Shown here in pieces: positions 1 to 64,000 of a stretch of 64,000 bases of DNA. The stretch covers positions 550,044 through 614,043 of the forward strand of contig JBAZKJ010000002.1 of assembly GCA_041650855.1 (NCBI GenBank). The letters are read 5' to 3'. The notes under the pieces are model-generated. The model saw nothing but the letters and a program-made list of their open reading frames with translations, did not search any database and was not told the origin of the DNA. Each line of letters starts with the position of its first letter. Within the stretch, counting starts at the first letter, position 1. The position numbers and the translations under genes are program-made. This stretch comes from Candidatus Margulisiibacteriota bacterium (GTDB lineage Bacteria > Margulisbacteria > WOR-1 > O2-12-FULL-45-9 > XYB2-FULL-48-7).

Positions 1-1373
1 GAGGAGGGACCTGGCGTGCCGATCCCGACATTGCCGAACAAATGGGAATTGCCGTTGACGTATAAGGCGCCGTCGCTCCCCCCTTCAAACCTGGCGGCAT
101 ATTTCAGGCTGGTCGGGCCGACAACATGCAGCGGCGAGGTTGGACTCGTCGTCCCGACCGCGACTTTTCCCCGATCGATTATCAGGCTGCCGGTGTCTTT
201 CCCCGGCCGCAGATAGATATCCTCGTTGGCGCCCAGATAAACATATGACGTATTGGTCGTTCCTTTAATCTGTAACTTGCTGGTTGGATTGGTGGTTCCA
301 GTCCCGATACCAATATTGCCGACATCATTGATGACCATCCGCTCTTCAAACACGGACCCGTTGGAAGTAGAAAAAGACAACAAGCTGGGAGCATAAGACA
401 CAGGGGCTCCCGTCGAGATCGCCCTGATGCTGGCGCCGGAACGGCTTAAGCCGTTGCCATACCCCCAAAAGAAGATGCCGCCCAGGACATCGCCGTATTG
501 CACGGCGCTCGGGCTGGTCGGGTAACCGCGATAGCGGCGGAACGACAGATACGGGTAAGAAGCGCTGCTGTACTCGTTCAGGTAACCGCCGCCGATCACG
601 TCAAGCGGAACTTCGGGGTTTAAGGTCCCGATCCCGATCTTGCCGGAAAAGAAATTCTTGGGGCCTTTGGCAAATACTCCGAAGCCGCTGACGCTTTCGA
701 ACGAACCGCCGGCGGCGCCGCCGCCGCCGAATACCCCGATCTTATTGGTGCTGCGCCCGTAAACACCGTAGCCGTTATCGCCTACCCCGGCAACGCCGGC
801 GCCAACCTCCACTCCTTCGCCCAGGATCCCGATATTCCCCATGGCCGCCCCGGTTACCCCATAACCACCGCCGCTGGTCGGTCCAACTACTTGCAATCTG
901 GCTGTTGGATTAGTGTTTGAGCCTATTCCGACATTACCGCCGGAATAATATATGTTGCTGCCGGAGGAAGACCATTGTCCACCTCCGCTCCCGCCCACAA
1001 CGCTGTCCGCCAACGCCGCCCGAAAGGCGTAAGGCACGGTGTTAAGCGCCTGGCGCGGGGAGAGGACGGTCTCGCCGACCTTAATTTCCACCCAGTAAGG
1101 CCGGTCAAATACCAGGGCGGTGCCAGCCGTGTCGATTTCAGTGGAAAATATGCCGCTGGTGGGATCAGGAGTGACCGTAACCGGATGATCGGCCGTGTCA
1201 ACGAGATTTCCGCCGGTCAACGCGTCGTAAAAAGTGAAGGTCAATTGCCGCGGGCCTGATAGCCCGGTTAACTTACCGGTAAAACTGATCTTGTTCGGCA
1301 CCACCCCCCACCCAACACCGCTCGCCGCCACCAGAATACCCAAAACCATAATTAACCCTAATATCTTTTTCAT
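1..1373 (-). CDS. Secreted repeat protein, partial (C-terminus lies beyond window start); Gly-rich with tail-fibre-like N(V/I)GIG(T/S)xxP..KLxVxG repeats
   Basis: Continuous minus-strand frame from ATG at 1373 (MKKILGLIMVLGILVAASG, signal-peptide-like) to the window edge. A GGGGGA Shine-Dalgarno sits about 7 nt upstream. It is absent from the ORF track only because it runs off the window. Repeated motifs NVGIGSNTNPTARLQVVG / NIGIGTGTTNPTSKLQIKG / NVGIGTPGPSS and Gly-rich blocks are visible as DNA repeats around 400-1000. This motif is typical of proteins annotated as tail fibre domain-containing or S74-associated surface proteins. Confidence 0.6.
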   Translation of the reverse strand, partial: MKKILGLIMVLGILVAASGVGWGVVPNKISFTGKLTGLSGPRQLTFTFYDALTGGNLVDTADHPVTVTPDPTSGIFSTEIDTAGTALVFDRPYWVEIKVGETVLSPRQALNTVPYAFRAALADSVVGGSGGGQWSSSGSNIYYSGGNVGIGSNTNPTARLQVVGPTSGGGYGVTGAAMGNIGILGEGVEVGAGVAGVGDNGYGVYGRSTNKIGVFGGGGAAGGSFESVSGFGVFAKGPKNFFSGKIGIGTLNPEVPLDVIGGGYLNEYSSASYPYLSFRRYRGYPTSPSAVQYGDVLGGIFFWGYGNGLSRSGASIRAISTGAPVSYAPSLLSFSTSNGSVFEERMVINDVGNIGIGTGTTNPTSKLQIKGTTNTSYVYLGANEDIYLRPGKDTGSLIIDRGKVAVGTTSPTSPLHVVGPTSLKYAARFEGGSDGALYVNGNSHLFGNVGIGTPGPS

Positions 1374-1404
1374 TGAATCTTCCCCCTTTATTGAATAACG
1401 AAGC

Positions 1405-3285
1405 TTAGTAGGAGTCCCAATTCAGCAGATCCTTCTTCAAGACCCACTGCATGTAATCCGTTTGATAGAGCATCTCGACCGTTTCGGCGCGGGAGAGGAG
1501 CTTGTTCGGTTCCAAGTTCTTCCCTTGGAGATAATCGAGGATGTTGACCCGGAAAGCGCCTTCCACCAGGCCGGCCGACCAGTGGGTCGCCGGCAGATCG
1601 GGGAAAATGTTGGAGTAGGTCTCTTCCGAGATCCCGGCGAACCGCGCGATCATCGCCAGTCCTTCCGCCCGGGTAATATTCCCGTTCGGCTTAAAGAGGT
1701 TGCCCGGGTAACCCTTGACGATCCCCTGCTCCGCCGCCTGAGCGATGAATCTGGCCGCCCAATGCTTGACGGGAACGTCCTTAAAGCCGGCATTGGCCGC
1801 CGATTCAAGGCTCGCGCCCCGCGACTTCATTAATAATGTAGCCATTTCCGCCCGGGTAATATTCCCTTCGGGCTTGAAGGTGCCGTTGGGATAACCGGTC
1901 AGTACCCCCTGCATGGCCAACAAGGAGATCTTTTCTCTCGTCCAGTAGCCTTCAGGGACGTCGGGGAACGGCTGGAGCCGGAGGACACGGACCTTTTTCT
2001 GGTCGATCAGCTTGCCGGCCGCGTCTTTCCCTTCCACTACGAGGGCATTTTTGCCGATGGTCAGGTCGATCGGCTGGTTAAAGTTCCCTTTCAGGTCGAA
2101 CTTCGCGAGCCGGCCGCTGACCAGCAGGCTCCGGATGCGCGGGTCCTTGATCGCGCCGGTGACCGCCAACTTCTCGTCGTAGGTCATCAGCTTGTCGGAC
2201 TGGACGGTAAGCCGTTCGCCGGTTTCCTCCACCAATTTGACCGGCGAATAGCTGAGCGAGAAGAACGAATTGGAGACGCCGGGCAGCGTGACAAAAGAGT
2301 GGTAACCGTAATCGAAGCGGAAACCGCCGTATTTGACCCCGACGCCGCCCGCCAGGTTGTTGACCGTTTGGATATTGGCGCCGGTCCCGTCCCCTTCGAT
2401 CGCCTGGTCGATCCCGGCACGGATGGCGATCATCGTGATCGGCGACCATTCCACGCCCAAGTGGTAGAGCGGCAAGGTCTTGGCTACCTGGATCTGGTAA
2501 TCCATGTCGGCCAGCAGCATCACTTCCTGGCCCGTTTTATAAAGCGCATTTTGCTGGCCGAGCAATTTTAGCGCCCCGCCGACCTTCACGTTATGAGGGA
2601 ATCCTTCCTTGTGGCCGCTGGCATAGTTCAGCGTACCGCCCAGAGACCCGGGCAGAACGTTCTGGAAGGCGGCGCCGAGCGTCAAAGCTTTATGCGGCGT
2701 TACCAGCAAACCCAGGTCCAGCTGAGTGCCGGTCGCGTTGCCGTTGCTGATCGAGTCGCCCGACAGTCCGACGTTAAAAAGCTTAAGATTGGCGCCGAGC
2801 GAGACCTTGTCCGCCCAGGCTAACTTGTTGTAAAGGCGCTCCAGGCCGGTCGCGTAAGCGAGCGAATAAACGTAATTGCTGTTGCTGATCTGCGGCTGGG
2901 ACATGTCGATCTCGTAGATCGGATCGTTCGGGTCGGAACCTTCGACCATCTTGGTGGCATAAGCGCCGCCGATCGAATAGCCGCCGAGCCCCAGGGCAAA
3001 ATTACCGTACTGGGTCGGATAAACTCCGGCCAGCGACAGGTAGCTGTAATCCTCCAGGAACTTGCCGGATAAAGTGTCGAGCTGCCAATCCCTGGTCCGG
3101 GCTAACCCGGCCGGATTAATGTAGAGCGCCGAAGCGTCATCCGCCAGGCCGACGAAAGTCCGGCCGAGGCCGATCACCCGGGCGTTGAGGCAGCGATCCG
3201 ACGGGTCGACGGCCTGGAATTGGGCCGCCGCCATCCCCGCGACCAGCGCGCCTACCATTATTATGGCTAATAAGGCCTTTCTCAT
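1405..3285 (-). CDS. Outer-membrane FadL/TodX/PorV-like beta-barrel protein with three C-terminal SLH domains (paralog 1)
   Basis: 626 aa with a signal peptide (…AGMAAAQ). The N-terminal hatch-like motif IGLGRTFVGLADDASALYINPAGLA matches the FadL family G-x-GRA…ADDA…NPA signature. The C-terminal about 190 aa contain three canonical SLH repeats (e.g. FKDVPVKHWAARFIAQAAEQGIVKGYPGNLFKPNGNITRAEGLAMIARF). The start ATG overlaps the upstream gene stop (ATGA). Confidence 0.75.
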   Translation of the reverse strand: MRKALLAIIMVGALVAGMAAAQFQAVDPSDRCLNARVIGLGRTFVGLADDASALYINPAGLARTRDWQLDTLSGKFLEDYSYLSLAGVYPTQYGNFALGLGGYSIGGAYATKMVEGSDPNDPIYEIDMSQPQISNSNYVYSLAYATGLERLYNKLAWADKVSLGANLKLFNVGLSGDSISNGNATGTQLDLGLLVTPHKALTLGAAFQNVLPGSLGGTLNYASGHKEGFPHNVKVGGALKLLGQQNALYKTGQEVMLLADMDYQIQVAKTLPLYHLGVEWSPITMIAIRAGIDQAIEGDGTGANIQTVNNLAGGVGVKYGGFRFDYGYHSFVTLPGVSNSFFSLSYSPVKLVEETGERLTVQSDKLMTYDEKLAVTGAIKDPRIRSLLVSGRLAKFDLKGNFNQPIDLTIGKNALVVEGKDAAGKLIDQKKVRVLRLQPFPDVPEGYWTREKISLLAMQGVLTGYPNGTFKPEGNITRAEMATLLMKSRGASLESAANAGFKDVPVKHWAARFIAQAAEQGIVKGYPGNLFKPNGNITRAEGLAMIARFAGISEETYSNIFPDLPATHWSAGLVEGAFRVNILDYLQGKNLEPNKLLSRAETVEMLYQTDYMQWVLKKDLLNWDSY

Positions 3286-4643
3286 CTGGCGATAACGATC
3301 CTCAGCTTTTTCATTTCGTTGTTTTCCGGAATCCTGATCGCGCCGATCAGCATGCCGAGCTGTTCTTTACCCAGGTCATCGCGGGCCGGCACCTTAATGG
3401 TTATTCGCGCTTGTTCGCCGGCCAGGGGGTGAACGGTCAGCGAGCGGACCTTGCCCGGGCCTGAGCCGGCGGCAAAGACCGTTCCTCCCCCGGTCGGGAC
3501 GGTAAAATCGGTCTTTTGGGAGAAGCTCGGCCCGACCATGACGAACTGGAGGCTGGAAGGCAATTTATTCATGATCGCGTTGACCTTGATCTCGTCTTCC
3601 GGCGTATAAAAGCTGGGCCCGGCCAGGATCAGGCCGATATAATCGGCAAAGCTGTTCTTATCGATCAAGTTAATACTCGTGCTGGCGGTCGTACCGTCCG
3701 GATTGTTGACCGTGATCTGGACCGAACTGCCGGTGGCCGCCTTGCCGATGGTCAGCGTGCCGAGGAAGATGACCCCCCGCTGGGTCGTGCCCGGGATCAG
3801 CGCCTCCGGCGAAACGACGGTTTGGGAGGACTTGACGTTCGGGTCGGAAAAGCTGACGGTGGCGTCCTGGCTGACGCCGGTGACGTAGAGGGCGAAATTG
3901 CTGACCGTGATATCGTTATTCGCGTCCCGCGGGAAACTGGGCATCGGCGGAAAAACGCCGACGACCGCGAAAGCGGGATCGGTGTTGGTGACCGCGAAAT
4001 TATAGGTCGCATAACCGGAATCGGGATTGGTCACGACAAAAGGCGCCACCCCGCCGGAAGCAGCCGAGCTGACGGAAAAACCGACCGTGATCCGGCCGGA
4101 AGTGACCACTTCATAAGAAGTAATGGTGATGCTGGAGCTGAGGTTGGAAACTACCGCCGCCGGATCGAACAAGGCCCCTTCGATCGTGGCAAAAACTGTT
4201 TCCCCGGCGTTCGCGCCGGACGGCGACATGCCGCTGATCGCCGGCGGCGTGACCGCCAGGTTGACGACCATCAGGCCGGCGAACACTTCGTAGCTGGAGC
4301 CGTCATTCTTGATAACGCGGATGTTGCGGGCGACGGCCTCGGCCGTAACGTCGCAGGTCAGGTCAAAAGTTATCTGGCTGTCGGAGACGACGGTCAGCGT
4401 CCCCGGGTCGATCGTCAGGCCCGCGGCCGGGGTGAACTCCACGGTCGTGACATGTTGCAGATCGCGGCCGGTGATCGTGATCCGCTCATGGCTCTCACCG
4501 GTCATAATGGACGATGGGGAGACCGAATCGATGATCTGAAACGGTTTAACCGCAGCAAAAGAGGCAGTGGTCAGTAAGACAACCGCGGAAACCAGCATTA
4601 GAAATAAGCCGGTTTTCTTCATATTCGCAGGCAATAATATCAT
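3282..4643 (-). CDS. Secreted Ig-like/IPT-like repeat surface protein (hypothetical)
   Basis: 453-aa ORF. An alternative start at 4622 (MKKTGLFLMLVSAVVLLTTASFAA) gives a cleaner signal peptide and sits about 5 nt after a predicted TTGACT-16/17-TATTAT promoter. Ser/Thr/Val-rich beta-sandwich-like repeats. The stop overlaps the start of the FadL-SLH gene by 4 nt. Confidence 0.6.
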   Translation of the reverse strand: MILLPANMKKTGLFLMLVSAVVLLTTASFAAVKPFQIIDSVSPSSIMTGESHERITITGRDLQHVTTVEFTPAAGLTIDPGTLTVVSDSQITFDLTCDVTAEAVARNIRVIKNDGSSYEVFAGLMVVNLAVTPPAISGMSPSGANAGETVFATIEGALFDPAAVVSNLSSSITITSYEVVTSGRITVGFSVSSAASGGVAPFVVTNPDSGYATYNFAVTNTDPAFAVVGVFPPMPSFPRDANNDITVSNFALYVTGVSQDATVSFSDPNVKSSQTVVSPEALIPGTTQRGVIFLGTLTIGKAATGSSVQITVNNPDGTTASTSINLIDKNSFADYIGLILAGPSFYTPEDEIKVNAIMNKLPSSLQFVMVGPSFSQKTDFTVPTGGGTVFAAGSGPGKVRSLTVHPLAGEQARITIKVPARDDLGKEQLGMLIGAIRIPENNEMKKLRIVIAR

Positions 4644-4689
4644 TGCACACTATAATAGTCAATGTTACAATTGCCGTCGGAGGGAAAAA
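4623..4689. promoter_or_regulatory. Back-to-back divergent promoter region
   Basis: Plus strand: -10 TATAAT at 4651-4656, then GGAGGG SD before ATG 4690. Minus strand: -35 TTGACT (4656-4661) and -10 TATTAT (4634-4639), ending about 10 nt before the ATG at 4622. The two promoters interdigitate. Confidence 0.35.
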
Positions 4690-5895
4690 ATGAAATATTT
4701 TGTTCCGTTAGCTATCCTCGTCTTGCTGGTCGGCTTAAGCGGCTGCACTTCGAGCGCCCCGCTCGAGCGCGCGACCACGACCACCACGCCCGCTACCACC
4801 TCAACAACGGCCGCAACGACCACCACGGCCGCCGGTACGACCACGACGACCGGCACCGGACCAACGACTACCGGCACGCCTACCACTTCCACAACAACGA
4901 CCACTACCGGCCCGGTCGCGACGTACACGGTCAACGGAACGGCCAATATCATGGGGTACGGGATCGCCGGCGTGCTGGTCACGATCGAAGGCGTTGGCAC
5001 CACGACGACCGATCCAGCCGGGAACTTCTCCTTCGGCTCGGTCCCGGCCGGGTTCTGGAGCATGACATTCTGGCAGGCCGGCTGGACATTCGATCCAGCC
5101 TCTGTTTCTTTCGTTCTGACCGGCAATTTGACGAAAAATAGCTCGGGTGAACCGACCGACTGGACGGCGCAAAAAGTCGGCACCGCTCACCTGACCGCCG
5201 CGACTTCCATCGATGCCGGCATGTTTATTGTCGGAAAGAACAGCTCGGTCATTTTACAATCAACCGATGGCGGCACGAATTGGGTAACTGCCTTTACCAA
5301 TAATCCGACCTCCGAACCGTTGATCGCCTGCTTTAGCATGCCGGGAAATACCCTGGGCATAATCAATCAAGATGGTTCAATCTTCCAAAGCACCGATCCG
5401 ACGGTTACCGCCTGGGCTTATTATTTCCGGGTCATCAATACCACCGAAGCCTTGGTCGATTTTAACGCGGCCAGCAACTTAACTTGGGAAGTCGTAACCG
5501 CCGGCGGCAAGATCCTCTGGAGCGGGGACCAAGGCGCAACTTACCTTGATTCCACGGAAGCCGGCAGCTTTGTCCACGGCATTCAGTTGCAGGACCCTTA
5601 TACGATGGTTGCGGCCGGGAACAACGGTTATGTCAAATATTACGACGGCTCGAGCTGGATCAACTTGGGCCCGGGCGGCTCGGAAAACTTTCATAAAGCG
5701 CTATTTGATACAAATGCCGCCTTGCTGGTCTCCAGTCAAGGCGTTATTTACAAAAGCACGGATAACGGCGTGAATTGGGCCCGCAGTTTAACCGGCTTTC
5801 CGGCGACGTTTGAAGGGGTATTTATCCCGGGGGCGCCGTCATTTACCGGCTCGATCGTCTGCGGCAGCAACGGCTGGGTCCTGAAACACAAATAA
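4690..5895 (+). CDS. Lipoprotein with Thr/Pro-rich linker, carboxypeptidase-regulatory-like domain and BNR/Asp-box beta-propeller-like C-terminal region
   Basis: Start MKYFVPLAILVLLVGLSGC (lipobox LSGC) is preceded by GGAGGG SD. The ORF-track start at 4567 lies upstream of the SD and is unlikely. About 50-aa Thr-rich tract (TTTTTPATTSTTAATTTT…). Asp-box-like motifs STDGGTNW and STDNGVNW. Confidence 0.6.
   Translation: MKYFVPLAILVLLVGLSGCTSSAPLERATTTTTPATTSTTAATTTTAAGTTTTTGTGPTTTGTPTTSTTTTTTGPVATYTVNGTANIMGYGIAGVLVTIEGVGTTTTDPAGNFSFGSVPAGFWSMTFWQAGWTFDPASVSFVLTGNLTKNSSGEPTDWTAQKVGTAHLTAATSIDAGMFIVGKNSSVILQSTDGGTNWVTAFTNNPTSEPLIACFSMPGNTLGIINQDGSIFQSTDPTVTAWAYYFRVINTTEALVDFNAASNLTWEVVTAGGKILWSGDQGATYLDSTEAGSFVHGIQLQDPYTMVAAGNNGYVKYYDGSSWINLGPGGSENFHKALFDTNAALLVSSQGVIYKSTDNGVNWARSLTGFPATFEGVFIPGAPSFTGSIVCGSNGWVLKHK
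4768..4923 (+). repeat. Low-complexity Thr/Pro/Gly-rich linker-coding tract (ACC/ACG codon repeats)
   Basis: DNA is runs of accacg/accacc. Protein is TTTTTPATTSTTAATTTTAAGTTTTTGTGPTTTGTPTTSTTTTTTG. Confidence 0.6.
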
Positions 5896-5898
5896 GGA

Positions 5899-7020
5899 CT
5901 AGAACAGCCTCTGCCCCTGCGGCTTGACGCGGACGCCGAACATATAGTTGCGGCTCCCGGCGTTAAGCAGGTCGTCCCCCTGCAGCAGCAGGTCCATGTA
6001 ATCCTGCATTTCGTGTTCGTACCCCAGCCTGACTTTCGGATTGTTCGGCCGCGGGTTGTTGATATCGTATATATCGGCCAGAATGTTACCCTTGGCGTTC
6101 GGATACAGGACCAACCCGCCGCCCAGCTGGCTGTTGATCACGCCGAGCCGGAAACCAAAACGATCGTTCGATTTATTGGTCAGCAAAAAGTCGAGCAGCG
6201 CCGGCGTCCGGCTCGGACCTTCGCCGAAACCGAGCCGGTAATAGGTCTGGTCGCTCTGGATAATATCAACGTCGCCGCGGACCGCGTTCGCGGTGGAGCC
6301 GACATCAACGCCGCCCGAAGCACGCATGTTGACCCGGCCGATGTTGGCGAAAAAGGCGTTGGCGGAAGAGAGGGTCCGCTCGGTCTCGTGGATCGTCCCC
6401 TTGACGTTCGCCTGGAACTTGGGATCGGCGACGATATCCTGGATCCCCTTGTTGGTCGCCCGCAGTTCCTTGGTCAGCTCTTCCAGCTGGATCGCGGTCC
6501 GGTCGGCCACTACCACCGCGTTGACGAACGAATGCTGCAGCGCCGGGTTCTCGATGATCTTGCGGACGGCTTGCAGAATAGCCCTGGTCTCTTCCAGGTT
6601 CTTGGAACCGATATCGACGAAATCGACGATCGCCGAAGTGCGGGTCCCGGGCAAAATCTCCCCTTTAACGTACATCACCTCGGAGGTCCCCGGCTTGATC
6701 TCCAGATATTTCACGCCGACGATCCCGTCGTAAGAGACCCGCAGGACCGAATCGGCCGGGATCTTGATGCTTTTATCCACGACCGAGAAGATCTTAATGT
6801 CGTACGGGCCCGGATCGATCTTCATCACCTTGCCGATCTTGGAGCCGCGGAAGCGGACCTCGGAGCCGATGGTCAACCCTTCGATGTTCTCGAACGAAGC
6901 GATCACTTCGTACCCCTGGCCGATCATGAAGATCTCGGTCTTCCAGGCGACAACGGCGGCCAGCAGACTGAGACCGAGGATGGTGACAAGCCCGACCTTG
7001 GCCGCGGTGGATAAACCCAT
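5899..7020 (-). CDS. mlaD: MCE/MlaD-family protein (long form with C-terminal extension)
   Basis: N-terminal TM anchor MGLSTAAKVGLVTILGLSLLAAVVAW followed by an MCE domain. GGAGGGG SD lies 9 nt upstream of ATG 7020. The ORF-track start at 7095 would overlap mlaF by 71 nt. About 373 aa versus about 180 aa for E. coli MlaD. Confidence 0.7.
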   Translation of the reverse strand: MGLSTAAKVGLVTILGLSLLAAVVAWKTEIFMIGQGYEVIASFENIEGLTIGSEVRFRGSKIGKVMKIDPGPYDIKIFSVVDKSIKIPADSVLRVSYDGIVGVKYLEIKPGTSEVMYVKGEILPGTRTSAIVDFVDIGSKNLEETRAILQAVRKIIENPALQHSFVNAVVVADRTAIQLEELTKELRATNKGIQDIVADPKFQANVKGTIHETERTLSSANAFFANIGRVNMRASGGVDVGSTANAVRGDVDIIQSDQTYYRLGFGEGPSRTPALLDFLLTNKSNDRFGFRLGVINSQLGGGLVLYPNAKGNILADIYDINNPRPNNPKVRLGYEHEMQDYMDLLLQGDDLLNAGSRNYMFGVRVKPQGQRLF

Positions 7021-7024
7021 ATTA

Positions 7025-7750
7025 TTAGACCCCTCCAGTAATAAAACGTTTGACGATCGGCTCGTTCGACCTGGCCGCCTCGGCGGGCGAACCAAGCTCG
7101 ATGAATTTACCTTCGTTCATCATGACGACCCGGTTGGCGACCCGCTGCACCGTTTGCATCACGTGCGTGACCAGCACCGAGGTAACCTTCAGCTCACGGG
7201 CCAATTTTACCATCAAATTCTCGATCGTAACAGAGGTGATGGGGTCCAACCCGGTGGTCGGCTCGTCGTAGAGGATGATCGTCGGGTTAAAAGCGAGCGC
7301 CCGGGCGATGCCGACCCTTTTTTGCATCCCGCCGGACAGCTCTTCCGGCATCAGCTTTTCCGTCCCCTCCATTTCGACCAGCCGCAGTTTTTCCTTGACG
7401 ACCCTGGCGATCTCCCGCTCGGGCAATTTGGCGTGTTCGCGCAGGGCGAACGCCACGTTCTCGTAGACCGAGAGCGAATCGAAGAGCGCCCCGTACTGGA
7501 AGATCATGCCGACCTTTTGCCGCAGGCCGATCAGTCCCTCCTCGTCGAGCTTGGCGATATCCCGGCCGTTGACGGTAACGCTGCCGCCGGTCGGTTCTTC
7601 CAGCCTGATCAGCAGTTTGAGCAGGGTGCTCTTGCCGCAGCCGGACGGGCCGATCACCGCCAGCGCCTGGCCGTCGGGGATCTCCAGGTCGACCCCGTCG
7701 AGCACCTTATGGTCGCAAAAACTTTTACTTAATTTGTTTAGCTTGATCAT
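7025..7750 (-). CDS. mlaF: ABC transporter ATP-binding protein, MlaF-like
   Basis: Walker A GPSGCGKST, ABC signature LSGGMQKR. ATGA overlap with the upstream permease gene. Confidence 0.8.
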   Translation of the reverse strand: MIKLNKLSKSFCDHKVLDGVDLEIPDGQALAVIGPSGCGKSTLLKLLIRLEEPTGGSVTVNGRDIAKLDEEGLIGLRQKVGMIFQYGALFDSLSVYENVAFALREHAKLPEREIARVVKEKLRLVEMEGTEKLMPEELSGGMQKRVGIARALAFNPTIILYDEPTTGLDPITSVTIENLMVKLARELKVTSVLVTHVMQTVQRVANRVVMMNEGKFIELGSPAEAARSNEPIVKRFITGGV

Positions 7751-8526
7751 TTAAAGAACGCCATGGAAAGGAAATAGTTGAGCACGAACAGGCTGATCAG
7801 CGAAGTGACGACCGACGAAGTGGTCGCTTCCCCCACTCCCTTGGCGCCGCCGGCGGCGTTCAACCCCTTGTAACAGGCGACGACGGCGATCACCATGCCG
7901 AAGAAAAAGGTCTTGGTCAGCCCGCCAAAAATATCCCAAAGCGTGAGGAGCGAACGGGCAGTTTCCAGGTACTCCACCGGATTGATGTGGCCGACCAGAA
8001 CAGCGACAAAATAACCGCCGACAAAACCGGTGACGATCGCGCCGACCGTCAGGAGAGGCAGCATCAGGGCGCTGGCGATAAAGCGCGGGATGACGAGGTA
8101 GCGGACCGGGTTGCTGCCGAGCGCCTTGAGCGCGTCGATCTGCTCGGTCACTTGCATGGTGCCGAGCTCGGCGGCAATGGCCGCGGAAACCCGCGCCGCA
8201 ATGACGATGCCGACCAGCGCCGGTCCCAGCTCGCGCGCCATGGCGATCGCCATGACCCCGCCGACGAACTTGCCGGCGCCGAAGCGGACGAACTCGGTGG
8301 CGATCTGCATGGCAAAGACCATGCCGACAAAACCGGAAGCGACCAGCGCCAGCGGGACCGACTCGTAGCCGATCTTGACCATTTGCTCCAGCGTCAGCTT
8401 AAGTCGGGTTTTCCCGGCCAGGATCCCCCGGATCGTCTCTTGGGCAAGCATCACGACCCGGCCCAGCCCCTCAAAAAGGAGGATCGTTTTATCCCCGACG
8501 TTTTCAGCGACTCTTTTGTAGACCAT
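7747..8526 (-). CDS. mlaE: ABC transporter permease, MlaE-like
   Basis: 259-aa polytopic membrane protein with typical MlaE/YrbE family sequence. Operon position is upstream of mlaF and mlaD. Confidence 0.8.
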   Translation of the reverse strand: MVYKRVAENVGDKTILLFEGLGRVVMLAQETIRGILAGKTRLKLTLEQMVKIGYESVPLALVASGFVGMVFAMQIATEFVRFGAGKFVGGVMAIAMARELGPALVGIVIAARVSAAIAAELGTMQVTEQIDALKALGSNPVRYLVIPRFIASALMLPLLTVGAIVTGFVGGYFVAVLVGHINPVEYLETARSLLTLWDIFGGLTKTFFFGMVIAVVACYKGLNAAGGAKGVGEATTSSVVTSLISLFVLNYFLSMAFFK

Positions 8527-9301
8527 GGTGGATGTTAGCTATGATATCAGAAGCGGTAAGCGATTGCTCCCCGCAGAGCCTGGCGGCCTGGTCGCCGGCT
8601 AAACCGTGCCAATAAACGCCGGTCACGGCTGCGTCCCAGGCGGAAAAGCCCTGCCCGGCCAGACTGGCGATCATCCCGGTCAGGACATCGCCGGCGCCGG
8701 CGGTCGCCATCCCCGGATTACCGTTTTTATTGATCGCGAACTTCCCGGCCGGCTCGGCGATAACGGTCCGATTACCCTTGAGGACAACGACCGCGCCGAA
8801 CTTCACCGCCGCCTGCAGGGCGATGCCTTGGCGGTTCGCTTGAACGGCCTCGACCGTCAGACCAAGCAATTTGGCCATCTCGCCCGGATGCGGCGTAATA
8901 ACAGCCTGGCTGGCGAACGGCTTGAGCAAATCCGGGCTCTTGGTTAACGCTGGCAAAGCGGTCGCGTCAATTATTAATTTAGAATTTAAAGTCAATAATT
9001 GATGAATTAATTTATTAATATCTTGCTGTGGATCGATGCCGGGGCCAATCGCGACCGAATCCGGCTGGACCTTAGCCAACTCATTAAGGGAAACAACAAT
9101 GACTTCGGGCGTAATGGTGTTGGCAAAGTTGACAAGGTCGTCGGGTACGGCCCAGTAAACAAGCCCGGAACCGGTCCGCAAAGCGGCGCGCGCCGCTAGA
9201 ACGCCGGCGCCGAGCATCCCGCGCGAACCGGCAACGACCAGGACCTTGCCGTAATCGCCTTTATGGCTATCCGGTTTTCGTTTGGGGAGACGCTTTACCA
9301 T
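8504..9301 (-). CDS. nnrD: ADP-dependent NAD(P)H-hydrate dehydratase (YjeF C-terminal domain only)
   Basis: HKGDYGKVLVVAGSRGMLGAGVLAARAALRTGSGLV N-terminal signature of the YjeF_C carbohydrate-kinase fold. 265 aa, stand-alone. Confidence 0.75.
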   Translation of the reverse strand: MVKRLPKRKPDSHKGDYGKVLVVAGSRGMLGAGVLAARAALRTGSGLVYWAVPDDLVNFANTITPEVIVVSLNELAKVQPDSVAIGPGIDPQQDINKLIHQLLTLNSKLIIDATALPALTKSPDLLKPFASQAVITPHPGEMAKLLGLTVEAVQANRQGIALQAAVKFGAVVVLKGNRTVIAEPAGKFAINKNGNPGMATAGAGDVLTGMIASLAGQGFSAWDAAVTGVYWHGLAGDQAARLCGEQSLTASDIIANIHHGLQKSR

Positions 9302-11139
9302 GTGTTAAGGGTGCGGATCTGGGCGGCCATTTGCGAGGTCCTGGCCAGGACCTCGGCCACCTCGGCGCGGGTCATCGCGCGGTTCGGTTCAAAATTCTTA
9401 CCGCTGAGGAAGGTCAGCCAGCCCGCCTCTTTGGCCGCGGCGATCTCGTTATAAGCCCAGGAGCGGCCGTTAATGTCGCTGAACGGCAGGACGGAAAGCC
9501 GCGGTTTGGTCAAACGGTCGAACCGGGCCAGGATCGAGAGCCCTTCGGCCCTGGTCACTTTACTGTTCGGCCGGAAAGTGCTGTCCGGATAGCCTTTGAC
9601 CAGGTTCTCTTTGACCGCTTCGATAATGTGTTGCGCTGCCCAGTGGGTCGCCGGTACGTCCATGAACCCTTGCTGCCAGCCCGGCTTGATCTCGATCCCC
9701 TTGATCCGCATCAGCAGGGCGCAAAGCTCAGCCCGGGTAACGCCCGCTTCGGGCAAAAAAGTGCCGTTCGGGTATCCGGCAATGATGCCGAGCGTCGCCA
9801 GGTTCTCGATCGGCGCCTGCGCCCAGTAATCGGGTGTCACGTCGGTAAAACTCTTGAGGCTTAACAACCGGACCTGGTCGGAACCGAGCGGTGCCCATTT
9901 ATCGCTATACGCCGTGATCTCGATCGTGTTTTTGCCGGGTTTAAGGGGAAGCGCAACGTCGACCTGCTGCTGTTTGAGCGGCGCTTCGAAGCCGCTGATG
10001 GTCAGATGGGCGACCTCGCTCTTTAAGACTTTCCCCTGGAAATCGACCCGCTGGCCGCGGATGACCGTTTTATCGGCCGGCTGCAGGGCGAACAGCGCCC
10101 CTTTGGGCGTCCGGTCCTTCTTGCCGACGCCGTAAGAGATGGAAAAATAATGGGTATCATTGTCGCCCGTTTGGCTGTATTGGTGGAACGCGTAATCGAA
10201 ACGGAAATCGTTGAAGTAAAGGCCCAGGCCGAAGGTCAGGTTATTGGAGGCCTCCAGCGCGCCGGAGGTGCCGGTCCCCACCGTTTCCTGGTCGATGCCG
10301 GCGCGCAGGTCGAGCAGGTCGATCGGCGACCACTCGATCCCGGTGTGATAAAGCGCCGGGATATTCGGCCTGGTCGGCGTGAAATCTCCGTCAAAATTTA
10401 AGCGGACCTCGTGTTTGCCGCGGACCCAGATCCCCTGTTCGCCGAGCAGGTTGACGTTGGCCCCCAGTTTGACGACATGAGGCAAACTCTCTTCCAGTCC
10501 GCTCTTCCAGGTGATCTTGCCCCCCATACCGGCCGGCAGGATGTTCTGCAGGACGAGGCCGAACTTGGTAAATTGCAGCGGCCGGTAGTTGATCCCCAGG
10601 TCAAGATCGTTGCCGGCGGCGCTCCCGTTCGTGATCCCCTGCCCGGTCATGTCGACGCCGAAGAACTTGAGCGTGCCGCCGACCGGCAGTTCGTAAAAGG
10701 TCGCGCCCCAGGAAAGGAGGAACACCCGGTTGTTGTATTCGTAATTCGAACCGGCGCCGCCGGTCGGGATGATCCGGATGCCGTCCACCGCCTCGATCGT
10801 CGCGGCGACCGCGGTAAAGCCGACATTACTGCCGACGTAACCGAAGCCGAACGTGCCGTATTTGGTCGGCACGGCTGTCCCCAGGTTAAGATAATTATAT
10901 TCATTAAGGAATTTGCCCGACATGCTGGTCGCCTGCGGCCGGTTGATCTGGGCAAGCGCGGCCGGATTGGTAAAGATCCCTTCCAGGTCGTCGGCCATGC
11001 CGATGTAGCTTTTGCCCATGCCGAGGATCCGGGCGCCGACCCCGATCCGGGTCGGGTCGTTGGCGACTTTGGTCAAGCCGAACGCCAGCGAAGCGACCGT
11101 GACCAGCAGGAGTAAAGAAACCGGCAGTTTTTTAATCAT
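9295..11139 (-). CDS. Outer-membrane FadL/TodX/PorV-like beta-barrel protein with three C-terminal SLH domains (paralog 2)
   Basis: 614 aa with a signal peptide. Hatch motif ILGMGKSYIGMADDLEGIFTNPAALA. Three C-terminal SLH repeats (FTDVTPDYWAQAPI…, FMDVPATHWAAQHI…TRAEGLSILARF, FSDINGRSWAYNEI…TRAEVAEVLART). The start ATG overlaps the stop of the giant upstream gene by 8 nt. Confidence 0.75.
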   Translation of the reverse strand: MIKKLPVSLLLLVTVASLAFGLTKVANDPTRIGVGARILGMGKSYIGMADDLEGIFTNPAALAQINRPQATSMSGKFLNEYNYLNLGTAVPTKYGTFGFGYVGSNVGFTAVAATIEAVDGIRIIPTGGAGSNYEYNNRVFLLSWGATFYELPVGGTLKFFGVDMTGQGITNGSAAGNDLDLGINYRPLQFTKFGLVLQNILPAGMGGKITWKSGLEESLPHVVKLGANVNLLGEQGIWVRGKHEVRLNFDGDFTPTRPNIPALYHTGIEWSPIDLLDLRAGIDQETVGTGTSGALEASNNLTFGLGLYFNDFRFDYAFHQYSQTGDNDTHYFSISYGVGKKDRTPKGALFALQPADKTVIRGQRVDFQGKVLKSEVAHLTISGFEAPLKQQQVDVALPLKPGKNTIEITAYSDKWAPLGSDQVRLLSLKSFTDVTPDYWAQAPIENLATLGIIAGYPNGTFLPEAGVTRAELCALLMRIKGIEIKPGWQQGFMDVPATHWAAQHIIEAVKENLVKGYPDSTFRPNSKVTRAEGLSILARFDRLTKPRLSVLPFSDINGRSWAYNEIAAAKEAGWLTFLSGKNFEPNRAMTRAEVAEVLARTSQMAAQIRTLNTW

Positions 11140-14100
11140 ATATAACGATATGCCCCTTACCGATCACCTTGCCGCCGGCCATGATCCGGAAAACGTAGAT
11201 CCCGTTCCCCAGCGCCAGGCCGGAAGTATCGGAAAGACCGTTGAACGCGATGGCGTTATAGCCGGCCATCCCGCCGTTGGTCCCGGTCGCGTACCGCCGG
11301 TTCCAGACCGGTTCGCCGGCCGGGCCAAAGATGACGAGATTGACGTCGGCGTCCTGGTTCAGGTTATACGCGACCGTCGTGGTCACGTCGCGGGCGATCG
11401 AGTAAGTTGTCGGGTAGACCGAAACCGCGCCGACCAGGGCCGTAGAACTGCCCGCGGCGACCACTTTCAGGCCGGTTACGAGCTTGTTCAGCGAACCGCC
11501 CTCTATGTCGTTCGCCTCCACGCTGATGCTGTGGGCCATGACCGTTTCGTCCTCCAGTTCCCCCGCCGGCTGGAAGATCAGAGTGTAATCCCGGTCGGAG
11601 TTGGCAACGATATAAGGATTGACCAGCGCGCCGTCGAGGTGCATCTTCAGCGAACTCGCTTCGAGCGAAACGTCGTCGGTAATATTGGCTTTGAACGTCG
11701 GCCGTTTCATAACGTAATCGCCGTTCCGGAGATCGGCGTTATTGGCCTTGAGCGAAGCGGCCAGCTTGCCGGCGACGGTGGTGAAGGTCGAACTGAACGC
11801 CGTCAAGCTGTTGCCGATCAGGTCGACGGCGCCCGGGCCGATCGTCACGGTATAATTGCCGCTCCGCGCCAGGATCGCCGCCGGCGTAAAGGTCATCGTC
11901 TGGCCGTCGCTGCTCCAGCTGAAAGCGCCCGCCGCCGTGGCGACCGCCGTCAGGGTAAAAGCGTTCTGGGCCGCCTCCCGGCTCATCTCTTTGGAGAAGG
12001 TGACGATCACTTCGGCGGTAGTCGGGACATTGGTCGCACTACCGGCCGGGACGATCGCCGTCACCGTCGGCCGTACAACGTCGATCGTAAAATCAGCGGC
12101 GCTGATCGCCGTCGCTTCCCGGGTGACCTGGTCGACCGCGCTGACCCTGATCCGGCCGCTGGTCGTGGCCAGGGACGGCACGGTCCACTCGTAGGTCCCG
12201 GTATTGGTCAGGCCGGATGCTACCGTCGACCAGCTGCCCCCGCCGTCACTGGAGAATTGGATAGTGATCGGCGCGGCTGCCAGGCCGACCGTGTCGGACG
12301 CGCTCCACCTGATCGGATAGGTCGCCCCCACCCGCTCGCCGCCGTTGGGCGCGATCACCTCAGCGGTCGGTGGACGGGCGTCAAGCAGGAAGGCGCCGCT
12401 TTCGCCGGTGCCAAGCTGGCCGTAACCATCGAGACCGGTAACTTTAATCCTCATGTTCGCCGATTCAAAGGTCGGAACGGTATTGATATAATACGGTTCA
12501 TTCGTCGGTACGCTGGTATCGATCAGGATGTAATCCGTCCCGCCGTTAAGCGAGTAATAGATCGAGGCGCTGTTCGCCTGGACGCCGTTCGGCCCTCCCA
12601 TCGCAAAGACGATGGGGGTGGCGGGAATGTTTTCGGTCTTGTATTTTCCACCGGCAACGGGATTGGTTACCGTAACGGTTGGCCCCTCCTGGGTCGGCGT
12701 AGTCGCACTAGCCACGCCGGACTCGGAGCTGGCGTCGATCTTCCAGGCCCGGACAAAACGGTTATAAGTACTGCTGCCGGTCATCCCCGCTTCGACCGTC
12801 GAGGCGACGCCGTGCGGCGCTTCGGCCACCACCGCGCCGGTCTCGGCGCTGACCACCTGGTAAACGGATTCCCAGGTCGTGTTGCCGGTCCAGCTCCAGC
12901 GGACCGTGTTGGCCGATTCGGCGGTGCCGACCAGGCCGGTCGGCGCTGCGGGCGTGACCGTTCCCCAACCGATAAAATCGTCGTAAACTATGTAATCGGA
13001 GACTTTTTGCCCCTGCCCGACCGGATTAAAATAACGGCCGCTCGCCCGGTTATCTTCCGGATCGTACGGCCCGGTCGGTTCGCCCCAATCGGTCCGGTTA
13101 AAATAATGCATTGTGCCGCTGTTGTTATTATAGATCGCGTATTTAGTCTCCCGGTCGCCATAGATCGACGCGTTCGCTTCAATGGTGCCGTCCGTCATAA
13201 CGACAGGGCCGGCACCGGTGATCAGCAGGCCGTAACCGCCGTTGTTAACTATCGTATTATTGGCGCCCGAAATGGGACCGCTGGTCGTATGCTGGATCGC
13301 GTCGCCGGTGCAATTGGCGATCTCATTGCCGCTGATGTAGGTCGTATAAAAAGGCTGAGAGACCATGATGCCGTTGCTGTTGCCGAGCGCGCCGCCGGCC
13401 GCGGTCACCCCGAACCGGTTATTATTGATCTGCGTATTATCGATGTTGTAACCGACGACCAGGCCGAAACCGGTATTGCCGGAGATCAGGTTGTTCAAGA
13501 CCTGATTGCCGCTATTGGACGCGCCACCCGCGTTATAGCAGGACATCAAGATGCCGCCCACGGAATTCGGCAGCGCGCCTGATCCGTTCTTGTTCAGGCC
13601 GATATAATTTCCCTGGATCGTGTTAGAGTTCAGCGCCGTGGTATAGCTGTAGGAATCGTAGCCCAGCACGACGCCGTAGCCGCCGTTGCCGGAGATGATG
13701 TTCCGCTCGCCTTCGGCCGTGCCGCCGATCGTATTGAAATTGGCGGTCGTCGGAAAGATCATCACACCGCCGTAGTTACCGACACCATAGGAATTATTGG
13801 GGATCATCCCGTAACCGGAAGCGTTGGTCCCGATGTGGTTCCCTTTGACCGAAAGATAGTCACCGTGCAGCTCCACGCCGGAATTAAAATTGCCGGAGAT
13901 CACGTTCCCCTCGCCCGTCGCGCCGCCGCCGATATCGTTGTACATTCCGCCCAGATAAACACCGTACATGTTCGGCAAAGCGCTGTTGGAGGTCTTGTCC
14001 ACGCCGACATAATTGCCCAGGATCCGGTTATACGCGGTGCCGGACGCGGGATAACTCGGGCTGCTAACGTTTATGCCGTAATTCTGGCCGGCGATCACGT

Positions 14101-16003
14101 TGCGCGCTTCCAGCGTGGCGCCGCCGATCAGTTGGTAGCTCGAATCGGCAAGATAGACACCGTAGTCCGTATAATATGAACCGGAATACCCGGGCAGGAT
14201 GCTGGTCCCGTCGGCGTCGGTCCCGATCAGGTTCCCTTGGACCGTGTTGCCGATAAGCGAATAATTGAGATAAACATTGATATTGTTACAGCTGATCAAG
14301 TTCCCGGCGCCCTCCTGCGTTCCGCCGATCATACAGCCGTAGGAATTATAGGCGTATATGCCGATCATATTTTGCAGGCGGCCGGTCCCGGCCTGGTTCG
14401 TGCCGATCCGGTTCCCCCGGATCTCCGCGCTCGACGTGTTCATGACCTGGATCGCGTAATAGGCATTGCCGGAGATCACGTTCCCCTCGCCGCTGCCGCT
14501 CCCGCCGATCCGGTTGTAAGGCGCTTCCAGCTTGATGCCGTTATAATTACTAAGATAATCCGTGCCGGTCTTGTCTGTGCCGATATAATTACCGATCAGC
14601 CTGTTGTTCTGTGACGTGCCGGAAGCGCATATGCCGAAATAATTTGAGCCGGAGCCGTTGCCGGAGATGATGTTCCGCTCGCCTTCGGTCGTGCCGCCGA
14701 TCGTGTTGTAACTGGAATTGTTGACGTAAACCCCATGATAATTGTTGGGGATGGGGCTGTCTCCCAGACAATTGGTGCCGATATAGTTCCCCTTGACCTC
14801 GTTGCTGGTTCCGCCGTATAAATAAAGGCCGTACCGGGTGTTGCCGGAGATCAGGTTACCCTCGCCGGCATTTCCGCCGCCGATCTGGTTGTAAGGCCCT
14901 TCCACCCTGATCCCGTTATAGTTGGCCAGAGCGTATGTCCCGTTCTTGGTGGTGCCGATGTAATTGCCAAAGACGCGGTTGTGTTGAGCGGTTCCCATGA
15001 TCCAGAGGCCGTAATAATTCGAGGTGCCGTTACCCGATATGACGTTCCGCTCCCCTTCGGCGCTCCCGCCGATCAGGTTCAGGTTCGCATTAGTAATATA
15101 TACCCCGGCGTAGTAATTGGCGATAGCCGTGATCCCGTCGGCGTCGGTCCCGATGTAGTTCCCCTTGACCTCGTTGCTGAGCGCGGTCGTGCCCATGATC
15201 TGGACGCCGACGTTATTGCCGGAGATCAGGTTCCGTTCGGCTTCCGTCGCCCCGCCGATAATGTTGCTGAAGCAATTCACGCCGTCGCCGTAGAGGTTGA
15301 CAGCCGCACCGACAGCGCTTGCTACGGCGCGGCTGCCGGTCCGGTTAACGCCGAGATAATTCCCCTTGATCAGGTTGCCGATACTCCCGGTACATTGAAT
15401 CCCGCAGCTGTTATTGCCGGAGATCAGGTTCCTGGCTTCCGTGGCGTAGCCGCCGACCAGGTTGTAGTTGCCGTGGAGCCAGATGCCGGCGATCGCGGTC
15501 GTGGTGTCAACCTCGCCGGTCGCGTCGGTGCCGAAATAACAGCCGCGGATCGTGTTGTAATCGGTGCCGCAGTCGATCGTGTAGCCGCCTTTGTAGTAAC
15601 TAAAGACCATCCCTTCGATCGTATTACCGTTAGAATAGAGCGCGATCCCGGGGCTGCCTTCGCTGACCTCCGAGGAAATAACGATCTCCGGCCCGTAAGG
15701 ATTGGTATTGCCCTGGTTAATGGTCTGGGTGGAGCCGTTAATATAGATGTTAGGGTTGCTGACCACCAACGAGGTCATTAATTTAATGATCCAGGCGTGA
15801 CCGCCGGGGATCGCTTCGTAACTAAGGTCGGTGGCCGGGATATTGAACTCGATGATCCGGCCGGAAGTGGAAGAGGTTATCCCCTCGCGCAGGGACCCGG
15901 CCCCGGAATCGTTACAATTGGTTACGGTATAAGTATCGGCCGGCGAACTTGAGGTAAAAAACAGGACAAGCGCCAACGCACCCAGGAGCAATCTCGCTCT
16001 CAT
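11132..16003 (-). CDS. Giant secreted right-handed parallel beta-helix repeat surface protein with Ig-like domains and a FlgD-Ig / T9SS-CTD-like C-terminal domain
   Basis: 1623 aa with a signal peptide (MRARLLLGALALVLFFTSSSPA). About 15 tandem ~63-aa repeats of GNYIGT…IGG..EGERN(I/L)ISGN. Ig-like middle region. The last about 90 aa (…VWNRRYATGTNGGMAGYNAIAFNGLSDTSGLALGNGIYVFRIMAGGKVIGKGHIVIYD) match the FlgD-Ig / por-secretion-tail-like pattern. Confidence 0.8.
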   Translation of the reverse strand: MRARLLLGALALVLFFTSSSPADTYTVTNCNDSGAGSLREGITSSTSGRIIEFNIPATDLSYEAIPGGHAWIIKLMTSLVVSNPNIYINGSTQTINQGNTNPYGPEIVISSEVSEGSPGIALYSNGNTIEGMVFSYYKGGYTIDCGTDYNTIRGCYFGTDATGEVDTTTAIAGIWLHGNYNLVGGYATEARNLISGNNSCGIQCTGSIGNLIKGNYLGVNRTGSRAVASAVGAAVNLYGDGVNCFSNIIGGATEAERNLISGNNVGVQIMGTTALSNEVKGNYIGTDADGITAIANYYAGVYITNANLNLIGGSAEGERNVISGNGTSNYYGLWIMGTAQHNRVFGNYIGTTKNGTYALANYNGIRVEGPYNQIGGGNAGEGNLISGNTRYGLYLYGGTSNEVKGNYIGTNCLGDSPIPNNYHGVYVNNSSYNTIGGTTEGERNIISGNGSGSNYFGICASGTSQNNRLIGNYIGTDKTGTDYLSNYNGIKLEAPYNRIGGSGSGEGNVISGNAYYAIQVMNTSSAEIRGNRIGTNQAGTGRLQNMIGIYAYNSYGCMIGGTQEGAGNLISCNNINVYLNYSLIGNTVQGNLIGTDADGTSILPGYSGSYYTDYGVYLADSSYQLIGGATLEARNVIAGQNYGINVSSPSYPASGTAYNRILGNYVGVDKTSNSALPNMYGVYLGGMYNDIGGGATGEGNVISGNFNSGVELHGDYLSVKGNHIGTNASGYGMIPNNSYGVGNYGGVMIFPTTANFNTIGGTAEGERNIISGNGGYGVVLGYDSYSYTTALNSNTIQGNYIGLNKNGSGALPNSVGGILMSCYNAGGASNSGNQVLNNLISGNTGFGLVVGYNIDNTQINNNRFGVTAAGGALGNSNGIMVSQPFYTTYISGNEIANCTGDAIQHTTSGPISGANNTIVNNGGYGLLITGAGPVVMTDGTIEANASIYGDRETKYAIYNNNSGTMHYFNRTDWGEPTGPYDPEDNRASGRYFNPVGQGQKVSDYIVYDDFIGWGTVTPAAPTGLVGTAESANTVRWSWTGNTTWESVYQVVSAETGAVVAEAPHGVASTVEAGMTGSSTYNRFVRAWKIDASSESGVASATTPTQEGPTVTVTNPVAGGKYKTENIPATPIVFAMGGPNGVQANSASIYYSLNGGTDYILIDTSVPTNEPYYINTVPTFESANMRIKVTGLDGYGQLGTGESGAFLLDARPPTAEVIAPNGGERVGATYPIRWSASDTVGLAAAPITIQFSSDGGGSWSTVASGLTNTGTYEWTVPSLATTSGRIRVSAVDQVTREATAISAADFTIDVVRPTVTAIVPAGSATNVPTTAEVIVTFSKEMSREAAQNAFTLTAVATAAGAFSWSSDGQTMTFTPAAILARSGNYTVTIGPGAVDLIGNSLTAFSSTFTTVAGKLAASLKANNADLRNGDYVMKRPTFKANITDDVSLEASSLKMHLDGALVNPYIVANSDRDYTLIFQPAGELEDETVMAHSISVEANDIEGGSLNKLVTGLKVVAAGSSTALVGAVSVYPTTYSIARDVTTTVAYNLNQDADVNLVIFGPAGEPVWNRRYATGTNGGMAGYNAIAFNGLSDTSGLALGNGIYVFRIMAGGKVIGKGHIVIYD
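13200..15700 (-). repeat. Tandem intragenic DNA repeats (about 190 bp unit, about 380 bp super-unit) encoding beta-helix coils
   Basis: Near-identical blocks recur, e.g. gccggagatcacgttcccctcgcc…ccgccgatc at about 13895, 14465 and 14840, and gccggagatgatgttccgctcgccttcgg at about 13690, 14660 and 15030. Confidence 0.6.
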
Positions 16004-16044
16004 GATGAGAAATTATAACAAAAATAGCAACAACTATGCAACTT
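16004..16044 (-). promoter_or_regulatory. Sigma70-like promoter with extended -10 (TGtTATAAT) directly abutting the start codon of the giant gene
   Basis: Minus strand: -35 TTGCAT (plus coords 16036-16041), 18 nt spacer, TG + TATAAT (16012-16020). Only 8 nt separate the -10 from ATG at 16003, which suggests a leaderless transcript. AT-rich island in otherwise GC-rich DNA. Confidence 0.35.
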
Positions 16045-16419
16045 TTAATTTTCCAGTACGACGAAAGCGATCGCCTGGTCGCGGCTGTGGGAGAGGGAAA
16101 CGTGGATCTTCTTGTTGACCCGCCCCTTGACGGCGATCAGCGGTTTGCCCCGTTTATCGTTGACGACCTCGACATCAAGCCAGCCGACCCCTTTGTTCGA
16201 GCGGCCGAACCCCCTGATCCCCGTGCCGAGCGCCTTGGAATAGGCCTCTTTGGCCGCGAAGCGGACCGCCAGTTCGGGATAACGGTAGCTTTTCAGCAGC
16301 TGGCAGTAGAGGATCTCGCTCGGGGTGTAGACTTTTTGCAGGAAACTTTTGCCGTGCTTCTGCACGGCTTTCTTGATCCGCCCGATCTCGATGATATCGA
16401 CGCCGACGCCGGTGATCAT
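16045..16419 (-). CDS. acpS: Holo-[acyl-carrier-protein] synthase
   Basis: MITGVGVDIIEIGRIKKAV… the canonical AcpS N-terminus, about 125 aa. The longer ORF-track version (288 aa) is a GC-driven extension. Confidence 0.75.
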   Translation of the reverse strand: MITGVGVDIIEIGRIKKAVQKHGKSFLQKVYTPSEILYCQLLKSYRYPELAVRFAAKEAYSKALGTGIRGFGRSNKGVGWLDVEVVNDKRGKPLIAVKGRVNKKIHVSLSHSRDQAIAFVVLEN

Positions 16420-17333
16420 TAATAAACGGGTGTTACCCAGTCGGCGTACTTGGGGTTGTCGCCGCGCGCGGCGGCAAAGTAGAGGCTCTGCAGTTTCATG
16501 GTGACCGGCCCCGGCTTGCCGCTGCCGATCCGTTTTCCGTCGACGTCGACGATCGGCGAGACCTGGGCGCCGGTGCCGCAGAAGAAGAGCTCGTCGGCCG
16601 TATAAAGCTCGTCCTGCTTGATCTGCCGTTCCGCCGTTTTGACCCCCAGCTCTTTCTCCGCCAGCGTCATAATGCAGACGCGCGTGATGCCGGGGAGGAT
16701 CGTTTCTGAGAGCGGCGGCGTGATCAGCTTGCCGTCCTTGACCACAAAAAGATTTTCCCCCGAACCTTCCGCCACCGTTCTCTGGTGCGACAGGAGGATC
16801 GCTTCGTCGAACCCTTTTTCCAGCGCCTCGGCCTTGGCCAGCGACGAGTTGAAATACGCGCCGTTGATCTTGGCCCCCTGCGGCGCGGACTTCTCGGATA
16901 TCCGCCACCATTTGGAGACGCAGACCCTGATCCCCTTGCTAATGTCGAGATAAGCGCCGAACGGCGACACGAACATGCAGAAATCCTCTTCAATGCCGGT
17001 CAGGCCCAGCCCGATCTTCTCCTGCGATTTGTAGTAGATCGGCCGGATGTAGATGTCTTCCTTATAGTCGTTCTTCCGGCAGAGCTCGAGGGTGATCTTT
17101 TCCAGTTCCGACAACGAATACTTGACGGAAGAATGGAGCGCCAGTTTGGTCGACGTCTCCAGCCGCTGGTAATGATCGCGCAGCTTGACGATGTACATGT
17201 TGCTCTTTTCGGCGTTCCAGTAGCCGCGGATCCCTTCGAACACGCCGGTCCCGTAGTTGAAAGCGTGGGTCATGATCCCGATCTTCGCTTCGCTGAACGG
17301 GACGATCTTGCCTTTGAAGAACGCGTACTTCAT
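16419..17333 (-). CDS. ilvE: Branched-chain amino acid aminotransferase
   Basis: NYGTGVFEGIRGYW and fold-type IV PLP enzyme features. 304 aa. Confidence 0.8.
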   Translation of the reverse strand: MKYAFFKGKIVPFSEAKIGIMTHAFNYGTGVFEGIRGYWNAEKSNMYIVKLRDHYQRLETSTKLALHSSVKYSLSELEKITLELCRKNDYKEDIYIRPIYYKSQEKIGLGLTGIEEDFCMFVSPFGAYLDISKGIRVCVSKWWRISEKSAPQGAKINGAYFNSSLAKAEALEKGFDEAILLSHQRTVAEGSGENLFVVKDGKLITPPLSETILPGITRVCIMTLAEKELGVKTAERQIKQDELYTADELFFCGTGAQVSPIVDVDGKRIGSGKPGPVTMKLQSLYFAAARGDNPKYADWVTPVY

Positions 17334-18872
17334 TTACATGGCCTCCGGTGCCTTGATACCCAATAATTCTAACACATTTCGCAGCGTGATTCGAGAAGCG
17401 TCGACCAGGACCAGCCGGGCGGGATTGCCGATCACCCGGCATTTTTCGTAAAAGTGGTGGAAGACCGTGGCCAGCTCCTTGCCGTATTCGGTCACCTTGT
17501 GCGGCTGGCGCAGCCGCGCGGCCCCCTCGACCACGTCCGGCCAACTGATCAGCTTCAGCATCAGCTCCCGCTCCGCCGGTTCGGTCAGGGTGGACAGGTC
17601 GGCTTTGCCCCGGCGTTCTTCCTCCCCCGCCTTCTTGATGATGCTGCAGATCCGGGCGTGCGCGTACTGCACGTAGTAGACGGGGTTGTCGCTGGACTGC
17701 TTCTTGGCCAGCTCCAGGTCGAAATCAAGGTGCGAATTGACGTCGGTCGCGGCGAAGAAAAAACGGGTCGCGTCGGCGCCGGTCTCGTCGATCACTTCCT
17801 GCAGGGTGACCATCTCGCCGGTCCTTTTCGACATCCGGACCGGTTCGTCGCCGCGGTAAAGCGTCACCAGCTGGCCGATGATGATCTCCAGCTTCTCCGC
17901 CGGCAGGCCCATCGCCGCGACCGCCGCCTTGACCCTTTTCACGTAACCGTGGTGGTCGGTCCCCCAGATATCGATCAGCCGGTCAAAACCGCGGGCGTAT
18001 TTGTCGAGATGATAGGCAAGATCGGCCGCAAAATAGGTCGGCGTCCCGTCGGCCCGGACCAGGACCCGGTTCTTGTCGTCGCCCATCTCCTGCGACTTGA
18101 ACCAGACCGCCCCCTCCTCCACCATCGTCTTGCCGTTCTTTGCCAGCCGGCCGATCGCTTCTTTAACTTCGCCTTTGGCGTGCAGGTCGCTCTCGTTAAA
18201 GAAGCGGGTAAATTCGACGCCGAGCTGTTTTAAGGTCGTTTTTTGCTCGCTGAGGATCGAACTGAGGCATTCTTCCTGGGAGTTTCCTTTGACGTCCTTA
18301 ATATAGGCCCCGCCGTAACCGTTCTCCGGGACCGGTTGACCGCTCCTTGCCGCCTGGACCGATTCCCAGAGCTTGTCGACCTGGTTGCCGATGTTATTGA
18401 CGTAAAATTCGGTCTCGACGCCGTAACCGGCCGCTTTGAGCAGGCGGGCGATGGCGTCGCCGATGACCGCCCAGCGGCCGTGCCCGACGTGCAGCGGGCC
18501 GGTCGGGTTCGCGGAAACGAATTCGAGCAGTATTTTAGTCCCTAGTCCCTTAGTCCCCTTTCCCCAGGCCCGATCCTTCGCAATGATCCCCAGAACGCTT
18601 TGTTGAATAAATTGTTCGTTCAAAAAGAAGTTGATGAACCCCGGTTTGACGACCTCGACCCGGTCGAACATGTCGGATTTAACGCGGGCGGCGATCGCCT
18701 CCGCCAGTTCAAGCGGTTGGCGGGATAAACGGCGGGCGCAAACGATCGCGGCGTTGGTGGCGTAATCCCCCAGCTCCCGCCGGGGCGGGATATCTAGCTT
18801 GACGCCTTTGGTTTCGTTAACGCCGAGCTCTGTGAGCGCCTCGGCGACCAGCAGTTCTAGTCTTTGCAGCAA
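17334..18872 (-). CDS. argS: Arginine--tRNA ligase
   Basis: Class I aaRS with HVGH-type motif (PTGPLHVGHGRWAVIGDAIARLL) and ArgRS anticodon-binding C-terminus. Confidence 0.8.
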   Translation of the reverse strand: MLQRLELLVAEALTELGVNETKGVKLDIPPRRELGDYATNAAIVCARRLSRQPLELAEAIAARVKSDMFDRVEVVKPGFINFFLNEQFIQQSVLGIIAKDRAWGKGTKGLGTKILLEFVSANPTGPLHVGHGRWAVIGDAIARLLKAAGYGVETEFYVNNIGNQVDKLWESVQAARSGQPVPENGYGGAYIKDVKGNSQEECLSSILSEQKTTLKQLGVEFTRFFNESDLHAKGEVKEAIGRLAKNGKTMVEEGAVWFKSQEMGDDKNRVLVRADGTPTYFAADLAYHLDKYARGFDRLIDIWGTDHHGYVKRVKAAVAAMGLPAEKLEIIIGQLVTLYRGDEPVRMSKRTGEMVTLQEVIDETGADATRFFFAATDVNSHLDFDLELAKKQSSDNPVYYVQYAHARICSIIKKAGEEERRGKADLSTLTEPAERELMLKLISWPDVVEGAARLRQPHKVTEYGKELATVFHHFYEKCRVIGNPARLVLVDASRITLRNVLELLGIKAPEAM

Positions 18873-19063
18873 TCAGAGTCTCCGCCGCAGCAGCCGCCCA
18901 TCTTCCCTTTTATCTCCTGGAACTTATCTTTCCCCTTTTCCACCGCGTCCTGCAGCTGTTTGCGGGAATCTTCCCCTTTTTGCGGGGCAAAAAGCAAGCC
19001 GGCGACCAGACCGAGCAACCCACCCAAAGTGACCGTTTTCAGGAAACCACCCATTTTACCCAT
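18857..19063 (-). CDS. YtxH-like small membrane protein with Cys-rich tail (CCGGDSDCC)
   Basis: 68 aa. N-terminal TM segment plus GxxxG, charged helical region, C-terminal CCGGDSDCCKD. Confidence 0.45.
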   Translation of the reverse strand: MGKMGGFLKTVTLGGLLGLVAGLLFAPQKGEDSRKQLQDAVEKGKDKFQEIKGKMGGCCGGDSDCCKD

Positions 19064-19064
19064 C

Positions 19065-19361
19065 TTATTTACCCTCCTTGCCGAAAAAGACCTGCAGCGC
19101 TTTCTTCAGACCGCCGAGGAACGCCACCATGGTCGAGCCGTCCTGCTCCTGGAACTTTTTCTTCGCGCCGCCCAGGCCGCCGACGACCAGCGTCACGATA
19201 TCGAGGACCGAGGCGACCGCCAGGAACTTGTTCTTGACCTCGTCGGTCATTTTGCGCAGGTCGAACAGGATCATGACCAGCTGGACGGCGCCAACGATCA
19301 GGGCAATGACCAGCAGGATCACGCAAAAGATCAGGGCGTTGACCAGGTAGACTTGCACCAT
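19065..19361 (-). CDS. DUF948-like membrane protein
   Basis: 98 aa. N-terminal TM helix then coiled region. Sits in a trio with two YtxH-like genes. Confidence 0.45.
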   Translation of the reverse strand: MVQVYLVNALIFCVILLVIALIVGAVQLVMILFDLRKMTDEVKNKFLAVASVLDIVTLVVGGLGGAKKKFQEQDGSTMVAFLGGLKKALQVFFGKEGK

Positions 19362-19363
19362 TA

Positions 19364-19588
19364 TTATTCCCCCTCTTTAAGCGACTTCGCGATCTCTTCT
19401 TTGCCGGCTTCGAACGCCTCGGAGAAACGCTCCACCACTCCATCCAGGCCGACTTCGCTCAACATCTGCTGGAGAGCGGCCCGCGATCTGGCGCCGGCGG
19501 CCGGCGCGAACAGGACACCGAGCGCCGCGCCGATCATGCCGCCGAGCAGCAAACCTTCCAGTAGATTGGAACCGTGCCGTTCGCTCAT
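19364..19588 (-). CDS. YtxH-like small membrane protein
   Basis: 74 aa. LLLGGMIGAALGVLFAPAAG TM/GxxxG then acidic helix. Confidence 0.45.
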   Translation of the reverse strand: MSERHGSNLLEGLLLGGMIGAALGVLFAPAAGARSRAALQQMLSEVGLDGVVERFSEAFEAGKEEIAKSLKEGE

Positions 19589-19589
19589 C

Positions 19590-20453
19590 TTATTTCCCCC
19601 GCGGGTACGAGCCGAGCAGCTTGAGCCGCGAGGTCTTCCGCTTGATCTCTTTGAGGGTCTCGGCGATCTCCCGGTCGTTCCGGTGTCCCAACATGTCGAC
19701 GAAGAAATAGTAATCGCCGAGCGCCTTTTTAGAAGGCCGCGACTCGATCTTGGTCAGATTGATATTGCGGACGGCGAATTCGCTGAGCACGTCGTGCAGG
19801 CCGCCCGGCCGGTCGCTGGCGATGGAAAAGACGATCGAGGTCTTGTCGCGCCCGGTCCGCGGGTGGTCCTTTTTCGAGAGCACGACGAAGCGGGTCCGAT
19901 TATCCTGGGCGTTGATCTTGGCGGAAACGATGCGCAGGTTATAAAGCTTGGCGGAGGCAGCCGTACCGATCGCCGCAAAGACGCTCCCCTTGACCCGCCC
20001 GTGCGCGATGACCTTTTCGCCCAGCGAGGTCGCCACCTGGCGGACCGCGTCGGCGGAACTGTAAGCCAGGTGGAGCTTGACCCCGGGCAGATGTTTCCGC
20101 AGGAAATCCTTGCACTGGTCCAGTACCTGGGGGTTGGAAATGACGTCGGTGATCTCCTGAAGGCCGATCCCTTTCTGGACGATCAGGTAATGATAGATCG
20201 GGATGACCAGCTCCTGCCGGATCAGCAGATCGACGTCCTTGACCAGCATGTCGGTCACGGTGCCGATCGTCCCCTCGATCGAGTTCTCGATCGGGACGAT
20301 CGCCTCGTTGATCTTGCCGCGGTCGGCGGCGTAGAGCACGTCGTGGATCGTGGAGAACGGGAGCAGTTCCGCTTTATCCTCGAGCTTTTTCAAGTAAAGC
20401 TGGCAGGCCTCTTCGCTGTTCGTCCCCTCAGGACCGAGAAATCCTACCTTCAT
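19590..20453 (-). CDS. pheA: Prephenate dehydratase
   Basis: PDT domain plus C-terminal ACT domain. [17 protein letters not shown]-terminus. Confidence 0.8.
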
Positions 20454-20889
20454 ATTTCACTACCTCCAGATCAGATTCTTTCAGCATCTCCTGGGCCAAT
20501 TCGTCCGGATACCCGCCGGTGTAAACCAGCCTGACGATGCCGGCATTGATCATCATTTTAACACAGATGACGCACGGCTGATAGTTGCAGTACATCGTCC
20601 CCCCTTCGATCCGCACCCCGTGCCAGGCGGCCTGGATGATGGCGTTCTGCTCGGCGTGCAGGCCGCGGCAGAGTTCGTGCCGCTGGCCGGAGGGGACGTT
20701 CATCTGCTTGCGGATGCAGGTCTGCTCCGTGCAGTGGTCAAAACCTTTTGGCGCGCCGTTGTAGCCGCTGGCCAGGATCCGGTGGTCTTTGACGATGATC
20801 GCGCCGACCTGGCGTTTGATGCAGGTGGCCCGTTCGGAGACGTCCTGGGCGATCTTCAGAAAATAGTCGTCCCATGAAGGCCTGGTCAT
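20428..20889 (-). CDS. dCMP/cytidine deaminase family protein (ComEB/Dcd-like)
   Basis: Zinc-binding HAEQNAI…PCVICVKMM (H-A-E … PC..C) CDA-fold motifs. 153 aa. Confidence 0.75.
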
Positions 20890-21851
20890 TTTTTCCTCTT
20901 CAGGACTGCCTGGACGGCCGTGACAATGTTTTCGGGGGTCAAGCCGTATTTGACCAGGAGCTCGTCGGGGGTGCCCGATTCGCCGAACACGTCGTGCAAG
21001 CCGACCCGGGCCATCGGCACCGTTTCGTTCTCCACCACCACTTCCGCCACGGCGCCGCCCAGCCCGCCGAGGATCGAGTGCTCTTCGGCCGTCACGATCG
21101 CGCCGGTCTCGCGCGCGCAGCGGACGATCAGCTCTTTATCCAGCGGCTTGATCGTGTGCATGTTGACCACGCGTGCGTCGATCCCCGCTTTGCCCAGGAT
21201 CTCCGCCGCGGCCAGCGCTTTGCCGACCATCATACCGCAGGCGATGATCGTCGCGGCCTTGCCTTCTTTCAGCACGACCCCCCGGCCGATCTTGAATTCG
21301 TAATTTACCCCTTCGGTAATGACCGGGGTCTTGGGCCGGCTGAGGCGGATATACATCGGTCCGTAAAGAGCGACCGCCGCCCGGATGACCTTTTCGGTCT
21401 CCAGCGCGTCGGCCGGCACGACTACCGTCAGGTTCGGGATCGCCCGCATGATGGCGATATCCTCGTTCGCCTGGTGCGAAGCGCCGTCTTCGCCGGTGGT
21501 AATGCCGGCGTGGGTAACGACCACTTTTACGTTCAGGCGGGTATAAGCGACCGACATCCTGATCTGGTCCCAGGCGCGGCCGGAAGCAAAGACGGCAAAA
21601 GTCGAAGCGAAAGCGATCTTGCCGGCCGCCGCCAGGCCGGCGGCGGTGCCGATCATGTCCTGTTCGGCGATCCCCAGGTCAAAAAAGCGGTCGGGAAAAG
21701 CCTTGGCAAAAGTGCAGGTCTTGGTCGACACGGAGAGATCGGCGTCGAGAACGACAATATCCTTGTTCTCTTTGCCGAGCTCGGCCAGGACCCGGCCGTA
21801 AGCGTCGCGGGTCGCTTCGCTCCTCATCGGTCCGGCCCCGGCAGCCGGCAA
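20886..21851 (-). CDS. Transketolase, C-terminal (pyrimidine-binding) subunit
   Basis: Split transketolase. 321 aa with Pyr-binding and C-terminal domains. Confidence 0.8.
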
Positions 21852-22657
21852 AGTTCGCCCAGCGCTTTTTTCTCTTCGTCCGGCGAGGGCGCCTTACCGT
21901 GGTAATCGAGCGGGTTCGCTTCCATGAAACTGACCCCTTTCCCCTTGATGGTGTTGGCAATAATCACGGTCGGTTTTCCCTTTGCCTGTCCGGCCTGGTC
22001 CAGCGCCGCAATGAGCGCCGGGACCTGATGCCCGTCGCAGGTGATAACGTTCCAGCCAAAGGCTTTCCACCGGTCCGCCAGCGGCGCCAGGTTCTTGATG
22101 TCTGCCAGGCAGCCGTCGATCTGGAACTTGTTGTGATCGACGATCGCCGTTAAGTTGTCGAGCTTATAATGGGCCGCGGTCATCACCGCTTCCCAGACCT
22201 GCCCCTCCTGGCATTCGCCGTCGCCCAGCAGGCAATAGACGCGCCAGGCCTTTTTATCGAGGCGGGCGGCCAGCGCCATGCCGTTCGCCGCCGACAGCCC
22301 CTGGCCGAGCGAGCCGGTCGACATTTCGATCCCGGGGAGCGACAGCATATCGATGTGCCCTTGCAGCGCGCTGCCGACCCGGCGCAAGGTCTTGAGGTAA
22401 TCGACGGGGAAATATCCCGACTCCGCCAGCGCGGCGTAGAGGACCGGCGCAGCGTGGCCCTTGCTCATCACGAAGCGGTCGCGGTCCGCCCAGTTCGGTT
22501 CCTGCGGTTTGTGCCGGAGCTGGTGGAAATAAAGGACGGCGATGATGTCGGCCGCCGAGAGCGAGCCGCCCGGATGCCCGGAAGCGGCCGCGCAGGTCAT
22601 CTGGATAATGTGCTGGCGCAGCTTGTTCGCTTTCGCTTCCAGTTCTTTGCCGTTCAT
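21824..22657 (-). CDS. Transketolase, N-terminal (TPP-binding) subunit
   Basis: 277 aa with a TPP-binding GDG…N motif (LGDGECQEGQVWEA). Confidence 0.8.
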   Translation of the reverse strand: MNGKELEAKANKLRQHIIQMTCAAASGHPGGSLSAADIIAVLYFHQLRHKPQEPNWADRDRFVMSKGHAAPVLYAALAESGYFPVDYLKTLRRVGSALQGHIDMLSLPGIEMSTGSLGQGLSAANGMALAARLDKKAWRVYCLLGDGECQEGQVWEAVMTAAHYKLDNLTAIVDHNKFQIDGCLADIKNLAPLADRWKAFGWNVITCDGHQVPALIAALDQAGQAKGKPTVIIANTIKGKGVSFMEANPLDYHGKAPSPDEEKKALGELCRLPGPDR

Positions 22658-23514
22658 AAATTCGATTTTACCATGATTTTCAGCTCCGGCTCAAGTTTGA
22701 TTTTTGCCCGCTCCATCATCCTGGTCATCAGCTTCAGAACGTCGCGCGCTTTGGCCTCGCCCAGGTTGACGATAAAGTTCGCGTGCTTGGGCGAGACCTG
22801 TGCGTCGCCAAAACGCATCCCTTTACAGCCCGCCGCTTCCAGCAGTTTGCCGGCGTATTTGCCCGGCGGGTTTTTAAAGACCGAACCGGCGTTCGGGCTC
22901 CCCAGCGGCTGTTTGGCCTGGCGCTCTTTGAGAAAAGCCTTGATGCGCGCCTTGATCGACCGCTTGCGCCCCCGGCGGAGGCGCAGGACAACTTCGACGA
23001 CCAGGTACTTGCCGCTCTGCAGCGCGCTGCGCCGGTAACCGAAGCGGAGAGCGGCCGGCCGCAAAACCTTTTCCCGTCCGGCCTGATCGAGCACGACCAC
23101 CCGGACGACCGAACGGCCGATCGCCTTTCCCCAGGCGCCCGCGTTCATCACCACGGCGCCCCCGACGGTCCCCGGGATACCGGCCAGGAACTCCAGGCCG
23201 GAAAGACCGTGACGCTGCGCGGTGTTGACCAAAAGCGGCAGCGGCGTTCCGCCGCCGGCATGGACCATCCGCCCGTGGACCGTCAGCTTGTTCAGGCCGC
23301 CGGCGAACTTGATGACCAGGCCGCGGAACCCCTTGTCCAGACATAACAGGTTCGTCCCCGCCCCCATGATCGCGACCGCCATTTTCCTGACCCGGGCAAA
23401 GGTCAGCGCTTCGGCCAGTTCGGCAACGTCCCGCGGCACGCAAAAATAGTCCGCCGGTCCGCCGATGCGGAACGAAGTGTGTTTTTTTAACGGCTCGTTG
23501 CGCGCCAGTTTCAT
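22654..23514 (-). CDS. murB: UDP-N-acetylenolpyruvoylglucosamine reductase
   Basis: FAD-binding PCMH domain. HTSFRIGGPADYF MurB N-terminus. Confidence 0.85.
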   Translation of the reverse strand: MKLARNEPLKKHTSFRIGGPADYFCVPRDVAELAEALTFARVRKMAVAIMGAGTNLLCLDKGFRGLVIKFAGGLNKLTVHGRMVHAGGGTPLPLLVNTAQRHGLSGLEFLAGIPGTVGGAVVMNAGAWGKAIGRSVVRVVVLDQAGREKVLRPAALRFGYRRSALQSGKYLVVEVVLRLRRGRKRSIKARIKAFLKERQAKQPLGSPNAGSVFKNPPGKYAGKLLEAAGCKGMRFGDAQVSPKHANFIVNLGEAKARDVLKLMTRMMERAKIKLEPELKIMVKSNL

Positions 23515-24893
23515 GGTTTCATCTTTAAGCGGGAGAGGATCTCTTTCCCGACGTTGAAGATATCTCCCGCTCCCAGGGTCATGACAATGTCCCCTTCTTT
23601 CAGTTCGCCGATCAGCGCCTGGGCGATCTGCTCTTTTTTCGGGATAAAGGTCGTTTTGGCCGCCGGGAGCTGGTCCGAGATCGTCCGGCCGGTCACGCCC
23701 GGGATCGGTTTCTCGGACGCGGCGTAGATGTCGGTGATGATCACCTTATCGGCGTTATCGAACGCCTTGCCGAACTGCTCTTTCAGCAGGAAGGTCCGGG
23801 TGTACCGGTGCGGCTGAAAAACGCAGATGATCCGGCGCCCCGGCCAACCCGAGCGGGCGGCCGCCAAAGTCGCCTTGATCTCGGTCGGATGATGGGCGTA
23901 ATCGTCGATGATCAGAACCCCGTCCTGTTCCCCGACGGTGGAGAAACGCCGCCGGGCGCCGATGAAGGTCTGCAGCGCGTTGGCGATCGTGGCGAAATCC
24001 AGGCCGTATTCCTGGCAGACGGCAAAGACCGCCAGGCTGTTCAGCACGTTCTGCCAGCCGGGAACGGAGAGCGTGACCTTCCCCTGCTCTTCGCCGTTGT
24101 GCAGGAGCGTGTAAGCCGAGCTGAAGTTGGCGAATTTGAGGTCGGCGGCGCTGTACTGCATCTCGGCATCCAGGCCGTAAGTGATGAAGCGGCGGTTAAC
24201 CGCTTTTTTCAGGTGCTGGTTGTTCCGGTCGGTCCCGTCGATCGCGATAAAACCTTCGGGATCGACCTTTTCGGCGAACCGCTCGAAGGTCGCGAACAGC
24301 TCTTCCATGCTGCCGAAATGCTCCATGTGGTCCGCTTCGATGTTGGTGATGACCGCGGCGGTCGGCGCGTAATAGAGGAACGAGCTGTCCGATTCGTCGG
24401 CCTCGGCGACGAAGAACTGGCCGTCGCCCAGCTTGGCGTTCCCGTCCATGTAATCCATGTCGCAGCCGATCAGGTAGGTCGGATTGAGCTTGGCCGCTTC
24501 CAGCACCCGGGCGATCATCGCCGTGGTCGTCGTCTTGCCGTGCGTCCCGGCGACCGCGATCTTCAGCCGGGACCGCTGCATGATCCAGGCCAGGACCTCG
24601 GCCCGCTTGGCGATCTTGATCCCTTTGGCCCGGGCCTCTTTCATTTCCGGGTTTTCTTCGGTGACCGCCGAGGAATAGACCAGGATGTCGGCGTCGCGGA
24701 CCTGGGACGATTCGTGCCCGATGTGGATCTTGACCCCCAGGTCCTTGAGCCGGATCGTGTTCGGCCCTTCCTTGAGGTCCGACCCGCTGACCTTGAAGCC
24801 CATCTCGTGCAGTATCCGGGCGATGCCGGAAACGCCGCAGCCGCCGACCCCGACCAGGTGGATATTTTTTGCCCGTTCGAGATCTAGTTCCAT
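23511..24893 (-). CDS. murC: UDP-N-acetylmuramate--L-alanine ligase
   Basis: Mur ligase with IHLVGVGGCGVSGIA N-terminus and GTHGKTTTT P-loop. Confidence 0.85.
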   Translation of the reverse strand: MELDLERAKNIHLVGVGGCGVSGIARILHEMGFKVSGSDLKEGPNTIRLKDLGVKIHIGHESSQVRDADILVYSSAVTEENPEMKEARAKGIKIAKRAEVLAWIMQRSRLKIAVAGTHGKTTTTAMIARVLEAAKLNPTYLIGCDMDYMDGNAKLGDGQFFVAEADESDSSFLYYAPTAAVITNIEADHMEHFGSMEELFATFERFAEKVDPEGFIAIDGTDRNNQHLKKAVNRRFITYGLDAEMQYSAADLKFANFSSAYTLLHNGEEQGKVTLSVPGWQNVLNSLAVFAVCQEYGLDFATIANALQTFIGARRRFSTVGEQDGVLIIDDYAHHPTEIKATLAAARSGWPGRRIICVFQPHRYTRTFLLKEQFGKAFDNADKVIITDIYAASEKPIPGVTGRTISDQLPAAKTTFIPKKEQIAQALIGELKEGDIVMTLGAGDIFNVGKEILSRLKMKP

Positions 24894-25912
24894 AGCGCCT
24901 CGGCGATCAGCCGGGCCGCTGCCGGCCGGGCCAGTTTTTTGGCGTTCTCGCCCATCCGCGGCAGATCGAGCGTTCGATCGTTCAGCAAGGCCAGGAACCG
25001 TTCGGCGGTAAAATCACGGTCGGCGATCTTGCGCGCCGCGCCGCCGCGGACCATGACATCGGCATTCAGCTCCTGGTGGTCTTCGGCCGCGTAAGGGTAC
25101 GGGACCAGGACCATCGGCAGGCCGACGACCGTGAATTCGGCGAGCGCCGTGGCGCCGGCCCGGCTGACGACCAGATCGGCCCCGGCCAAAGCTTCCGCCA
25201 TGTCAGCGATGTACTCCAGCGGCCGGTAATGTTCGGAACGCAGGTGTCCGTATTGGGGAAAATCGCGCCGGCCGACGCTGTGCACGATCTCCCAGCGGCG
25301 GCCGTCCACTTTCGGCAACGCCGCGGCGACCGCCTGGTTCAAGCTTCTCGCTCCCTGCGATCCGCCCAGGACCAGCACGACTTGTCTGTCCTTTTTGGTC
25401 CGGCGCGCTTTCAGGATCTCCGCCCGGACCGGGTTACCGACCACCTCGCCCGCGCAATACTTCAGCGACTCGGGAAAAGAGAGAAAAACCTTGTCGGCCA
25501 GCCGGAAAGCCAATTTGTTGGTCACGCCGGGGAGAACGTTCTGCTCGTGGACATAAAGCTTGATCCCCAGCGCTTTGGCGGCCAGGACGACCGGCAGCGC
25601 CGCGTAACCGCCCATGGTCAGCACCACCCGGGGCGCAAAAGCCGCCAGTATCGCCAACGCCTGGAAAAAGCCGATGATCGTCACGAACGGGGCGGTCACC
25701 GCCTTGTAAGAAAATTGCCGCGTCAGCGCCCGCGCCCTGATCAGCTTCAAGTTAAAACCGGCCGGCGGGACCAGCTCTTTTTCCAGCCCGGCGGCGCTGC
25801 CGATAAAAAGGATGTCCGCTCCGGCCAGGGCTTGAGCGACCGCGATCCCCGGATAAATATGGCCGCCGGTCCCCCCAGCGACGATCACGACTTTACGGTT
25901 TTCTGGAGACAT
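24884..25912 (-). CDS. murG: Undecaprenyldiphospho-muramoylpentapeptide beta-N-acetylglucosaminyltransferase
   Basis: GT28. VIVAGGTGGHIYPGIAVAQAL N-terminus. Confidence 0.85.
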   Translation of the reverse strand: MSPENRKVVIVAGGTGGHIYPGIAVAQALAGADILFIGSAAGLEKELVPPAGFNLKLIRARALTRQFSYKAVTAPFVTIIGFFQALAILAAFAPRVVLTMGGYAALPVVLAAKALGIKLYVHEQNVLPGVTNKLAFRLADKVFLSFPESLKYCAGEVVGNPVRAEILKARRTKKDRQVVLVLGGSQGARSLNQAVAAALPKVDGRRWEIVHSVGRRDFPQYGHLRSEHYRPLEYIADMAEALAGADLVVSRAGATALAEFTVVGLPMVLVPYPYAAEDHQELNADVMVRGGAARKIADRDFTAERFLALLNDRTLDLPRMGENAKKLARPAAARLIAEALWN

Positions 25913-26981
25913 TTAACACTACTCCCACGGCGAACAGATTGATAATGGTCGCGGTCCCGCCGTAACTGATGAACGGCAAAGGGATGCCGGTCGTCGGTAT
26001 GATCCCGAGCACCACCATGATATTGATCAGCGCCTGAATTGTCAGCCAGCTGACCAGGCCGACGGCCAGGTAACGCTTGAAGTCGTCTTTGGCCGCCATA
26101 GCGATCAAGAAGCCCCGGGCCGCGAACAGGGAAAACAAACAGACCACCGCCGCGCCGCCGACGAAACCGAGCTCTTCGCACAGGATCGCGAAGATAAAAT
26201 CGGTGAATTGCTGCGGCAGGTAAAAGAACTTTTGCCGCGAAGCGCCCAAGCCCAGGCCGAACAAACCGCCGGAACCGACGGCGAGGAGCGACTGGATGAT
26301 GTGAAAACCGATCCCCTGAGGGTCCTGCCACGGGTCAAGATAAGCCAGCAGGCGCCGCAGGCGATACGGCGTGGTAATGCTGAGCGCGGCGATCACCAGT
26401 ATGCCCAGCAGGCCCAGGCCACCCAGATGCCAGAGATTCGCTCCGGCCACGAACAGCATGACAAAAAAGGTCCCGGCGATCGCCAGGTTCGTCCCCATGT
26501 CGGGCTGCTTCATGATCAGGAGCGAGACCAGGCCCAACAACAGCAACGGCGGCAAGAACCCCTTGACCAGGTCGCCGAGCACTGTTTTGCGGTCCGCCAG
26601 CCACTTGGCCATGAACAGGACCATGGCGAACTTGATAAACTCGGAAGGCTGGAACGACAGGATACCGAGGTCGATCCAGCGCGAGGCGCCCAGCACCTTG
26701 CGGCCTACTCCGGGAATAAAGACGGCGATCAGCAGGGCGACCGCCATGACCATGATCAAACCGGCTTTGCTTTTCAGGTTATCAAGGTCGAGCCGGTAGG
26801 CATAATACAACGCGGCGAAGCCGAGCGCCAGATAAAAGAGCTGGCGCTTGACGAAATAAAGCGTGTCCCCGTATTTCATCGCCATCGTCGGACTGGCGGA
26901 AAAGACCATGGTCAACCCGACGGCGCAGAGCGCGATGACGGCGAACAGAAATAAATAGTCTAGGCTTTTAGGCTTCGGCAT
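25893..26981 (-). CDS. ftsW: SEDS family peptidoglycan glycosyltransferase FtsW
   Basis: Polytopic FtsW/RodA/SpoVE family protein in the dcw context between murG and murD. Confidence 0.8.
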   Translation of the reverse strand: MPKPKSLDYLFLFAVIALCAVGLTMVFSASPTMAMKYGDTLYFVKRQLFYLALGFAALYYAYRLDLDNLKSKAGLIMVMAVALLIAVFIPGVGRKVLGASRWIDLGILSFQPSEFIKFAMVLFMAKWLADRKTVLGDLVKGFLPPLLLLGLVSLLIMKQPDMGTNLAIAGTFFVMLFVAGANLWHLGGLGLLGILVIAALSITTPYRLRRLLAYLDPWQDPQGIGFHIIQSLLAVGSGGLFGLGLGASRQKFFYLPQQFTDFIFAILCEELGFVGGAAVVCLFSLFAARGFLIAMAAKDDFKRYLAVGLVSWLTIQALINIMVVLGIIPTTGIPLPFISYGGTATIINLFAVGVVLNVSRKP

Positions 26982-28204
26982 AGCTGTTTAAAAGCCCTCC
27001 CCCGTTCTTCGTAGTTGTTGAACATGTCGAAGCTGGCGCAAGCGGGCGAGAACAAGACCAGGTCACCGGACTTAGCCAGTCCCTGTGCCTGTTTGACCGC
27101 GTCTGCCAGTGAAAACCCGGCCGGATAAACCTGATCATAACCGGCAGCTTTTAAAGCCGCCGTGAACCGTTCAGCCGCTTCGCCGATCGTGACGACCGCC
27201 TTGACCCGTTCCCTGATCTTCCGGGCCAGCGGCTGCAGGTCGGTCCCTTTATCCTTGCCCCCCAGGATCAACACGATCCCCCGGCCGGGGAAAGTGTCGA
27301 TCGCCACCATGGTCGAGTCCGGGTTAGTTCCCTTGGAATCGTTGTAAAAATCGACGCCGTTGACCGTCACGGCGTATTCGATCCTGTGCTCCACGCCGGG
27401 AAAAGTCTTTAAGACCTCGGCCACGACCGCTGTGGGCACGCCGCAGAGTGCGGCAGCCTGCGCCGCGGCCAGCGCGTTTTCCAGGTTATGTTTCCCCGGG
27501 ATCTTTATTTCTTCCGGTTTGATGGTGATGATTTCCGCCGCCCGCTCCTTTGCAAACCCCAGTACCCGGCACCTGGCACCCAGTACCATTTTTTTGACCT
27601 CCGGGTCGTCCTCGTTATAGACCAGATAATCGTCACCCGTCTGGTTAGCGAATATTCGCGCCTTTTGCTGTATGTATTCGGCCATCGTGTGGTGCCGTTC
27701 GAGATGGTCCGGCTGGATATTAAGCAGCACGCTGACGTACGGTTTGAACGTGTCGCACGCTTCCAGCTGGTAGCTGCTGACCTCGGCCACGATATAATCC
27801 AGGTCCGCGTCGGCAATCCCGGCCAGCGGCGCGCCGATGTTACCCCCGACAAAGACCCGCCGGCCGGCCGCTTTCAGCATCTCGCCGACCAGGGTGGTCG
27901 TGGTCGTTTTGCCGTTGGTCCCGGTAATGGCGACGATCGGTTTCTTGATGAACCAGGAAGCCAGCTCCAGCTCGGCCACGATCTTGATCCCCCGCTTTTT
28001 CGCTTCCCGCAGAACCGGGATATCTAAATGGACCCCCGGGCTGACCACGATCAAGTCGGCCCCCGCGATATCGTCGAGCGTGTGCGGGCTGACTTTGGAA
28101 TCGGTCGTTCTAATGACCGCGCCGAGCGCCGACAGTTTATCCTTGGCCGCCAGGCCGCTTTTGCCCAGCCCGAAGATCGCGACCTTTTTCCCTTTTAGCT
28201 CCAT
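26960..28204 (-). CDS. murD: UDP-N-acetylmuramoylalanine--D-glutamate ligase
   Basis: Start taken at MELKGKKVAIFGLGKSG (canonical MurD N-terminus). The ORF-track start at 28261 would overlap mraY by 67 nt. Mur ligase P-loop GTNGKTTTT. Confidence 0.85.
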   Translation of the reverse strand: MELKGKKVAIFGLGKSGLAAKDKLSALGAVIRTTDSKVSPHTLDDIAGADLIVVSPGVHLDIPVLREAKKRGIKIVAELELASWFIKKPIVAITGTNGKTTTTTLVGEMLKAAGRRVFVGGNIGAPLAGIADADLDYIVAEVSSYQLEACDTFKPYVSVLLNIQPDHLERHHTMAEYIQQKARIFANQTGDDYLVYNEDDPEVKKMVLGARCRVLGFAKERAAEIITIKPEEIKIPGKHNLENALAAAQAAALCGVPTAVVAEVLKTFPGVEHRIEYAVTVNGVDFYNDSKGTNPDSTMVAIDTFPGRGIVLILGGKDKGTDLQPLARKIRERVKAVVTIGEAAERFTAALKAAGYDQVYPAGFSLADAVKQAQGLAKSGDLVLFSPACASFDMFNNYEERGRAFKQLCRSLKA

Positions 28205-29145
28205 AGTCCAACTATCGCCAGCGCCAGCCCGGCGATCCAGAAACCGACCACGATCACCCACTCCTTGATCCCTAAAAGCTCAAAAGAATGATGCAGCGGA
28301 GCCATCGGCAGGACCCGCCGTTTAAAGGCTTTATACGAACCGACCTGGATAATGACGGAAACCGCCTCCAGGACAAAGATCCCGCCGATCACCGCCAGGC
28401 GGAGCTCCGCCCGCAGGATGATCGCCAATCCGGCCAGCGCGGCGCCGACCGCCAGTGAACCGACGTCGCCCATGAACAGGCCGGCTTTGGGAAAATTAAA
28501 ATAAAGAAACGCCATGACCGCTCCGGCGCCGATCAGCGCGAAAGTCGCGGCTTCCGGTTGGCTGGCCTTGTTGGCCAGCACGGCGAACGCCAGGAAAGCG
28601 ATCGTCGCGGTCCCGGCCAACAAGCCGTTAAGACCATCGGTTAAATTGGTCGCGTTGGCCATGCCGACAACGATAAAAGCGACAAAGAACGGGTAGACCA
28701 GCGGCTGGTACAGGCCTAACCAGGGAATAATGCCCCACACTCCCAGGTTATGTCCCAGCCAGGTCAGGACAATGGCAAAGACCCCGGCGGCCGCCGTTTG
28801 CAGCGCAATCTTTTCCCAGAAGGTTAAACCGAGGTTCCGTTTAAAAACGATCTTGAGCGAGTCATCCGCCAGGCCGATCAGGGCGAAACAGAGGGTCAGC
28901 AGCACCAGGGCCAGGTAAGCGGGGTGGAATTCCACGTTGATCAGGATCAAGGCCAGAACGATCATGACCAGGACAAAACCGATCCCCCCCATGGTCGGGG
29001 TCCCCGCCTTGCCCAGATGCGTGGCCGGCCCCTCTGCCCTGACCGGTTGGCCGGCCCGGATCAACCGGAGAAGCCAGAGCAGGGGGAAAGTAACGAGCAG
29101 CGAGATCAGCGCCGCCGACAAAAAGATCGCGATCGAGTTTAGCAC
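28195..29145 (-). CDS. mraY: Phospho-N-acetylmuramoyl-pentapeptide transferase
   Basis: 316-aa polytopic protein with MraY family motifs (TPTMGGIGFV, NLTDGLNGL). Confidence 0.85.
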   Translation of the reverse strand: MLNSIAIFLSAALISLLVTFPLLWLLRLIRAGQPVRAEGPATHLGKAGTPTMGGIGFVLVMIVLALILINVEFHPAYLALVLLTLCFALIGLADDSLKIVFKRNLGLTFWEKIALQTAAAGVFAIVLTWLGHNLGVWGIIPWLGLYQPLVYPFFVAFIVVGMANATNLTDGLNGLLAGTATIAFLAFAVLANKASQPEAATFALIGAGAVMAFLYFNFPKAGLFMGDVGSLAVGAALAGLAIILRAELRLAVIGGIFVLEAVSVIIQVGSYKAFKRRVLPMAPLHHSFELLGIKEWVIVVGFWIAGLALAIVGLWS

Positions 29146-29179
29146 TTATCCATTTTACAATATTTTCGGCCTGCGGGCA

Positions 29180-29216
29180 ATAAAAAAAGCCTCCCGCGAG
29201 AAATCGCGGGAGGCTT
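29180..29216 (-). terminator. Rho-independent terminator (minus strand) downstream of the 29239..29751 gene
   Basis: Perfect 10-bp stem GCCTCCCGCG / CGCGGGAGGC (29189-29198 / 29205-29214) with 6-nt loop. A run of 7 T follows on the minus strand (plus-strand A7 at 29182-29188). Confidence 0.5.
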
Positions 29217-29238
29217 GGGAAAATCGGGTCAAAGATAC

Positions 29239-29751
29239 TTATAAGTAATAACCCGCGTTTATGAAGACCCCGGGCAAAATTCCGGTGGTCGTCGCGCCGC
29301 CAGCAGAAGTGCTGCTGAGCAGGATAATATCGGCGCCCAGCGACATGTTCGGCTGGACCAATGTCCGGAAACCCCAGGTACCGCCGAAAGTCGTCTGGCT
29401 GGCACCGGCCACGGACGTGCTGGTGATGTAACCGCCGGCCATTGTCTGGACCCCGCCGACGTTCCCCATCGTGTAATCGAACTTGCCGAGCAATGTGGTC
29501 TGGGAACCGCCGGTAAAGGTAAAGTAATTACCGCCGATCGCTACCATCATGTCCTTGTTGAAATGGTATTTGAAGGCCGGCGTACCGCCGATGCAGCCCA
29601 GCGCCATTTTGCCCGACCAGTCGTCGCCGGCCGGAGCCGACGAGACCGGCGCCACAGCCGGAGCCGGCGTGAAGGACCGTTTCGGGGCCGCCAGTGCCGC
29701 CACGGACAGAGCGCAAGCCAGGAGCAATGTTAAAGCAATGATTTTTTTCAT
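29239..29751 (-). CDS. Small secreted protein, possibly an outer-membrane beta-barrel (hypothetical)
   Basis: 170 aa with signal peptide MKKIIALTLLLACALSVAALAA. Alternating hydrophobic Gly/Thr/Ser-rich strands. Ends …FINAGYYL. Confidence 0.4.
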   Translation of the reverse strand: MKKIIALTLLLACALSVAALAAPKRSFTPAPAVAPVSSAPAGDDWSGKMALGCIGGTPAFKYHFNKDMMVAIGGNYFTFTGGSQTTLLGKFDYTMGNVGGVQTMAGGYITSTSVAGASQTTFGGTWGFRTLVQPNMSLGADIILLSSTSAGGATTTGILPGVFINAGYYL

Positions 29752-29771
29752 GTTTTCACCTCCTTTATTTT

Positions 29772-30431
29772 TTATTTGCCTTTGAAGATATTATGCAAGA
29801 AATCGGCCGCCATATCCTTGCAGCCGAGGCCGAAGGCGATCGCCGCCGCCAGTGCCGGCGCCCCCAGGAGGATATCCAGCTTGCCGACTATGGAGCTGGG
29901 CCGCAAGCCGAGCTGCGACAGCGCTGCCAGGAAAGTAAAAATGATCACCAGGTAGTAAACGACCCTGGCCAGCGATTTCCCCCCCTCAACGCCGAAGTTC
30001 AGGCAGACGATCTTGACGATATTGGCTAACAAGGTAGCCAGGAAAAGCCCGGTTCCCAGGACGATCGCCACCATCATGACCAGTCCCAGGTAGATGACAA
30101 CTTTGGCGATAGCCGGCTCGATCTTGACGCCGAACAGCTTGGCAACGCCGATGACCGTGATAAAAAGGACGGCCCAATAAACGATCTCCCCGAGGATATC
30201 GGACAGGCCCTTTTTGACCTCCCCTTTTTCCAGGACCGTGTTGAACTTGACCGCTTTGCTCCCTTTATCAAGCTGGACCAGTTTCAGCACGTAAACAACG
30301 GCATAAGCAAGCCCTTTAGCGGCCAGGAAACCGATGAGCAGCAGGACCAGGGCCGTAACGAGGCTGACAATGAGCGGAGAGATGACCGACCAAGCGGCAG
30401 CGAACGGGGCCAACAACGACATTAGATCCAT
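29772..30431 (-). CDS. Membrane protein with conserved TM-helix repeats (MscS-associated TM_helix-like)
   Basis: 219 aa, several hydrophobic helices with repeated LxxVxxL…AK motifs. No catalytic motif. Confidence 0.4.
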   Translation of the reverse strand: MDLMSLLAPFAAAWSVISPLIVSLVTALVLLLIGFLAAKGLAYAVVYVLKLVQLDKGSKAVKFNTVLEKGEVKKGLSDILGEIVYWAVLFITVIGVAKLFGVKIEPAIAKVVIYLGLVMMVAIVLGTGLFLATLLANIVKIVCLNFGVEGGKSLARVVYYLVIIFTFLAALSQLGLRPSSIVGKLDILLGAPALAAAIAFGLGCKDMAADFLHNIFKGK

Positions 30432-30444
30432 AAGACGCCTCCTT

Positions 30445-30666
30445 TTAGGCCTTAATAACGGCCAACAAAACGGAAACCGCCATAAAAGCGATCGCTAACC
30501 CCCAGGTGATCCGGTCCAAGCCCTCTTCCATCCCCTTGGGGGTACCGAACAGCTTCGCCGAACCGCCGATCCCGCCTAAACCTTCACCCTTGGCGGAATG
30601 GAGCAGGACCGCGACGATCAATAACGCGGCCGCAACGAACTGGACCAACAATAATAATGTTTTCAT
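30445..30666 (-). CDS. secG: Preprotein translocase subunit SecG
   Basis: 73 aa. Two TM helices flanking the Gly-rich loop KGEGLGGIGGSAKLFG typical of SecG. Confidence 0.7.
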   Translation of the reverse strand: MKTLLLLVQFVAAALLIVAVLLHSAKGEGLGGIGGSAKLFGTPKGMEEGLDRITWGLAIAFMAVSVLLAVIKA

Positions 30667-30687
30667 GACCTTTCCTTTAATGATATT

Positions 30688-30760
30688 TGGAGGTGATCGG
30701 GATTGAACCGACGACCTCGGCGTTGCGAACGCCGCGCTCTCCCAACTGAGCTACACCCCC
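30688..30760 (-). tRNA. tRNA-Ala (anticodon CGC)
   Basis: Reverse complement reads GGGGGTGTAGCTCAGTTGGGAGAGCGCGGCGTTCGCAACGCCGAGGTCGTCGGTTCAATCCCGATCACCTCCA. It has a G3:U70 Ala identity pair and anticodon loop TTCGCAA. CCA is not encoded. Confidence 0.85.
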
Positions 30761-30782
30761 ATGTCCGCTACGCTGGATTATA

Positions 30783-31979
30783 CTATTTATCCTGCAAGCA
30801 AGCGATACCGGGCAACACTTTGCCTTCGACAAATTCCAGGGAGGCGCCGCCCCCCGTGGAAATATGGGTCATCTTGTCCGCCAGCCCGGCCTTTTCCACC
30901 GCCGCGACCGAATCGCCGCCGCCGATCACCGAAACCGCGCCCTTGGCGGTCGCTTCGGCGACCAGCTTGGCGATCGCCATGGTCCCGTTGGCGAATTTGG
31001 GGAACTCAAAAACGCCCATCGGGCCGTTCCAGAAGATAGTTTTCGCTTTCTTGATCGCGTGGCCGAACTTGGTGATCGTCTCCGGCCCGATGTCCATCCC
31101 CTGCCAGTCGGCGGGGATCCCGGCCCGGGTCACGACCTTGGCATTGGCGTTGGCGTCGAACTTGTCGGCCACGAGATGGTCGATCGGCAGCATCAGCGGG
31201 ATGCCGCGGTCGATCGCTTTTTTCAGCGTCTCTTTGGCCAGCTCGATCTTGTCGGCTTCGACCAGTGACTGGCCGACCTCGACCCCGCGCGCCTTGAAGA
31301 ACGTATAGGCCATGCCGCCGCCGATGATCAGCGTGTCGACCTTGTTGATCAGGCTGGAAATGACGTCGATCTTGCCGGAGATTTTGGCGCCGCCCAGGAT
31401 CGCCACGAAAGGCCGCCCCGGGTTCTCGAGCAGCTGGCCGAGGAACTTGATCTCCTTTTCCATCAGGAAACCGGCGTAACCTTTGAGATATTTCGTCACC
31501 CCTTCGGTCGAAGCGTGCGCGCGGTGGGCGGTGCCGAAAGCGTCATTGACGTAAAGGTCTGCCAGGCTCGCCAGCTTCTTGGCAAAGACCGGGTCGTTCT
31601 TCTCCTCTTCCTTGTAGAAGCGGACGTTCTCCAGCAGCAGGACCGAGCCGGGGTGCAGACTGGCGACCGCGTTCTCCACTGCGGGCCCAACGCAATCCTT
31701 GACATAGCCGACCGGGAGCTTCAGCAGTTCGGAAAGTTTTTTCACGACCGGCGCGAGGCGGAGCTTATCGTCCGGGCCGGCTTTGGGCCGGCCTAAGTGG
31801 GACACAAGAATGACCTTGGCCCCTTTGTCGACCAGGTACTGGATGGTCGGGATAGCCGCCCGGATCCGGGTATCATCGGTGATCTGCTGTTTGTCGTCCA
31901 GCGGCACGTTGAAATCGACCCTGACCAGGACACGCTTATTGTTAAGCTCTTTAATGTCCTCGAGCGTCTGTTTGGCCAT
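30783..31979 (-). CDS. pgk: Phosphoglycerate kinase
   Basis: Start [27 protein letters not shown] (GGGGAG SD upstream). The ORF-track start 32045 would overlap gap by 58 nt. Confidence 0.85.
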
Positions 31980-31987
31980 TTTCTCCC

Positions 31988-33034
<1,047 letters not shown>

Positions 33035-33087
33035 TTACCCTTCCCTTTCTTTATTTTAGCGACTTAACGATCAAGCGAATTATAGCA

Positions 33088-34314
33088 ATGTTTGCTATAA
33101 TGGTCAACATGGAAGAAAGTTTTTCCTGGAAGAGCATTTTTTTCGGCGTGTTTTTCTCCCTGCTGGTGCTGGCGGTCGCTTACTGGCTGATCGCGCCGCG
33201 CGACTACACTTTTTTTACCCAGGATAAAAGCGACCGGCTGGCGGAATTCCATCAGACCCGGGTGGTCGGCAGGCAGGACGGGCAAACCGTCTGGGAACTG
33301 AACGCCGGCAGCGGCTGGACCGATAAAGCCCAGGAGATCACCTACCTGACCGACGTGCGCCAGGGGAAGCTTTACAACAAAAAGGGACAACTGGTCCTGC
33401 ACGGCCTGCGCGCGCCCAGCGCCCGGGCCTGGCGCCACAGCGAGATCGTGGAAGCGACCGGCGGGGTCAACGCTTACCTGGACATCGGCAAATTCACCAG
33501 GGAACCGAAAAAAGAGGCCGACTGGCTGCGCATGACCGGCGCGGTGATCAAATATTTGCCGGCGGAAAAACGCTCGGAGCTGGCGGGCAAGATCACGCTG
33601 GCCCAGCACGACAGCGTCATCCGGGCCGGCCGGGTCGCGATCGACCATGAGCGCAAGAGCGCGAACCTGCAGGGCAATATCCGCCTGACCAGGCGGGACA
33701 GCGACATCGTCGCCGAAACGCTCGAATATTTCGGCGAGACCGAAGCGCTGAAAGCCGCCGGCCGGATCACGCTGCGGCTGAAGGAAAGCCGGACCAGGAC
33801 CCTGATCAAGTGCGACCGGGCCGACCTGTCGGTCGATCTGGACCGGGACATCGACCTGGCCGGCAACGTCGAAGTGACCCAGGGAAAAAAATTATCGCTG
33901 GCCGGCGCCGGCACCTATTCGCGCCGCCGCCAGCAGCTGCTCTTGCGGGACGGCACCCGGACGGTCCTGGAAAAAGCGGCCAACGAGATCAAGCCGGAAA
34001 CCGCGCGCCAGCTCGATTCGCCCGAGCAAAAGAGATTATTGCGGCAAAAGACCGTGATCGCGGCGCGGGAGATGGTTTTTTCGCTCAAGACCGGCGACGC
34101 CCGGGCGACCGGCAGCGTGGAAGTCACCCAGCAAGGGCGGGAAGCCCGGTCGGACAGCGCGTTTTACGACGATAAGCTTGAGACCCTGGCGTTGAGCGGG
34201 AACGTCTATTTAAAACGGGGCGAAGAATGGCTGAGCTGCCGGCAAGTCATTATCTCGGTCAAAAATGAGACCTTTGAAGCGCGCGGCGTCCAGGAAGCCA
34301 AGTTCAACCTCTAG
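33088..34314 (+). CDS. LptC/LptA (OstA-like) family LPS-transport periplasmic protein with N-terminal membrane anchor
   Basis: N-terminal TM anchor (IFFGVFFSLLVLAVAYWLIAP). Repeated OstA-like beta-jellyroll segments. Possible true start at 33109 (MEESFSW…) or 33100. Confidence 0.5.
   Translation: MFAIMVNMEESFSWKSIFFGVFFSLLVLAVAYWLIAPRDYTFFTQDKSDRLAEFHQTRVVGRQDGQTVWELNAGSGWTDKAQEITYLTDVRQGKLYNKKGQLVLHGLRAPSARAWRHSEIVEATGGVNAYLDIGKFTREPKKEADWLRMTGAVIKYLPAEKRSELAGKITLAQHDSVIRAGRVAIDHERKSANLQGNIRLTRRDSDIVAETLEYFGETEALKAAGRITLRLKESRTRTLIKCDRADLSVDLDRDIDLAGNVEVTQGKKLSLAGAGTYSRRRQQLLLRDGTRTVLEKAANEIKPETARQLDSPEQKRLLRQKTVIAAREMVFSLKTGDARATGSVEVTQQGREARSDSAFYDDKLETLALSGNVYLKRGEEWLSCRQVIISVKNETFEARGVQEAKFNL
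33093..33108 (+). promoter_or_regulatory. Extended -10 promoter element TGcTATAAT lying inside the annotated N-terminus of the LptC-like ORF
   Basis: TG(33093-33094)-c-TATAAT(33096-33101). An in-frame ATG at 33109 lies 7 nt downstream, implying a leaderless mRNA if this promoter is used. Confidence 0.3.
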
Positions 34315-35549
34315 AACAATAATTTCTGCCGCCGCATCGAAATACTTTGTAAAATACCGAGCGCGCACAGGTTCATGAACAGCGAAGTGCCGCCGTAGCT
34401 GAGCAGCGGCAAGGGAATGCCCACGACCGGTAAAATGCCCAGCGCCATGCCGATGTTCGCCCCGCAGTGGAAAAGCAGCATAGTGACGATGCCGTACGCC
34501 AGCAGTTTCCCGAAGCGGTCGCGGGCGGCGCCGGCGATCACCAGGCCGCGCCAGATCAGCAGGCCGAACAAGGCGAGCACCAGCAGGGCGCCCAGCAAGC
34601 CGAACTCCTCGCCGACGACCGAAAAGATAAAGTCGGAAAATTGCTCCGGGATGAATTGGAGCTGCGTTTGCGAACCGCGCAAAAACCCCTTGCCCAGCAG
34701 GCCGCCGCTGCCGATCGCGATCTTGCTTTGCAGCGTGTGGTACCCCGCCCCCAGCGGATCGGCCCCGGGATTCAGGAAGGCGACGATCCGCAGCCGCTGG
34801 TATGACTTCAGCGTCCCCCAGAGGAAAGGCAAGGCCACGCCGACGCCGATATTGAGGCCGAGCACCGCCAGCCAGTCGAACGTCCGCGCCCGGGTCAAAA
34901 AGAGCGCCAGCGCCACGCTGAACAGGTAAAGCAGCCAGAGGAACAAGAGCGGCCGCAGCAAGATCGACAAGACCGGCGTGACCAGCAGCAGGAGGAGCAG
35001 CGGCGCCGAATCGGCCGCGGCCAGCATGCCGAGCAAAATGGCAAAAAGGACCAGCGCGGTCCCCAGGTCCGGTTGTTTAAAGATCAAGAGGAACGGCAAG
35101 CCGACCAGCGCCAGGAGCGCCGGCGCTTCCCAGCCGGAGCGGAATTCTTTGCCGCGGCCCAGGAACGCCGCCAACGCGATGATCAGCACCAGCTTGGCCA
35201 CTTCGGATGGTTGGAACGAGAAGAAGCCGAGCTGGAACCAGCGCTGCGCCCCGGAGGCGCCGGAACCGGCCAGCAGCACGGCGACCAGCAATCCCACCAC
35301 TAAAAGGTAGAGGAATGGGGCCGCCTTTTGCAGGTGGCGGTAGTCAAGATAGCAAAAGAACGCCAGGCCGGACAAAGCGACCAGCAAGGCCAGGAATTGC
35401 CTGGTCACCAGCAAGAGCGGTTCGGTCCCCGCCTTGGCCTGCATCATGTAGCTCGCGCTGAAGATCGCCAGAAAACCGATGAAGAGCAGCGCGCCGGCCG
35501 CGGCCCAGATCGCCGCGTCGGACAATCTTAACATGCGAAAATTGATCAT
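34311..35549 (-). CDS. rodA: SEDS family protein RodA/FtsW-like
   Basis: 412-aa polytopic protein, second SEDS paralog in the window. Not in a dcw context. Confidence 0.7.
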   Translation of the reverse strand: MINFRMLRLSDAAIWAAAGALLFIGFLAIFSASYMMQAKAGTEPLLLVTRQFLALLVALSGLAFFCYLDYRHLQKAAPFLYLLVVGLLVAVLLAGSGASGAQRWFQLGFFSFQPSEVAKLVLIIALAAFLGRGKEFRSGWEAPALLALVGLPFLLIFKQPDLGTALVLFAILLGMLAAADSAPLLLLLLVTPVLSILLRPLLFLWLLYLFSVALALFLTRARTFDWLAVLGLNIGVGVALPFLWGTLKSYQRLRIVAFLNPGADPLGAGYHTLQSKIAIGSGGLLGKGFLRGSQTQLQFIPEQFSDFIFSVVGEEFGLLGALLVLALFGLLIWRGLVIAGAARDRFGKLLAYGIVTMLLFHCGANIGMALGILPVVGIPLPLLSYGGTSLFMNLCALGILQSISMRRQKLLF

Positions 35550-36949
35550 CTGGTGGTCTCGACCGCGGTCAAAAGCGCCCTGGCCTTGTTCAAGGTCTCC
35601 TGGTATTCCCGGGCCGGGACCGAATCGTAGACCAGGCCGGCTCCGGCCTGAACGTAGGCCTTGCCGTCCTTGATCAAGATCGTCCGGATCGCGATGCCGG
35701 AATCAAGTTCGCCGGAAAAGCTGAAATAGCCGACGCAGCCGGCATAGAGGCCGCGCTGCCGGTTCTCCAGTTCGTCGATGAGCTCCATCGCCCGGACCTT
35801 GGGCGCGCCGGAGACCGTCCCCGCCGGAAAGACCGCCTTGACGAGGTCGATGGCGTCCCGGCCGCGCTTCAGCCGGCCGTTGACGTTGCTGACAATGTGC
35901 ATGACGTGCGAATACTTCTCGATCACCATCTCTTCCGTCACCTTGACGCTCCCCCAGTCGCAGACCCGGCCCAGGTCGTTGCGGCCCAGGTCAACGAGCA
36001 TCACGTGCTCCGCCCGCTCCTTTTTGGACGCCAGCAGGTCATCGGCCAGTTTCTTGTCTTCGGCCTCGTCGCGGCCGCGCGGGCGGGTCCCGGCGATCGG
36101 CCGCAGGGTGGCCAGCCCGCCTTCCAGCCGGACCATGACCTCCGGTGAAGAGCCGACGATCTGCAGGTCGCCCAAACGCAAGTAATACATGTAAGGGGAA
36201 GGATTGAGCACGCGCAGCGCCCGGTAAATATCGAACGGGTCAGCATGGCACTTAGCTTCCAGGCGCTGGGAAAGCACTACCTGAATAATGTCTCCGGCTT
36301 TGATATGGGCTTTTGCCTGCCGGACCATCTCTTCGTATTCCCGGCGGGTGACGTTGCTCTGGAACTTGACCGCGCGCCGCCGCCCGGTCTCCAGCTCGGT
36401 CGTCCGCAGCGGTTTTTTCAGCTTGGCTTCCAGCCCCGCGATCCGCCGGCAAGCGCTCCGGTACGCCCGGGCCGGGTCGCCGGCGATCCGCGCGTTGGCA
36501 ATGATCACGATCTTATGCTTGATGTGATCGAACGCCAGGATGGCGTCGGCCATGATAAATTGCATCAGGGGAATGTTCAGGTCGTCGGGATTGGCGTTGG
36601 GGATCTTTTCGATCTGCCGGACGGCGTCATAGCCGATATAGCCGACCAGCCCGCCGCTGAACCTGGGTAAGCCGGGAATACTAACCGGCTTGTACTCTTT
36701 CAGCAATGTCCGAATCTCCTCAAAAGACCCGGGACTCGCGACCCGTGACGCGGAACAGGTCCCCAAAAAAGAATAGCGCGCGATCTTTTCCCCGCCTTCG
36801 ACCGATTCCAGCAGGAAAGAATGGTCGCCGGCGATCTTCTTGAACGCCGAGACCGGCGTTTCCATGTCGGCCACGATCTCCTTGTAGACCGGGACCAGGT
36901 TCCCCTTTTTCGCCAGGCGTTTGAACTCTTTCAGGTCCGGTTTTATCAT
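35546..36949 (-). CDS. Anthranilate / aminodeoxychorismate synthase component I (TrpE/PabB family)
   Basis: Chorismate-binding enzyme fold, 467 aa. Specificity for TrpE versus PabB is not resolvable by eye. Confidence 0.7.
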   Translation of the reverse strand: MIKPDLKEFKRLAKKGNLVPVYKEIVADMETPVSAFKKIAGDHSFLLESVEGGEKIARYSFLGTCSASRVASPGSFEEIRTLLKEYKPVSIPGLPRFSGGLVGYIGYDAVRQIEKIPNANPDDLNIPLMQFIMADAILAFDHIKHKIVIIANARIAGDPARAYRSACRRIAGLEAKLKKPLRTTELETGRRRAVKFQSNVTRREYEEMVRQAKAHIKAGDIIQVVLSQRLEAKCHADPFDIYRALRVLNPSPYMYYLRLGDLQIVGSSPEVMVRLEGGLATLRPIAGTRPRGRDEAEDKKLADDLLASKKERAEHVMLVDLGRNDLGRVCDWGSVKVTEEMVIEKYSHVMHIVSNVNGRLKRGRDAIDLVKAVFPAGTVSGAPKVRAMELIDELENRQRGLYAGCVGYFSFSGELDSGIAIRTILIKDGKAYVQAGAGLVYDSVPAREYQETLNKARALLTAVETTR

Positions 36950-37761
36950 TTTTCACGCTCCGTAACGTAGCAAGCCAACTCGGCCAGGCGCCGGGCGCGC
37001 GGACCGAACGGCGCCAGCCGCCGCAAGGCCTGGTCCCTCTCCGCCGCCGCCAGCGCCCTGGACCGCGCCAGGCCGACGACGAACGGAAAACCCTTTTTGC
37101 TGTCGGCCCGGACCGGCTTCCCCAATTGCCGGGCGGTCGCGGTCACGTCCAGGATATCGTCGGCGATCTGAAAAGCCATCCCGAGATGTTCGGCGTACGC
37201 GGTCAGCGCGGTTGTTTGGCGCGCCGTCGCGCCGCAGATCGCGGCCGTCCCGCGGACGCAGGCCTTGAGCAGCGCCGCCGTCTTCCAGCGGTGGATGGCG
37301 CGCAGCCGGTTCAGTGTTAGTTTTTTCTCCGGCGCGGCAACGTCGGCCACCTGCCCTTCAACCACCTCGAACAAGGCGCCGGCCAGTTCCTTGACCGCCT
37401 TGGGCTGATCGGCGATCAGCCCGAACGCCAGCGTGCTGAGCGCGTCGCCGACCAGGATCGCCAGGGCTTCGCCGTATTTCTTGTGGCAGGTCGGCTTTCC
37501 CCGGCGCAGGTCGGAGTCGTCCATCGCCGGCAGGTCGTCGTGGATCAAAGTGAAGGTGTGGATCATTTCGACGGCGCAGGCAAAAGGGAGAACCTTGGCA
37601 GGAGGTTTTCCCAACGCTTTGGCCACCGCCAGGCAGAGGATCGGCCGAAAACGTTTCCCGCCGGCCAAGACCGAATAGCGCATCGCCATAGCTAACTTGC
37701 CTTTTTTCGGCAGATTTTTATTTAATTCCCGCTCAATGATCCTTAGTTCGGCATTAGGCAT
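36946..37761 (-). CDS. ispA: Polyprenyl diphosphate synthase (FPP/GGPP synthase family)
   Basis: First and second Asp-rich motifs (IHDDLPAMDD, FQIADDILD). Confidence 0.75.
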   Translation of the reverse strand: MPNAELRIIERELNKNLPKKGKLAMAMRYSVLAGGKRFRPILCLAVAKALGKPPAKVLPFACAVEMIHTFTLIHDDLPAMDDSDLRRGKPTCHKKYGEALAILVGDALSTLAFGLIADQPKAVKELAGALFEVVEGQVADVAAPEKKLTLNRLRAIHRWKTAALLKACVRGTAAICGATARQTTALTAYAEHLGMAFQIADDILDVTATARQLGKPVRADSKKGFPFVVGLARSRALAAAERDQALRRLAPFGPRARRLAELACYVTEREK

Positions 37762-37767
37762 TAGGCA

Positions 37768-38526
37768 TTATCTCCTGACGGCGATCCCTTTCCGTTCCAG
37801 GAAATCCTTGATCTCCTTGATCGTCAGCTCCTTATAGTGAAGGAGCGAAGCCAGCAGCGCCGCGTCAGCCCGCCCTTTGCTAAAGGCGTCGTAGAGATGT
37901 TCGACCTTGCCGGCTCCGCCGGAAGCGATGACCGGGATCCCGACCGCGTCGGCGATCGCCCTGGTCAGGTCCAGCTCATAACCGTCCTTGGTCCCGTCCC
38001 GGTCCATGCTCGTTAATAAAATTTCGCCGGCCCCCAGCTTCTCGCCCTGCTTTGCCCAGGCGACAGCATCGGTCCCCGTCGGCGTCCGGCCGCCGTGCGT
38101 GTAAACTTCCCAATGTCCGTCGGCCGTCTTTTTCGCGTCGATCGCCAGGACGACGCACTGGCTGCCGAACTTCGCCGCCCCTTTCTCGATCAGGGCCGGG
38201 TCATTGACCGCGGCGGTGTTGACGGAGACCTTATCGGCGCCGCTGGCCAGGATCTCTCGCATCGTCTCCACGTCGTTGATCCCGCCGCCGACGGTGAACG
38301 GGATAAAGACCTTTTCGGAGACCTTTTTGACGACATCGAGCATGATGTATCTTTTGTCCGAGGAGGCGGTAATGTCCAGGAAGACCAGCTCGTCCGCCCC
38401 GGCCCGGTCGTAGAGGGCCGCCAGCTCGACCGGGTCGCCGGCGTCCTTGAGTTCGACGAATTTTGTCCCTTTGACGACGCGCCCTTCGGTCACGTCCAGG
38501 CAGGGTATTATCCTTTTGGCTAGCAT
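37768..38526 (-). CDS. hisF: Imidazole glycerol phosphate synthase cyclase subunit
   Basis: IIPCLDV…VFLDI…GGGI HisF TIM-barrel motifs, 252 aa. No hisH or hisA nearby. Confidence 0.75.
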
Positions 38527-38792
38527 TGGTATCCTTCGCTCCTCAGCAATTGTACCTTAGCTTTGACCCCGCGGGCAAATCCCCCCAGGCCGTTTTGCGC
38601 CACGACCCGGTGGCAGGGAACTTGAGGGGCGAACGGATTGCGGTGCAGCGCGCGCCCAACCGCCCTGGCCGCCCCGGGTTTGCCGATCCGCCGCGCTACC
38701 CAGCCATAGGTCCGCACCTGGCCGCGCGGGATCGTTTTGACTACCTGGTAGACACTTTTTTGGAAAGCAGATATTTTTCGATCTTTGCCCAT
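38520..38792 (-). CDS. MGMT-family DNA alkyltransferase domain protein (Ogt C-terminal domain only)
   Basis: 90 aa with active-site PCHRVV and HTH region [10 protein letters not shown]. Confidence 0.65.
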
Positions 38793-39469
38793 GAGGTATT
38801 AACGACGTTCTTTTCCTTTAGCCCGACTTGCTTAAGAAGTTTCTTGGCCGAGGTAAAATCCCCGAGCATCGAAGCGATATGCGAATCGGTCCCCAGCACC
38901 AACTGCCAATCGGCCGCTTTCACCGCCCGCACCAGTTCCCGCGCCATGGCTTCGCTGCCGGGCCGGGAAAGCGGCGAGCTGTTATTGAGCTCGATCGCGA
39001 TCTTGCGCGCTTTGGCGGCGGCAACGACTTGCTTGATGTTCACGGGAAACTGCGGATTATCCAAATGGGCGATAATGTTGATCCCGGGGTGCCGGAGCGC
39101 CCTGATCATGACCGCGGTGTTTTTCGCCGCTCCCTGGTTTTGATAACCGCAGCGGGGATGCATGGCAACGAGGACGATGTCCAGTTCCCCCCATTTGATA
39201 TCCACCGGCTTGATGTCGAGCTCCCCCCGGTCATTAATGACGTTCGCCTCGATCCCCCGCAGGATGCGGACCCCGTCGATGACCCGGGGGATCATCCGCA
39301 TGTTGGCAAAGTGATAATAATGAGGCGCGCCCGGCATGGCCGGCCCGTGGTCGGTGATCGCCAGGGCTTGCAGGCCGATCTTTTTGGCCCGGGCGACATA
39401 TTCCGCCAGCGTGGAGTAAGCGTGACCGGAGGAAACGGTGTGAACGTGCAGGTCGGCGACCAGCTTCAT
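38741..39469 (-). CDS. PHP-domain phosphoesterase
   Basis: ADLHVHTVSSGHA His-rich PHP motif. 242 aa. Confidence 0.7.
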   Translation of the reverse strand: MKLVADLHVHTVSSGHAYSTLAEYVARAKKIGLQALAITDHGPAMPGAPHYYHFANMRMIPRVIDGVRILRGIEANVINDRGELDIKPVDIKWGELDIVLVAMHPRCGYQNQGAAKNTAVMIRALRHPGINIIAHLDNPQFPVNIKQVVAAAKARKIAIELNNSSPLSRPGSEAMARELVRAVKAADWQLVLGTDSHIASMLGDFTSAKKLLKQVGLKEKNVVNTSWAKIEKYLLSKKVSTR

Positions 39470-40209
39470 TGCAATTTTTCCATTTCCTCGTCGGAAATGT
39501 CAAAATTGGCGTGGACGGCCTGGATGTCGTCCTGCTCTTCGAGCTTGTTGATCAGGTTCAGCAGTTTTTGCGCCGCTTCACCGGTCACTTTAACGTTGGT
39601 ATCGGCGACCATGGTGACTTCCGCGTCGGTCGGGTTGAAACCCTTGGCCTTGAGCGCGTCGCGAACGGCTTCGAACTGTTCCGGCGTGGTAATAACCTCG
39701 ATCGTCGTTTCGCCGCTCTGGATATCCTCGGCCCCGGCGTCGATCGCCGCCATGGTCAACTTTTCTTCATCGAGCCCCGCTTTTTCAAAAGAGATGCTCC
39801 CCTTGCGCTTAAACATGTAGGAGACGCTGCCCGAGGCGCCCAGGTTGCCGCCCCCCTTTTCAAAGATGTTGCGGACTTCGCCGACCGCCCGGTTGCGGTT
39901 GTCGGTCAACACTTCAATAATGATCGCGACGCCGCCCGGGCCAAAACCTTCGTAGGTCAGCTCTTCCAAGGCGACCGCGCCGGCGCCGGTCGCTTTATCG
40001 ATCGCCCGCTTGACGTTGTCGCTCGGCATATTGGCCGCTTTGGCTTTGTCGATCGCCAGGCGGAGCCGGGGATTACCGGCCGGATCGCCGCCGCCGATCC
40101 TGGCGGCCGAGGCTATTTCGCGGATGATCTTGGTAAAAACTTTGCCGCGAGCCGCATCGGTCTTGGCTTTGGACCGCTTGATCGTCGCCCATTTACTGTG
40201 TCCGGACAT
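39466..40209 (-). CDS. yebC: YebC/PmpR family DNA-binding transcriptional regulator
   Basis: MSGHSKWATIKRSKAKTDAARGKVFTKIIREI canonical N-terminus. Confidence 0.85.
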   Translation of the reverse strand: MSGHSKWATIKRSKAKTDAARGKVFTKIIREIASAARIGGGDPAGNPRLRLAIDKAKAANMPSDNVKRAIDKATGAGAVALEELTYEGFGPGGVAIIIEVLTDNRNRAVGEVRNIFEKGGGNLGASGSVSYMFKRKGSISFEKAGLDEEKLTMAAIDAGAEDIQSGETTIEVITTPEQFEAVRDALKAKGFNPTDAEVTMVADTNVKVTGEAAQKLLNLINKLEEQDDIQAVHANFDISDEEMEKLQ

Positions 40210-41166
40210 TTAAGCTAATTCCCCTTCCCCCAGTAAACTGCGGTAAAGTTCGACAAAGCTCTTGGTCCCTTTGCCGGAGCGCATTTCGATGGCGGCGCGC
40301 GGGTGCTGGTTCAGGATCCCGGTGATCATGTCGGGGATCAGGTACCCCCACTCGATCTGCTGCCGGAGCGGGATGAACTCTTTTTCGATGATCTCGAGGA
40401 TCGGCTCGAGCTTGAACTTGGGGTTCTTGAGAAAAGCGAGGAGCAGCTCCAGCGGAGCGTTGCCGGCCGCCCGCCCGATCCCGTAGATCGTGCCGTCGAC
40501 GTAATTGGCGCCTTTCCTGATCCCCTCGATCGTGTTGGCAAAGCCGAGCTGCTGGTTGTTGTGGCAGTGCATCCCGACCTCGATCCCCTTCGGATTAAGA
40601 TATTTGGCGTACAGCTTGGTCAAAAAATGGACCTGTTCGGAAAAAAGGGCGCCGAAGCTGTCCACGATATAGACCGCTTTGAGCGGGCATTCCGCCAGCT
40701 GCTTGAGGCCTTCTTCCAGGTCGGGGACCAGCGCGGTGGAAACGGCCATGATGTTGACCGTCGTTTCGTAACCCTTGTCGGCGCAATGTTTGACCAGGGC
40801 GATCGCCTTGTCGATATCCTTGACGTAACAGGCGACCCGCATCATGTCGACCACGCTGTCTTTCTTGAGCGGGATGTCGTCCGGATCGACCCGGCCGATG
40901 TCGACCATGGTCGAGAGCTTGGTCTGGGAATCGACCCCTTCGATCATCTTGCGGACAAAGGCCTCGTCGCAGAACTTGGCTTTGCCGAACTTATCCGCGG
41001 AGAAATATTTCTTGGAAGAGCGGTAACCGAGCTCCACGTAATCGACGCCGGCCGCGGAAACCGCCCGGTAAACGGCGCGGACGAGCTTATCTTCGAACAG
41101 GTGTTCGTTGATCAGGCCGCCGTCGCGGATTGTGCAGTCGAGGACTTTGATCTCAGGGCGATACAT
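40210..41166 (-). CDS. HMGL-like (pyruvate carboxyltransferase fold) aldolase family protein
   Basis: VLDCTIRDGG DRE-TIM signature. 318 aa with no LeuA-type C-terminal domain. Confidence 0.55.
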   Translation of the reverse strand: MYRPEIKVLDCTIRDGGLINEHLFEDKLVRAVYRAVSAAGVDYVELGYRSSKKYFSADKFGKAKFCDEAFVRKMIEGVDSQTKLSTMVDIGRVDPDDIPLKKDSVVDMMRVACYVKDIDKAIALVKHCADKGYETTVNIMAVSTALVPDLEEGLKQLAECPLKAVYIVDSFGALFSEQVHFLTKLYAKYLNPKGIEVGMHCHNNQQLGFANTIEGIRKGANYVDGTIYGIGRAAGNAPLELLLAFLKNPKFKLEPILEIIEKEFIPLRQQIEWGYLIPDMITGILNQHPRAAIEMRSGKGTKSFVELYRSLLGEGELA

Positions 41167-41175
41167 AATAAACTA

Positions 41176-42561
41176 TTATAGCGCAGAAATGCCTATCTTG
41201 GCCAGCGCTTTAACGTAGAGGCCGACATATTGCTTGGCGGAGGCGTCCCAGGAGTAATCCAGGTCCATGATCTTGATCTGCAGCGGGACCCAGAGCATTT
41301 TCTTGTGATAGGTGTCGACCGCCCGCCTGACCGCGTCGAGCAGCGCCTTCGCCGTGTAATCGGTAAAAACAAAGCCCTCACCTTCGCCGGTTTTGCCGTT
41401 ATAATCGCCGACCGTATCGGCCAGGCCGCCGGTTTTCCGGACGATCGGCACGGTACCGTATTTAAAACTGATCAGCTGGCCGAGGCCGCACGGCTCGTAG
41501 CGGCTCGGCATCAGGAACATGTCCGACCCGGCGTAGATCAGCTCCGCCAGCAGCGCGTCGAATTTCAGATTGATCCCCAGCTGGTCGGGATATTTCTTCT
41601 TTAACTGGTTGAGCAGGTCGTGGTATTTCTTGTCGCCGGTCCCCAGGACGACGAACTGGCAACCGAGCTTCATCATCCCTTCCAGGGCGCCGGCCAGGAT
41701 ATCAAAACCTTTCTGGTCCGCCAGCCGGGTGATCATCCCGATGACCGGCGTCTCTTTTTTCTGGGGCAGGCTGTTCTGCCGCTGCAGCTCGACCTTGTTC
41801 TCCGCTTTCAGAGAGATGGTCGCCGGACTGTACCGTTTGGGGATGTTCGGGTCGGTCGCCGGGCTCCAAACATCGTAATCGATCCCGTTAATGATCCCGT
41901 AGAGATCGTGCGCCCGGGCGCGCAGCAGGCCGTCGAGCCCGCAGCCGTATTCCGGCGTCTGGATCTCCTTGGCGTACGTGCTCGAGACCGTATTGATCAC
42001 GTCGGCATAAATGAAACCGGCCTTGGCCAGAGCAAGTTGGTTCCAGAACTCCAGCCCGTCCTGTTTAAAGACCTCCCAACCGAAACCGGTCGCCGGCAGC
42101 TGGTTCTTGTCGAACATCCCGAGATACGCCAGGTTATGGACCGAATAAACCGTGGCAATCCGCTGCCAGGACGGGTCGTTCTGGTACTTTAATTTGAGGT
42201 ACATGATGACCAGGGCCGATTGCCAGTCGTTGCAGTGGATAATATCCGGCTTCCAGGATAACTGCTTGAGCAGCAGGAACGCCCCCCGGCAAAAAGCGGA
42301 GAAGCGCTCGAGGTTGTCAGGATAGTCGATCCCGCCCGGCAGCTGGTAGAGGTTTTCGCGCGAACCGAAGAGCGCCTGGTCCTCGAAGAAAAAGACCGGG
42401 AAACCGGTCTCGGCGCTTTTGACGTTCTTGTAGCGCGGGGTGTAGACCCGGATGTCGTGGCCGATCGCCTTGAGGGCTTTAGGGAGCGCGCCGGCAACGT
42501 CCGCCAGGCCGCCGGTCTTGGAAAAAGGGACGACTTCGGAAGAAACGTATAAGATCTTCAT
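41176..42561 (-). CDS. glgA: Glycogen synthase (GT5)
   Basis: MKILYVSSEVVPFSKTGGLADVAGALPKAL canonical GlgA N-terminus. 461 aa. Confidence 0.85.
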   Translation of the reverse strand: MKILYVSSEVVPFSKTGGLADVAGALPKALKAIGHDIRVYTPRYKNVKSAETGFPVFFFEDQALFGSRENLYQLPGGIDYPDNLERFSAFCRGAFLLLKQLSWKPDIIHCNDWQSALVIMYLKLKYQNDPSWQRIATVYSVHNLAYLGMFDKNQLPATGFGWEVFKQDGLEFWNQLALAKAGFIYADVINTVSSTYAKEIQTPEYGCGLDGLLRARAHDLYGIINGIDYDVWSPATDPNIPKRYSPATISLKAENKVELQRQNSLPQKKETPVIGMITRLADQKGFDILAGALEGMMKLGCQFVVLGTGDKKYHDLLNQLKKKYPDQLGINLKFDALLAELIYAGSDMFLMPSRYEPCGLGQLISFKYGTVPIVRKTGGLADTVGDYNGKTGEGEGFVFTDYTAKALLDAVRRAVDTYHKKMLWVPLQIKIMDLDYSWDASAKQYVGLYVKALAKIGISAL

Positions 42562-45020
42562 ATGACCGCATCGATCTTCTCAATGTAGCGGTTGATCAGC
42601 CTTTGCGCGCTCGTTTCGTTGTCCGCCTCCGCGCAAACGTGGATGATCGGCCGGGCCGGGTCCGGCAGGACCAGGACCCAGTCTTCGCCGTCAAAGATCT
42701 TGACCCCGTCGGTCAGGTCGACCTCTTCGTCCTTGACCTCGTCGACGATCTTGCGCAGCACCAGCCCTTTCTTTTCCGGCGCGCAGGACACGTCCCGCCA
42801 GATCATCATGATCTTGGGGACGGCCGCGGAAATCTCCGACAGTTTGGCCCCGGTCCGGGCGGTGAGCTCGAGCAGCTTGACCGTGGTGAACATCGCGTCG
42901 AACGCCGTCTGGAACTCGGGGAAGATAAAGCCGCCCAGGTTCTCGCCGACCATCGTGATCCCCGGCCGGGAAGAGACCTCCATCATGTCGCGGGCGCTGG
43001 TCTTGGTCCTGACGACCTTAAAACCGAACTGTTTGCCGAGCCGGTCGATCACCCGGCTGGCCCTGACCGGCACGGCGATCTGCGCCGCTTTGGTCGCCTT
43101 GCCGGCCAGCACGGCCATGACCGCCAGTTCGTGATCGCCCCGCATCAGGGTCCCGCGCTCGTCGCAGATAAAGACCTTTTCCGCGCCGGTATCCAGCATC
43201 ACGCCCAGGTCGGCGCCGAGCGATTTGACGATCTGCGACAGCTGCTCGAGCGATTTCTCGAACGCCTGCTTGGTCTTGGTGATCTTGGTCTCGTCGATAT
43301 GCGCGTTGAGCGCGATGACCTCGATCCCCAGCTCGCCCAGGATCGCCGGGAAGATCGACGAAGCGGAACTGTAGGCGTAATCGACCACCACCTTGAACCG
43401 CGCGGCGGCGATCGCTTCGCGATTGACGCAGCTGAGCGCCCCTTCCTTGTACGACTCCGCGACCCGGTGGAACGGGAAGCTCAGCTCGCCGGTCTCTTCG
43501 ATCCCGACCCGGCGGTATTCCTCGCCGGAATAGACCCGTTCGATCTTCTTTTCCCGGGCCGAGGTCAGGTCCATGCCGTTCTCGTCGAAGAACTTGATGT
43601 CGATCACCTGCGGGTCGTAGGGCGACTTGCGGACGTGGAACCCGCCGCGGCTCTTCAGCGCTTTAAGCTCGTAGCGGTTGACGGGGATCGGGATCTCCTC
43701 CAGGTTGGAAACGTTGACGCCGGCCGACAGCACGCCGGCGATCAGGGCGCGGTAGATCATGCGCGACGACTTGTGGGAATCGCGGGAAGTGGAAATGTGG
43801 GCCCCTTTGCCCAGCACCGCGCCGTAAGCGGCGCCGAGCGACGCGGCGAACTCCGGGGTCAGCTCCACGTTGCACAAACCGGTCACGCCGTAGGGGCCGA
43901 AAATATTCCGGCTCCAGCGCTCGCGCCAGACCATGGAACGGGAAACGGTCGCCCCCTCTTCGATCACTTTGTTCGGCCAGATCTTGACGTACGGCTTGAT
44001 ATCGACGTCCTTGCCGATATTGCACTCTTCGCCGATGACCACGCCCTCTTCCAGGAAGCACCGGTCGCCGATCACGGCGCCCCGGCCGACGATCGCCTTT
44101 TCCAGCCGGGCTTCGGCCCCGACCGTCACGTCGTCCCAGAGGACGCAATGGCGCAGCTGGGCGCCGCGCCCGATCCGGCAATTGCGGCCGACCGACACGT
44201 CGACCAGCAGCGCCTCATCGGCCACGAAGCTCTTTTCGCCGACGATAACGACCCCTTCCCGCCGGACCGAGGAGGCGATCTCCGCCCCCCTGGCGATCTG
44301 GACCGGTTTACCGCCGGCGATGTCGGCATGCGCCCGGCCGTACTCGGCCAGGCCGCCGATATCTTTCCAGAGGCCCTCGGCAATATAGCCGAAAAGCGGC
44401 TGCTGGTCGGCCAGCAGTTTGGGGAACAGGTCCTGGCTGAAATCGACCGACCGGCCGGCCGGGATCGCGCCGAGCACGGCGGGGTCCAGCACGTAAATGC
44501 CACAGTTGATCGTGTCGGAAAAGACCTCGCTCCAGGACGGCTTTTCCAGGAACCGCTTGATCCGGCCCGCCTGGTCGGTGATCACGATCCCGTAAGGGAG
44601 CGGGTTGGCGACCCGGGTCAGGACCAGCGTGGCGGCCGCTTTCTTTTCCTGGTGGAACTTCACGACCGCCTCCAGGTCAAAGTCGGTGATCAGGTCGGCG
44701 CTGATGATCAGCACCGGCTCGTTCAGGTTCTTGAAGCTCTGGGCGGCGAACTTGACGGCGCCCGCCGTGCCGTAATCCTCTTTGGCCTCGACGTAGGAAA
44801 GATTGACGCCGAAGCGCGATCCGTCGCCGAAATAGTTCTTGATGATCTCCGGCTGGTGGTACAGGAGGGCGGTAATGTCCTTGAACTTATGCTTGCGCAG
44901 GAGATAGATGACGTATTCCATCATCGGCTGGTTGGCGACCGGCACCATCGGCTTCGGGATATTCACCGTTAAAGGGTGCAAGCGCGTACCCAGCCCGCCG
45001 GCTAAGACAATGGCCTTCAT
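42558..45020 (-). CDS. Bifunctional sugar-1-phosphate nucleotidyltransferase (with left-handed beta-helix) / phosphohexomutase (PGM/PMM)
   Basis: N-terminus MKAIVLAGGLGTRLHPLT (NTP-transferase), hexapeptide repeats, then alpha-D-phosphohexomutase domains. 820 aa. Confidence 0.7.
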   Translation of the reverse strand: MKAIVLAGGLGTRLHPLTVNIPKPMVPVANQPMMEYVIYLLRKHKFKDITALLYHQPEIIKNYFGDGSRFGVNLSYVEAKEDYGTAGAVKFAAQSFKNLNEPVLIISADLITDFDLEAVVKFHQEKKAAATLVLTRVANPLPYGIVITDQAGRIKRFLEKPSWSEVFSDTINCGIYVLDPAVLGAIPAGRSVDFSQDLFPKLLADQQPLFGYIAEGLWKDIGGLAEYGRAHADIAGGKPVQIARGAEIASSVRREGVVIVGEKSFVADEALLVDVSVGRNCRIGRGAQLRHCVLWDDVTVGAEARLEKAIVGRGAVIGDRCFLEEGVVIGEECNIGKDVDIKPYVKIWPNKVIEEGATVSRSMVWRERWSRNIFGPYGVTGLCNVELTPEFAASLGAAYGAVLGKGAHISTSRDSHKSSRMIYRALIAGVLSAGVNVSNLEEIPIPVNRYELKALKSRGGFHVRKSPYDPQVIDIKFFDENGMDLTSAREKKIERVYSGEEYRRVGIEETGELSFPFHRVAESYKEGALSCVNREAIAAARFKVVVDYAYSSASSIFPAILGELGIEVIALNAHIDETKITKTKQAFEKSLEQLSQIVKSLGADLGVMLDTGAEKVFICDERGTLMRGDHELAVMAVLAGKATKAAQIAVPVRASRVIDRLGKQFGFKVVRTKTSARDMMEVSSRPGITMVGENLGGFIFPEFQTAFDAMFTTVKLLELTARTGAKLSEISAAVPKIMMIWRDVSCAPEKKGLVLRKIVDEVKDEEVDLTDGVKIFDGEDWVLVLPDPARPIIHVCAEADNETSAQRLINRYIEKIDAVI

Positions 45021-46603
45021 GCGTACACCCGATAGTCGATGTCCGGAAAAATATTATCGAGCCACTCAATCTTGCCCAGGTACGGCAGGTCGAGCGCGTT
45101 CGCCTTGATGCCGTCGTACAGCTTGGAGAAGCGTTCGATGTGGTCCTTGGTCCGCTTGAAAGCGTAAGGGGGACAGGTGCCGGTCTTGAAAATGAACGCC
45201 CAATCCGAGGACTGGGCCAGGAGGAGCTCGCGGGCCGCCTGGTTCAGCGCCCGCCGCAGGTCGCCCGCCGCGTTGGGATAGCTTTCGGCCAGCTCCACCA
45301 TCCGGTCGGCGGCTTTATGGAGATAGCGGTAGAGCCAGTCGTTGCTCCCGTTCAGCCAGACCTCGGCGTAACCCTTGTAACCCCACGACGACATCGACGG
45401 GGTGACGATCTGGTTGCGCGGATGCCAGTCGAGGTATTCCGACGGCGTGACCAGCTTAATGGTCTTCTGGTCAAAATGGATCTTGCGCAGCAGGAAATTG
45501 AGCCAGGCCGGGCCTTCGTACCACCAGTGGCCGTAAAGCTCCGCGTCGTACGGCGAGACGACGATCGGCTTCTTGCCCAGCCAGTCGTGCAGGTGCTCGA
45601 TCTGCTTTTCCCGGTTGAACATAAAATTGCCGGCGTGGCTTGCCGCCTGGTCGAGCGCCCACTGCCGGTTGTATGGTTGCTTATAAGCCAGGTCGACCTG
45701 GCCGGTGATCCGGAAATATTTGATCCCGGTGTTGATCCTGGTTCCGTCGACGTGGATGTAAGGCCGGATGTAATCGTAATCGAGGTCGAAACCGATGTCG
45801 CGGTAGAATTCGCGGTAATTATAGTCGCCCGGATAACCCTCTTCGGCGCTCCAGACCGCTTTGGACGACTCCATGTCCCGGCCGAAAGCGGCAACGCCCG
45901 ATTTGCAATAGACCGGGGCAAAGACGCCGTACTTGGGCCGCGGCGTACCGTGCAATATCCCGTGCGTGTCGACCAGGAAAAACCTGATCCCCGCCTCTTT
46001 CAATATCTCGTCGTGCCCCGGCTGGTAGCCGCACTCCGGCAGCCAGATCCCGCGCGCCTTGCGGCCGAACAGCTTCTCGTACTGGTTGGCCGCGACCATG
46101 ATCTGGGCGCGGACCGCTTTCTGGTTGACCTCCATCAGCGGCAGGAAGCCGTGCGTGGCGCCGCAGGTAATGATCTCCAGTTTGCCCAGGTCCTGGAACT
46201 TCTTGAACGCGGATATTAGATTTTTGCCGTATTTGCCGACAAAGAGCGCCCGCGTCTCGATGAACAGCTGGTTGTACATGTGGGCCAGCGCGGCAAATTC
46301 CGGCTGCCAGCGGGTCCGCTCGATCTCCTTGTAGGTCAGCTCGATCAGTTTGTCCAGATGCTGGACGTAGCGGTCTTGCAGCAGCGGATCGATGAACATG
46401 GAGGCCAGCGTCGGCGTGACCGACATCGTCAGGCGGAAATCGACGCCGTCGTCGACCAGGCCTTCAAAGACCTTGAGCAGCGGGATGTAGGTCTCGGTGA
46501 TCGCTTCGTAAAGCCAATCTTCCTCCAGGAACTCCTCGTGCTCGGGATGTCGCACGAAGGGGAGATGGGCGTGCAGGACTAACGCGAGATAACCTTTTTC
46601 CAT
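45017..46603 (-). CDS. GH57 family glycoside hydrolase, branching-enzyme-like (about 528 aa)
   Basis: N-terminal LVLHAHLPFVRHPE (GH57 HxHxP-type start) and size typical of GH57 1,4-alpha-glucan branching enzymes. Confidence 0.7.
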   Translation of the reverse strand: MEKGYLALVLHAHLPFVRHPEHEEFLEEDWLYEAITETYIPLLKVFEGLVDDGVDFRLTMSVTPTLASMFIDPLLQDRYVQHLDKLIELTYKEIERTRWQPEFAALAHMYNQLFIETRALFVGKYGKNLISAFKKFQDLGKLEIITCGATHGFLPLMEVNQKAVRAQIMVAANQYEKLFGRKARGIWLPECGYQPGHDEILKEAGIRFFLVDTHGILHGTPRPKYGVFAPVYCKSGVAAFGRDMESSKAVWSAEEGYPGDYNYREFYRDIGFDLDYDYIRPYIHVDGTRINTGIKYFRITGQVDLAYKQPYNRQWALDQAASHAGNFMFNREKQIEHLHDWLGKKPIVVSPYDAELYGHWWYEGPAWLNFLLRKIHFDQKTIKLVTPSEYLDWHPRNQIVTPSMSSWGYKGYAEVWLNGSNDWLYRYLHKAADRMVELAESYPNAAGDLRRALNQAARELLLAQSSDWAFIFKTGTCPPYAFKRTKDHIERFSKLYDGIKANALDLPYLGKIEWLDNIFPDIDYRVYA

Positions 46604-46605
46604 CC

Positions 46606-47574
46606 TTAGTCCGTTTTTCTTTCGATTTTCGGGGTGATCTTGCGGCGCTCGGCTCCGTCATCGCGGATGGCTTCGATGGGAATGACCTGGTTGCCGTCGG
46701 GCAAGGCAAAACGCAAGGAAAAAGTGCCGTCGGGCCGGAGCTCGATCTTGTGGCCCTGCACGGTCACGGTCGCCGAAGGCTCGGTGGCGCCGTAAACGAT
46801 CAGTTCGCAGTTGGCAGCCAGCCAGAACGGCCGCTCCCCCATCAGGCGGACCGGCGAGCCCATACTACTGATCCAGCCGGAAGCCGACTCCTGCTCCAGC
46901 CGGCGCCGCATCATTTCCCGGATCTCTTCCGAGCCGCGGCCCAGGCCGAACCCGCCGGAGAGGGCGTACATCTTTTCCCAGTCGGGGATCAGCCATTGTT
47001 CGTCGATCACGTCGGACATCCGGTCCAGCGGGGTGGTGACCCAGTTGGAGCGGGCGGCGGCGATAAAACGGCCGTCGGGGGTCAGAAAACCGATGTCGAC
47101 GCAGTAGGTCCGGTTCGGCTCCGGCACTTTGATGTACCAGCTCCGGGCGCCGCCGTCGATCAGGACGTCGAAAGACTGCCAGCTGGCGGTCTCGTAGACC
47201 CTAAGCACTTCGCGGCTCCGGTTCAGGAGATCAGCGCCGATCTCGCCGGCGATCTCGCCGCGCCGTTGGCCGTTGACCTCCCAGTAAGCGTAAAGCCAGT
47301 GCGGGTCGCGGACCATCAGGACGATCCGGTTCTCGTCGTAGCCGCCGGGAAATTCCCACTGTTTTTCCTCGGCGATCTTCTGCATCACCGGCCCGGCGTA
47401 ATACTTGCTCTCTTCGACCCGTTCTTCCCCCCCGCCCCTTAACTTTTCCGGCCGGGCGGCGTTAACCGGGGATTTTACGGCGCGCCGGCGGGGGACGGCC
47501 GGTTTTTTGGCGGCCGCGGTCTTTTTAACGGGCTTATCTTTAGCGGTTTTGACCGCTCTCTTCCTGACCGGCAT
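46606..47574 (-). CDS. DUF4912-like protein with Lys/Ala-rich N-terminal tail
   Basis: WLYAYWEV motif. 322 aa. Positioned between GH57 and CBM48 genes. Confidence 0.5.
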   Translation of the reverse strand: MPVRKRAVKTAKDKPVKKTAAAKKPAVPRRRAVKSPVNAARPEKLRGGGEERVEESKYYAGPVMQKIAEEKQWEFPGGYDENRIVLMVRDPHWLYAYWEVNGQRRGEIAGEIGADLLNRSREVLRVYETASWQSFDVLIDGGARSWYIKVPEPNRTYCVDIGFLTPDGRFIAAARSNWVTTPLDRMSDVIDEQWLIPDWEKMYALSGGFGLGRGSEEIREMMRRRLEQESASGWISSMGSPVRLMGERPFWLAANCELIVYGATEPSATVTVQGHKIELRPDGTFSLRFALPDGNQVIPIEAIRDDGAERRKITPKIERKTD

Positions 47575-47581
47575 GCTCTAT

Positions 47582-47851
47582 TTACCTCACGAAGCGGACC
47601 GAATTCGTTGTCCCCTGGTCGTTACCGATCTGCTGGTCGGCGGCCGGATCGTTCAGCCAGGCGCCGTCGGCGACGAACTTGTACTGATACTCGCCCGGTT
47701 CCAGGCTGAGCTGCGCTTGCCACTCGCCGCTTTTCGCGTGCTTCATAACGATCGCCCCCTCCTGCCAGTTCGTGAAATTGCCGCACAACTTGACGTCATG
47801 GACCTCTCGCGGCGCGGCGAACTTGAACGTGACCTTTTTCTTTCTCGCCAT
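47582..47851 (-). CDS. CBM48/AMPK-beta-like glycogen-binding domain protein
   Basis: Start MARKKKVTFKF (GGGAGGTG SD upstream). The start codon overlaps the galT-like stop by 1 nt. CGNFTNWQ…EYQYKFVADGAW motif. The ORF-track 139-aa form overlaps the GalT gene. Confidence 0.6.
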   Translation of the reverse strand: MARKKKVTFKFAAPREVHDVKLCGNFTNWQEGAIVMKHAKSGEWQAQLSLEPGEYQYKFVADGAWLNDPAADQQIGNDQGTTNSVRFVR

Positions 47852-48888
47852 TACACTTTCACCTCCCGGAGGTACTTGGCGGCTTCTTCCGGCGCGGTCG
47901 GGTTGATGTAAAGCCCGGAGCCCCATTCGAAGCCCGCCTGTTTGGTCAGGCGCGGGATGATCTCGATGTGCCAGTGAAAATCGTACTGAATCGTTCCCCA
48001 ATAATCCGGTTTTCCCGGGCGGGGGACGGAATTGGGCGCGGTGTGCAGGACGTAATTATACGGCGGGTCGTTCAGCGTTTTCCGCAGGCGGGAGAGAACG
48101 TCCTTTAAGCAGCGGGCCAACTGCGCCCTTTCCTCGTCGGGCATCAGCTGGAAACCGTGCTCGTGCCGGCGCGGCATCAGCCAGAGCTCGAAAGGAAAGC
48201 GCGACGCGAACGGGGCAAAACAGACGAAATACTCGTTCTCGTAGACCAGGCGCTCGCCCGAACCGAGCTCCTGTCGGATCATGTCGCAGAAAATGCAGCG
48301 CTCCTTTTCCTGGAAATAATTTCGGGAGTTGGAAAGCTCCATCTTGATGTAACGCGGCGTGATCGGCGTGGCGATCAACTGGGAATGCGGATGCGCCAGC
48401 GACGCCCCGGCGGCGGTCCCGTAGTTCTTGAAGACCAGGATGTAGCGGAAACGCTTGTCCTTTTCCAGATCGGTGATCCGCTGCTTGTAAGCCCAGAGGA
48501 TCCTTTCCACGTGCTCGTCCGGCAGGTCGGGGATATTCATGTTGTGTTTGGGCGTTTCGACGATCACTTCGTGGGCGCCGATCCCGCTCATCATGTCGTA
48601 GATCCCCATGCCGGTCCGGTTCACGTCGCCTTCGATGATCAACGCGGGGAATTTGTTGGGGATGACGCGGACGTCCCAGCCGGCGGTATTGGGCAGAGTG
48701 GACGCTTTACGCCAGGCAATGATCTCGGCCGGGGTCTTGGGCTCGTTCCCTTCGCAAAACGGGCAAAACTTGGTCTCGGCTTGTTCGGCCCCGACGGAAG
48801 AGCCGCCGAAGTCGGTCGGGCGCCTCCCCCGTTCGGTCGAAACTACCACCCACCGGTCGGAGATCGGATCCTTGCGCAGTTCAGGCAT
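47851..48888 (-). CDS. Galactose-1-phosphate uridylyltransferase family (HIT superfamily) nucleotidyltransferase
   Basis: FCPFCEGNE zinc motif and HPHSQ active-site HxHxQ. 345 aa. Confidence 0.75.
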   Translation of the reverse strand: MPELRKDPISDRWVVVSTERGRRPTDFGGSSVGAEQAETKFCPFCEGNEPKTPAEIIAWRKASTLPNTAGWDVRVIPNKFPALIIEGDVNRTGMGIYDMMSGIGAHEVIVETPKHNMNIPDLPDEHVERILWAYKQRITDLEKDKRFRYILVFKNYGTAAGASLAHPHSQLIATPITPRYIKMELSNSRNYFQEKERCIFCDMIRQELGSGERLVYENEYFVCFAPFASRFPFELWLMPRRHEHGFQLMPDEERAQLARCLKDVLSRLRKTLNDPPYNYVLHTAPNSVPRPGKPDYWGTIQYDFHWHIEIIPRLTKQAGFEWGSGLYINPTAPEEAAKYLREVKV

Positions 48889-48899
48889 TAATATTCCTC

Positions 48900-51050
48900 C
48901 TAATCTTCAATGCGTAAGACTATCTTGACCTGCCATTTGGCGTTCGGTTCCAGCGAAAACCGCCAGTTCGGGAAGACAACGGAGCTCTGATATGTCCTTT
49001 CAAAACCGGACTCGGACTGAGACACGGTTTCTATGGGAAAACGCCAAAAAGTAGCCGGCCTATCCATTTCCAATAATACACTAAAGCCTTTCCACTTGTC
49101 AACGATTTTTACACACTTAACCGACTCGACCGCCCCCTTGCTGGCCATCGTTCTGTCGTCGATATCCGCCGAATCGAGCTCGTAATAACGGTCGTCCGAA
49201 CGGCCCGCCAGCAGGGAGAAATTGAATTCCGGGCCGAACCAGGCGTCCAGCTTTTCCCGGCCCAGGTTCGTCACTTCATAATTGATCGTGACGATGGACT
49301 GCCGGGCATAGAGCATGATCTCCTTTTCGACCTTGACCGGCGTCTGGCCCACCCGGCCGGTCCGGCGCAAGACCAGGGAGGTCTCGCTGCCGCGCCGCTT
49401 GGGCATGTATTCGTAAGGGGCGATCGTAAAATCGCCGACCTCCTGGTATTTCGCCCGGCTGAACGACTCCAGGTCGGTCCCGGCCGCCAGGAAATGATCG
49501 AGCAGCGAAATGCGCCGGTGCCAGTCGTAATCGAGCGCCTTTTCCAGCCCCTCTTCCTTGGACTTGACGATGTCGTGGATCGAAGCGACCCCGTGGCCGC
49601 CGCCCCCCGCGGCGTGCTTGAGCTTTTCGTGATAGACCTCTTCGCGCCGGGCCAGCGTGTTGATCAGGTTGAACGCTTTCGGTTTGTAGTCGAGCTCAAA
49701 AAGCGCCCCGCCGTAACCGGGCGCAAAATAAAGATTGACCAGGCTGTTCGATAAAATGACCTCGTCCTGCCCGTCCTTGTCAAAATCGGTCACGGCGATC
49801 TCGGCGTAATCGTCTTTAGCCCGGGCGTACTGGTCCATCAGGACTTCCGCCTTGATCAGGTGTTCGTAGACCGCGTGGCGCAGGTAATTGAGGTAAAGGC
49901 CGCCAAAGACCCCGTGCCAGTAGGCGCAGTTGCACTGCCCCTGATAGAGCTCTTCCTTCGCCTGCTGCAGGCGGGCATCCCGCTCCTGCTCGCCGAACAG
50001 CGATTTCCCTTTTTTCAGGGTTTGCAGCTTCTGGCTGACCTGGAGCATCTTCTTGTGCATATTGTTCGCTTCCGGATATTTCACGAAGAAGTTGCGGAAA
50101 AAGCCCCCCTTGAAGAACTGGCTGTACTCCTCGAACTTCCCCTGGTGCTTCAGCTCGCCGATGATCCGCTCCAGCTTTTTGCCCGATTCGGTCGGCAGCG
50201 ACCATTCCATCATTTCGAAATATGAAGCGGTCGGCAGATAGACCCGGCCGCGCGGCGGCACGCTTTCCAGATATTCGGCAAAGGTCATTGATTCGATCCA
50301 CTCGGAGTTGTCTTCCAGCATGGTCAGCAGCCGTTCGAGATAACCTTCTTCGAACACCCACTTGTGGGTCCCCGGCCAGACCCCGAACTTTTCGCCGTCA
50401 TCGGCCAGGATCGCCGCGTTGTCCCCCGCTTCCGTCGCGATGCTGTGCAGGTATTTGATCGTCTCCTCCGGCAGCTTGAACGGGATCAGGTAGCGGAGCT
50501 GCTTGCTGATCGGGAAGATCTTGAGCTGCGCCCCTTCTTCCTCGGTCACGTAATAGCCGAGCAGCTTGTCCGGCGAGATGCCGGCCGAGATAAAATGCTG
50601 GTCGTCGACGGTGACGTATTCGATCCCGGTCTGGGCCAGGACCTTGGGGAGGTGCGGCTCCCAGATCCGTTCCGTCAGCCAGAGGCCGCGCGGCGCCAGG
50701 CCGAACTTTTCCTTGATAAAACCGTTCGCCATGTTGATCTGCCCCAGCTTGTCGTCGTCGGGGATGATCGGGATGATCGGCTCGTAATAGCCGGCGGTCA
50801 TGATCTCCGCCTGGCCGCGCTTGACCAGCTTTTTTAAATAGTCGATGAATTCGGGATGCTTGGCGAGGAACCAGTCGTACAGGATGCCGCTGTAGTGGAC
50901 GGCGAACTTGATCCGCGGGTGCGCGTCCATGACCTGGATGAACGGCAGATACGACTTCTCATAAGCTTCGTCCAGCACGTGCTCAAAGTTCCCGACCGGC
51001 TGGTGGCAATGGATCCCGAACAAAAATTTAACTTTTTTCATACGTACCAC
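48900..51050 (-). CDS. GH57 family glycoside hydrolase (716 aa, amylase/4-alpha-glucanotransferase-like)
   Basis: N-terminus FLFGIHCHQPVGNF GH57 signature. Large C-terminal extension. Confidence 0.7.
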   Translation of the reverse strand: MVRMKKVKFLFGIHCHQPVGNFEHVLDEAYEKSYLPFIQVMDAHPRIKFAVHYSGILYDWFLAKHPEFIDYLKKLVKRGQAEIMTAGYYEPIIPIIPDDDKLGQINMANGFIKEKFGLAPRGLWLTERIWEPHLPKVLAQTGIEYVTVDDQHFISAGISPDKLLGYYVTEEEGAQLKIFPISKQLRYLIPFKLPEETIKYLHSIATEAGDNAAILADDGEKFGVWPGTHKWVFEEGYLERLLTMLEDNSEWIESMTFAEYLESVPPRGRVYLPTASYFEMMEWSLPTESGKKLERIIGELKHQGKFEEYSQFFKGGFFRNFFVKYPEANNMHKKMLQVSQKLQTLKKGKSLFGEQERDARLQQAKEELYQGQCNCAYWHGVFGGLYLNYLRHAVYEHLIKAEVLMDQYARAKDDYAEIAVTDFDKDGQDEVILSNSLVNLYFAPGYGGALFELDYKPKAFNLINTLARREEVYHEKLKHAAGGGGHGVASIHDIVKSKEEGLEKALDYDWHRRISLLDHFLAAGTDLESFSRAKYQEVGDFTIAPYEYMPKRRGSETSLVLRRTGRVGQTPVKVEKEIMLYARQSIVTINYEVTNLGREKLDAWFGPEFNFSLLAGRSDDRYYELDSADIDDRTMASKGAVESVKCVKIVDKWKGFSVLLEMDRPATFWRFPIETVSQSESGFERTYQSSVVFPNWRFSLEPNAKWQVKIVLRIED

Positions 51051-53215
51051 TGCTCCTCCCGGTATGTTTCGGTCGGCACCGCGACCGTGATCCCGCCGCC
51101 CCGCGGCCAGCGTTCGATCTCCTGCCCTTCTTTATAGACCACGACCACGAACTCGATCTTCTGGCCCGGCTTCGCCTCCAGGTCGGCGAACGGGATACCC
51201 AGTTCAATGATCCGGCCGACGCCGAAGCTGGTCAGCTCCTTGGCCAGCTCGTACTCGTGGCCGTCCACCGGCCGGAGCAGCCGCCAGTCGTAGCGGCGGT
51301 TCTCCGCGTCGTAAACCAGCTCGGCCTTGCGCTCCACCGGCGCCGTGGCCAGAACGGCAAAAGAGAATTTCCGCATTTCGTCGATCGGCAGGACAAAGTT
51401 GACGTCCAGCCGGACGAACAGCGTGTTCATGCTGAAGCCCCAGTAGATCCCTTTGAGCAGGGTCTCGATCTGGTGCATCGCCCCCTTGGCCTTGTTGATG
51501 TCAAAATGCCCGGCCGGCAGCCACTCGTAATAATTGGTGATCTCGCCGTCGAGCACCGGCTGGACGAGGTAAACCGGCTCCTTGATCGGCCGGATCGCGC
51601 TGATCTGCTTGATCGGCGCATCCAGATATTTCGGCGGCTTGCGGCCGATCAGGGTGTAGACGTTCTTCAGATGCTTGCGGAACAGGGCGTCAAAGACGGC
51701 GTCGTTCTCCGACGAATGGTCGTCGCCGTACCACCAGCACCAATCGGAGCCTTCCGCGATATAAAGTTCCTGCCAGGCCGTCTGGTTATCGCTGCCGTCG
51801 AGCGCCAGCCGCGCCATGTTCAGGTATTCCCAGGCCTGGTTATCCTCGTCGTGGCCAATCCAGATCTTGAAGTTGTTGTTGATCCACGAGCCGGCGAACA
51901 GCTTATGGAGCTTCCGCTCCGGCGGGTTCTCCCGCAAATGGTCGGAAACGCGGACGGTCTTAACTTGCGGGTCGCCGGCCAAGCGCCCGTAAAAAGCTTC
52001 CAGGAACTCCTTGCCGCCGCCCGGATAGAATTCCCAGGCGTTCTCGCCGTCCAAGATAACCGACGTCAGGTAGCGCCGGCCGTCTTCCGGCAGGCTGATG
52101 CGGATATTGTTCAGGTGCGAAGTAAAATCGGTCAGCGAGTCCTGGATCTTCCAGCGGTAATAGACGAAGCCGATCTGGTCGGAGATAAAATGGTTGCGGA
52201 AGATCATGGCGACCGAGGCGCCGTCGTGCTCGATCAGGTACGGCTGGTACATTTCCGCCGCGGCCAGCGTCCGCTGCCGCATTTCGACCTTGTTCAGGGT
52301 CCGCTCCAGGATCGCTTCGTCCGTCGCCAGCCACTTGATCCCCGCCTTGGCGACCAGCGGGATCATCTGCTCGGAGACCGACCCTTCGGACGGCCACATC
52401 CCCTCCGGCCGGCAGCCGAAGCGCTGCTCGTGGAACTCCACGGCCATCCGAATCTGCGCCTCCGCGTCCTCCGGATGCTGGAAAGCCGACTCGGGCAGCT
52501 TGATGTACGGCAGCGCCTCGCGGGCGACGTTGGTATCGCAGATCAGCGGCAGGATCGGATGGTAGAACGGCGTGGTCGTCAGCTCGATCTGGCCGCGCTC
52601 GCTCAGTTCCCGGTATTTGGGGATGACCTTCCCCATCACTTCCAGTTGTTTGGCGATAACGGTCCGCTTGTCCTCCGCGGAAAAATATTTCCCTTTTTCG
52701 ATCAGGCCTTTGACGACCGGGTCCTCGTTGCGGGAAATGAAGCCGAACCAGGTCAGGTTGAACCAGACTTGCAGGTCGGTCAGCTCCTGCGGCGAGAACC
52801 GGGCGGCCACCTTGGCCAGTTCCTGGTGGGAGATGAACCGCCCCCTTTTCAGCAGCAGGTCGTGGTACCGCTGGTAGGGATGGATCATGATGTCCCAGTT
52901 GGCCATGAAGAAGTTTTGCAGGATGAAGATCCGGTCGTCGAGCGACAGGTCGCACGGGTCGCGCAGCGTCAGGTCGAGGAACCGGTCGCTGACCTTGTTG
53001 TTCACGTAGTCCTCGACCTGCAGGAGGAGCGACGGGACCAGGTTGAAATTCGCCTTGACCTCGGGAAACCGGTCGAGGATCGCCACCATGTCGTAATAAT
53101 CTTTGACGGCGTGGAGGCGCACCCAGGGGAGGACGTATTCCCCCGTCACCAGGTCCTTGTAAAAAGGCTGGTGCATGTGCCAAATGAGCGCAAGTGAAAC
53201 GGGTTGGCTGCTCAT
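51038..53215 (-). CDS. GH57 family glycoside hydrolase (725 aa)
   Basis: LALIWHMHQPFYKD GH57 N-terminal signature. Third GH57 paralog. Confidence 0.7.
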   Translation of the reverse strand: MSSQPVSLALIWHMHQPFYKDLVTGEYVLPWVRLHAVKDYYDMVAILDRFPEVKANFNLVPSLLLQVEDYVNNKVSDRFLDLTLRDPCDLSLDDRIFILQNFFMANWDIMIHPYQRYHDLLLKRGRFISHQELAKVAARFSPQELTDLQVWFNLTWFGFISRNEDPVVKGLIEKGKYFSAEDKRTVIAKQLEVMGKVIPKYRELSERGQIELTTTPFYHPILPLICDTNVAREALPYIKLPESAFQHPEDAEAQIRMAVEFHEQRFGCRPEGMWPSEGSVSEQMIPLVAKAGIKWLATDEAILERTLNKVEMRQRTLAAAEMYQPYLIEHDGASVAMIFRNHFISDQIGFVYYRWKIQDSLTDFTSHLNNIRISLPEDGRRYLTSVILDGENAWEFYPGGGKEFLEAFYGRLAGDPQVKTVRVSDHLRENPPERKLHKLFAGSWINNNFKIWIGHDEDNQAWEYLNMARLALDGSDNQTAWQELYIAEGSDWCWWYGDDHSSENDAVFDALFRKHLKNVYTLIGRKPPKYLDAPIKQISAIRPIKEPVYLVQPVLDGEITNYYEWLPAGHFDINKAKGAMHQIETLLKGIYWGFSMNTLFVRLDVNFVLPIDEMRKFSFAVLATAPVERKAELVYDAENRRYDWRLLRPVDGHEYELAKELTSFGVGRIIELGIPFADLEAKPGQKIEFVVVVYKEGQEIERWPRGGGITVAVPTETYREEQWYV

Positions 53216-53338
53216 TTATCTTTTGTCTTGCATGGAGATCCCCTTGGTGATCACCCACATGGCGAACAGGAGCGCGATGATGGTGATAAAGACGATCGTC
53301 CCGCAAATGATCAAAGTGATCAGGATCGCGGTATTCAA
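53216..53338 (-). CDS. Possible 40-aa single-TM peptide (TTG start)
   Basis: GGGAGGTG SD about 9 nt upstream of TTG. Encodes MNTAILITLIICGTIVFITIIALLFAMWVITKGISMQDKR. The longer 67-aa ATG form overlaps thyX by 60 nt. Confidence 0.25.
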   Translation of the reverse strand: MNTAILITLIICGTIVFITIIALLFAMWVITKGISMQDKR

Positions 53339-53357
53339 CTTAGTTGTCACCTCCCTT

Positions 53358-54765
53358 TTATTCTTGCGGCGGCAGGACCTTGGGCGGCTTACCGTAAACC
53401 TGTTGGTAAAGCCCGGCATAACTGTCTTTGCCGCCGTTCAGCAGCATGGTCAACGGCATCACTTCCCCGGCTAACTTGCTCATTTTCGCCGACAGATCGC
53501 GGATATCCCACTGGGCGTGGACGTCTTCGCGCAGCCTGGCCAGGTGGTAAAGTTCGCGGGCGTTGAGCGTCATCAAGACCCTTTTGCGGTGGGCACCGGT
53601 CAAAAGATATTGCGCCGCCAGCGGATCGTTTTGGCCGACCTCGGCGAACAGGCGATCGGTCTCGGCCATGATCTCCCGGAATCGCCCCTCGGCTTTCGTC
53701 CCTTTGAGCTTGGGCGGCAGCGTCACGCCGAGCGCCGGGTCGTACGGCTGCGCGGTGATCGTCGCCGGCCGGTGCCTTTTTAATTGCGCGAAGCAGCTGC
53801 TCGACATGATCAGGTCGTAGGTCAGATAAACGTGTTCGTACTCGCGGTGGACCGCGTCGTAGAACGCCAGATACTGGTTGGCTTTCTTGATCAGGGCCAG
53901 GCGGGCCGGCCGCTTCATTTGTTTGGCCATCCGCCGGCAATTCTGGAACGAAACGCCGGTCGAAGTGTGCAGCAGGCTGGCAAGCAGTTTCAGATCGGCC
54001 TGGTCGGTATGGTCGACCAGCACGACCGGCTGCGCCGCTTTTCTTTTGCGTTCCCACTGGCCTTGGACCGCCGCGCGCAAGGCCGGATAACTCTTCTGGT
54101 CGTAATCGTTGGCCGCCGTGAACAGGACGATCGACGGGGCGATCCGCGCGGCCAGTTCGTACATCTTTTGTCCGAGCACGTTGACCTCGGCCAGCGGATG
54201 GGAGGCGAAACGCCGGACCAGCAGTTCCAGGTTGCGGGCGTTGAGCGTCATCCCGACCTGGCCGGTGGTCGCCAGGGAGGTCACATAACGGGCGTCTTCC
54301 GGCTCGACCCCCTCTTTGACCATGGCCGCGTAAGCGGCGTTCTGCCGTTCGATCAGCTCCGTGAAGCGGGTTGCGTATTGCGTATCGCGTATCTCGTCCG
54401 GGACAACGTATTCCCCTTCCAGCTTCTGGTAGCGCTGCGATTTTTCCGTGTAGGAGCAGAGCCGGAACTTCTCCAGCTCCTCCATGGCCAACCGGGAGAC
54501 GCCGATCAGGTCAAAATTGAAAACGGCGTGTTCCGCGACCGAGTGGTGCCCCATCTTGAAGATGATGCTGGCGTTGGAGCGGCGCGCTTTCTCCACTTCC
54601 TGGCGGGCGACTTTCCTTAGTTCGTCGATCGGCCGGGGGTCGCGGGAGATGCGGGCGTAAGCGGCGGAGAGCGTTTCCGGCGTGACATCCTGGCGGTTCT
54701 GGCCCGCCGTTAATTCCGAGATAACTTCCGCGTCAAGATTATAGCCCGCGAGTAAGACTTTCACG
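53358..54765 (-). CDS. thyX: FAD-dependent thymidylate synthase ThyX, tandem two-domain form
   Basis: GTG start just after the ccdA stop. The ATG-extended 607-aa ORF overlaps ccdA by about 400 nt in a Gly/Arg-rich junk frame. First half GHHSVAEHAVFNFDLIGVSR (ThyX His/folding motif). Second half contains RHR (LKRHRPA). Confidence 0.65.
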
Positions 54766-54772
54766 GGGTTTA

Positions 54773-55429
54773 TTATAACATGAAGAGAAAATAAATTCCT
54801 GCCAGGATAAAGACGAAACCCGCCCCTTTTTGCAGGAGCGCGGAAATCTTTTGGAAGCGGGCCGAACCGAGCAGCGCCGCGGCCGCGCCGGCCGAGACCC
54901 CGACCGCGAAGATCGTCGCCATGTACGCCAGCGCGTAAACGAATAAAAGGGAAACGCCGTAGGCCAAATTCCTGGTCGCCGCGACGTACGCCAGGACCAG
55001 CGCCAGGACCGGCGTCGCGCAGGGGGAAGAAGCAAGCCCAAAAAGCAGCCCGAGAAAGAGCGCGCCGAATAAGCCCTTTTGCTTGATCCGGCTGACCCCG
55101 GTGGTCGGTAAATTGAGCTGGACCAGTCCCAGCAGGTTCAGGCCGACCAGGACGGCGGCCGCGGCCAGCAGATAGCGCCAATAGCCGCCGACGTCGCCGA
55201 GCAAGCTGCCGGTCAGCGCGGCGAGCGCGCCAAGTATGGTAAAAGTGATCGCCAAGCCGAGCGAAAAGAGGAGCGCATAAAGCGCCGACCGGCGGATATC
55301 GCCCGCGGCGTAACCGCCGACGTAACTGATGATCAGGGGAAAGATGATCAGCGTGCAGGGACTGGCCGAAGCGACCAGTCCGGCCAGGAAGACCGCCAGG
55401 TAAGCGAACAAAGGGTTAGAAAAGTCCAA
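54773..55429 (-). CDS. ccdA: Cytochrome c-type biogenesis / thiol-disulfide transporter CcdA (DsbD family)
   Basis: Two conserved Cys in TM regions (ASASPCTLIIFP and LASSPCATP). 218 aa, 6-TM. Confidence 0.8.
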   Translation of the reverse strand: MDFSNPLFAYLAVFLAGLVASASPCTLIIFPLIISYVGGYAAGDIRRSALYALLFSLGLAITFTILGALAALTGSLLGDVGGYWRYLLAAAAVLVGLNLLGLVQLNLPTTGVSRIKQKGLFGALFLGLLFGLASSPCATPVLALVLAYVAATRNLAYGVSLLFVYALAYMATIFAVGVSAGAAAALLGSARFQKISALLQKGAGFVFILAGIYFLFML

Positions 55430-55808
55430 GTTCTTTCAGCTTCGCCTTGAGCTGTCCCTTGTCTTGGAACCCGGTCACCGTCGCTTGCGCTTGCCCGTTC
55501 CGGTCAAAGAAGATCGCGGTCGGGATCAATCTGACTTTGTACCGGCGAGCCAGGTCGCGGTGTTCTTCGATGTCAACATCCAGCACGTTAACTTTTCCCT
55601 TTAGTTCCCCCGCCAGCTCCTTCAGCTCCGGCTTCATCGCCCGGCACGGCGCGCACCAGTCCGCTCCCAGCTTGACGATCGATGGCAAACCGTTCTGCGG
55701 CAAGGCGAATTGCCCGGCAGACCGTGGGGCGGCGGCTTTCTCGCCCATGGCCAGCGCCGGTCCGACCAGGCCGAGCACTATCAGGCCGACGATCAGGCTA
55801 TGACGCAT
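55416..55808 (-). CDS. Periplasmic thioredoxin-family protein (TlpA/ResA-like)
   Basis: Signal peptide. WCAPC active site. Confidence 0.75.
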   Translation of the reverse strand: MRHSLIVGLIVLGLVGPALAMGEKAAAPRSAGQFALPQNGLPSIVKLGADWCAPCRAMKPELKELAGELKGKVNVLDVDIEEHRDLARRYKVRLIPTAIFFDRNGQAQATVTGFQDKGQLKAKLKELGLF

Positions 55809-56115
55809 ACTTTTTAACTTCGGCCTCGAACGCCGGCTCCGGCCGGAAACCGACCAGCCGGTGCACTTCTTTGCCGTCCTTAAAAATGATGATGCAGGGG
55901 ATACCGGAAACGCCGTACTCGCCCGCCTTGGCCATATTCTCGGTCGTGCTGACCTTGCAAAACTTGATCTGCGGGTATTTTTGCGCCATTTTCTCGAAGA
56001 CCGGGGCCATCATCCGGCACGGACCGCACCAATCCGCCCAAAAATCGACGAACACCACCCCTTTGGCCTGCTCAACTTCGGCCGGGAACTCGGCATCGGA
56101 GATCGCTTTTAACAT
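55798..56115 (-). CDS. trxA: Thioredoxin
   Basis: WCGPC active site. 105 aa. Confidence 0.85.
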   Translation of the reverse strand: MLKAISDAEFPAEVEQAKGVVFVDFWADWCGPCRMMAPVFEKMAQKYPQIKFCKVSTTENMAKAGEYGVSGIPCIIIFKDGKEVHRLVGFRPEPAFEAEVKKYAS

Positions 56116-56156
56116 TTTCTGCCCCCTTCCCTTTCCTTTGTATTATACTTAATAAA

Positions 56157-56708
56157 ATGCGCTACGTCATCTTCAACAAACCGTACGGCGTCCTCTGCCA
56201 GTTCACCGACCAGCTCGGCCGCCGAACCTTAAAAGATTTTATTCCCCTGCCCGGCATTTACGCGGTTGGCCGGCTTGACCATGATAGTGAAGGCTTGCTC
56301 TTTCTGACCGACGACGGACCTTTGAACCATCGCTTGGCCGACCCGAAGCATAAACAGCCGAAAACTTACTGGGCGCAGGTTGAAGGGACGCCGACGGAAG
56401 AGCAGCGGAAAAAATTGGAAAACGGGGTGACGATCGGCGGACGCCGGACCAGGCCGGCCAAGGTCCGGCTGATCGCCGAACCGTCCGGGCTCTGGCCGCG
56501 GAGCAAACCGGTCCGTTTCCGGAAAACGGTGCCGACGGCTTGGCTGGAGATCGTGATCAGCGAGGGAATGAACCGTCAGGTGCGGAAAATGACCGCGGCG
56601 GTCGGTTTACCGTGTTTACGGCTGATCAGGACCGCCATCGGTCCGATCGGTTTGGGCGCGCTGCCGCCCGGCGAATACGCCGAGATCGCGGAGCCGGTTA
56701 TTCGCTAA
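56157..56708 (+). CDS. rluE: rRNA pseudouridine synthase (RsuA/RluE family, no S4 domain)
   Basis: GRLDHDSEGLLFLTDDG catalytic-Asp motif. 183 aa. Confidence 0.75.
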   Translation: MRYVIFNKPYGVLCQFTDQLGRRTLKDFIPLPGIYAVGRLDHDSEGLLFLTDDGPLNHRLADPKHKQPKTYWAQVEGTPTEEQRKKLENGVTIGGRRTRPAKVRLIAEPSGLWPRSKPVRFRKTVPTAWLEIVISEGMNRQVRKMTAAVGLPCLRLIRTAIGPIGLGALPPGEYAEIAEPVIR

Positions 56709-57195
56709 GCCAGGACGGCGGGCCTTCTTCGCCTTCCGCGTCCGATGATTCAACGACCGGTTTGGCCTTGGCGGTCACCGTCTTGCTTTTCGCTGCCCGC
56801 CGCCAGTTGGTCTTGGGGCGAATAGTCTGGGCCCTGACCTCGATGACCTTCGGCTCTTCTTTTTTCGCCAGGAGAGCCTTGACCTCGGCGTCCTGTTTAG
56901 CCTTTAGCTGCTGGATCTCTTCGGCCTGCTTGTTCTTCAGGCTGGAGATCTCTTCCTCAAACTGAACCTTTTCCTGTTCCGCCCGCAACTGGTCTTCGGC
57001 CCGGGGGATCGCAACCCATTTCCCTTCTTCATAGACCCAGGAATTGCCGGACTCTTTATCGAGCATGATCGTCCGTTTCGCTCCCATCCCTAAGAAGCCG
57101 GTCCGTTCGGTGTAGATCTGGTATTTAACCCCTTCAGCAACGACCAACGAAGTAAAAAGAAGCAGCAAACAAGCGGCCAAGACTACCTTTTTCAT
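56698..57195 (-). CDS. Secreted coiled-coil protein (hypothetical)
   Basis: Start at second ATG of MFMKKVV (GAGGAGGG SD). Signal peptide then Lys/Glu/Gln-rich coiled coil. The upstream extended ORF (to 57429) is Arg-rich junk. Confidence 0.5.
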   Translation of the reverse strand: MKKVVLAACLLLLFTSLVVAEGVKYQIYTERTGFLGMGAKRTIMLDKESGNSWVYEEGKWVAIPRAEDQLRAEQEKVQFEEEISSLKNKQAEEIQQLKAKQDAEVKALLAKKEEPKVIEVRAQTIRPKTNWRRAAKSKTVTAKAKPVVESSDAEGEEGPPSWLSE

Positions 57196-57277
57196 GAACA
57201 TCCCTCCTCGTTGAGATCGGAGGTCAATCTGGTTAATCTCTGTTGAATATTGTAGCACAATAAAATGGGCAAAGCAA

Positions 57278-57562
57278 TCAGCTGCGCGGCGGCCGCCGCT
57301 CCGGCACCGGTACCAGCGGTTTTGCTCCGTTGGCAACCTCGGCCGACACGTACAGGCCGCAAAAACACGAGCCGTATTCCGCCACGTCCGGAGCGCGGTA
57401 AACGCACGGGCAGACGATATCGCGATCATCTGCGATCTTGCCGGACGCCCGCCGGCAGGGACATGACCGGTAGCCGTAACGCTCCTGATTTTTCTGCAGG
57501 CCGCCGATCAGGCTGGCGACCAATTCCTTATCGGGGTTAAAATGATAGACGCTCTCCGCCAT
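57278..57562 (-). CDS. Ferredoxin-thioredoxin reductase catalytic subunit-like protein (FtrB-like, CPC…CPC…CFC)
   Basis: CPCRRASGKIADDRDIVCPCVYRAPDVAEYGSCFCGLY matches the FTR beta CPC-x-CPC-x-C(H)C pattern. The canonical His is replaced by Phe. Confidence 0.6.
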   Translation of the reverse strand: MAESVYHFNPDKELVASLIGGLQKNQERYGYRSCPCRRASGKIADDRDIVCPCVYRAPDVAEYGSCFCGLYVSAEVANGAKPLVPVPERRPPRS

Positions 57563-57846
57563 TAAATCCCAAGCTCCTTTTTCAGCCGGTCGGTATCGGT
57601 CGCCAGGAAGCCGGTTTTGCCGTTAATGACAACGGTCGGATAAGTCTCCGCCGGGTTCCATTTCATCACTTCGGCCGCCAGCTGGTCCTGCTCTTTATCC
57701 GGCAGGAGGTCGACATCGATGTAACTGTAAGCGACGCCCGCCTCGTCCAGGAACTTCTTGGCCCGGCGGCACCAGCCGCAAGTGCTCAAGGAGTACAGCT
57801 TCAGTTCGCCGGCATCTTTCCCCTTGACTTGATTCCACTCGCTCAT
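57562..57846 (-). CDS. Glutaredoxin-like protein (NrdH/YruB-type, CGWC)
   Basis: 94 aa. STCGWCRRAKKFL active site. Translationally abutting the FtrB-like gene. Confidence 0.7.
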   Translation of the reverse strand: MSEWNQVKGKDAGELKLYSLSTCGWCRRAKKFLDEAGVAYSYIDVDLLPDKEQDQLAAEVMKWNPAETYPTVVINGKTGFLATDTDRLKKELGI

Positions 57847-57883
57847 GCTTTTTTCCCTTGGCCGGTCAACTCGATCAAAGCGG

Positions 57884-58381
57884 TCAGGCCTTTGAGCAGA
57901 CCGGCGACCTTTTTATCGTACGACCGGTCCTTGATCTGCCGTCGCCGGCAAACAGCTCCTGCACCAGGGGGAAGTAGACCGTTTCCAGCACGACCAGCAT
58001 TTTGAGCGACAACAAAGTTAACTTCAAGGCCTGGAGTCCTCTGGCGCCGCCCAAGGGGCCGCCCGATACGCCGCAGAGCGCGACCGGCTTGTTAAAATAC
58101 TTTTCGTAATGCAGATCGAGGAACATTTTCAGTTCGCCGGGATAAGCGTGGTTATATTCGGGCACGACCAGGATCAACCCGGCCGCCCGGTCAAGCTTCG
58201 CCGCCCAGTTAATCGCCTCCGGGATCAGGCCGAGCTTATTAGTGGCCGGGATCCGGTAAGCGCGGACGTCAACCAGTTCGCTCTCGATCCCCGCCTGTTT
58301 GACCTGCGCCAGGACGTAATTGGCGGCTTTTTCCGATTGCCGCCCTTCCCGCGCCGTACCGAGAATGACCGGAATATACAT
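57884..58381 (-). CDS. NAD(P)H-dependent FMN reductase family flavoprotein (flavodoxin-like fold)
   Basis: IPVILGTAREGRQSEKAANYV N-terminus. VVPEYNHAYPGELK. 165 aa, slightly short, so the C-terminus is uncertain. Confidence 0.55.
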   Translation of the reverse strand: MYIPVILGTAREGRQSEKAANYVLAQVKQAGIESELVDVRAYRIPATNKLGLIPEAINWAAKLDRAAGLILVVPEYNHAYPGELKMFLDLHYEKYFNKPVALCGVSGGPLGGARGLQALKLTLLSLKMLVVLETVYFPLVQELFAGDGRSRTGRTIKRSPVCSKA

Positions 58382-60289
58382 TTACTTCACCTCCGCTGAA
58401 ACGTTTTCGGCCAGGTGTTTCGCGAAGAACCGCTCCATTGCCCCGTAGAACTCCAGGCGGTTCTCTTCGTTGCGGAAACCGTGCCCTTCGTTCTCCTTGA
58501 CGAGGTACTCCACTTCGATCCCCCTGGCCTTAAGCGCGGCGACCATCTGGTCGGATTCGTCCTTATTGACCCGCGGGTCTTTCGCCCCCTGCGCGATCAA
58601 CAGCGGGGTTTTGATCCGGTCGGCGTGGAAGACCGGCGACGCGGCCCGCATCAGCGCCTGGTCCCGCTCCGGGTCGCCGACCATCTCGTACATCTTCTTC
58701 AACTCCAGCCGCCAGTACGGCGGGATCGTCTTCATAAAGGTGAACAGATTGGAGACGCCGACATAATCGACAGCGCAGCAGTAGAGGTCGGGAGTGAAAG
58801 TGATCCCGGCCAGCGTGGCGTAGCCGCCATAGCTGCCGCCGAAGATCGCGACCTTCTGGGGGTCGGCTATCCCCTGGCTGACGAGCCAGTTGACGCCGTC
58901 GGTGATATCGTCCTGCATTTTACGTCCCCACTGTTTGAAAGAGGCCTCATAGAACTTGCGGCCGTAGCCGGTGGAGCCGCGATAGTTCATTTTCAGGACG
59001 GCATAACCCCGGTTCGCCAGGAATTGCAGTTCCGGATTAAAGCCCCAGAGGTCCCTGACCCACGGCCCGCCGTGCGGGTTAACGACGACCGGCAGGTCCT
59101 TTGCCGCTTTCTCCCGCGGCACTACCAGATAACCGTGGATCGTCAACCCGTCGCGGGAGAGATATTTGATCGGTTTGACCTCCGCCAGCTCGTCCTCTTT
59201 GAGCCAGGGGGAAACGTCGGCCAGCTTGGTCAGTTTTTTAGCCTTCAGCTCATACAAATAATAAACGCCCCGCGACCGGTCGTTGTAAGTCCCGACAATG
59301 AACGTCTCCTCGGCCCGGTCGCTGTCGACCAGGCTGATCTCGCAGCCCGGCAGTTTGGCCTGCAGATCGGTAAAGATCTCCTCTGTCAGGCGGTCGAGGT
59401 ATTTGCGCTCCTTTTTCCAGGTGTAATAAGAGATGGCGATCAAGGTCTTCCGCTTACGGGAATAATGGAGCCCGCCGGCGTCCACTTCCGGATGCTCAAA
59501 GAGGACCTCGACCTCTTTCTTTTCGGCCGGATCGAACCGGACGATCGCCGTCTTATCCCGCCCCAGGTTGGAAGCGACATAAAGCTGGCGGTCATCAAAG
59601 GTGAAAAAGAACGGGCTAAAATTGTCCCGGTATCCCCAGGTCAGGACCGGGGCGAACGGCTCGCTTTCGGTTTGGCGGAACAGGAGGCGGGAATCGAGAC
59701 CGTCGGCGGTGATCGCGCCGCGGATCTTTTCCCGGTGGTCCGTCAGCCAGTCGACGACGTTGCCGGGATTCTCCGCCGCCAGGCGAAGCTCGCCGGTTTG
59801 GACGTTGAGCCGGTAAGCGTCGAAGATCTCCTTGTTCCGCCGGTTCAGGCCGATGATGATCCACTCCGGATCGTCGTAGCAATCGTCGACCAGGTTCGCC
59901 CGGACGCCGGGGAACGGGGTCAGCTCTTTTTCGCCCTGCCCGTCCTTATCGACCGAAAAGAAATGGTAGTTCTCGTCGCCGCCGAAATCGCGTAGATAGA
60001 CCAGGTGGGTGTCGCCCTTCCAGAAATAATCGGCGATATCGCGGTCGGTCACGTTCGTGATCCGCTGCGCCGCGCCGCCGGCGCGCGGCTGGACAAAGAT
60101 GTTCAGCCGGTTCTGGTACGGCGCGGCCCAGGAGAGGTATTGGCCGTCGGGCGAGATCTGGAAGTTCGCCTTGTCCGGGTTGCGGAAAAAATCGCGTAAC
60201 GGGATCATTTTAACGGCCCCTTCCCCCTGCCGGGCAACGGCCAGCAGCAGGGCCAATATGAGCGTTAAGCGAACAATGTGTCTTGGCAT
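58382..60289 (-). CDS. S9 family serine peptidase (prolyl oligopeptidase/acylaminoacyl peptidase-like) with N-terminal beta-propeller
   Basis: Signal peptide. GGSYGG nucleophile elbow. C-terminal alpha/beta-hydrolase with Asp/His. Confidence 0.8.
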   Translation of the reverse strand: MPRHIVRLTLILALLLAVARQGEGAVKMIPLRDFFRNPDKANFQISPDGQYLSWAAPYQNRLNIFVQPRAGGAAQRITNVTDRDIADYFWKGDTHLVYLRDFGGDENYHFFSVDKDGQGEKELTPFPGVRANLVDDCYDDPEWIIIGLNRRNKEIFDAYRLNVQTGELRLAAENPGNVVDWLTDHREKIRGAITADGLDSRLLFRQTESEPFAPVLTWGYRDNFSPFFFTFDDRQLYVASNLGRDKTAIVRFDPAEKKEVEVLFEHPEVDAGGLHYSRKRKTLIAISYYTWKKERKYLDRLTEEIFTDLQAKLPGCEISLVDSDRAEETFIVGTYNDRSRGVYYLYELKAKKLTKLADVSPWLKEDELAEVKPIKYLSRDGLTIHGYLVVPREKAAKDLPVVVNPHGGPWVRDLWGFNPELQFLANRGYAVLKMNYRGSTGYGRKFYEASFKQWGRKMQDDITDGVNWLVSQGIADPQKVAIFGGSYGGYATLAGITFTPDLYCCAVDYVGVSNLFTFMKTIPPYWRLELKKMYEMVGDPERDQALMRAASPVFHADRIKTPLLIAQGAKDPRVNKDESDQMVAALKARGIEVEYLVKENEGHGFRNEENRLEFYGAMERFFAKHLAENVSAEVK

Positions 60290-60376
60290 CTTGTTCCACG
60301 GGCGAAAAAATTATAGCACAGTTGACTTAACAAACCACTTGGATTATAGTCATGACCACTAAGCCGGGAGGTCGTT
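60290..60376. promoter_or_regulatory. Divergent promoter region (peptidase operon <-> AI-2E transporter)
   Basis: Plus strand: TTGACT (60322-60327), 17 nt, TATAGT (60345-60350), GGGAGG SD, ATG 60377. Minus strand: extended -10 TGcTATAAT (plus coords 60311-60319) for the peptidase gene. Confidence 0.4.
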
Positions 60377-61396
60377 ATGAACAACAAACAATGGGCCAGG
60401 ATCGTGACGCTCGCGCTCTTCGTCGTGCTGCTCTATTTTGCCCGGGGGGCCATGCTGCCGATCGTCCTGTCGCTCCTCTTATTCTACGCTCTTTATCCGC
60501 TGGTCAAGGCGACGGAGCGGCTGTTCCCCAAGAAATTCCCCCTGGCCCGCGACATTTCCATCGTGATCGCCTTTGCGGTCTTCGTGGTCGTCGTGGTGCT
60601 CGCCCTGGAATTCATCATTCCGCCGGTCGCCGACGAATTCACCCAGTTATCGCTCAACCTGCCGCAACTGATCCTCCAGCTCCAGGGGGTGGCCCGCTCC
60701 AGCCAGCAATGGTATGCCGGGATCCGCCTGCCGGTCCAGGTCGACGCGGCGATCTCCACCGGCCTGAACAGCGCCTTCAATTACATCAGCAATTTCCTGC
60801 AGCAGCTGGTCCTGGGGGTCGTCGGGATGCTCGGCCAGTTCATCGGCTTCATCGTGATCCCGGTGATCGTTTATTATCTGCTCAAGGAAGACGACAAGCT
60901 GCTGGCCGGGGTAATGAAGCTGGTCCCCGCCCAGCACCAGGAAACGCTCGGCGCGATCCTGGAAAAGACCAATTACATATTAAAGAGCTACGTGGAGGGG
61001 CAGATCATTATTTGTACGCTGATCGGCGTGGTGACCGGCGTCGGCCTTTACCTGATGGGGATCAAGTTCTTCCTGGTCCTGGGGCTGATCGCGGGCGTTA
61101 CGGAACTGATCCCGATCATCGGCCCGATCATCGGCGCGATCCCGGCGCTGATCATCGCCCTGCTCGTCTCCCCGGCGCTGGCGGTGCAGGTGGTGGTCTT
61201 TTACGTCATTTTGCAAACGATCGGCGCCTATGTCCTGGTGCCGAAGCTGATGGGGAATAAACTCGACCTGCATCCGTTGACGATCTTGCTGGCGGTCTTG
61301 ATCCTGGGGAACCTGATCGGCGTCTGGGGGATCTTCTTCGCCGCCCCGATCACGGCTATCCTCAAGGTCATTTATCTTGAGTTGCGGAAGTCTTAA
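60377..61396 (+). CDS. AI-2E family transporter (PerM/YhhT/TqsA-like)
   Basis: 339-aa polytopic protein with characteristic AI-2E sequence (…LLKEDDKLL…GQIIICTLIGVVTGVGL…ELIPIIGPIIGAIPA…). Confidence 0.75.
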   Translation: MNNKQWARIVTLALFVVLLYFARGAMLPIVLSLLLFYALYPLVKATERLFPKKFPLARDISIVIAFAVFVVVVVLALEFIIPPVADEFTQLSLNLPQLILQLQGVARSSQQWYAGIRLPVQVDAAISTGLNSAFNYISNFLQQLVLGVVGMLGQFIGFIVIPVIVYYLLKEDDKLLAGVMKLVPAQHQETLGAILEKTNYILKSYVEGQIIICTLIGVVTGVGLYLMGIKFFLVLGLIAGVTELIPIIGPIIGAIPALIIALLVSPALAVQVVVFYVILQTIGAYVLVPKLMGNKLDLHPLTILLAVLILGNLIGVWGIFFAAPITAILKVIYLELRKS

Positions 61397-61635
61397 CTGT
61401 TAGCGGCTGAGATCCATTCCTTGAGCTGCTCCACTCGCGGGAGCGGTTTTCCTTTGTGGACGACTTTTTCGTTGATCACGACCCCCGGGGTCATCATGAT
61501 GTACTTGCCGATCTCGGCGTAATCGGTCACTTTCGTCACGGTCGCCTCAACTTTCAACTCCTCTAACGCTTTCCTGACCCTCTTCTCCAGCTCCTGGCAG
61601 TTGGGGCACCCGGGACCCAAAACTTTTATTTCCAT
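61393..61635 (-). CDS. Thioredoxin-fold redox-active disulfide protein 2-like (CPNC)
   Basis: 80 aa. MEIKVLGPGCPNCQELEKRV. Confidence 0.65.
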   Translation of the reverse strand: MEIKVLGPGCPNCQELEKRVRKALEELKVEATVTKVTDYAEIGKYIMMTPGVVINEKVVHKGKPLPRVEQLKEWISAANS

Positions 61636-61645
61636 GCTTCCCCTC

Positions 61646-62596
61646 CTAAAAGACCAGGTTAAAGAAGTAGCCGGTCAGGATAATGCCGAGCGCGACGGTG
61701 CCGAAAAACGTCAGCAGCAGCTGCGGCTTCAAGACCTTCCGCAAAATGATGAACTCCGGCAGGGAAAGCCCGGTCACCGCCATCATAAAAGCGAGCGTCG
61801 TCCCCAAAGCCAACCCCTTGCTGAACAGCGCCTGGACGACCGGGATCGTGCCGGCGGCGTTGGAATAAAGCGGCACGCCGATCACGACCGCGATAATTAC
61901 CGCGAACGGATTGCCGTTCCCCGCGTATTTGGTAATGAACTCGACCGGTACATACCCGTGGATCAGCGCCCCCAGACCGACGCCGATCAATACGTATAAC
62001 CAGACCTGCTTAAATATCTCCTGCGTATAGCCGACCGCGTAGAGCAACCGGTCGTGCCAGCTGAACTTGGTTTCCCCGTCCGCGTTCGCTTGTTTGACCT
62101 GAAAGACGAATTGCTCGACATATTGCTCCATTTTCAGCCGGCCGATGATCAAGCCCGCCGCGATCGCGATCAGCATGCCGCTCAAAATGTAAGTAACGGC
62201 AACGCGCCAGCCGAACAATCCCCAGAGGAGGATCAACGCGACCTCGTTGATCATCGGCGAGGCGACCAGGAACGACATGGTGACGCCAAGCGGCACCCCC
62301 GACTCCAGCATCCCAATGAAAAGCGGGATAGCGGAACAAGTACAAAATGGGGTAAAGATGCCGAGTCCGGAAGCCAGAATATTACCGACAAATTCCCTCT
62401 CGTGGCTCAAGATCTTGCGGATCCGTTCCGGCGGCAGGAATGTCCGAATAATGGCCACGACAAATACGATCGTCAGCAGGAGAAAATAGATCTTGGGGAC
62501 ATCGTAAAGAAAAAAGGCGAGACTTTCCGCCAGGTGCGTCCCTCTGGTTAATCTTAAAAGGTCATAAGTGACCAGCTCGGCAAACCATTTGAACAT
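61646..62596 (-). CDS. ArsP-like / YraQ (UPF0718) family permease
   Basis: Conserved TPFCTCS motif in TM segment (compare ArsP TPFcSCS). 316 aa. Confidence 0.6.
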   Translation of the reverse strand: MFKWFAELVTYDLLRLTRGTHLAESLAFFLYDVPKIYFLLLTIVFVVAIIRTFLPPERIRKILSHEREFVGNILASGLGIFTPFCTCSAIPLFIGMLESGVPLGVTMSFLVASPMINEVALILLWGLFGWRVAVTYILSGMLIAIAAGLIIGRLKMEQYVEQFVFQVKQANADGETKFSWHDRLLYAVGYTQEIFKQVWLYVLIGVGLGALIHGYVPVEFITKYAGNGNPFAVIIAVVIGVPLYSNAAGTIPVVQALFSKGLALGTTLAFMMAVTGLSLPEFIILRKVLKPQLLLTFFGTVALGIILTGYFFNLVF

Positions 62597-62619
62597 TTAT
62601 CTCTCCTTCTTGAGCTTTA

Positions 62620-62982
62620 TTAGGGATTATTCTTGATGAGATCTTTGATGGCTGACACGGCTTGTTCCGTGGTCAGGTTTCTCACATCAAAACCAACATG
62701 CTTTGCTGCATCAAAACCAACCGCTTCAAAAGTTTCCCGGAACAGCTTCTTCTGCATTAAAGGGTCACAGCCGGCCACATAAAGCTTGTCGATGTCTTTA
62801 TTATCAAGCAATACTCTCAGATATTGATCACCATCATCGGCGCATAGCTGGGGGTGCAGGGCCACAAAATCCACCAGCTTCTCGCGGCGAATAGCGTTTA
62901 ATACCCCGAGCGTATCCATTTTATTAAATGATGGGCAAGTCCCCTGACAGACGCAAAGGATCAAACCCTTCTTATCCGCCAT
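62620..62982 (-). CDS. Small Cys-containing redox protein, distantly MvhD/FlpD-like
   Basis: ILCVCQGTCPSF and YVAGCDP motifs. 120 aa. Lower GC than the surrounding DNA. Confidence 0.3.
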   Translation of the reverse strand: MADKKGLILCVCQGTCPSFNKMDTLGVLNAIRREKLVDFVALHPQLCADDGDQYLRVLLDNKDIDKLYVAGCDPLMQKKLFRETFEAVGFDAAKHVGFDVRNLTTEQAVSAIKDLIKNNP

Positions 62983-62994
62983 GTATTTCCCCCT

Positions 62995-63201
62995 TTACTT
63001 TTTATCCCCGAAAAATGTTATCGCTTTCTGATCACATATTTTACCGCAACCCTTACAGAACTCAACACAATATTCGGGATGCGCTACCAGAGGTTTGTTG
63101 TCTGGGCCCTTTTCCAACACCTGGTGAGGGCAAAATTCATAACACTGCAGGCAACCGATACACTTATTATAATCTATTATCGGGTACCAATTAGTTGCCA
63201 T
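62995..63201 (-). CDS. 2x[4Fe-4S] ferredoxin
   Basis: CIGCLQCYEFCP and CVEFCKGCGKICD cluster motifs. 68 aa. Lower GC. Confidence 0.75.
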   Translation of the reverse strand: MATNWYPIIDYNKCIGCLQCYEFCPHQVLEKGPDNKPLVAHPEYCVEFCKGCGKICDQKAITFFGDKK

Positions 63202-63222
63202 AATAATACTACTATTTTTCGA

Positions 63223-64000
63223 TTAAGCCCCGAAAGCCCTGTTTTTAAGCCACAAAGAAACATTGACCAGTCCGATCATCACCGGGACTTCGACCAGCGG
63301 CCCGATCACCGCCGCGAAAGCCATCCCCGAATTTATCCCAAAGACCGCGACGGCAACAGCGATGGCTAGCTCAAAGTTATTGCTGGCCGCCGTAAAAGAG
63401 AGCGTCACCGTTTTGGCGTAACCGGTCTTGAACACCCTCCCCATCAGGAAGCTCAGGCAGAACATCACCACAAAATAGATCAGTAAGGGGAACGCGATGA
63501 CCAGAACATCAAAGGGGATCTGAACGATAATATTCCCCTTTAAACTGAACATTACGATGATCGTGAACAATAAAGCGATCAGAGTAAGCGGTCCGATCCG
63601 GGGTAAGAAATGAGTGTGATACCATTTCTCCCCCTTAACTCTGACCAGAACGAACCGGGTCAGAAAACCGGCGATAAATGGTATCCCCAGATAAATAAAG
63701 ACGCTTTGGGCAACCTGGCCAATGCTGATCTTGACCGCCATGCCGGTTAGCCCGAAAAGCGGCGGCAGGATCGTAATGAACAACCAGGCGTAAACACTGT
63801 AGAAGAGGACCTGAAAAATGCTGTTGAACGCCACCAGCCCAGCGGCATACTCCGTGTCCCCTTCTGCCAGGCCGTTCCAAACAATGACCATGGCAATGCA
63901 GCGGGCAATGCCGATCAGGATCAGGCCGATCATATAATCCGGATAACCGCGCAGGAAGGTAATTGCCAGCAGGAACATCAAGATCGGACCGATAACCCAA
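63223..64000 (-). CDS. acr3: Arsenite efflux transporter ACR3 family, partial (N-terminus beyond window end)
   Basis: Polytopic. ACR3/BART-fold sequence (…[15 protein letters not shown]…). Runs off the 3' end of the window. Confidence 0.7.

What the first reader, a model, noticed from the sequence alone, without database searches (positions are those of the whole stretch)
1..4643. Second copy of the same module: Ig-like secreted protein -> FadL::SLH barrel -> tail-fibre-repeat surface protein
An independent paralogous barrel (1405..3285) is again translationally coupled (ATGA overlap) to an upstream secreted beta-sandwich protein. It is followed 31 nt later by a Gly-rich protein with phage-tail-fibre-like GIGTxxP…KLxVxG repeats. 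Two copies of the pairing within 16 kb argue for a functional pairing rather than chance adjacency. Each barrel may be specific for its neighbouring cargo.
Basis: partly seen in the sequence, partly recalled or inferred. Interest (0 to 1): 0.65.

Follow-up and report, generated by a model that had tools for sequence, protein, structure and literature searches.

The report
Wall-tethered PorV-like barrels beside surface-protein genes
In an uncultured Margulisbacteria genome, outer-membrane barrels resembling the cargo carrier PorV of the Bacteroidota type IX secretion system are fused to cell-wall-binding domains and sit next to genes for secreted surface proteins, which suggests a cell-wall-anchored surface-display module in a phylum where no such system has been described.

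Summary
On the minus strand, a 446/453-aa secreted IPT/Ig-repeat protein (4643..3282) overlaps by ATGA a 626-aa outer-membrane protein (3285..1405). A Gly-rich fibre gene (1373..1) follows 31 nt later. The window is chromosomal DNA of a Candidatus Margulisiibacteriota MAG.

The barrel is more specific than "FadL". It matches the PorV/PorQ family end to end (E 3e-20, below NCBI's cutoff). Its best structural matches are the PorV chains of the T9SS translocon. It continues into an Ig domain and three SLH repeats.

Across 20 homologous barrels, 13 have an adjacent gene ending in a T9SS type-A-like C-terminal domain (CTD) (odds ratio 23, p = 2e-9). The window's second pair (1623-aa protein plus 614-aa barrel) is one of these.

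For the pair in the finding, the upstream protein shows no demonstrable CTD (hhalign 15%, generic Ig-like model). Canonical CTD proteins of the same operon lie 5–6 genes downstream, outside the window.

The fibre protein (766 aa in full) resembles Bdellovibrio MAT fibres. It ends in a Peptidase_G2-like chaperone domain, not S74 or a CTD.

Best reading: these are wall-tethered PorV-like docking platforms for neighbouring surface proteins. Whether a T9SS translocon exists in this phylum could not be tested.

The parts
4634..4662 (-). Sigma-70-like promoter candidate (TTGACT-17-TATTAT, TG-extended) in the divergent intergenic region, upstream of the ATG at 4622
   Evidence: 10/12 match; consensus match only. 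Sequence read.
3282..4643 (-). Secreted IPT/TIG (Ig-like) repeat protein. 453 aa as the longest ORF; the probable start is at 4622 (446 aa). It has a signal peptide, 2-3 IPT / 'choice-of-anchor Z' repeats and a divergent C-terminal beta-sandwich (last ~120 aa, window 3285..3659).
   Evidence: CoaZ_rpt_PGGG, 7.5e-11; P0121, 446 aa; orthologues; collinear with BNR+CoaZ+CTD proteins; C-terminal domain: CTD relationship inconclusive.
1405..3285 (-). 626-aa outer-membrane protein: signal peptide, N-terminal hatch with an NPAG motif, and a 14-strand PorV/PorQ-like barrel (aa 22-346, window 2248..3222); then an Ig-like Glucodextran_B domain (aa ~359-436, window 1978..2211); then three SLH repeats with TRAE-type motifs (aa 440-626, window 1408..1968).
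1..1373 (-). 5' 457 codons of a 766-aa Gly-rich fibre protein (P0125). It has a signal peptide, a conserved N-terminal region and repeated GNVGIGTxxPxxxLxVxG units. The C-terminal ~170 aa (outside the window) is a Peptidase_G2-like intramolecular-chaperone-type domain.
   Evidence: (Bd2439 MAT fibre, 1.8e-7).
4690..5895 (+). Divergently transcribed 401-aa lipoprotein (LSGC lipobox) with a Thr-rich linker and a BNR/Ycf48-like beta-propeller. In relatives the same propeller is fused to the CoaZ repeats and CTD in the barrel's neighbour.
11132..16003 (-). Second module cargo: 1623-aa secreted beta-helix / Big_5 protein ending in a T9SS type-A-like CTD (aa 1524-1623, window 11135..11434).
9295..11139 (-). 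Second module barrel: 614-aa PorV-like barrel + 3xSLH paralogue. It overlaps its upstream gene by 8 nt and sits in conserved core synteny next to nnrD-mlaEFD.

Best explanation
The 626-aa and 614-aa proteins are 14-stranded outer-membrane barrels of the PorV/PorQ branch of the FadL superfamily. Their periplasmic C-terminus continues into an Ig-like spacer and a three-repeat SLH module, which binds the (probably pyruvylated) cell-wall polymer.

Each barrel therefore staples the outer membrane to the wall. With its extracellular loops it also acts as a fixed docking or sorting partner for secreted surface proteins encoded beside it.

In most members of the family the partner carries a T9SS type-A-like C-terminal domain. 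The window's 1623-aa beta-helix protein is one such partner.

In the module of the finding the operon is [446-aa IPT-repeat protein]-[barrel]-[MAT-like trimeric fibre]. Beyond the window it continues with four proteins of two unknown families, then two CTD proteins (390 and 1180 aa). The barrel most likely anchors one or more of these products. The 446-aa protein's C-terminal beta-sandwich is probably a degenerate descendant of the CTD.

Shown: domain architecture, fold, gene coupling, conservation of the neighbourhood, and enrichment of CTD genes.
Inferred: periplasmic location of the SLH module, physical barrel-cargo binding, which gene product is the partner, and how the cargo crosses the outer membrane.
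For: - Sequence: the PorV_fam HMM matches end to end (aa 34-346 to 12-324/326; E 3.4e-20 and 3.3e-18 for the two barrels).
- Structure: the AF2 model has pLDDT 89 and 14 strands. Its two best PDB matches are chain F of 8GL6 and 6H3I, the T9SS 'PorV complex' (E 2.8e-12 and 8e-10, TM 0.65), ahead of FadL and TodX.
- SLH: E 1e-30, and it matches B. anthracis Sap and SpaA SLH bound to pyruvylated SCWP (TM 0.75-0.86).
- CTD identity: the C-termini of 10 barrel neighbours all hit TIGR04183 (best 4e-10). Seven hit PF18962 and nine hit FlgD_ig.
- Enrichment: 13 of 20 barrels have an adjacent CTD gene. 15 of 39 adjacent genes carry the CTD against 5 of 186 other genes (p = 2.4e-9).
- L088 has three barrel paralogues interleaved with six CTD proteins.
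- Operon extension: it contains 390-aa and 1180-aa CTD proteins (HMM 1e-31 and 1e-20). The 390-aa protein is the orthologue of the gene immediately upstream of the barrel in L003.
- The triad is conserved in L001, L081, L082, L084 and L087.
- Extracellular loops diverge more than strands between the two paralogues (24% versus 46% identity).
- Precedent: PorV loops bind type A CTDs (PMC10994853). PorP/SprF-like barrels encoded next to their type B CTD cargo anchor it on the surface (PMC9143113, PMC12618676).
Against: - The 446/453-aa upstream protein does not match the CTD profile (E > 0.09). hhalign gives 15% probability. Its C-terminal model is low-confidence (pLDDT 62) and hits only generic Ig folds.
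- Both barrels score below NCBI's curated PorV_fam cutoff (72.9 and 66.3 against 90).
- The window's own CTD scores 17.3 bits against a cutoff of 23.
- L004 has a barrel with no secreted neighbour.
- No translocon (SprA/Sov) or sortase (PorU) was seen in any fetched locus, and whole genomes could not be searched.
- The CTD HMM was trained on some of the counted neighbours, and the loci are phylogenetically related, so the p-value overstates independence.
- No binding was modelled or measured.
Confidence: 0.55

Rival explanations
1. The barrels are simply this phylum's OmpM-type outer-membrane-to-wall tethers. They may double as FadL-type channels for hydrophobic compounds. The neighbouring secreted proteins are co-located envelope genes with no physical relation to the barrel.
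For: - SLH plus barrel in one polypeptide fits the operational OmpM definition used by Witwinowski et al. (bioRxiv 10.1101/2021.05.31.446380), who reported OmpM in Margulis- and Saganbacteria.
- The 614-type barrel sits in conserved core synteny beside mlaEFD.
- L004 has a barrel without a secreted neighbour.
- The FadL-like hatch motif NPAG is invariant in 42 homologues, and FadL and TodX are strong structural hits.
- Relatives of the barrel carry other periplasmic tails (Lys-rich, TM helix), as expected of a tether.
Against: - CTD genes are enriched 23-fold next to the barrels, often with overlapping stop and start codons.
- Best fold and HMM matches are PorV/PorQ rather than FadL. The Pfam FadL family (Toluene_X) does not hit at E <= 0.1.
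- Several paralogues per genome are interleaved with CTD proteins.
Confidence: 0.2
2. Margulisbacteria have a complete T9SS-like secretion system. In that case these barrels are true PorV-type carriers that collect CTD cargo at a SprA-like translocon.
For: PorV-like fold and type-A-like CTDs occur together. In Bacteroidota these two parts work only with the translocon (PMC10994853).
Against: - A carrier stapled to the wall by three SLH repeats could not shuttle laterally as PorV does.
- No SprA-, PorU-, PorZ- or GldKLMN-like gene appears in the 64-kb window or in about 300 kb of fetched loci.
- The literature describes the T9SS as confined to Bacteroidota/FCB (PMC10994853, PMC7463736). No paper links it to Margulisbacteria.
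Confidence: 0.1
3. In this particular module the barrel's partner is the downstream MAT-like fibre. The barrel would be the outer-membrane socket that holds the fibre's conserved N-terminal region, and the upstream IPT protein would be an accessory.
For: - The fibre gene directly follows the barrel in the window and in L001, L082, L084/L085 and L087.
- The fibre's C-terminus is an auto-processing chaperone-type domain (G2-like or S74), so attachment must be through the conserved N-terminus.
- L001's fibre hits Bdello_MAT_N.
Against: - More distant barrels of the same clade (L002, L003, L088, L089) have no fibre gene but do have CTD proteins.
- There is no precedent for PorV-like barrels binding N-terminal domains.
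- Nothing was modelled.
Confidence: 0.15

Closest known systems
PorV (LptO) and PorQ of the Bacteroidota type IX secretion system
   Same: 14-strand FadL-fold outer-membrane barrel. End-to-end HMM similarity (E 3e-20). Best structural match. Genomic association with proteins that end in a type-A-like CTD.
   Different: - Scores below the curated family cutoff.
- Carries a C-terminal Ig + 3xSLH wall anchor, so it cannot be a mobile shuttle.
- Present as several paralogues, each next to its own cargo gene, whereas one PorV serves all type A cargo.
- The host phylum is outside FCB.
- No translocon, sortase or motor genes were seen.
PorP/SprF-like carrier-anchor barrels with cognate type B CTD cargo (sprB-sprF; PG1035-PorP)
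   Same: Cargo and barrel are encoded side by side. Many paralogous pairs occur per genome. The barrel keeps the cargo on the cell surface (PMC9143113, PMC12618676). PorP is additionally linked to the wall through PorE's OmpA_C-like domain, which is functionally analogous to the SLH fusion here.
   Different: The barrel here belongs to the PorV/PorQ family, not PorP_SprF. The CTD is type-A-like, not type B. The wall link is covalently fused (SLH) instead of being supplied by a separate protein.
OmpM / Slp / cyanobacterial SLH-porins (outer-membrane tethers of diderm Terrabacteria)
   Same: One polypeptide with an SLH wall-binding module and an outer-membrane beta-barrel, in a Terrabacteria lineage sister to Cyanobacteria.
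   Different: The order is reversed (barrel at the N-terminus, SLH at the C-terminus). There are three SLH repeats plus an Ig spacer instead of one SLH plus a coiled coil. The barrel is PorV/FadL-like, not a general porin.
Bdellovibrio MAT (mosaic adhesive trimer) fibres and phage tail fibres with C-terminal intramolecular chaperones
   Same: The Gly-rich protein has the repeated GNVGIGT..P..L.V units. It matches Bd2439 (8OL4, E 1.8e-7). Like the MAT family, it occurs in S74 and non-S74 versions (PMC10769870).
   Different: It is chromosomal, Sec-secreted and encoded directly after a PorV-like barrel. This copy's C-terminal domain is Peptidase_G2-like only by transitive homology.

Membership tests
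PorV/PorQ family (NCBIfam NF033709) | Significant end-to-end match to the family HMM | tested here: met
   aa 34-346 aligned to 12-324 of 326, E 3.4e-20 (626 aa); E 3.3e-18 (614 aa).
PorV/PorQ family (NCBIfam NF033709) | Score above NCBI's curated cutoff (90 bits) | tested here: not met
   72.9 and 66.3 bits. The equivalog models PorQ (30 against 220) and PorV2 (25-48 against 325) are far below cutoff.
PorV/PorQ family (NCBIfam NF033709) | 14-strand FadL-type barrel closest in structure to PorV | tested here: met
   14 strands. Top hits are 8gl6_F and 6h3i_F (E 2.8e-12 and 8e-10, TMt 0.65). That chain F is PorV is inferred from its size and from the entry being the 'PorV complex'.
PorV/PorQ family (NCBIfam NF033709) | Works with a T9SS translocon and attachment complex (SprA/Sov, PorU, PorZ, GldK-N) encoded in the same genome | not testable with these tools
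   Only the window and ~20-kb loci could be read, and none contains such genes.
PorV/PorQ family (NCBIfam NF033709) | Binds proteins carrying a T9SS CTD | tested here: inconclusive
   There is only genomic association: 13 of 20 barrels have an adjacent CTD gene, p = 2.4e-9. No binding test was done.
FadL / TodX outer-membrane transporters | 14-strand barrel with an N-terminal hatch carrying an NPA motif | tested here: met
   FadL and TodX hits at E 1e-8 to 1e-6. N57 and P58 are invariant, A59 and G60 nearly invariant.
FadL / TodX outer-membrane transporters | Match to the Pfam FadL family model (Toluene_X) | tested here: not met
   no such hit at E <= 0.1.
OmpM-type outer-membrane tether | SLH domain and outer-membrane beta-barrel in one protein (operational definition of Witwinowski et al.) | tested here: met
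OmpM-type outer-membrane tether | N-terminal single SLH, then a coiled-coil stalk, then a C-terminal porin barrel | tested here: not met
   the barrel is N-terminal, followed by an Ig domain and three C-terminal SLH repeats.
SLH domain (PF00395) | HMM above cutoff, three-repeat fold, TRAE-type motifs | tested here: met
   (105.5 bits against 20.8). (3pyw TMt 0.86; SpaA-SLH/pyruvylated ligand complexes). (ITRAEMA, ITRAEGL, LSRAETV).
T9SS type A sorting domain (TIGR04183 / PF18962) | C-terminal ~80-100 aa matching the model: 1623-aa protein of the second module | tested here: inconclusive
   17.3 bits, E 0.0035, below the cutoff of 23. However, all 10 aligned homologous C-termini hit the model (best 4e-10), and seven hit PF18962.
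T9SS type A sorting domain (TIGR04183 / PF18962) | C-terminal ~80-100 aa matching the model: 446/453-aa protein of this module | tested here: not met
   - No Pfam or NCBIfam hit.
- Own CTD HMM gives E 0.09.
- hhalign 15% probability.
- The model matches only generic Ig folds.
- The orthologue L082_463 aligns collinearly into the CTD only weakly.
MAT / tail-fibre proteins with a C-terminal intramolecular chaperone | Fibre repeats with similarity to solved MAT fibres | tested here: met
   (8ol4 Bd2439, E 1.8e-7). (5 repeats, 0 in shuffles). (L001 orthologue hits Bdello_MAT_N).
MAT / tail-fibre proteins with a C-terminal intramolecular chaperone | Peptidase_S74 chaperone domain at the C-terminus | tested here: not met
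   no hit in P0125. S74 is present in the relatives L082_866 and P0128.
MAT / tail-fibre proteins with a C-terminal intramolecular chaperone | Peptidase_G2 IMC autoproteolytic domain at the C-terminus | tested here: inconclusive
   P0125 itself has no hit. Its last ~170 aa are homologous (1e-25 to 1e-29) to the C-termini of P0175, P0139 and P0164, which hit PF11962, as does P0157.

The most novel reading that the evidence does not exclude
Margulisbacteria and Saganbacteria, sisters of Cyanobacteria and outside the FCB superphylum, may use a translocon-independent version of the CTD/PorV recognition pair. In this reading, paralogous PorV-like barrels are welded to the cell wall by SLH repeats, and each captures and displays the CTD-tagged (or fibre) protein encoded next to it. 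CTD-PorV recognition would then be an older, more widespread surface-anchoring principle than the type IX secretion machine. The main outer-membrane tether of this lineage would double as its surface-display scaffold.
Probability: 0.3. Interest if true: 0.8.

Novelty: new variant of a known kind. Interest (0 to 1): 0.62.

Why it matters
PorV-type carriers and CTD sorting signals are treated as hallmarks of the Bacteroidota/FCB type IX secretion system. Finding both parts side by side in a Terrabacteria lineage, with the barrel fused to the SLH wall anchor typical of OmpM tethers, links two fields: outer-membrane tethering in diderm Terrabacteria and T9SS cargo sorting.

It yields a concrete, testable pair (barrel loops against neighbour CTD). 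It also raises a question: how do these cargoes cross the outer membrane if no SprA-like translocon exists? Practically, 'S-layer homology domain-containing protein' annotations in these phyla hide a PorV-like family of at least 1,900 sequence clusters.

Tried and rejected
- Exact look-up of P0001 (617-aa version of the barrel) found no contig. P0125 was used instead.
- The genome-contig scan with the full-length alignment chose SLH peptides as patterns. Only 13 of 80 loci were true barrel homologues; L012 and L014-L080 are irrelevant SLH proteins.
The fallback two-sequence alignment gave only pLDDT 62 and no informative fold match.
- Sequence search of the barrel against the PDB finds only SLH structures, not PorV. 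The relationship is visible only to the NCBIfam HMM and by fold.
- Cluster look-up of non-SLH relatives gave no organism names.
- Literature searches for PorV+SLH, type IX secretion+Margulisbacteria and T9SS+Margulis found nothing relevant.
- A prophage origin for the fibre gene was considered and rejected. The gene has a signal peptide, lies in a conserved chromosomal operon, and has no phage genes nearby.
- Terminator scans gave only chance-level hits inside coding regions.
Full report
**1. What is in the sequence**

The window is about 59% G+C. It carries housekeeping operons: the dcw cluster (mraY-murD-ftsW-murG-murC-murB), tkt, pheA, argS, mlaEFD, GH57/glycogen genes and an LptC/LptA-like gene.

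The three proteins of the finding have 100%-identical entries from a Candidatus Margulisiibacteriota MAG: locus tags WC529_07505 and WC529_07495, on a 708-kb contig. This is chromosomal DNA of an uncultured diderm lineage sister to Cyanobacteria.

On the minus strand:
- ORF 4643..3282 (453 aa; probably 446 aa from the ATG at 4622) ends in ...AGATGA. The TGA stop overlaps the ATG of ORF 3285..1405 (626 aa).
- After 31 nt, a third gene starts at 1373 and leaves the window.
- A TTGACT-17-TATTAT promoter-like site lies at 4662..4634. No convincing terminator lies between the genes.
- All three products begin with signal peptides.

**2. The barrel**

Pfam sees only three SLH repeats (E 1e-30) and a Glucodextran_B Ig-like domain. 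NCBIfam aligns residues 34-346 end to end with the PorV/PorQ family model. The E-value is 3.4e-20, but 72.9 bits is below the curated cutoff of 90. The paralogue at 11139..9295 behaves the same way.

An AlphaFold2 model built on 42 homologues has mean pLDDT 89. It shows an N-terminal hatch, 14 transmembrane strands, an Ig sandwich and a three-repeat SLH bundle.

Foldseek against the PDB ranks first the ~350-residue chain F of 8GL6 and 6H3I, the F. johnsoniae T9SS 'PorV complex' (E 2.8e-12 and 8e-10). FadL and TodX follow (E ~1e-8). The SLH part matches B. anthracis Sap and P. alvei SpaA SLH domains, including complexes with pyruvylated SCWP.

With 14 strands both termini are periplasmic (standard outer-membrane-protein topology; inference). 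The Ig and SLH tail would therefore reach the wall.

The closest branch is the T9SS carrier/anchor family PorV/PorQ.

**3. The family**

The word-indexed search returns more than 238 full-length homologues. The named ones are almost all Margulisbacteria, Saganbacteria or WOR-1.

An exhaustive phmmer search with the barrel alone gives 1,967 representative clusters (162 at E <= 1e-30). Of the best 150:
- 96 carry the SLH tail.
- The others include fragments, bare barrels, and barrels followed by Lys-rich tails or a C-terminal hydrophobic helix.

The periplasmic tail therefore looks modular.

The two window paralogues are 35% identical overall. By region they are 46% identical in strands, 42% in SLH, 24% in predicted extracellular loops and 19% in the Ig linker.

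**4. The neighbours**

In 12 GTDB loci with full-length barrels I noticed that adjacent genes end in a shared motif...G-I-Y-x-x-x-I...G-K-x-x-G-K-G-K-I-x-V.

I aligned ten such C-termini, including that of the window's 1623-aa beta-helix/Big_5 protein. All ten hit TIGR04183, the T9SS type A sorting domain (best 4e-10). Seven hit PF18962 and nine hit FlgD_ig. The window's own copy is sub-threshold on its own (17.3 bits against 23).

An HMM of this alignment finds exactly one CTD in the 64-kb window, and it is the gene overlapping the 614-aa barrel. It also finds an untrained copy upstream of the L006 barrel (E 9e-20).

I added three further contexts:
- L088: three barrel paralogues interleaved with six CTD proteins.
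- L089: a CTD protein immediately upstream of the barrel.
- L087.

Across all these, 13 of 20 barrels have an adjacent CTD gene. 15 of 39 adjacent genes carry the CTD, against 5 of 186 other genes (odds ratio 23, one-sided Fisher p = 2.4e-9).

Two caveats apply. Part of the training set is among the counted genes, and the loci are related, so the p-value is optimistic. The five 'non-adjacent' CTD genes all lie in the same clusters.

**5. The module of the finding**

*Conservation.* The triad is conserved in closer relatives:

| Locus | Barrel identity | Arrangement |
|---|---|---|
| L081 | 82% | whole 10-kb synteny kept; contig ends 57 nt after the barrel gene, so any fibre gene is not visible |
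| L082/L083 | 63% | 463-aa TIG protein, barrel, 866-aa fibre with Peptidase_S74 |
| L084/L085 | 63% | 447 aa, ATGA overlap, barrel, 790-aa fibre |
| L087 | 51% | 694-aa BNR protein, barrel, 855-aa fibre |
| L001 | 46% | partial upstream ORF, barrel, 852-aa fibre |

*The upstream protein.* It has two 'choice-of-anchor Z'/IPT repeats and very few homologues. Its C-terminal ~120 aa:
- do not match the CTD HMM (E 0.09);
- give hhalign probability 15% (E 0.0017) against the CTD alignment, though in end-to-end register;
- fold, at low confidence (pLDDT 62, two sequences), into an eight-strand sandwich with only generic Ig matches.

In more distant 626-type loci the barrel's neighbours are BNR-propeller + CoaZ-repeat + CTD proteins (L089_840, CTD E 1e-10; L003_799/813 and L002_679, a divergent CTD with hhalign 90%). 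A profile of their last 300 residues aligns collinearly to the end of the orthologue L082_463. For the window protein it covers only the IPT part.

I conclude that the C-terminal domain is positionally equivalent to a CTD and may be a degenerate one. This is not shown.

In the window's lineage the BNR propeller is a separate, divergently transcribed lipoprotein (4690..5895).

*Beyond the window.* L086 is the same genome. There the operon continues after the fibre gene with proteins of 377, 356, 434 and 382 aa, belonging to two unknown families that also recur in L003, L084, L087 and L089. Then come a 390-aa and an 1180-aa protein carrying the canonical CTD (HMM 1e-31 and 1e-20).

The 390-aa protein is the full-length orthologue of the gene immediately upstream of the barrel in L003, and of L002_379.

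The 'module' is therefore the head of a longer surface-protein operon. Its canonical CTD members lie outside the window.

**6. The fibre**

The full protein (P0125) is 766 aa and has five GNVGIGTxxPxxxLxVxG units. Residues 268-375 match the Bdellovibrio MAT fibre Bd2439 (8OL4, E 1.8e-7). The L001 orthologue hits Bdello_MAT_N.

It has neither a CTD nor S74. Its last ~170 residues are shared with at least 28 homologues, several of which hit Peptidase_G2, the IMC autoproteolytic domain.

MAT fibres likewise come in S74 and non-S74 forms (PMC10769870).

**7. Mechanism**

In Bacteroidota, PorV's extracellular loops bind type A CTDs inside the SprA pore and carry the cargo away (PMC10994853). Type B cargo is often encoded next to a cognate PorP/SprF-like barrel, which then anchors it on the surface (PMC9143113, PMC12618676).

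The arrangement here combines a PorV-type barrel and a type-A-like CTD with the 'cognate neighbour' genetics of the type B system. It adds a covalent wall anchor.

A barrel held by three SLH repeats cannot shuttle. I therefore favour a fixed docking or display role combined with outer-membrane tethering (confidence 0.55).

The rivals are:
- a pure tether or FadL-type channel (0.2);
- a complete T9SS (0.1);
- in this module specifically, a socket for the fibre's N-terminus (0.15).

How the cargo crosses the outer membrane is unknown. No translocon-like gene was seen in any sequence I could read.

**8. Comparison and novelty**

No paper in the library links PorV with SLH, or T9SS with Margulisbacteria. 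Witwinowski et al. scored OmpM as present in Margulis- and Saganbacteria using 'any SLH plus barrel protein' as the definition. Those calls may include this family, which differs from OmpM in domain order and in barrel type.

I rate it a new variant of a known kind: known parts (PorV-like barrel, type-A-like CTD, SLH, MAT-like fibre) in a new fusion, a new genetic arrangement and an unexpected phylum.

Interest is 0.62. The architecture and the association are solid. The binding, the specificity and the status of this module's upstream protein are not.

Noticed in passing
L086:12339-17069 (same genome, just beyond the window's left edge); also L003:104-6800, L084:14497-16903, L087:14624-21380, L089:14750-21186: Two unknown secreted protein families alternate in the same operon as the barrel. 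One (~360-410 aa) ends in ...G-x-G-Y-Q-I-x-V-x(5-10)-G. The other (~380-550 aa) ends in ...G-Y-W-Y...W.... Neither has any Pfam or NCBIfam hit, and both are conserved across Margulis- and Saganbacteria.
   Followed up: partly
L002:314-9833, L088:1-4633, L089:1-11923: In three genomes the barrel/CTD cluster starts directly after the flagellar export genes fliPQR-flhB-flhA. In L088 the barrel overlaps flhA by 8 nt; in L002 it follows after 6 nt (flhA ends 7865, barrel starts 7872). A link to flagellar or envelope biogenesis, or plain synteny, was not resolved.
   Followed up: no
proteins P0223, P0227, P0237, P0239, P0298, P0299 (TM-like tail); P0276, P0332, P0213, P0222 (Lys-rich tail): Close relatives of the barrel domain lack SLH and instead end in a hydrophobic helix or a strongly basic Lys-rich tail. 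This suggests interchangeable periplasmic tethering modules. The organisms are unknown.
   Followed up: partly
window 9295-11139 with 5899-9301 and 16045-25912: The 614-type barrel lies in core synteny that is conserved in L004, L005 and L081: dcw genes, tkt, pheA, argS, ilvE-like, acpS, [CTD protein + barrel], nnrD, mlaE-mlaF-mlaD. This is what one would expect of a core envelope gene.
   Followed up: partly
window 4690-5895 (+): A lipoprotein with a Thr-rich linker and a BNR/Ycf48-like propeller gives a weak hit to BamI_Bacteroidota (E 7e-4, far below cutoff). The same propeller is fused to the CoaZ repeats and CTD in barrel neighbours of other genomes.
   Followed up: partly
window 33088-34314 (+): A 408-aa protein has weak LptC- and LptA/LptD_N-like segments. 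Together with mlaEFD this supports an LPS-containing outer membrane in this organism.
   Followed up: no
window 41176-53215 (-): A run of glycogen/alpha-glucan genes: starch synthase, a fused NTP-transferase/phosphoglucomutase (820 aa), and three GH57 enzymes including a branching enzyme and a 4-alpha-glucanotransferase.
   Followed up: no
window 62001-64000: G+C drops to 0.495 from a window average of about 0.59-0.60, with a positive AT skew. This was not examined.
   Followed up: no
L011:3455-5383: A 642-aa protein ending in ...GLTYRF, a typical outer-membrane beta-barrel terminus, sits directly upstream of the CTD protein + barrel pair in the curated complete WOR-1 genome. It has no family hit.
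   Followed up: partly

Follow-up and report, generated by a model that had tools for sequence, protein, structure and literature searches.

In Terrabacteria, the link between outer membrane and wall is now explained almost wholly by OmpM. Each OmpM chain has one N-terminal SLH domain, a stalk of coiled coil and a porin barrel of 16 strands, and the trimer brings three SLH domains together (PMC10628300). OmpM/Mep45, the Slr1841-type porins and Deinococcus SlpA all consist of an outer-membrane barrel joined covalently to SLH that reaches peptidoglycan, and Margulisbacteria and Saganbacteria are reported to have canonical OmpM (bioRxiv 10.1101/2021.05.31.446380). In trimeric autotransporters of Negativicutes (e.g. 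Veillonella VtaG) the SLH domain directly follows the barrel (bioRxiv 10.64898/2026.01.22.700529), so that the statement in the initial annotation of the present locus that SLH outer-membrane tethers carry the module at the N-terminus was overstated. In these adhesins a 12-strand barrel is formed from three chains, each with one SLH domain, the passenger is part of the same polypeptide, and the C-terminal periplasmic SLH links the surface adhesin to peptidoglycan. E. coli OmpA begins with an 8-strand barrel and ends in OmpA_C, a periplasmic domain that binds peptidoglycan, and PorE too binds peptidoglycan through OmpA_C. Systems that hold surface proteins at a barrel are also relevant here. 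PorV, a general, mobile shuttle, binds type-A CTDs, while the PorP/SprF systems work with a type B CTD and a separate OmpA_C protein. In PorE-PorP-PG1035 and SprF-SprB the barrel is encoded beside the CTD-bearing surface protein that it anchors, the former complex including a peptidoglycan-binding component, and these pairs of genes for cargo and cognate barrel, like the PorE-PorP-PG1035 complex itself, are precedents for the locus described below (PMC9143113; PMC12618676).

The present study analyzes a 64,000-nucleotide stretch of DNA from a Candidatus Margulisiibacteriota bacterium (the window), in which the gene at 1405..3285, on the reverse strand like all features below unless stated, encodes a 626-aa outer-membrane protein with a barrel, an Ig-like domain and three SLH repeats in a single chain. 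P0001, an NCBI entry of 617 aa that comes from a Candidatus Margulisiibacteriota MAG, is 100% identical to it and probably starts at what is here Met10. The AF2 model (pLDDT 89.3) and the sequence together give the following layout. A signal peptide read from the sequence (aa 1-21, 3223..3285; MRKALLAIIMVGALVAGMAAA, with Q following the putative cleavage site), of which residues 2-16 are modeled as a helix, precedes an N-terminal plug, or hatch, of short helices and coil before strand 1 (aa 22-66, 3088..3222), with the motif GLADD...NPAGLA. The 14-strand barrel (aa 67-347, 2245..3087) is followed by an Ig-like spacer predicted to be periplasmic (aa 355-437, 1975..2223) and by the triple SLH module (aa 440-626, 1408..1968). 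A 614-aa paralog with the same parts is encoded at 9295..11139 and is 35% identical over its full length.

The barrel-SLH fusion, which had been remarked in these two paralogs, is a conserved, multi-paralog family. A search with the barrel alone returned 170 cluster representatives at E<1e-30, and among 217 relatives SLH came after the barrel in 150 and before it in 0. Of the 68 barrel genes in genome loci from Margulisiibacteriota, Saganbacteria and WOR-1, 61 had the fusion, and a genome had several paralogs. All 55 genome loci from named organisms belonged to these three groups in a scan made with a narrow barrel alignment (A3) that reaches close relatives only. A gene-fusion or assembly artifact was considered and ruled out because clustering at 50% identity leaves more than 100 clusters in which the fusion is kept. 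Compared with OmpM, the order is reversed, the barrel is plugged, PorV-like and of 14 strands, an Ig-like spacer is present, and three SLH repeats lie in one chain, which is the arrangement of monoderm S-layer proteins. The placement of SLH is like that in VtaG-type adhesins, but the barrel is formed by a single chain, the SLH repeats number three and what is presumed to be the passenger has a gene of its own. With OmpA the order is shared, although 14 strands and SLH take the place of 8 strands and OmpA_C. The family appears to be a second, architecturally independent SLH-barrel solution, with OmpA-like order, a monomer-type barrel and a single-chain triad, in sister lineages of Cyanobacteria; diderm Terrabacteria and probable tethering of outer membrane to wall are its common ground with OmpM/Mep45, Slr1841 and SlpA.

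The C-terminal repeats, read as SLH in the initial annotation, matched PF00395 at 105.5 bits (gathering cutoff 20.8) and those of the paralog, also three, at 131.5 bits; in the model three SLH repeats occupy residues 440-626. The triad matched the SLH domain of B. anthracis Sap (3pyw) with a TM of 0.85 and an rmsd of 2.3 A, and also SpaA-SLH bound to pyruvylated ManNAc (TM about 0.8). Across 44 sequences the Arg and Glu of the TRAE motif were invariant in every repeat (R478/E480, R539/E541 and R599/E601), and in one family member LysM replaces SLH at the same post-barrel position. Both observations make tethering of the outer membrane to peptidoglycan plausible, as had been proposed, but not as the sole tether: OmpM is reported in Margulisbacteria and Saganbacteria, and the protein would therefore be an additional tether and not a replacement. 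In diderm Terrabacteria CsaB is reported to occur together with SLH; csaB, which the initial annotation had named as a gene to look for, and PS_pyruv_trans were absent from the window proteins scanned. The spacer before the triad matched Glucodextran_B (PF09136) at 33.2 bits (cutoff 27) and is modeled as a beta-sandwich at residues 359-436; an Ig-like domain was found in about 120 of the 217 relatives. Neither this domain nor the pairing with upstream CTD-bearing surface-protein genes had been mentioned in the initial annotation.

Within the FadL superfamily the barrel is of a PorV/PorQ-like type rather than a FadL or TodX transporter, so that the FadL-family transporter scaffold first proposed holds at the level of the superfamily and not of the type. 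The N-terminal region of about 350 aa matched the NCBIfam PorV/PorQ model NF033709 nearly end to end (model positions 12-324 of 326; E 3e-20), scoring 72.9 bits (target) and 66.3 bits (paralog; PorV_fam), both below the curated cutoff of 90 bits. The top Foldseek match of the barrel was PorV (8gl6_F, E 9e-13), and the barrel family profile, compared with the PDB, matched only PorV (6h3i_F, E 5e-4), with CymD at E 0.62 and confined to the hatch region; a phmmer search of PDB sequences with the barrel by itself yielded nothing above noise, PorV being reached by the family profile. PorP/SprF models were absent from the NCBIfam matches of target and paralog (E<=0.1 and E<=0.01). In the model the plug is followed by 14 long strands at residues 68-346, counted from the DSSP string. 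Since this number is even, and given the PorV/FadL-like topology, the SLH module is predicted to be periplasmic, in agreement with the initial annotation; an extracellular SLH was ruled out on the same two grounds.

Barrel-SLH genes mostly lie directly 3' of a gene for a secreted surface protein, often with overlap of stop and start codons. A CTD was found on 28 of 50 upstream neighbors by HMM and on 12 more by profile-profile comparison (probability 95.8%, E 7e-9), for a total of about 40 of 50 partners with a FlgD_ig / T9SS-type-A-like CTD; about 10 of the 50 neighbors were housekeeping genes such as flhA. When 44 partner CTDs were compared with known families, 12 matched the T9SS type A sorting domain at E<0.01 (best 4e-8), 11 the PorU CTD region, 7 PorZ and 21 FlgD_ig. 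The CTD profile compared with the PDB gave FlgD proteins as best matches and PorU (E 0.056) and PorZ (E 0.11) as marginal ones, and a search of a large protein database with a profile from the CTD alignment yielded seven short matches and gained little. Barrel subclades co-cluster with partner class. Within the window, the paralog follows a gene for a secreted 1623-aa protein with beta-helix and Big_5 parts (11132..16003), which overlaps the paralog start by 8 nt. Orthologs of this partner, at least about 1290 aa long where the locus edge cuts them, lie upstream of the same barrel subclade in five other loci (L034, L037, L039, L045 and L050). Its CTD (aa 1524-1623, 11135..11434), a beta-sandwich of the FlgD_ig / T9SS-type-A-like kind, was the sole CTD match in the 64-kb window by the local CTD HMM (E 4e-32); it matched TIGR04183 at E 0.004 (17.1 bits, cutoff 23) and FlgD_ig at E 0.0035 (17.7 bits, cutoff 27).

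The target itself follows a gene (3282..4643) whose secreted product, 453 aa long or 446 aa if read from Met8 at 4622, has Ig-like repeats of the 'choice-of-anchor Z' type. The stop of this gene overlaps the target start (ATGA); the same partner lies upstream of orthologous barrel genes in two further loci (L061 and L062). At the C-terminus of this partner family a CTD was not significant (hhalign probability 0.5% against A4 and 15% against A6), and TIGR04183 and FlgD_ig did not match the partner. Only four homologs were found, and the AF2 model built on this four-sequence alignment was poor, with a mean pLDDT of 54.5 and residues 323-446 below 50. A promoter-like site, by consensus match only, lies just upstream of the partner gene (TTGACT, 17 nt, TG-TATTAT, 10/12; 4634..4662). 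The third gene of the putative operon encodes a secreted fibre-like protein of at least 457 aa with GNVGIGT repeats that leaves the window (1..1373), and homologs of it are directly downstream of barrel-SLH genes in three other loci (L062, L063, with Pfam Peptidase_S74, and L004).

The pairing with upstream CTD-bearing surface-protein genes points to docking of cargo besides tethering. We favor, with modest confidence, the reading that the protein is pinned to the wall and serves in the outer membrane as a dock for its cognate surface protein, while tethering that membrane as well. The target would be exported by Sec and reach the outer membrane. There its N-terminal half would fold into a 14-strand barrel of the PorV/PorQ type, plugged and monomeric in kind, from whose final strand the polypeptide would re-enter the periplasm and continue as the Ig-like spacer and then the SLH triad. 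The triad would bind a polymer associated with peptidoglycan, by likeness to other non-Firmicute Terrabacteria most likely a secondary cell-wall polymer that is pyruvylated, and would thereby staple wall and outer membrane together. Each paralog would be co-transcribed, and apparently translationally coupled, with the large secreted protein encoded directly upstream. That partner presumably crosses the outer membrane, and the barrel would most likely be the fixed docking site that keeps it on the cell, much as Bacteroidota do with PorV-PorU, PorQ-PorZ and, for type-B cargo, PorP/SprF. Wall binding, the part of PorE (OmpA_C) in PorE-PorP-PG1035, would fall to the SLH module. The target family differs from the PorP/SprF systems in that the CTD of its partners is of the type-A/FlgD_ig-like kind and its SLH is fused to the barrel. 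More tentatively, these proteins may form a display system specific to Margulisiibacteriota and Saganbacteria, made of immobile PorV-like-SLH docks each serving one CTD-recognized surface protein.

An alternative explanation is that the protein is a purely structural tether and that its adjacency to surface-protein genes reflects a general envelope neighborhood. This would be consistent with the architecture and the conserved SLH residues, the substitution by LysM, the Mla, Lpt-like and mur envelope genes near the target, the target's own 453-aa partner in which a CTD was not detectable, and those paralogs that sit after housekeeping genes. We consider it unlikely, although still worth weighing, because canonical OmpM tethers are already reported in the lineage, the nearest barrel relative binds cargo, and a tether would have no need for many paralogs with subclades that track the class of the upstream gene, nor for stop/start overlap with that gene.

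It is less likely again, and on present evidence improbable, that the protein is a wall-anchored channel of the FadL/TodX type, importing hydrophobic compounds by lateral diffusion with SLH merely positioning it. FadL/TodX and the target have in common a plugged barrel of 14 strands and an NPA motif in the hatch, the hatch noticed in the initial annotation is well kept (G41, D50, N57 and P58 invariant in 44 homologs, A59 nearly so), and TodX, TbuX, FadL and CymD were among the Foldseek matches, with TodX, TbuX and FadL next after PorV (E about 7e-9 to 3e-6). Pfam Toluene_X/FadL, however, did not match the target at E<=0.1, sequence profiles reach PorV rather than FadL, fatty-acid or aromatic catabolic genes do not adjoin the target, and many paralogs are paired with surface proteins. 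FadL and TodX also have no periplasmic extension.

That the protein is a bona fide T9SS component, i.e. a mobile PorV shuttle from a SprA/Sov translocon to the PorU sortase complex, is hardly credible in spite of the PorV-like barrel and the T9SS-type-A-like CTDs of neighbors, since a triple SLH anchor should immobilize the barrel and fits a shuttle poorly, no T9SS core gene was found in the window or in about 60 loci inspected, barrel and CTD both fall under curated family cutoffs, and T9SS is described as limited to Bacteroidota and the FCB group. More specifically, neither a SprA/Sov-like translocon nor a PorU-like sortase was present in the 64-kb window.

PorV is the nearest barrel to the target by both structure and sequence profile. 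PorV binds type-A CTDs, and the neighbors of the target family encode T9SS-type-A-like or FlgD_ig CTDs. The two proteins come from different phyla, and PorV lacks the periplasmic Ig and SLH3 extension that the target has. Whereas PorV is one general shuttle, the target family has many paralogs, each with its own neighbor, and SLH implies a fixed barrel. A PorV-type barrel and a CTD are the two halves of the T9SS recognition pair, here found in a phylum not known for T9SS, and the family in this way connects two lines of research so far separate. If the pairing is physical, it provides a testable model of how uncultured diderm Terrabacteria display very large surface proteins and transfer load from them to the wall, and it has implications for how T9SS cargo recognition arose in evolution. 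If the barrel is indeed a dock, recognition of a CTD by a PorV-type barrel would occur outside Bacteroidota and independently of canonical T9SS, and one polypeptide would cross the outer membrane and connect a surface protein, possibly an S-layer protein or adhesin, with the cell wall.

A comparison of loops asked whether the predicted extracellular loops are the variable, partner-specific parts of the barrel, and the outcome was mixed: L2 and L4 were conserved and not paralog-specific, and L5, L6, T2 and T4 were variable. On the forward strand, divergent from the partner gene, lies a gene (4690..5895) for a putative lipoprotein, in which the lipobox LSGC, a CarboxypepD_reg-like domain and a BNR/Ycf48-like propeller are recognized. 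It is possibly associated with the barrel-SLH locus, and any role for it there would be speculative. A similar protein, encoded in divergent orientation, is kept in one of the two loci that share the 453-aa partner (L061).

The 626-aa ORF at window 1405..3285 (-) is 100% identical to an NCBI protein (P0001) from a Candidatus Margulisiibacteriota MAG (708-kb contig), annotated there solely as "S-layer homology domain-containing protein". A C-terminal SLH triad behind a FadL-type barrel had been proposed for this target and its paralog (9295..11139 (-); 614 aa, full-length, 35% identity), and it is present in both, with SLH scores of 105.5 bits in the target (Pfam cutoff 20.8) and, in HMM scans of the paralog, 131.5 bits over three repeats together with 66.3 bits for PorV_fam. 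Overlooked in the initial annotation was an Ig-like Glucodextran_B domain at target residues 363-429 (33.2 bits; Pfam cutoff 27). The AlphaFold2 model, built on a 44-sequence family alignment (mean pLDDT 89.3), opens with a signal-peptide helix, followed by a plug (residues 22-66) in which short helices and coil carry the GLADD...NPAGLA motif. Between residues 68 and 346 run fourteen long beta-strands (counted from the DSSP string, leaving out the short strand pairs of two long loops); a short linker then leads to a beta-sandwich (359-436), and three helical SLH repeats (440-626) complete the chain. The model's top Foldseek match in the PDB was 8GL6 chain F (E 9e-13, TM 0.65 on the target), with TodX, TbuX, FadL and CymD ranked below, and across the whole PDB the barrel sequence profile matched only PorV (6H3I_F, E 5e-4), the same PorV sequence as in 8GL6. 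Fold and matches together point to a PorV/PorQ-like member of the 14-strand FadL superfamily; FadL kinship thus holds for the superfamily, while the nearest relative by structure and profile is PorV/PorQ, a family of T9SS barrels of Bacteroidota. NF033709, the NCBIfam model of that family, spans residues 34-346 (model positions 12-324 of 326, E 3e-20), yet the score of 72.9 bits is under the 90-bit cutoff and the C-terminal extension is unknown in PorV/PorQ.

Plug residues G41, D50, N57 and P58 are invariant among the 44 sequences. In barrels with a FadL/PorV-type plug and an even number of strands the C-terminus emerges in the periplasm. Since the model has such a plug and an even number of strands, as the initial annotation had expected, the SLH triad is predicted to be periplasmic, the last step drawing on established knowledge of such barrels. 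The C-terminal module superposed on the SLH triad of B. anthracis Sap (3PYW; TM 0.85, rmsd 2.3 A) and on that of P. alvei SpaA bound to pyruvylated ManNAc, and a TRAE-type Arg/Glu pair is invariant in every repeat across the 44 sequences (R478/E480, R539/E541, R599/E601). A barrel in the membrane, a rigid spacer in the periplasm and, in the SLH triad, intact ligand-binding residues suit the protein to joining the outer membrane to the wall. Its SLH ligand is likely a pyruvylated wall polymer, given the structural similarity to SpaA and Sap and because CsaB and SLH are reported to occur together in diderm Terrabacteria; protein scans of the window found no csaB there. In one relative (P0214) the barrel is followed by a LysM domain (23 bits; cutoff 20.9), likewise a wall-binding module, where SLH would otherwise stand; such an exchange favours wall binding as the job of the C-terminal region.

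The order of barrel first and wall-binding domain last is also that of OmpA, and FadL/PorV-type barrels are monomeric. Like monoderm S-layer proteins, the barrel-SLH protein carries all three SLH repeats on one chain, whereas OmpM gathers three SLH domains by trimerising (PMC10628300). It differs from OmpM in where SLH lies, in the number of SLH repeats and in the kinds of stalk and barrel, although, like OmpM, it may act as a tether. Canonical OmpM homologs have already been reported in Margulisbacteria and Saganbacteria (bioRxiv 10.1101/2021.05.31.446380), so the barrel-SLH protein would be an additional system. The initial reading of an inverted OmpM-type tether stands for the architecture, the periplasmic SLH and the FadL superfamily, and OmpM does have the other order, but the premise that SLH always precedes the barrel was overstated, because trimeric autotransporters of Negativicutes carry SLH directly behind the barrel (bioRxiv 10.64898/2026.01.22.700529). 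Full-text literature yielded nothing joining PorV with "S-layer homology", and fusion of SLH to a FadL-type barrel was undescribed in the papers found.

The target ATG overlaps (ATGA) the stop codon of a gene for a secreted 453-aa partner with Ig-like "choice-of-anchor Z" repeats (NCBIfam; 3282..4643 (-)), just 5' of which lies a promoter-like site, and the paralog gene overlaps by 8 nt that of a secreted 1,623-aa beta-helix and Big_5 protein. This arrangement recurs in the loci of relatives. Among 50 non-barrel genes immediately upstream of a barrel gene on the same strand, 28 encode a conserved ~100-aa C-terminal domain (CTD; iterated local HMM) and a further 12 encode BNR-propeller proteins with a homologous CTD (profile-profile probability 95.8%, E 7e-9), while about a fifth of the 50 are housekeeping genes. 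Scanned one by one, 44 CTD members matched FlgD_ig (21), the T9SS type A sorting domain TIGR04183 (12; best E 4e-8) and the C-terminal domain regions of PorU (11) and PorZ (7); against the PDB, the CTD profile matched FlgD (E 2e-7), with marginal matches to the PorU (E 0.056) and PorZ (E 0.11) C-terminal domains. The single CTD match in the window was the 1,623-aa partner (local HMM E 4e-32; TIGR04183 E 0.004 and FlgD_ig E 0.0035, both under cutoffs), and profile comparison detected no CTD in the 453-aa partner. Clustering of barrel domains showed subclades tracking partner classes: that of the paralog adjoins giant beta-helix proteins with "GNGIYVFKI...GKG..VVY" tails, others adjoin partners with "GQTYFVV" tails or BNR-propeller proteins, and that of the target adjoins the 453-aa family, with pairing and 4-nt overlap kept in loci L061 and L062. 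Predicted extracellular loops were not uniformly variable. Judged from sequence, barrel and partner genes are translationally coupled and co-diversifying.

8GL6 is a CTD-substrate-bound T9SS complex that includes PorV, and by sequence and model the barrel and the neighbouring CTDs are relatives of this known interacting pair. In Bacteroidota, dedicated barrels encoded beside their cargo anchor it at the cell surface, in a complex that also takes in a peptidoglycan-binding protein (PorE-PorP-PG1035; PMC9143113; PMC12618676). On the basis of this anchoring, the PorV/CTD-like pair, the gene coupling and the co-diversification, we propose, with slightly better than even confidence, that each barrel-SLH protein, fixed to the wall, would dock its cognate surface protein while also tethering the membrane. 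Speaking against this proposal are the 453-aa partner in which no CTD was detected, the sub-cutoff scores of the barrel and of the window CTD, the housekeeping genes among the neighbours and the unevenly variable loops. One possibility is a system, fixed to the cell wall, that docks CTDs independently of T9SS. A third gene (1..1373 (-)), beginning 32 nt past the target stop and running off the window, encodes a secreted, fibre-like protein of at least 457 aa with repeated GNVGIGT motifs. In L062 and L063, homologs of 790-939 aa lie directly 3' of the barrel-SLH gene, both of those in L063 bearing a Peptidase_S74 tail-fibre chaperone domain, and a more distant one (855 aa) occurs in L004, which suggests a conserved three-gene module.

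Used alone as query, the barrel matched 1,966 cluster representatives at E<1e-3, 170 of them at E<1e-30. Local HMMs made from the family alignment classified 217 proteins as barrel-Ig-SLH3 (108), barrel-SLH3 (23), forms with additional or duplicated SLH or Ig-SLH modules (19) and proteins without SLH (67, several being fragments); none of the 217 had N-terminal SLH. Within the family (examples L039 3902..6781, P0082 and P0206), some members double the whole periplasmic module (barrel-Ig-SLH3-Ig-SLH3, ~955 aa), and in others as many as four SLH-triad matches occur. Scanning GTDB at one genome per species gave 55 loci, up to four in some genomes; of the 68 barrel genes in these loci and the window together, 61 carry the SLH triad. 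As to spread across phyla, the fusion is common in Margulisiibacteriota, Saganbacteria and WOR-1, to which all loci with an informative title belong, with a scan whose patterns reach close relatives and so give no proof of absence elsewhere. The family appears to be a lineage-specific variant uniting SLH tethers with PorV-type cargo-binding barrels. A typical member (P0047; 45% identity to the target barrel, upstream partner with CTD) occurs in a MAG labelled Acidobacteriia (L005; GCA_020072565.1, contig JAIQGI010000012.1, 141 kb), which may reflect a binning error or a family extending beyond Margulisiibacteriota and Saganbacteria.

One barrel-SLH subgroup, or its partner genes, lies directly 3' of flhA, closing the flagellar export operon (fliP, fliQ, fliR, flhB, flhA; L001 1..769, L003 2324..4408, L012 1801..3885, L038 1778..3865), with partner CTDs of FlgD_ig type; this adjacency may be coincidental. 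The divergent gene at 4690..5895 (+) encodes a lipoprotein-like product (lipobox LSGC) with a Thr/Pro-rich linker, a CarboxypepD_reg-like domain, a BNR/Ycf48-like beta-propeller and a weak BamI_Bacteroidota match, a domain set that presumably recalls T9SS PorE minus its OmpA_C domain; a similar gene is kept in L061. An MlaD/MlaE/MlaF-like operon (5899..8526 (-); MlaD 398 aa) separates the two barrel-SLH modules, and L061 and L062 keep the order paralog, Carb_kinase, MlaE, MlaF, MlaD, BNR protein, partner, target. A GH57-rich glycogen gene cluster includes an 820-aa sugar-nucleotidyl transferase/phosphoglucomutase fusion (42558..45020 (-)) and a 322-aa DUF4912 protein (46606..47574 (-)) bearing the same Glucodextran_B domain as the barrel-SLH spacer. 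At 53358..55181 (-), a 607-aa ThyX-like protein has two Thy1 matches, apparently through tandem duplication or fusion of a flavin-dependent thymidylate synthase.

Follow-up and report, generated by a model that had tools for sequence, protein, structure and literature searches.

Gene pair and locus

Two overlapping genes are found on the minus strand of the window, as the whole 64-kb stretch of Margulisiibacteriota DNA analysed is called here. The upstream gene (11132..16003, 1623 aa) encodes the cargo, a secreted beta-helix/Ig protein that ends in a sorting-type domain, the CTD; it was recognized from its open reading frame and from Pfam NosD, Beta_helix and Big_5 matches. The downstream gene (9295..11139, 614 aa) encodes a barrel-anchor protein, in which reading frame, Pfam and NCBIfam matches and a structural model delineate a PorV/PorQ-like barrel, an Ig-like spacer and three SLH repeats. 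The ORF list and translations contain both frames where the original prediction had placed them, with the cargo stop and barrel start overlapping by 8 nt (common letters ATGATTAA). As a homolog search yielded about 100 full-length homologs (E down to 0), both are real genes rather than chance ORFs. The 8-nt-overlapping arrangement is also present in the two closest relatives (loci L082 and L083), with barrel identities of 96% and 76%. Downstream of the barrel gene, NnrD and MlaE/F/D are tightly packed. Upstream, a putative promoter-like element (TTGCAT, 18-nt spacer, TGtTATAAT; 16012..16041, minus strand) was read from its likeness to the consensus; it ends 8 nt from the cargo ATG within the 41-nt AT-rich gap after acpS. 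The consensus scan omitted this element because its -35 hexamer fits the consensus at only 3/6 bases.

Domain structure of the cargo

The cargo, whose features are all given on the minus strand, begins with a signal peptide (about aa 1-22, MRARLLLGALALVLFFTSSSPA; 15938..16003) that was read from the sequence and has a predicted cleavage site. It is followed by a right-handed parallel beta-helix (about aa 23-960; 13124..15937), matched by Pfam NosD in three stretches and by Beta_helix in two (E 2e-11), and repeated GNYIGT-type coils are visible in the translation of this region. Fn3/Ig-like stalk domains come next (about aa 990-1410; 11774..13036), including a Pfam Big_5 match at aa 1308-1409 (E 5.6e-16); the boundaries of helix and stalk are approximate. 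These features bear out the predicted secreted beta-helix/Ig protein. The C-terminal 430 aa are the portion conserved among cargo homologs, which are found either upstream or downstream of related barrels. Within this portion, a penultimate Ig-like domain (about aa 1413-1518; 11450..11767), assigned by NCBIfam T9SS_sortase and Foldseek, precedes the CTD or tail (aa 1519-1623; 11135..11449). The two together match the C-terminal two domains of PorU (T9SS_sortase positions 886-1076 of 1095, E 5e-4), and PorU 6za2 is the best Foldseek match for the C-terminal part (E 5e-6), for which the model is of low confidence.

By its family-level profile matches, the cargo tail is clearly of the FlgD-Ig / Por-secretion-tail (T9SS type A-like) kind. 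FlgD_ig matches 24 of the 47 family tails (best 4e-9) and TIGR04183, the T9SS type A sorting domain, matches 18 of 47 (best 4e-8), whereas CHU_C matches three of 47, weakly; the family-level matches include the tails of PorU and PorZ. The predicted assignment therefore holds for the family of 47 tails but not for the window tail taken by itself, the last 105-109 aa of which score below the cut-offs of both TIGR04183 Por_Secre_tail (E 0.004, 16.9 bits, cut-off 23) and FlgD_ig (E 0.004, 17.6 bits, cut-off 27). A search of PDB sequences with the tail profile recovers FlgD (E 1e-6) and the PorU tail (E 0.048). A structural model of the tail scored poorly (pLDDT 58). For the divergent tails of the c1 cargo family, hhalign shows homology to the main tail family (probability 98.3%, E 1e-14). 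In all 57 tail-bearing genes, the tail occupies the extreme C-terminus, and it is common to cargos with mutually unrelated N-terminal parts (beta-helix, BNR propeller and other).

Domain structure of the barrel-anchor protein

The barrel-anchor protein, likewise on the minus strand, carries a signal peptide (about aa 1-21; 11077..11139; sequence read, predicted cleavage site) and a 14-strand barrel of the PorV/PorQ family that carries a plug at its N-terminus (aa 22-340; 10120..11076), assigned by NCBIfam and the model. The NPA motif of the plug (N58, P59, A60) is invariant or nearly so, and the last barrel strand, HYFSISYG, resembles a beta-signal. NCBIfam PorV_fam covers the barrel over profile positions 8-324 of 326 (E 3e-18) with 66 bits, below the curated 90-bit cut-off. 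The same model matches 36/36 relatives tested, T9SS_PorQ matches 31/36 and T9SS_OM_PorV 2/36, and some relatives are already named "PorV/PorQ family protein" by NCBI. The PorP/SprF models of NCBIfam gave no match. The AlphaFold model of the protein (pLDDT 86.7), from which DSSP gives the strand pattern, agrees with the predicted barrel of 12-14 strands in having 14 of PorV/FadL type. Its best Foldseek matches are the PorV chains 8gl6_F and 6h3i_F (TM-score about 0.6, target-normalised), which belong to SprA-PorV complexes, 8gl6 with the RemA-CTD bound; FadL and TodX come next. The earlier description of a FadL-family barrel with the PorV fold thus stands with respect to fold, but neither the Pfam FadL model nor the Pfam PorV model matches. 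In its 14 strands, N-terminal plug and conserved NPA motif, the protein resembles FadL and TodX; PorV nevertheless ranks above FadL in the fold search, and FadL proteins have neither an SLH extension nor cargo pairing, both of which are present here.

The barrel is followed by an Ig-like, Glucodextran_B-like spacer (aa 345-428; 9856..10107), which forms a beta-sandwich in the model; the Pfam match to Glucodextran_B reaches E 0.13 in this barrel and E 5e-8 in a paralog in the window. Three SLH repeats (aa 430-614; 9298..9852) complete the protein, matched by Pfam SLH in three stretches (E 1e-38). All three retain an intact TRAE motif (VTRAEL, VTRAEG, MTRAEV), in keeping with the canonical SLH triad claimed, and by fold they match the SLH domains of Sap and SpaA, whose structures were determined together with pyruvylated units of the cell-wall polymer (target-normalised TM-score about 0.8). 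From motifs and fold, we infer that a polymer of this kind is the ligand. Because the triad comes after the last barrel strand, the topology rules of barrels would place it in the periplasm, as predicted, rather than outside the cell.

Linkage of tails and barrels

Relatives are almost all from Margulisiibacteriota/Saganbacteria, with several copies per genome. Margulisbacteria are uncultured relatives of cyanobacteria. Across 79 related loci and the window, which together hold 57 tail-bearing genes and 88 barrels, a co-oriented barrel gene directly adjoins 42/57 tail-bearing genes compared with 80/794 other genes (odds ratio 25, p 1.6e-26), so that the predicted adjacency to CTD genes is conserved. 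From an upstream cargo to its barrel, the gap lies in most cases between -20 and +45 nt, and some units contain two cargos per barrel. The cargo-barrel unit occurs at varying positions within one housekeeping gene string from genome to genome. Subfamily 3 barrels are accompanied by NGIY...G.G..V(Y/F) tails in 12/12 cases and subfamily 2 barrels by GQTYF tails in 6/6. In Mantel tests, barrel and tail distances are correlated (r 0.32, p 5e-4), whereas SLH and tail distances are not (r -0.03). Simple co-inheritance of neighbouring genes could also give rise to the subfamily-specific pairing and the Mantel correlation.

An adjacent co-oriented tail-bearing gene is present for 41/88 barrels, and about half of the barrels in these loci thus lack one. 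They include at least nine relatives in the same ArgRS/aminotransferase/Mla string (L002, L008, L009, L010, L014, L018, L019, L047 and L057) and the whole of a LepA-adjacent subfamily. The barrel is therefore not strictly cargo-dependent. Such lone members, in ArgRS/aminotransferase/AcpS/NnrD/MlaEFD or LepA/HemN/DnaK strings, are what would be expected if this multi-copy family served mainly as a general OmpM-like tether of the outer membrane to the cell wall, possibly with a FadL-type hydrophobic channel, and its neighbours were merely co-transcribed, without tail contact. The packing of the first barrel gene with NnrD and MlaE/F/D, the conservation of the FadL-superfamily NPA motif in the plug and the strong FadL and TodX fold matches fit such a role. 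An SLH domain joined to a barrel is, moreover, the standard outer-membrane tether in this region of the tree, and OmpM-type SLH-porin tethers have been reported in Margulisbacteria and Saganbacteria (10.1101/2021.05.31.446380). This explanation is nonetheless rather unlikely, for it does not account for the 25-fold enrichment of one C-terminal domain among immediate co-oriented neighbours, the sharing of that domain by cargos otherwise unrelated, the subfamily-specific tail subtypes, or a barrel nearer to PorV/PorQ, known tail binders, than to FadL. In the OmpM/Slp/SomA tethers of diderm Terrabacteria, an outer-membrane beta-barrel and periplasmic SLH likewise share one polypeptide, and the SLH region is expected to bind modified cell wall, as proposed here. 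The order of domains is reversed, however: in OmpM, a single SLH repeat at the N-terminus is followed by a coiled coil and, at the C-terminus, the porin, whereas the window protein has barrel, Ig spacer and three SLH, and its barrel is of PorV/FadL type rather than a general porin and is linked to tail-bearing cargo genes.

A proposed docking and anchoring model

The reading we favour, with about even confidence, is that the pair constitutes a cognate cargo and docking barrel, comparable to PorQ-PorZ or to PorP/SprF with its type B cargo, onto which a wall anchor has been fused. The beta-helix cargo would be exported to the periplasm by Sec and would then reach the cell surface, where its tail, as a FlgD-Ig / T9SS type A-like beta-sandwich, would bind the PorV/PorQ-family barrel encoded immediately downstream and so keep the cargo non-covalently on the surface. 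The periplasmic Ig spacer and SLH repeats of the barrel would grip a pyruvylated secondary cell-wall polymer on the peptidoglycan, so that surface protein, outer membrane and wall would be mechanically coupled. The analogy with PorU-PorV, PorZ-PorQ, SprB-SprF and PG1035-PorP leads us to infer that the tail binds the barrel. Where no cargo gene adjoins a barrel, the barrel may act for tail-bearing proteins whose genes lie elsewhere; a parallel is found in Flavobacterium, in which orphan type B cargos share one shuttle. Because the barrel fold, the predicted periplasmic position of the SLH triad and the conserved adjacency all agree with it, the original prediction of a putative cargo docking and anchoring system survives in these parts, whereas the self-contained character suggested for it is conjectural.

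Precedents for docking of a cargo on a barrel exist in the literature (PMC10202324, PMC9143113, PMC12618676), and the comparison with Bacteroidota cargos and PorP/SprF barrels drawn earlier is in accord with it (PMC10202324, PMC12618676). In the PorQ-PorZ and PorV-PorU pairs of the Porphyromonas gingivalis T9SS attachment complex, a surface protein is held through its uncleaved C-terminal Ig-like domain, and the partner that holds it is an outer-membrane barrel of the PorV family (PMC10202324). The window barrel resembles these in its matches to the PorV_fam and PorQ models and in its PorV fold, and the last two domains of the cargo resemble the PorU C-terminus by sequence and weakly by fold. 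The P. gingivalis pairs, however, are from Bacteroidota, function after the SprA/Sov translocon, and no wall-binding domain is attached to their barrels. The window pair comes from Margulisiibacteriota with no T9SS core known, an Ig spacer and a set of three SLH repeats follow its barrel, cargo and barrel genes of its kind lie side by side and often overlap, and its tail and barrel score below curated family cut-offs. As in SprB-SprF, where the gene of a type B CTD cargo is clustered with that of a dedicated PorV-like barrel, cargo and barrel genes stand together here. The PorP/SprF barrel has been proposed as the surface anchor of uncleaved cargo, and the PG1035-PorP-PorE complex of P. gingivalis includes the peptidoglycan-binding PorE (PMC9143113, PMC10202324, PMC12618676). 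The window pair thus follows that complex in its logic of surface protein, barrel and wall, although the wall module is an OmpA_C-like domain of a separate lipoprotein in P. gingivalis and an SLH region fused to the barrel here, and the window tail is type A/FlgD-like rather than type B, with a barrel outside the PorP/SprF models.

Export of the cargo

Several observations count against docking. In sequence, the tail resembles the Ig domain of FlgD more closely than it does the tails of Bacteroidota, for example that of PorU, and no outer-membrane translocon was found for a folded 1623-aa cargo. The sub-threshold scores of the window tail and barrel, the poor tail model and the many barrels that lack a tail-bearing neighbour point the same way. 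Reports of type IX secretion (T9SS) are confined to Bacteroidota and the FCB group (PMC10202324, PMC11205867), and the gene pair recurs across Margulisbacteria, a phylum outside the only bacterial group known to have this system. T9SS core genes were not detected in the 64-kb window, among the ten barrel-neighbour proteins scanned or beside a stand-alone PorV/PorQ gene; in the literature searched, no paper tied T9SS to this phylum. These negative results also weigh on the notion that the pair simply belongs to a complete T9SS with genes elsewhere in the genome, its barrels being PorV/PorQ/PorP-like shuttles that gained an SLH anchor, which we consider somewhat unlikely. It is favoured by the family-level tail matches to TIGR04183, PorU and PorZ, by the PorV_fam matches of all tested barrels and PorQ matches of most, by the NCBI naming of some relatives, and by the close tracking of T9SS core genes by CTD proteins in Bacteroidota (PMC10202324). 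Since the difference lies only in the export route, this possibility is compatible with the docking model, and if true it would extend T9SS into Margulisbacteria.

The lack of core-gene matches in the window and among the scanned neighbour proteins, and of T9SS reports from the phylum, would be in line with the barrel itself being a dedicated outer-membrane translocator of its neighbour, as in Slam/type XI or two-partner secretion of beta-helix proteins, which would make the module truly self-contained. In Slam/type XI systems, the exporter is a 14-strand barrel, and its neighbouring cargo is recognised via a C-terminal beta domain; in type V secretion, beta-helix passengers are typical and export is driven by extracellular folding; the beta-helix of the cargo and the tight gene pairs, at times with two cargos per barrel, are reminiscent of both. 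Such a role is nevertheless improbable for a plugged 14-strand FadL-type barrel with no reported Slam (DUF560), TpsB/POTRA or autotransporter similarity in Pfam or NCBIfam. Its homologs PorV and PorQ shuttle or anchor cargo without translocating it (PMC10202324), and many cargos are propeller or Ig proteins, which would need to cross unfolded.

A second pair in the window

A second pair of genes with a 4-nt overlap lies on the minus strand of the same window. Its upstream gene (3282..4643) encodes, from its translation, a 453-aa secreted Ig-repeat protein that has no Pfam match and is weakly like the middle of the c1 cargo family, with 28-30% identity to the Ig region of c1 cargos. No tail domain is detectable at its C-terminus, which counts against the docking model. 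The downstream gene (1405..3285) encodes the paralog, a PorV/PorQ-like barrel protein of 626 aa that likewise has an Ig spacer and SLH repeats (Pfam SLH, Glucodextran_B) and is 35% identical to the first barrel over its full length (E 5e-127). The 453-aa gene is conserved together with its barrel in locus L082, and the closest relatives of the 626-aa barrel (about 50% identical) come after c1-family cargos.

Organization of the cargo-barrel gene pair

On the minus strand, the gene for the 1623-aa secreted beta-helix/Ig protein (the cargo; 11132..16003) lies beside that for a 614-aa PorV/PorQ-like barrel with an Ig-like spacer and three S-layer homology (SLH) repeats (9295..11139), both being defined by an ORF and its translation. 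The cargo stop and the barrel start overlap by 8 nt, with ATGATTAA as the common string. A promoter-like element (TTGCAT, an 18-nt spacer and TGtTATAAT; 16012-16041, minus strand), read from the sequence by consensus resemblance only, sits in the 41-nt AT-rich gap following acpS and ends 8 nt 5' of the cargo ATG. Were this element to act as a promoter, transcription of the pair would yield an mRNA with almost no leader. On the other side of the pair, nnrD overlaps the barrel gene and mlaE, mlaF and mlaD come next, packed with overlaps against it (5899-9301, minus strand). The MlaD of this string is long (398 aa), and at least 13 loci have the nnrD-mlaE/F/D string beside related barrels. It is conceivable that a barrel of the FadL/PorV type serves the neighbouring Mla proteins as their partner in the outer membrane, yet this was rejected; the gene order seems to reflect general synteny because the string also contains ArgRS, an aminotransferase, AcpS and NnrD.

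Fold and SLH region of the barrel protein

Regarding the barrel, the NCBIfam model PorV_fam (NF033709) matches it over profile positions 8-324 of 326 with 66.3 bits (E 3.3e-18), which is under the curated cut-off of 90 bits though homology is clear. All relatives (36/36) match PorV_fam (best E 7.8e-27), with 31 of them also matching T9SS_PorQ and only 2 T9SS_OM_PorV, and the PorP/SprF models give no match to the barrel at E<=0.1. A barrel model was built with AlphaFold from 36 relatives (pLDDT 86.7), and its strands were read from the DSSP string. The predicted order is an N-terminal plug with an NPA motif, 14 strands, an Ig-like sandwich (aa 350-428) and three SLH repeats, and short turns alternate with longer loops among the modelled strands. 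The NPA motif is conserved among the relatives, and HYFSISYG, the last barrel strand, resembles a beta-signal. The best Foldseek matches are 8gl6_F and 6h3i_F (E 2.5e-11; TM-score 0.60-0.62, target-normalised), both of which are PorV chains in SprA translocon complexes; FadL and TodX rank after them. The FadL/PorV-type fold of the original prediction is therefore borne out by the plugged 14-strand model and its top matches.

The SLH triad that had been proposed to end this protein is equally clear. Three SLH repeats are all that Pfam finds on the protein (131 bits, E 1e-38), scoring above the SLH (PF00395) cut-off, and the region has the three-repeat fold, with three intact TRAE motifs (VTRAEL, VTRAEG and MTRAEV). 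It matches the SLH domains of Sap and SpaA, which were solved with pyruvylated wall-polymer units (TM-score ~0.8, target-normalised). A barrel assembled by BAM has an even number of strands, and its two ends lie in the periplasm; therefore, the Ig spacer and SLH repeats would be periplasmic, where the SLH ligand lies. Some barrels (954-983 aa; P0003/P0004, L004:8773-11653) carry six SLH repeats, the region of Ig spacer plus SLH being doubled.

The C-terminal tail of the cargo

The cargo contains a signal peptide, a right-handed beta-helix of ~940 aa (Pfam NosD, Beta_helix), Fn3/Ig-like domains including Big_5 (aa 1308-1409, Pfam) and two final beta domains. The last 105-109 aa score 16.9 bits against TIGR04183 (E ~0.004; curated cut-off 23) and 17.6 bits against FlgD_ig (PF13860; E ~0.004; gathering cut-off 27 bits), and over the last 211 aa there is a weak match to the two C-terminal domains of PorU sortase (E 5e-4). 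As the window proteins are below the cut-offs for PorV_fam, TIGR04183 and FlgD_ig, they are classed as homologues and not as named members. Among 47 tails of the family, FlgD_ig is matched by 24 (best 3.8e-9), TIGR04183 by 18 at E<=0.01 (best 4.3e-8), the PorU tail region by 14, the PorZ tail by 7, PF18962 by 4 and the type B model CHU_C by only 3 (best E 0.003). A profile of this family, compared with PDB sequences, retrieves FlgD with an E of 1e-6, followed by the PorU tail (0.048) and PorZ (0.17). Judged by sequence, the FlgD Ig-like domain (PF13860) is thus the closest family to the tails at the family level. The original prediction of a FlgD-Ig/por-secretion-tail-like ending holds at that level, whereas the window tail on its own falls below the cut-offs.

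The tail occupies the extreme C-terminus in all cases, as 57/57 matches finish within a few residues of the stop codon. Complete cargos carry signal peptides, and their layout is that of a Sec-exported protein with a C-terminal domain of ~70-100 aa. A structure predicted for the last 211 aa of the cargo from a 5-sequence alignment is all-beta, and PorU is its top PDB match, which gives weak support only, the pLDDT of 58 being too low to rely on. Word-indexed homologue searches with the last 211 aa, and then with the 47-sequence tail profile, returned only 2-3 short matches. A flagellar link of the FlgD-like tail was considered and rejected, although FlhA sits upstream of some pairs, because the tail is found on signal-peptide-bearing beta-helix, propeller and Ig proteins and not on hook-cap proteins.

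Distribution and conservation of the pairing

A word-indexed search recovered ~100 full-length barrel homologues, and nearly all the named ones are from Candidatus Margulisiibacteriota, Saganbacteria or WOR-1. A scan of species-representative genomes gave 79 loci from Margulisiibacteriota/Saganbacteria/WOR-1 lineages, with several copies per genome; MEUD01000001.1 (1.67 Mb) has at least 3. This distribution makes a Margulisiibacteriota genome the most probable source of the window. Searching exhaustively with the barrel part alone gave 3109 representatives with E<=1e-3, of which 252 reach E<=1e-30, and the fused architecture (500-650 aa) accounts for most of the best 150 of the 3109 matches. 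A 357-aa stand-alone "PorV/PorQ family protein" is also present in the phylum. Public labels on scattered members include "PorV/PorQ family" (NCBI names P0031 and P0175 "PorV/PorQ family protein"), "S-layer homology domain-containing", "FlgD Ig-like domain-containing" and "right-handed parallel beta-helix repeat-containing".

For a census of tails, genes upstream of barrels supplied the protein C-termini for a first HMM, which was then iterated. Across 1.23 Mb (the 79 loci, which are centred on barrels, and the window; 939 genes by crude longest-ORF calls), the tail domain occurs on 57 genes. Forty-two of the 57 are immediately beside a co-oriented barrel gene, compared with 80/794 of the other genes (odds ratio 25, Fisher p 1.6e-26), and the predicted adjacency of barrels to tail-bearing genes is accordingly conserved across homologues. 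The more specific arrangement put up for checking, a tail-bearing gene immediately upstream, is the usual one, with gaps of -20 to +45 nt, but not a rule: the cargo is sometimes downstream, and 41/88 barrels have a tail-bearing neighbour (36/72 where both neighbours are visible). Truncated beta-helix genes downstream of barrels in two loci (L020 and L071) would raise the pairing count. Tails of the BNR-propeller/Ig cargo family (c1) are divergent yet homologous to the main tail family (hhalign probability 98.3%, E 1e-14). In the closest locus (L083, 96% barrel identity), AcpS, a 1621-aa cargo and the barrel follow one another with the same 8-nt overlap as in the window, and in L082 (76% barrel identity) two tandem tail-bearing cargos precede the barrel.

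Three gene-order contexts recur. In the window type, a string of ArgRS, aminotransferase, AcpS, NnrD and MlaEFD holds the cargo-barrel unit at varying positions, and at least 9 genomes have a barrel without cargo in this string. In the second, a c1 cargo is followed by the barrel, with a recurrent cassette of two uncharacterised secreted proteins and a 380-aa tail-bearing protein nearby. In the third, a LepA/HemN/DnaK-adjacent barrel has no cargo. The stand-alone barrels in housekeeping strings speak for another explanation, in which the barrel is a general OmpM-like tether or FadL-type channel and the cargo genes are merely co-transcribed; a 25-fold enrichment of one specific tail domain beside barrels argues against it, and we regard it as unlikely.

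The tail subtypes follow the barrel subfamilies, as NGIY...G.G..V(Y/F) is found with subfamily 3 in 12/12 cases and GQTYF with subfamily 2 in 6/6. This pairing was read from a motif-by-subfamily table, the adjusted Rand index being uninformative because average linkage put most tails in one cluster. Distances between barrels correlate with those between tails (Mantel r 0.32, p 5e-4), whereas distances between SLH regions do not. Co-inheritance could also give these patterns.

Stoichiometry varies (L027, L037, L042, L052, L054; L082:1-10008): some loci have one cargo and then two tandem barrel genes, in some cases directly downstream of flhA (flagellar export), and in others a single barrel follows two cargos in tandem. 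The cassette near the second barrel subfamily (L022, L026, L030, L038, L041, L046, L050, L052, L060 and L062) encodes a CarboxypepD_reg protein of ~437 aa, an uncharacterised secreted protein of ~400 aa and a tail-bearing protein of ~380 aa; Gly-rich-repeat or Peptidase_S74 (tail-fibre chaperone) proteins are often close to it.

Proposed docking function and export route

Gene adjacency and subfamily pairing point indirectly to binding between tail and barrel. In the proposed mechanism, the PorV/PorQ-type barrel body would bind the C-terminal Ig-like domain of the neighbouring cargo at the cell surface and retain it there, and the periplasmic SLH repeats would tie the cargo-barrel complex to the wall polymer. 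To this reading of the barrel as a cognate dock, which fastens a surface-held neighbour to the wall, we give about an even chance of being correct.

How the cargo might reach the surface was also considered. No T9SS core gene (SprA/Sov, PorK/L/M/N, PorT, PorU) was found in the 64-kb window or in the ten barrel-neighbour proteins scanned, and no CsaB, which is responsible for pyruvylation of the wall polymer ligand, was found in the 64-kb window. The neighbourhood of the stand-alone Margulisbacteria PorV/PorQ gene (P0175) is housekeeping, with no T9SS gene and no tail-bearing neighbour. According to reviews, T9SS and its tails are confined to Bacteroidota and the FCB group (PMC10202324, PMC11205867). 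In the literature searched, including the Margulisbacteria genome paper, no link of PorV with SLH, or of T9SS with Margulisbacteria/Saganbacteria, was found. Since no translocon is known here, it is attractive to suppose that the barrel itself translocates the cargo, like Slam/T11SS or two-partner secretion; its homology to the non-translocating PorV/PorQ and its plugged 14-strand fold make this quite improbable. A complete T9SS encoded elsewhere in the genome would fit the docking model, with the export route as the only difference, and is a possibility that we hold to be somewhat doubtful. With similarly tentative standing, Margulisbacteria/Saganbacteria may have no SprA/PorKLMN at all, and the tail and PorV/PorQ-like barrel would form a stand-alone module for surface display and wall coupling, either predating T9SS, which would have recruited it later in the FCB lineage, or representing a minimal offshoot that uses another export route or itself exports the cargo. 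If so, PorV-type barrels would be able to recognise tails independently of the T9SS translocon and motor.

Comparison with known systems

The individual parts belong to known families. In Bacteroidota, PorU and PorZ keep uncleaved tails that stay bound to PorV and PorQ; genes of type B cargos are clustered with those of their cognate PorP/SprF barrels, the anchors of these cargos, and PG1035-PorP additionally brings in PorE, which binds peptidoglycan (PMC10202324, PMC9143113, PMC12618676). With PorP/SprF and type B CTD cargos (TIGR04131/PF13585), the present pair has the gene-pair logic alone in common. In contrast to the PG1035-PorP-PorE system, the wall-binding function is here fused to the barrel, so that one polypeptide would do both jobs of P. 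gingivalis PorP and PorE. Homologues of OmpM, which is defined by an SLH domain combined with a beta-barrel porin, have been reported in Margulisbacteria and Saganbacteria, in a survey without mention of PorV (10.1101/2021.05.31.446380). Whereas OmpM consists of an N-terminal SLH domain, a coiled-coil stalk and a C-terminal porin, the present protein has the barrel first, then an Ig spacer and three SLH repeats; the barrel is PorV/FadL-like, and only the loose definition of SLH plus beta-barrel applies to it.

The two signature parts of type IX sorting, a C-terminal Ig-like tail and a PorV/PorQ-type barrel, occur together here in gene pairs that are conserved within a sister phylum of Cyanobacteria, and the barrel protein represents a second design of SLH-anchored outer-membrane protein, opposite in domain order to OmpM. 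This opens direct tests of whether tail-barrel recognition can do without the T9SS translocon and of how giant adhesin-like proteins are coupled mechanically to the wall in diderm Terrabacteria. Approximately 250-650 representative proteins whose present label is just "S-layer homology domain-containing" could receive a new annotation, and the proteins next to them would be recognisable as probable surface proteins.

The second pair and other features of the window

A paralogous gene pair lies elsewhere in the window (1405-4643, minus strand) and is kept in L082, the 76%-identity relative. It encodes a barrel of 626 aa that likewise carries an Ig spacer and SLH repeats (1405..3285) and is 35% identical to the first barrel (E 5e-127), and a 453-aa secreted Ig-repeat protein (3282..4643) whose gene overlaps that of the barrel by 4 nt. 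No tail domain was found on the 453-aa protein by HMM or hhalign, alone or with its 438-aa ortholog. The closest relatives of the 626-aa barrel follow c1 cargos. Divergent to this pair is a probable lipoprotein with an LSGC lipobox (4567-5895, plus strand; start probably at the MKYF... codon ~41 codons in). Besides a linker rich in Thr and a CarboxypepD_reg-like domain, this lipoprotein contains a BNR/Ycf48-like propeller that shares ~30% identity with the N-terminal one of c1 cargos; its counterpart at the equivalent place in L082 has 406 aa. It looks as if a c1-type cargo has been divided here, with the propeller on the lipoprotein and the Ig part on the 453-aa protein.

The remaining 64-kb window consists of housekeeping genes (ArgRS, aminotransferase, dcw cluster, GH57 glycogen, Trp/His and glycolysis genes). 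Within the GH57 glycogen cluster, a DUF4912 and Glucodextran_B protein (46606-47574, minus strand) has an Ig-like domain of the same type as the spacer in the barrel proteins. A ThyX-type thymidylate synthase ORF (53358-55181, minus strand) is unusually long (607 aa), with two Thy1 stretches, which may reflect duplication or fusion of ThyX, or else a start called too far upstream. The GC content drops to 0.495 at 62001-64000, compared with ~0.59 in the remainder of the window.
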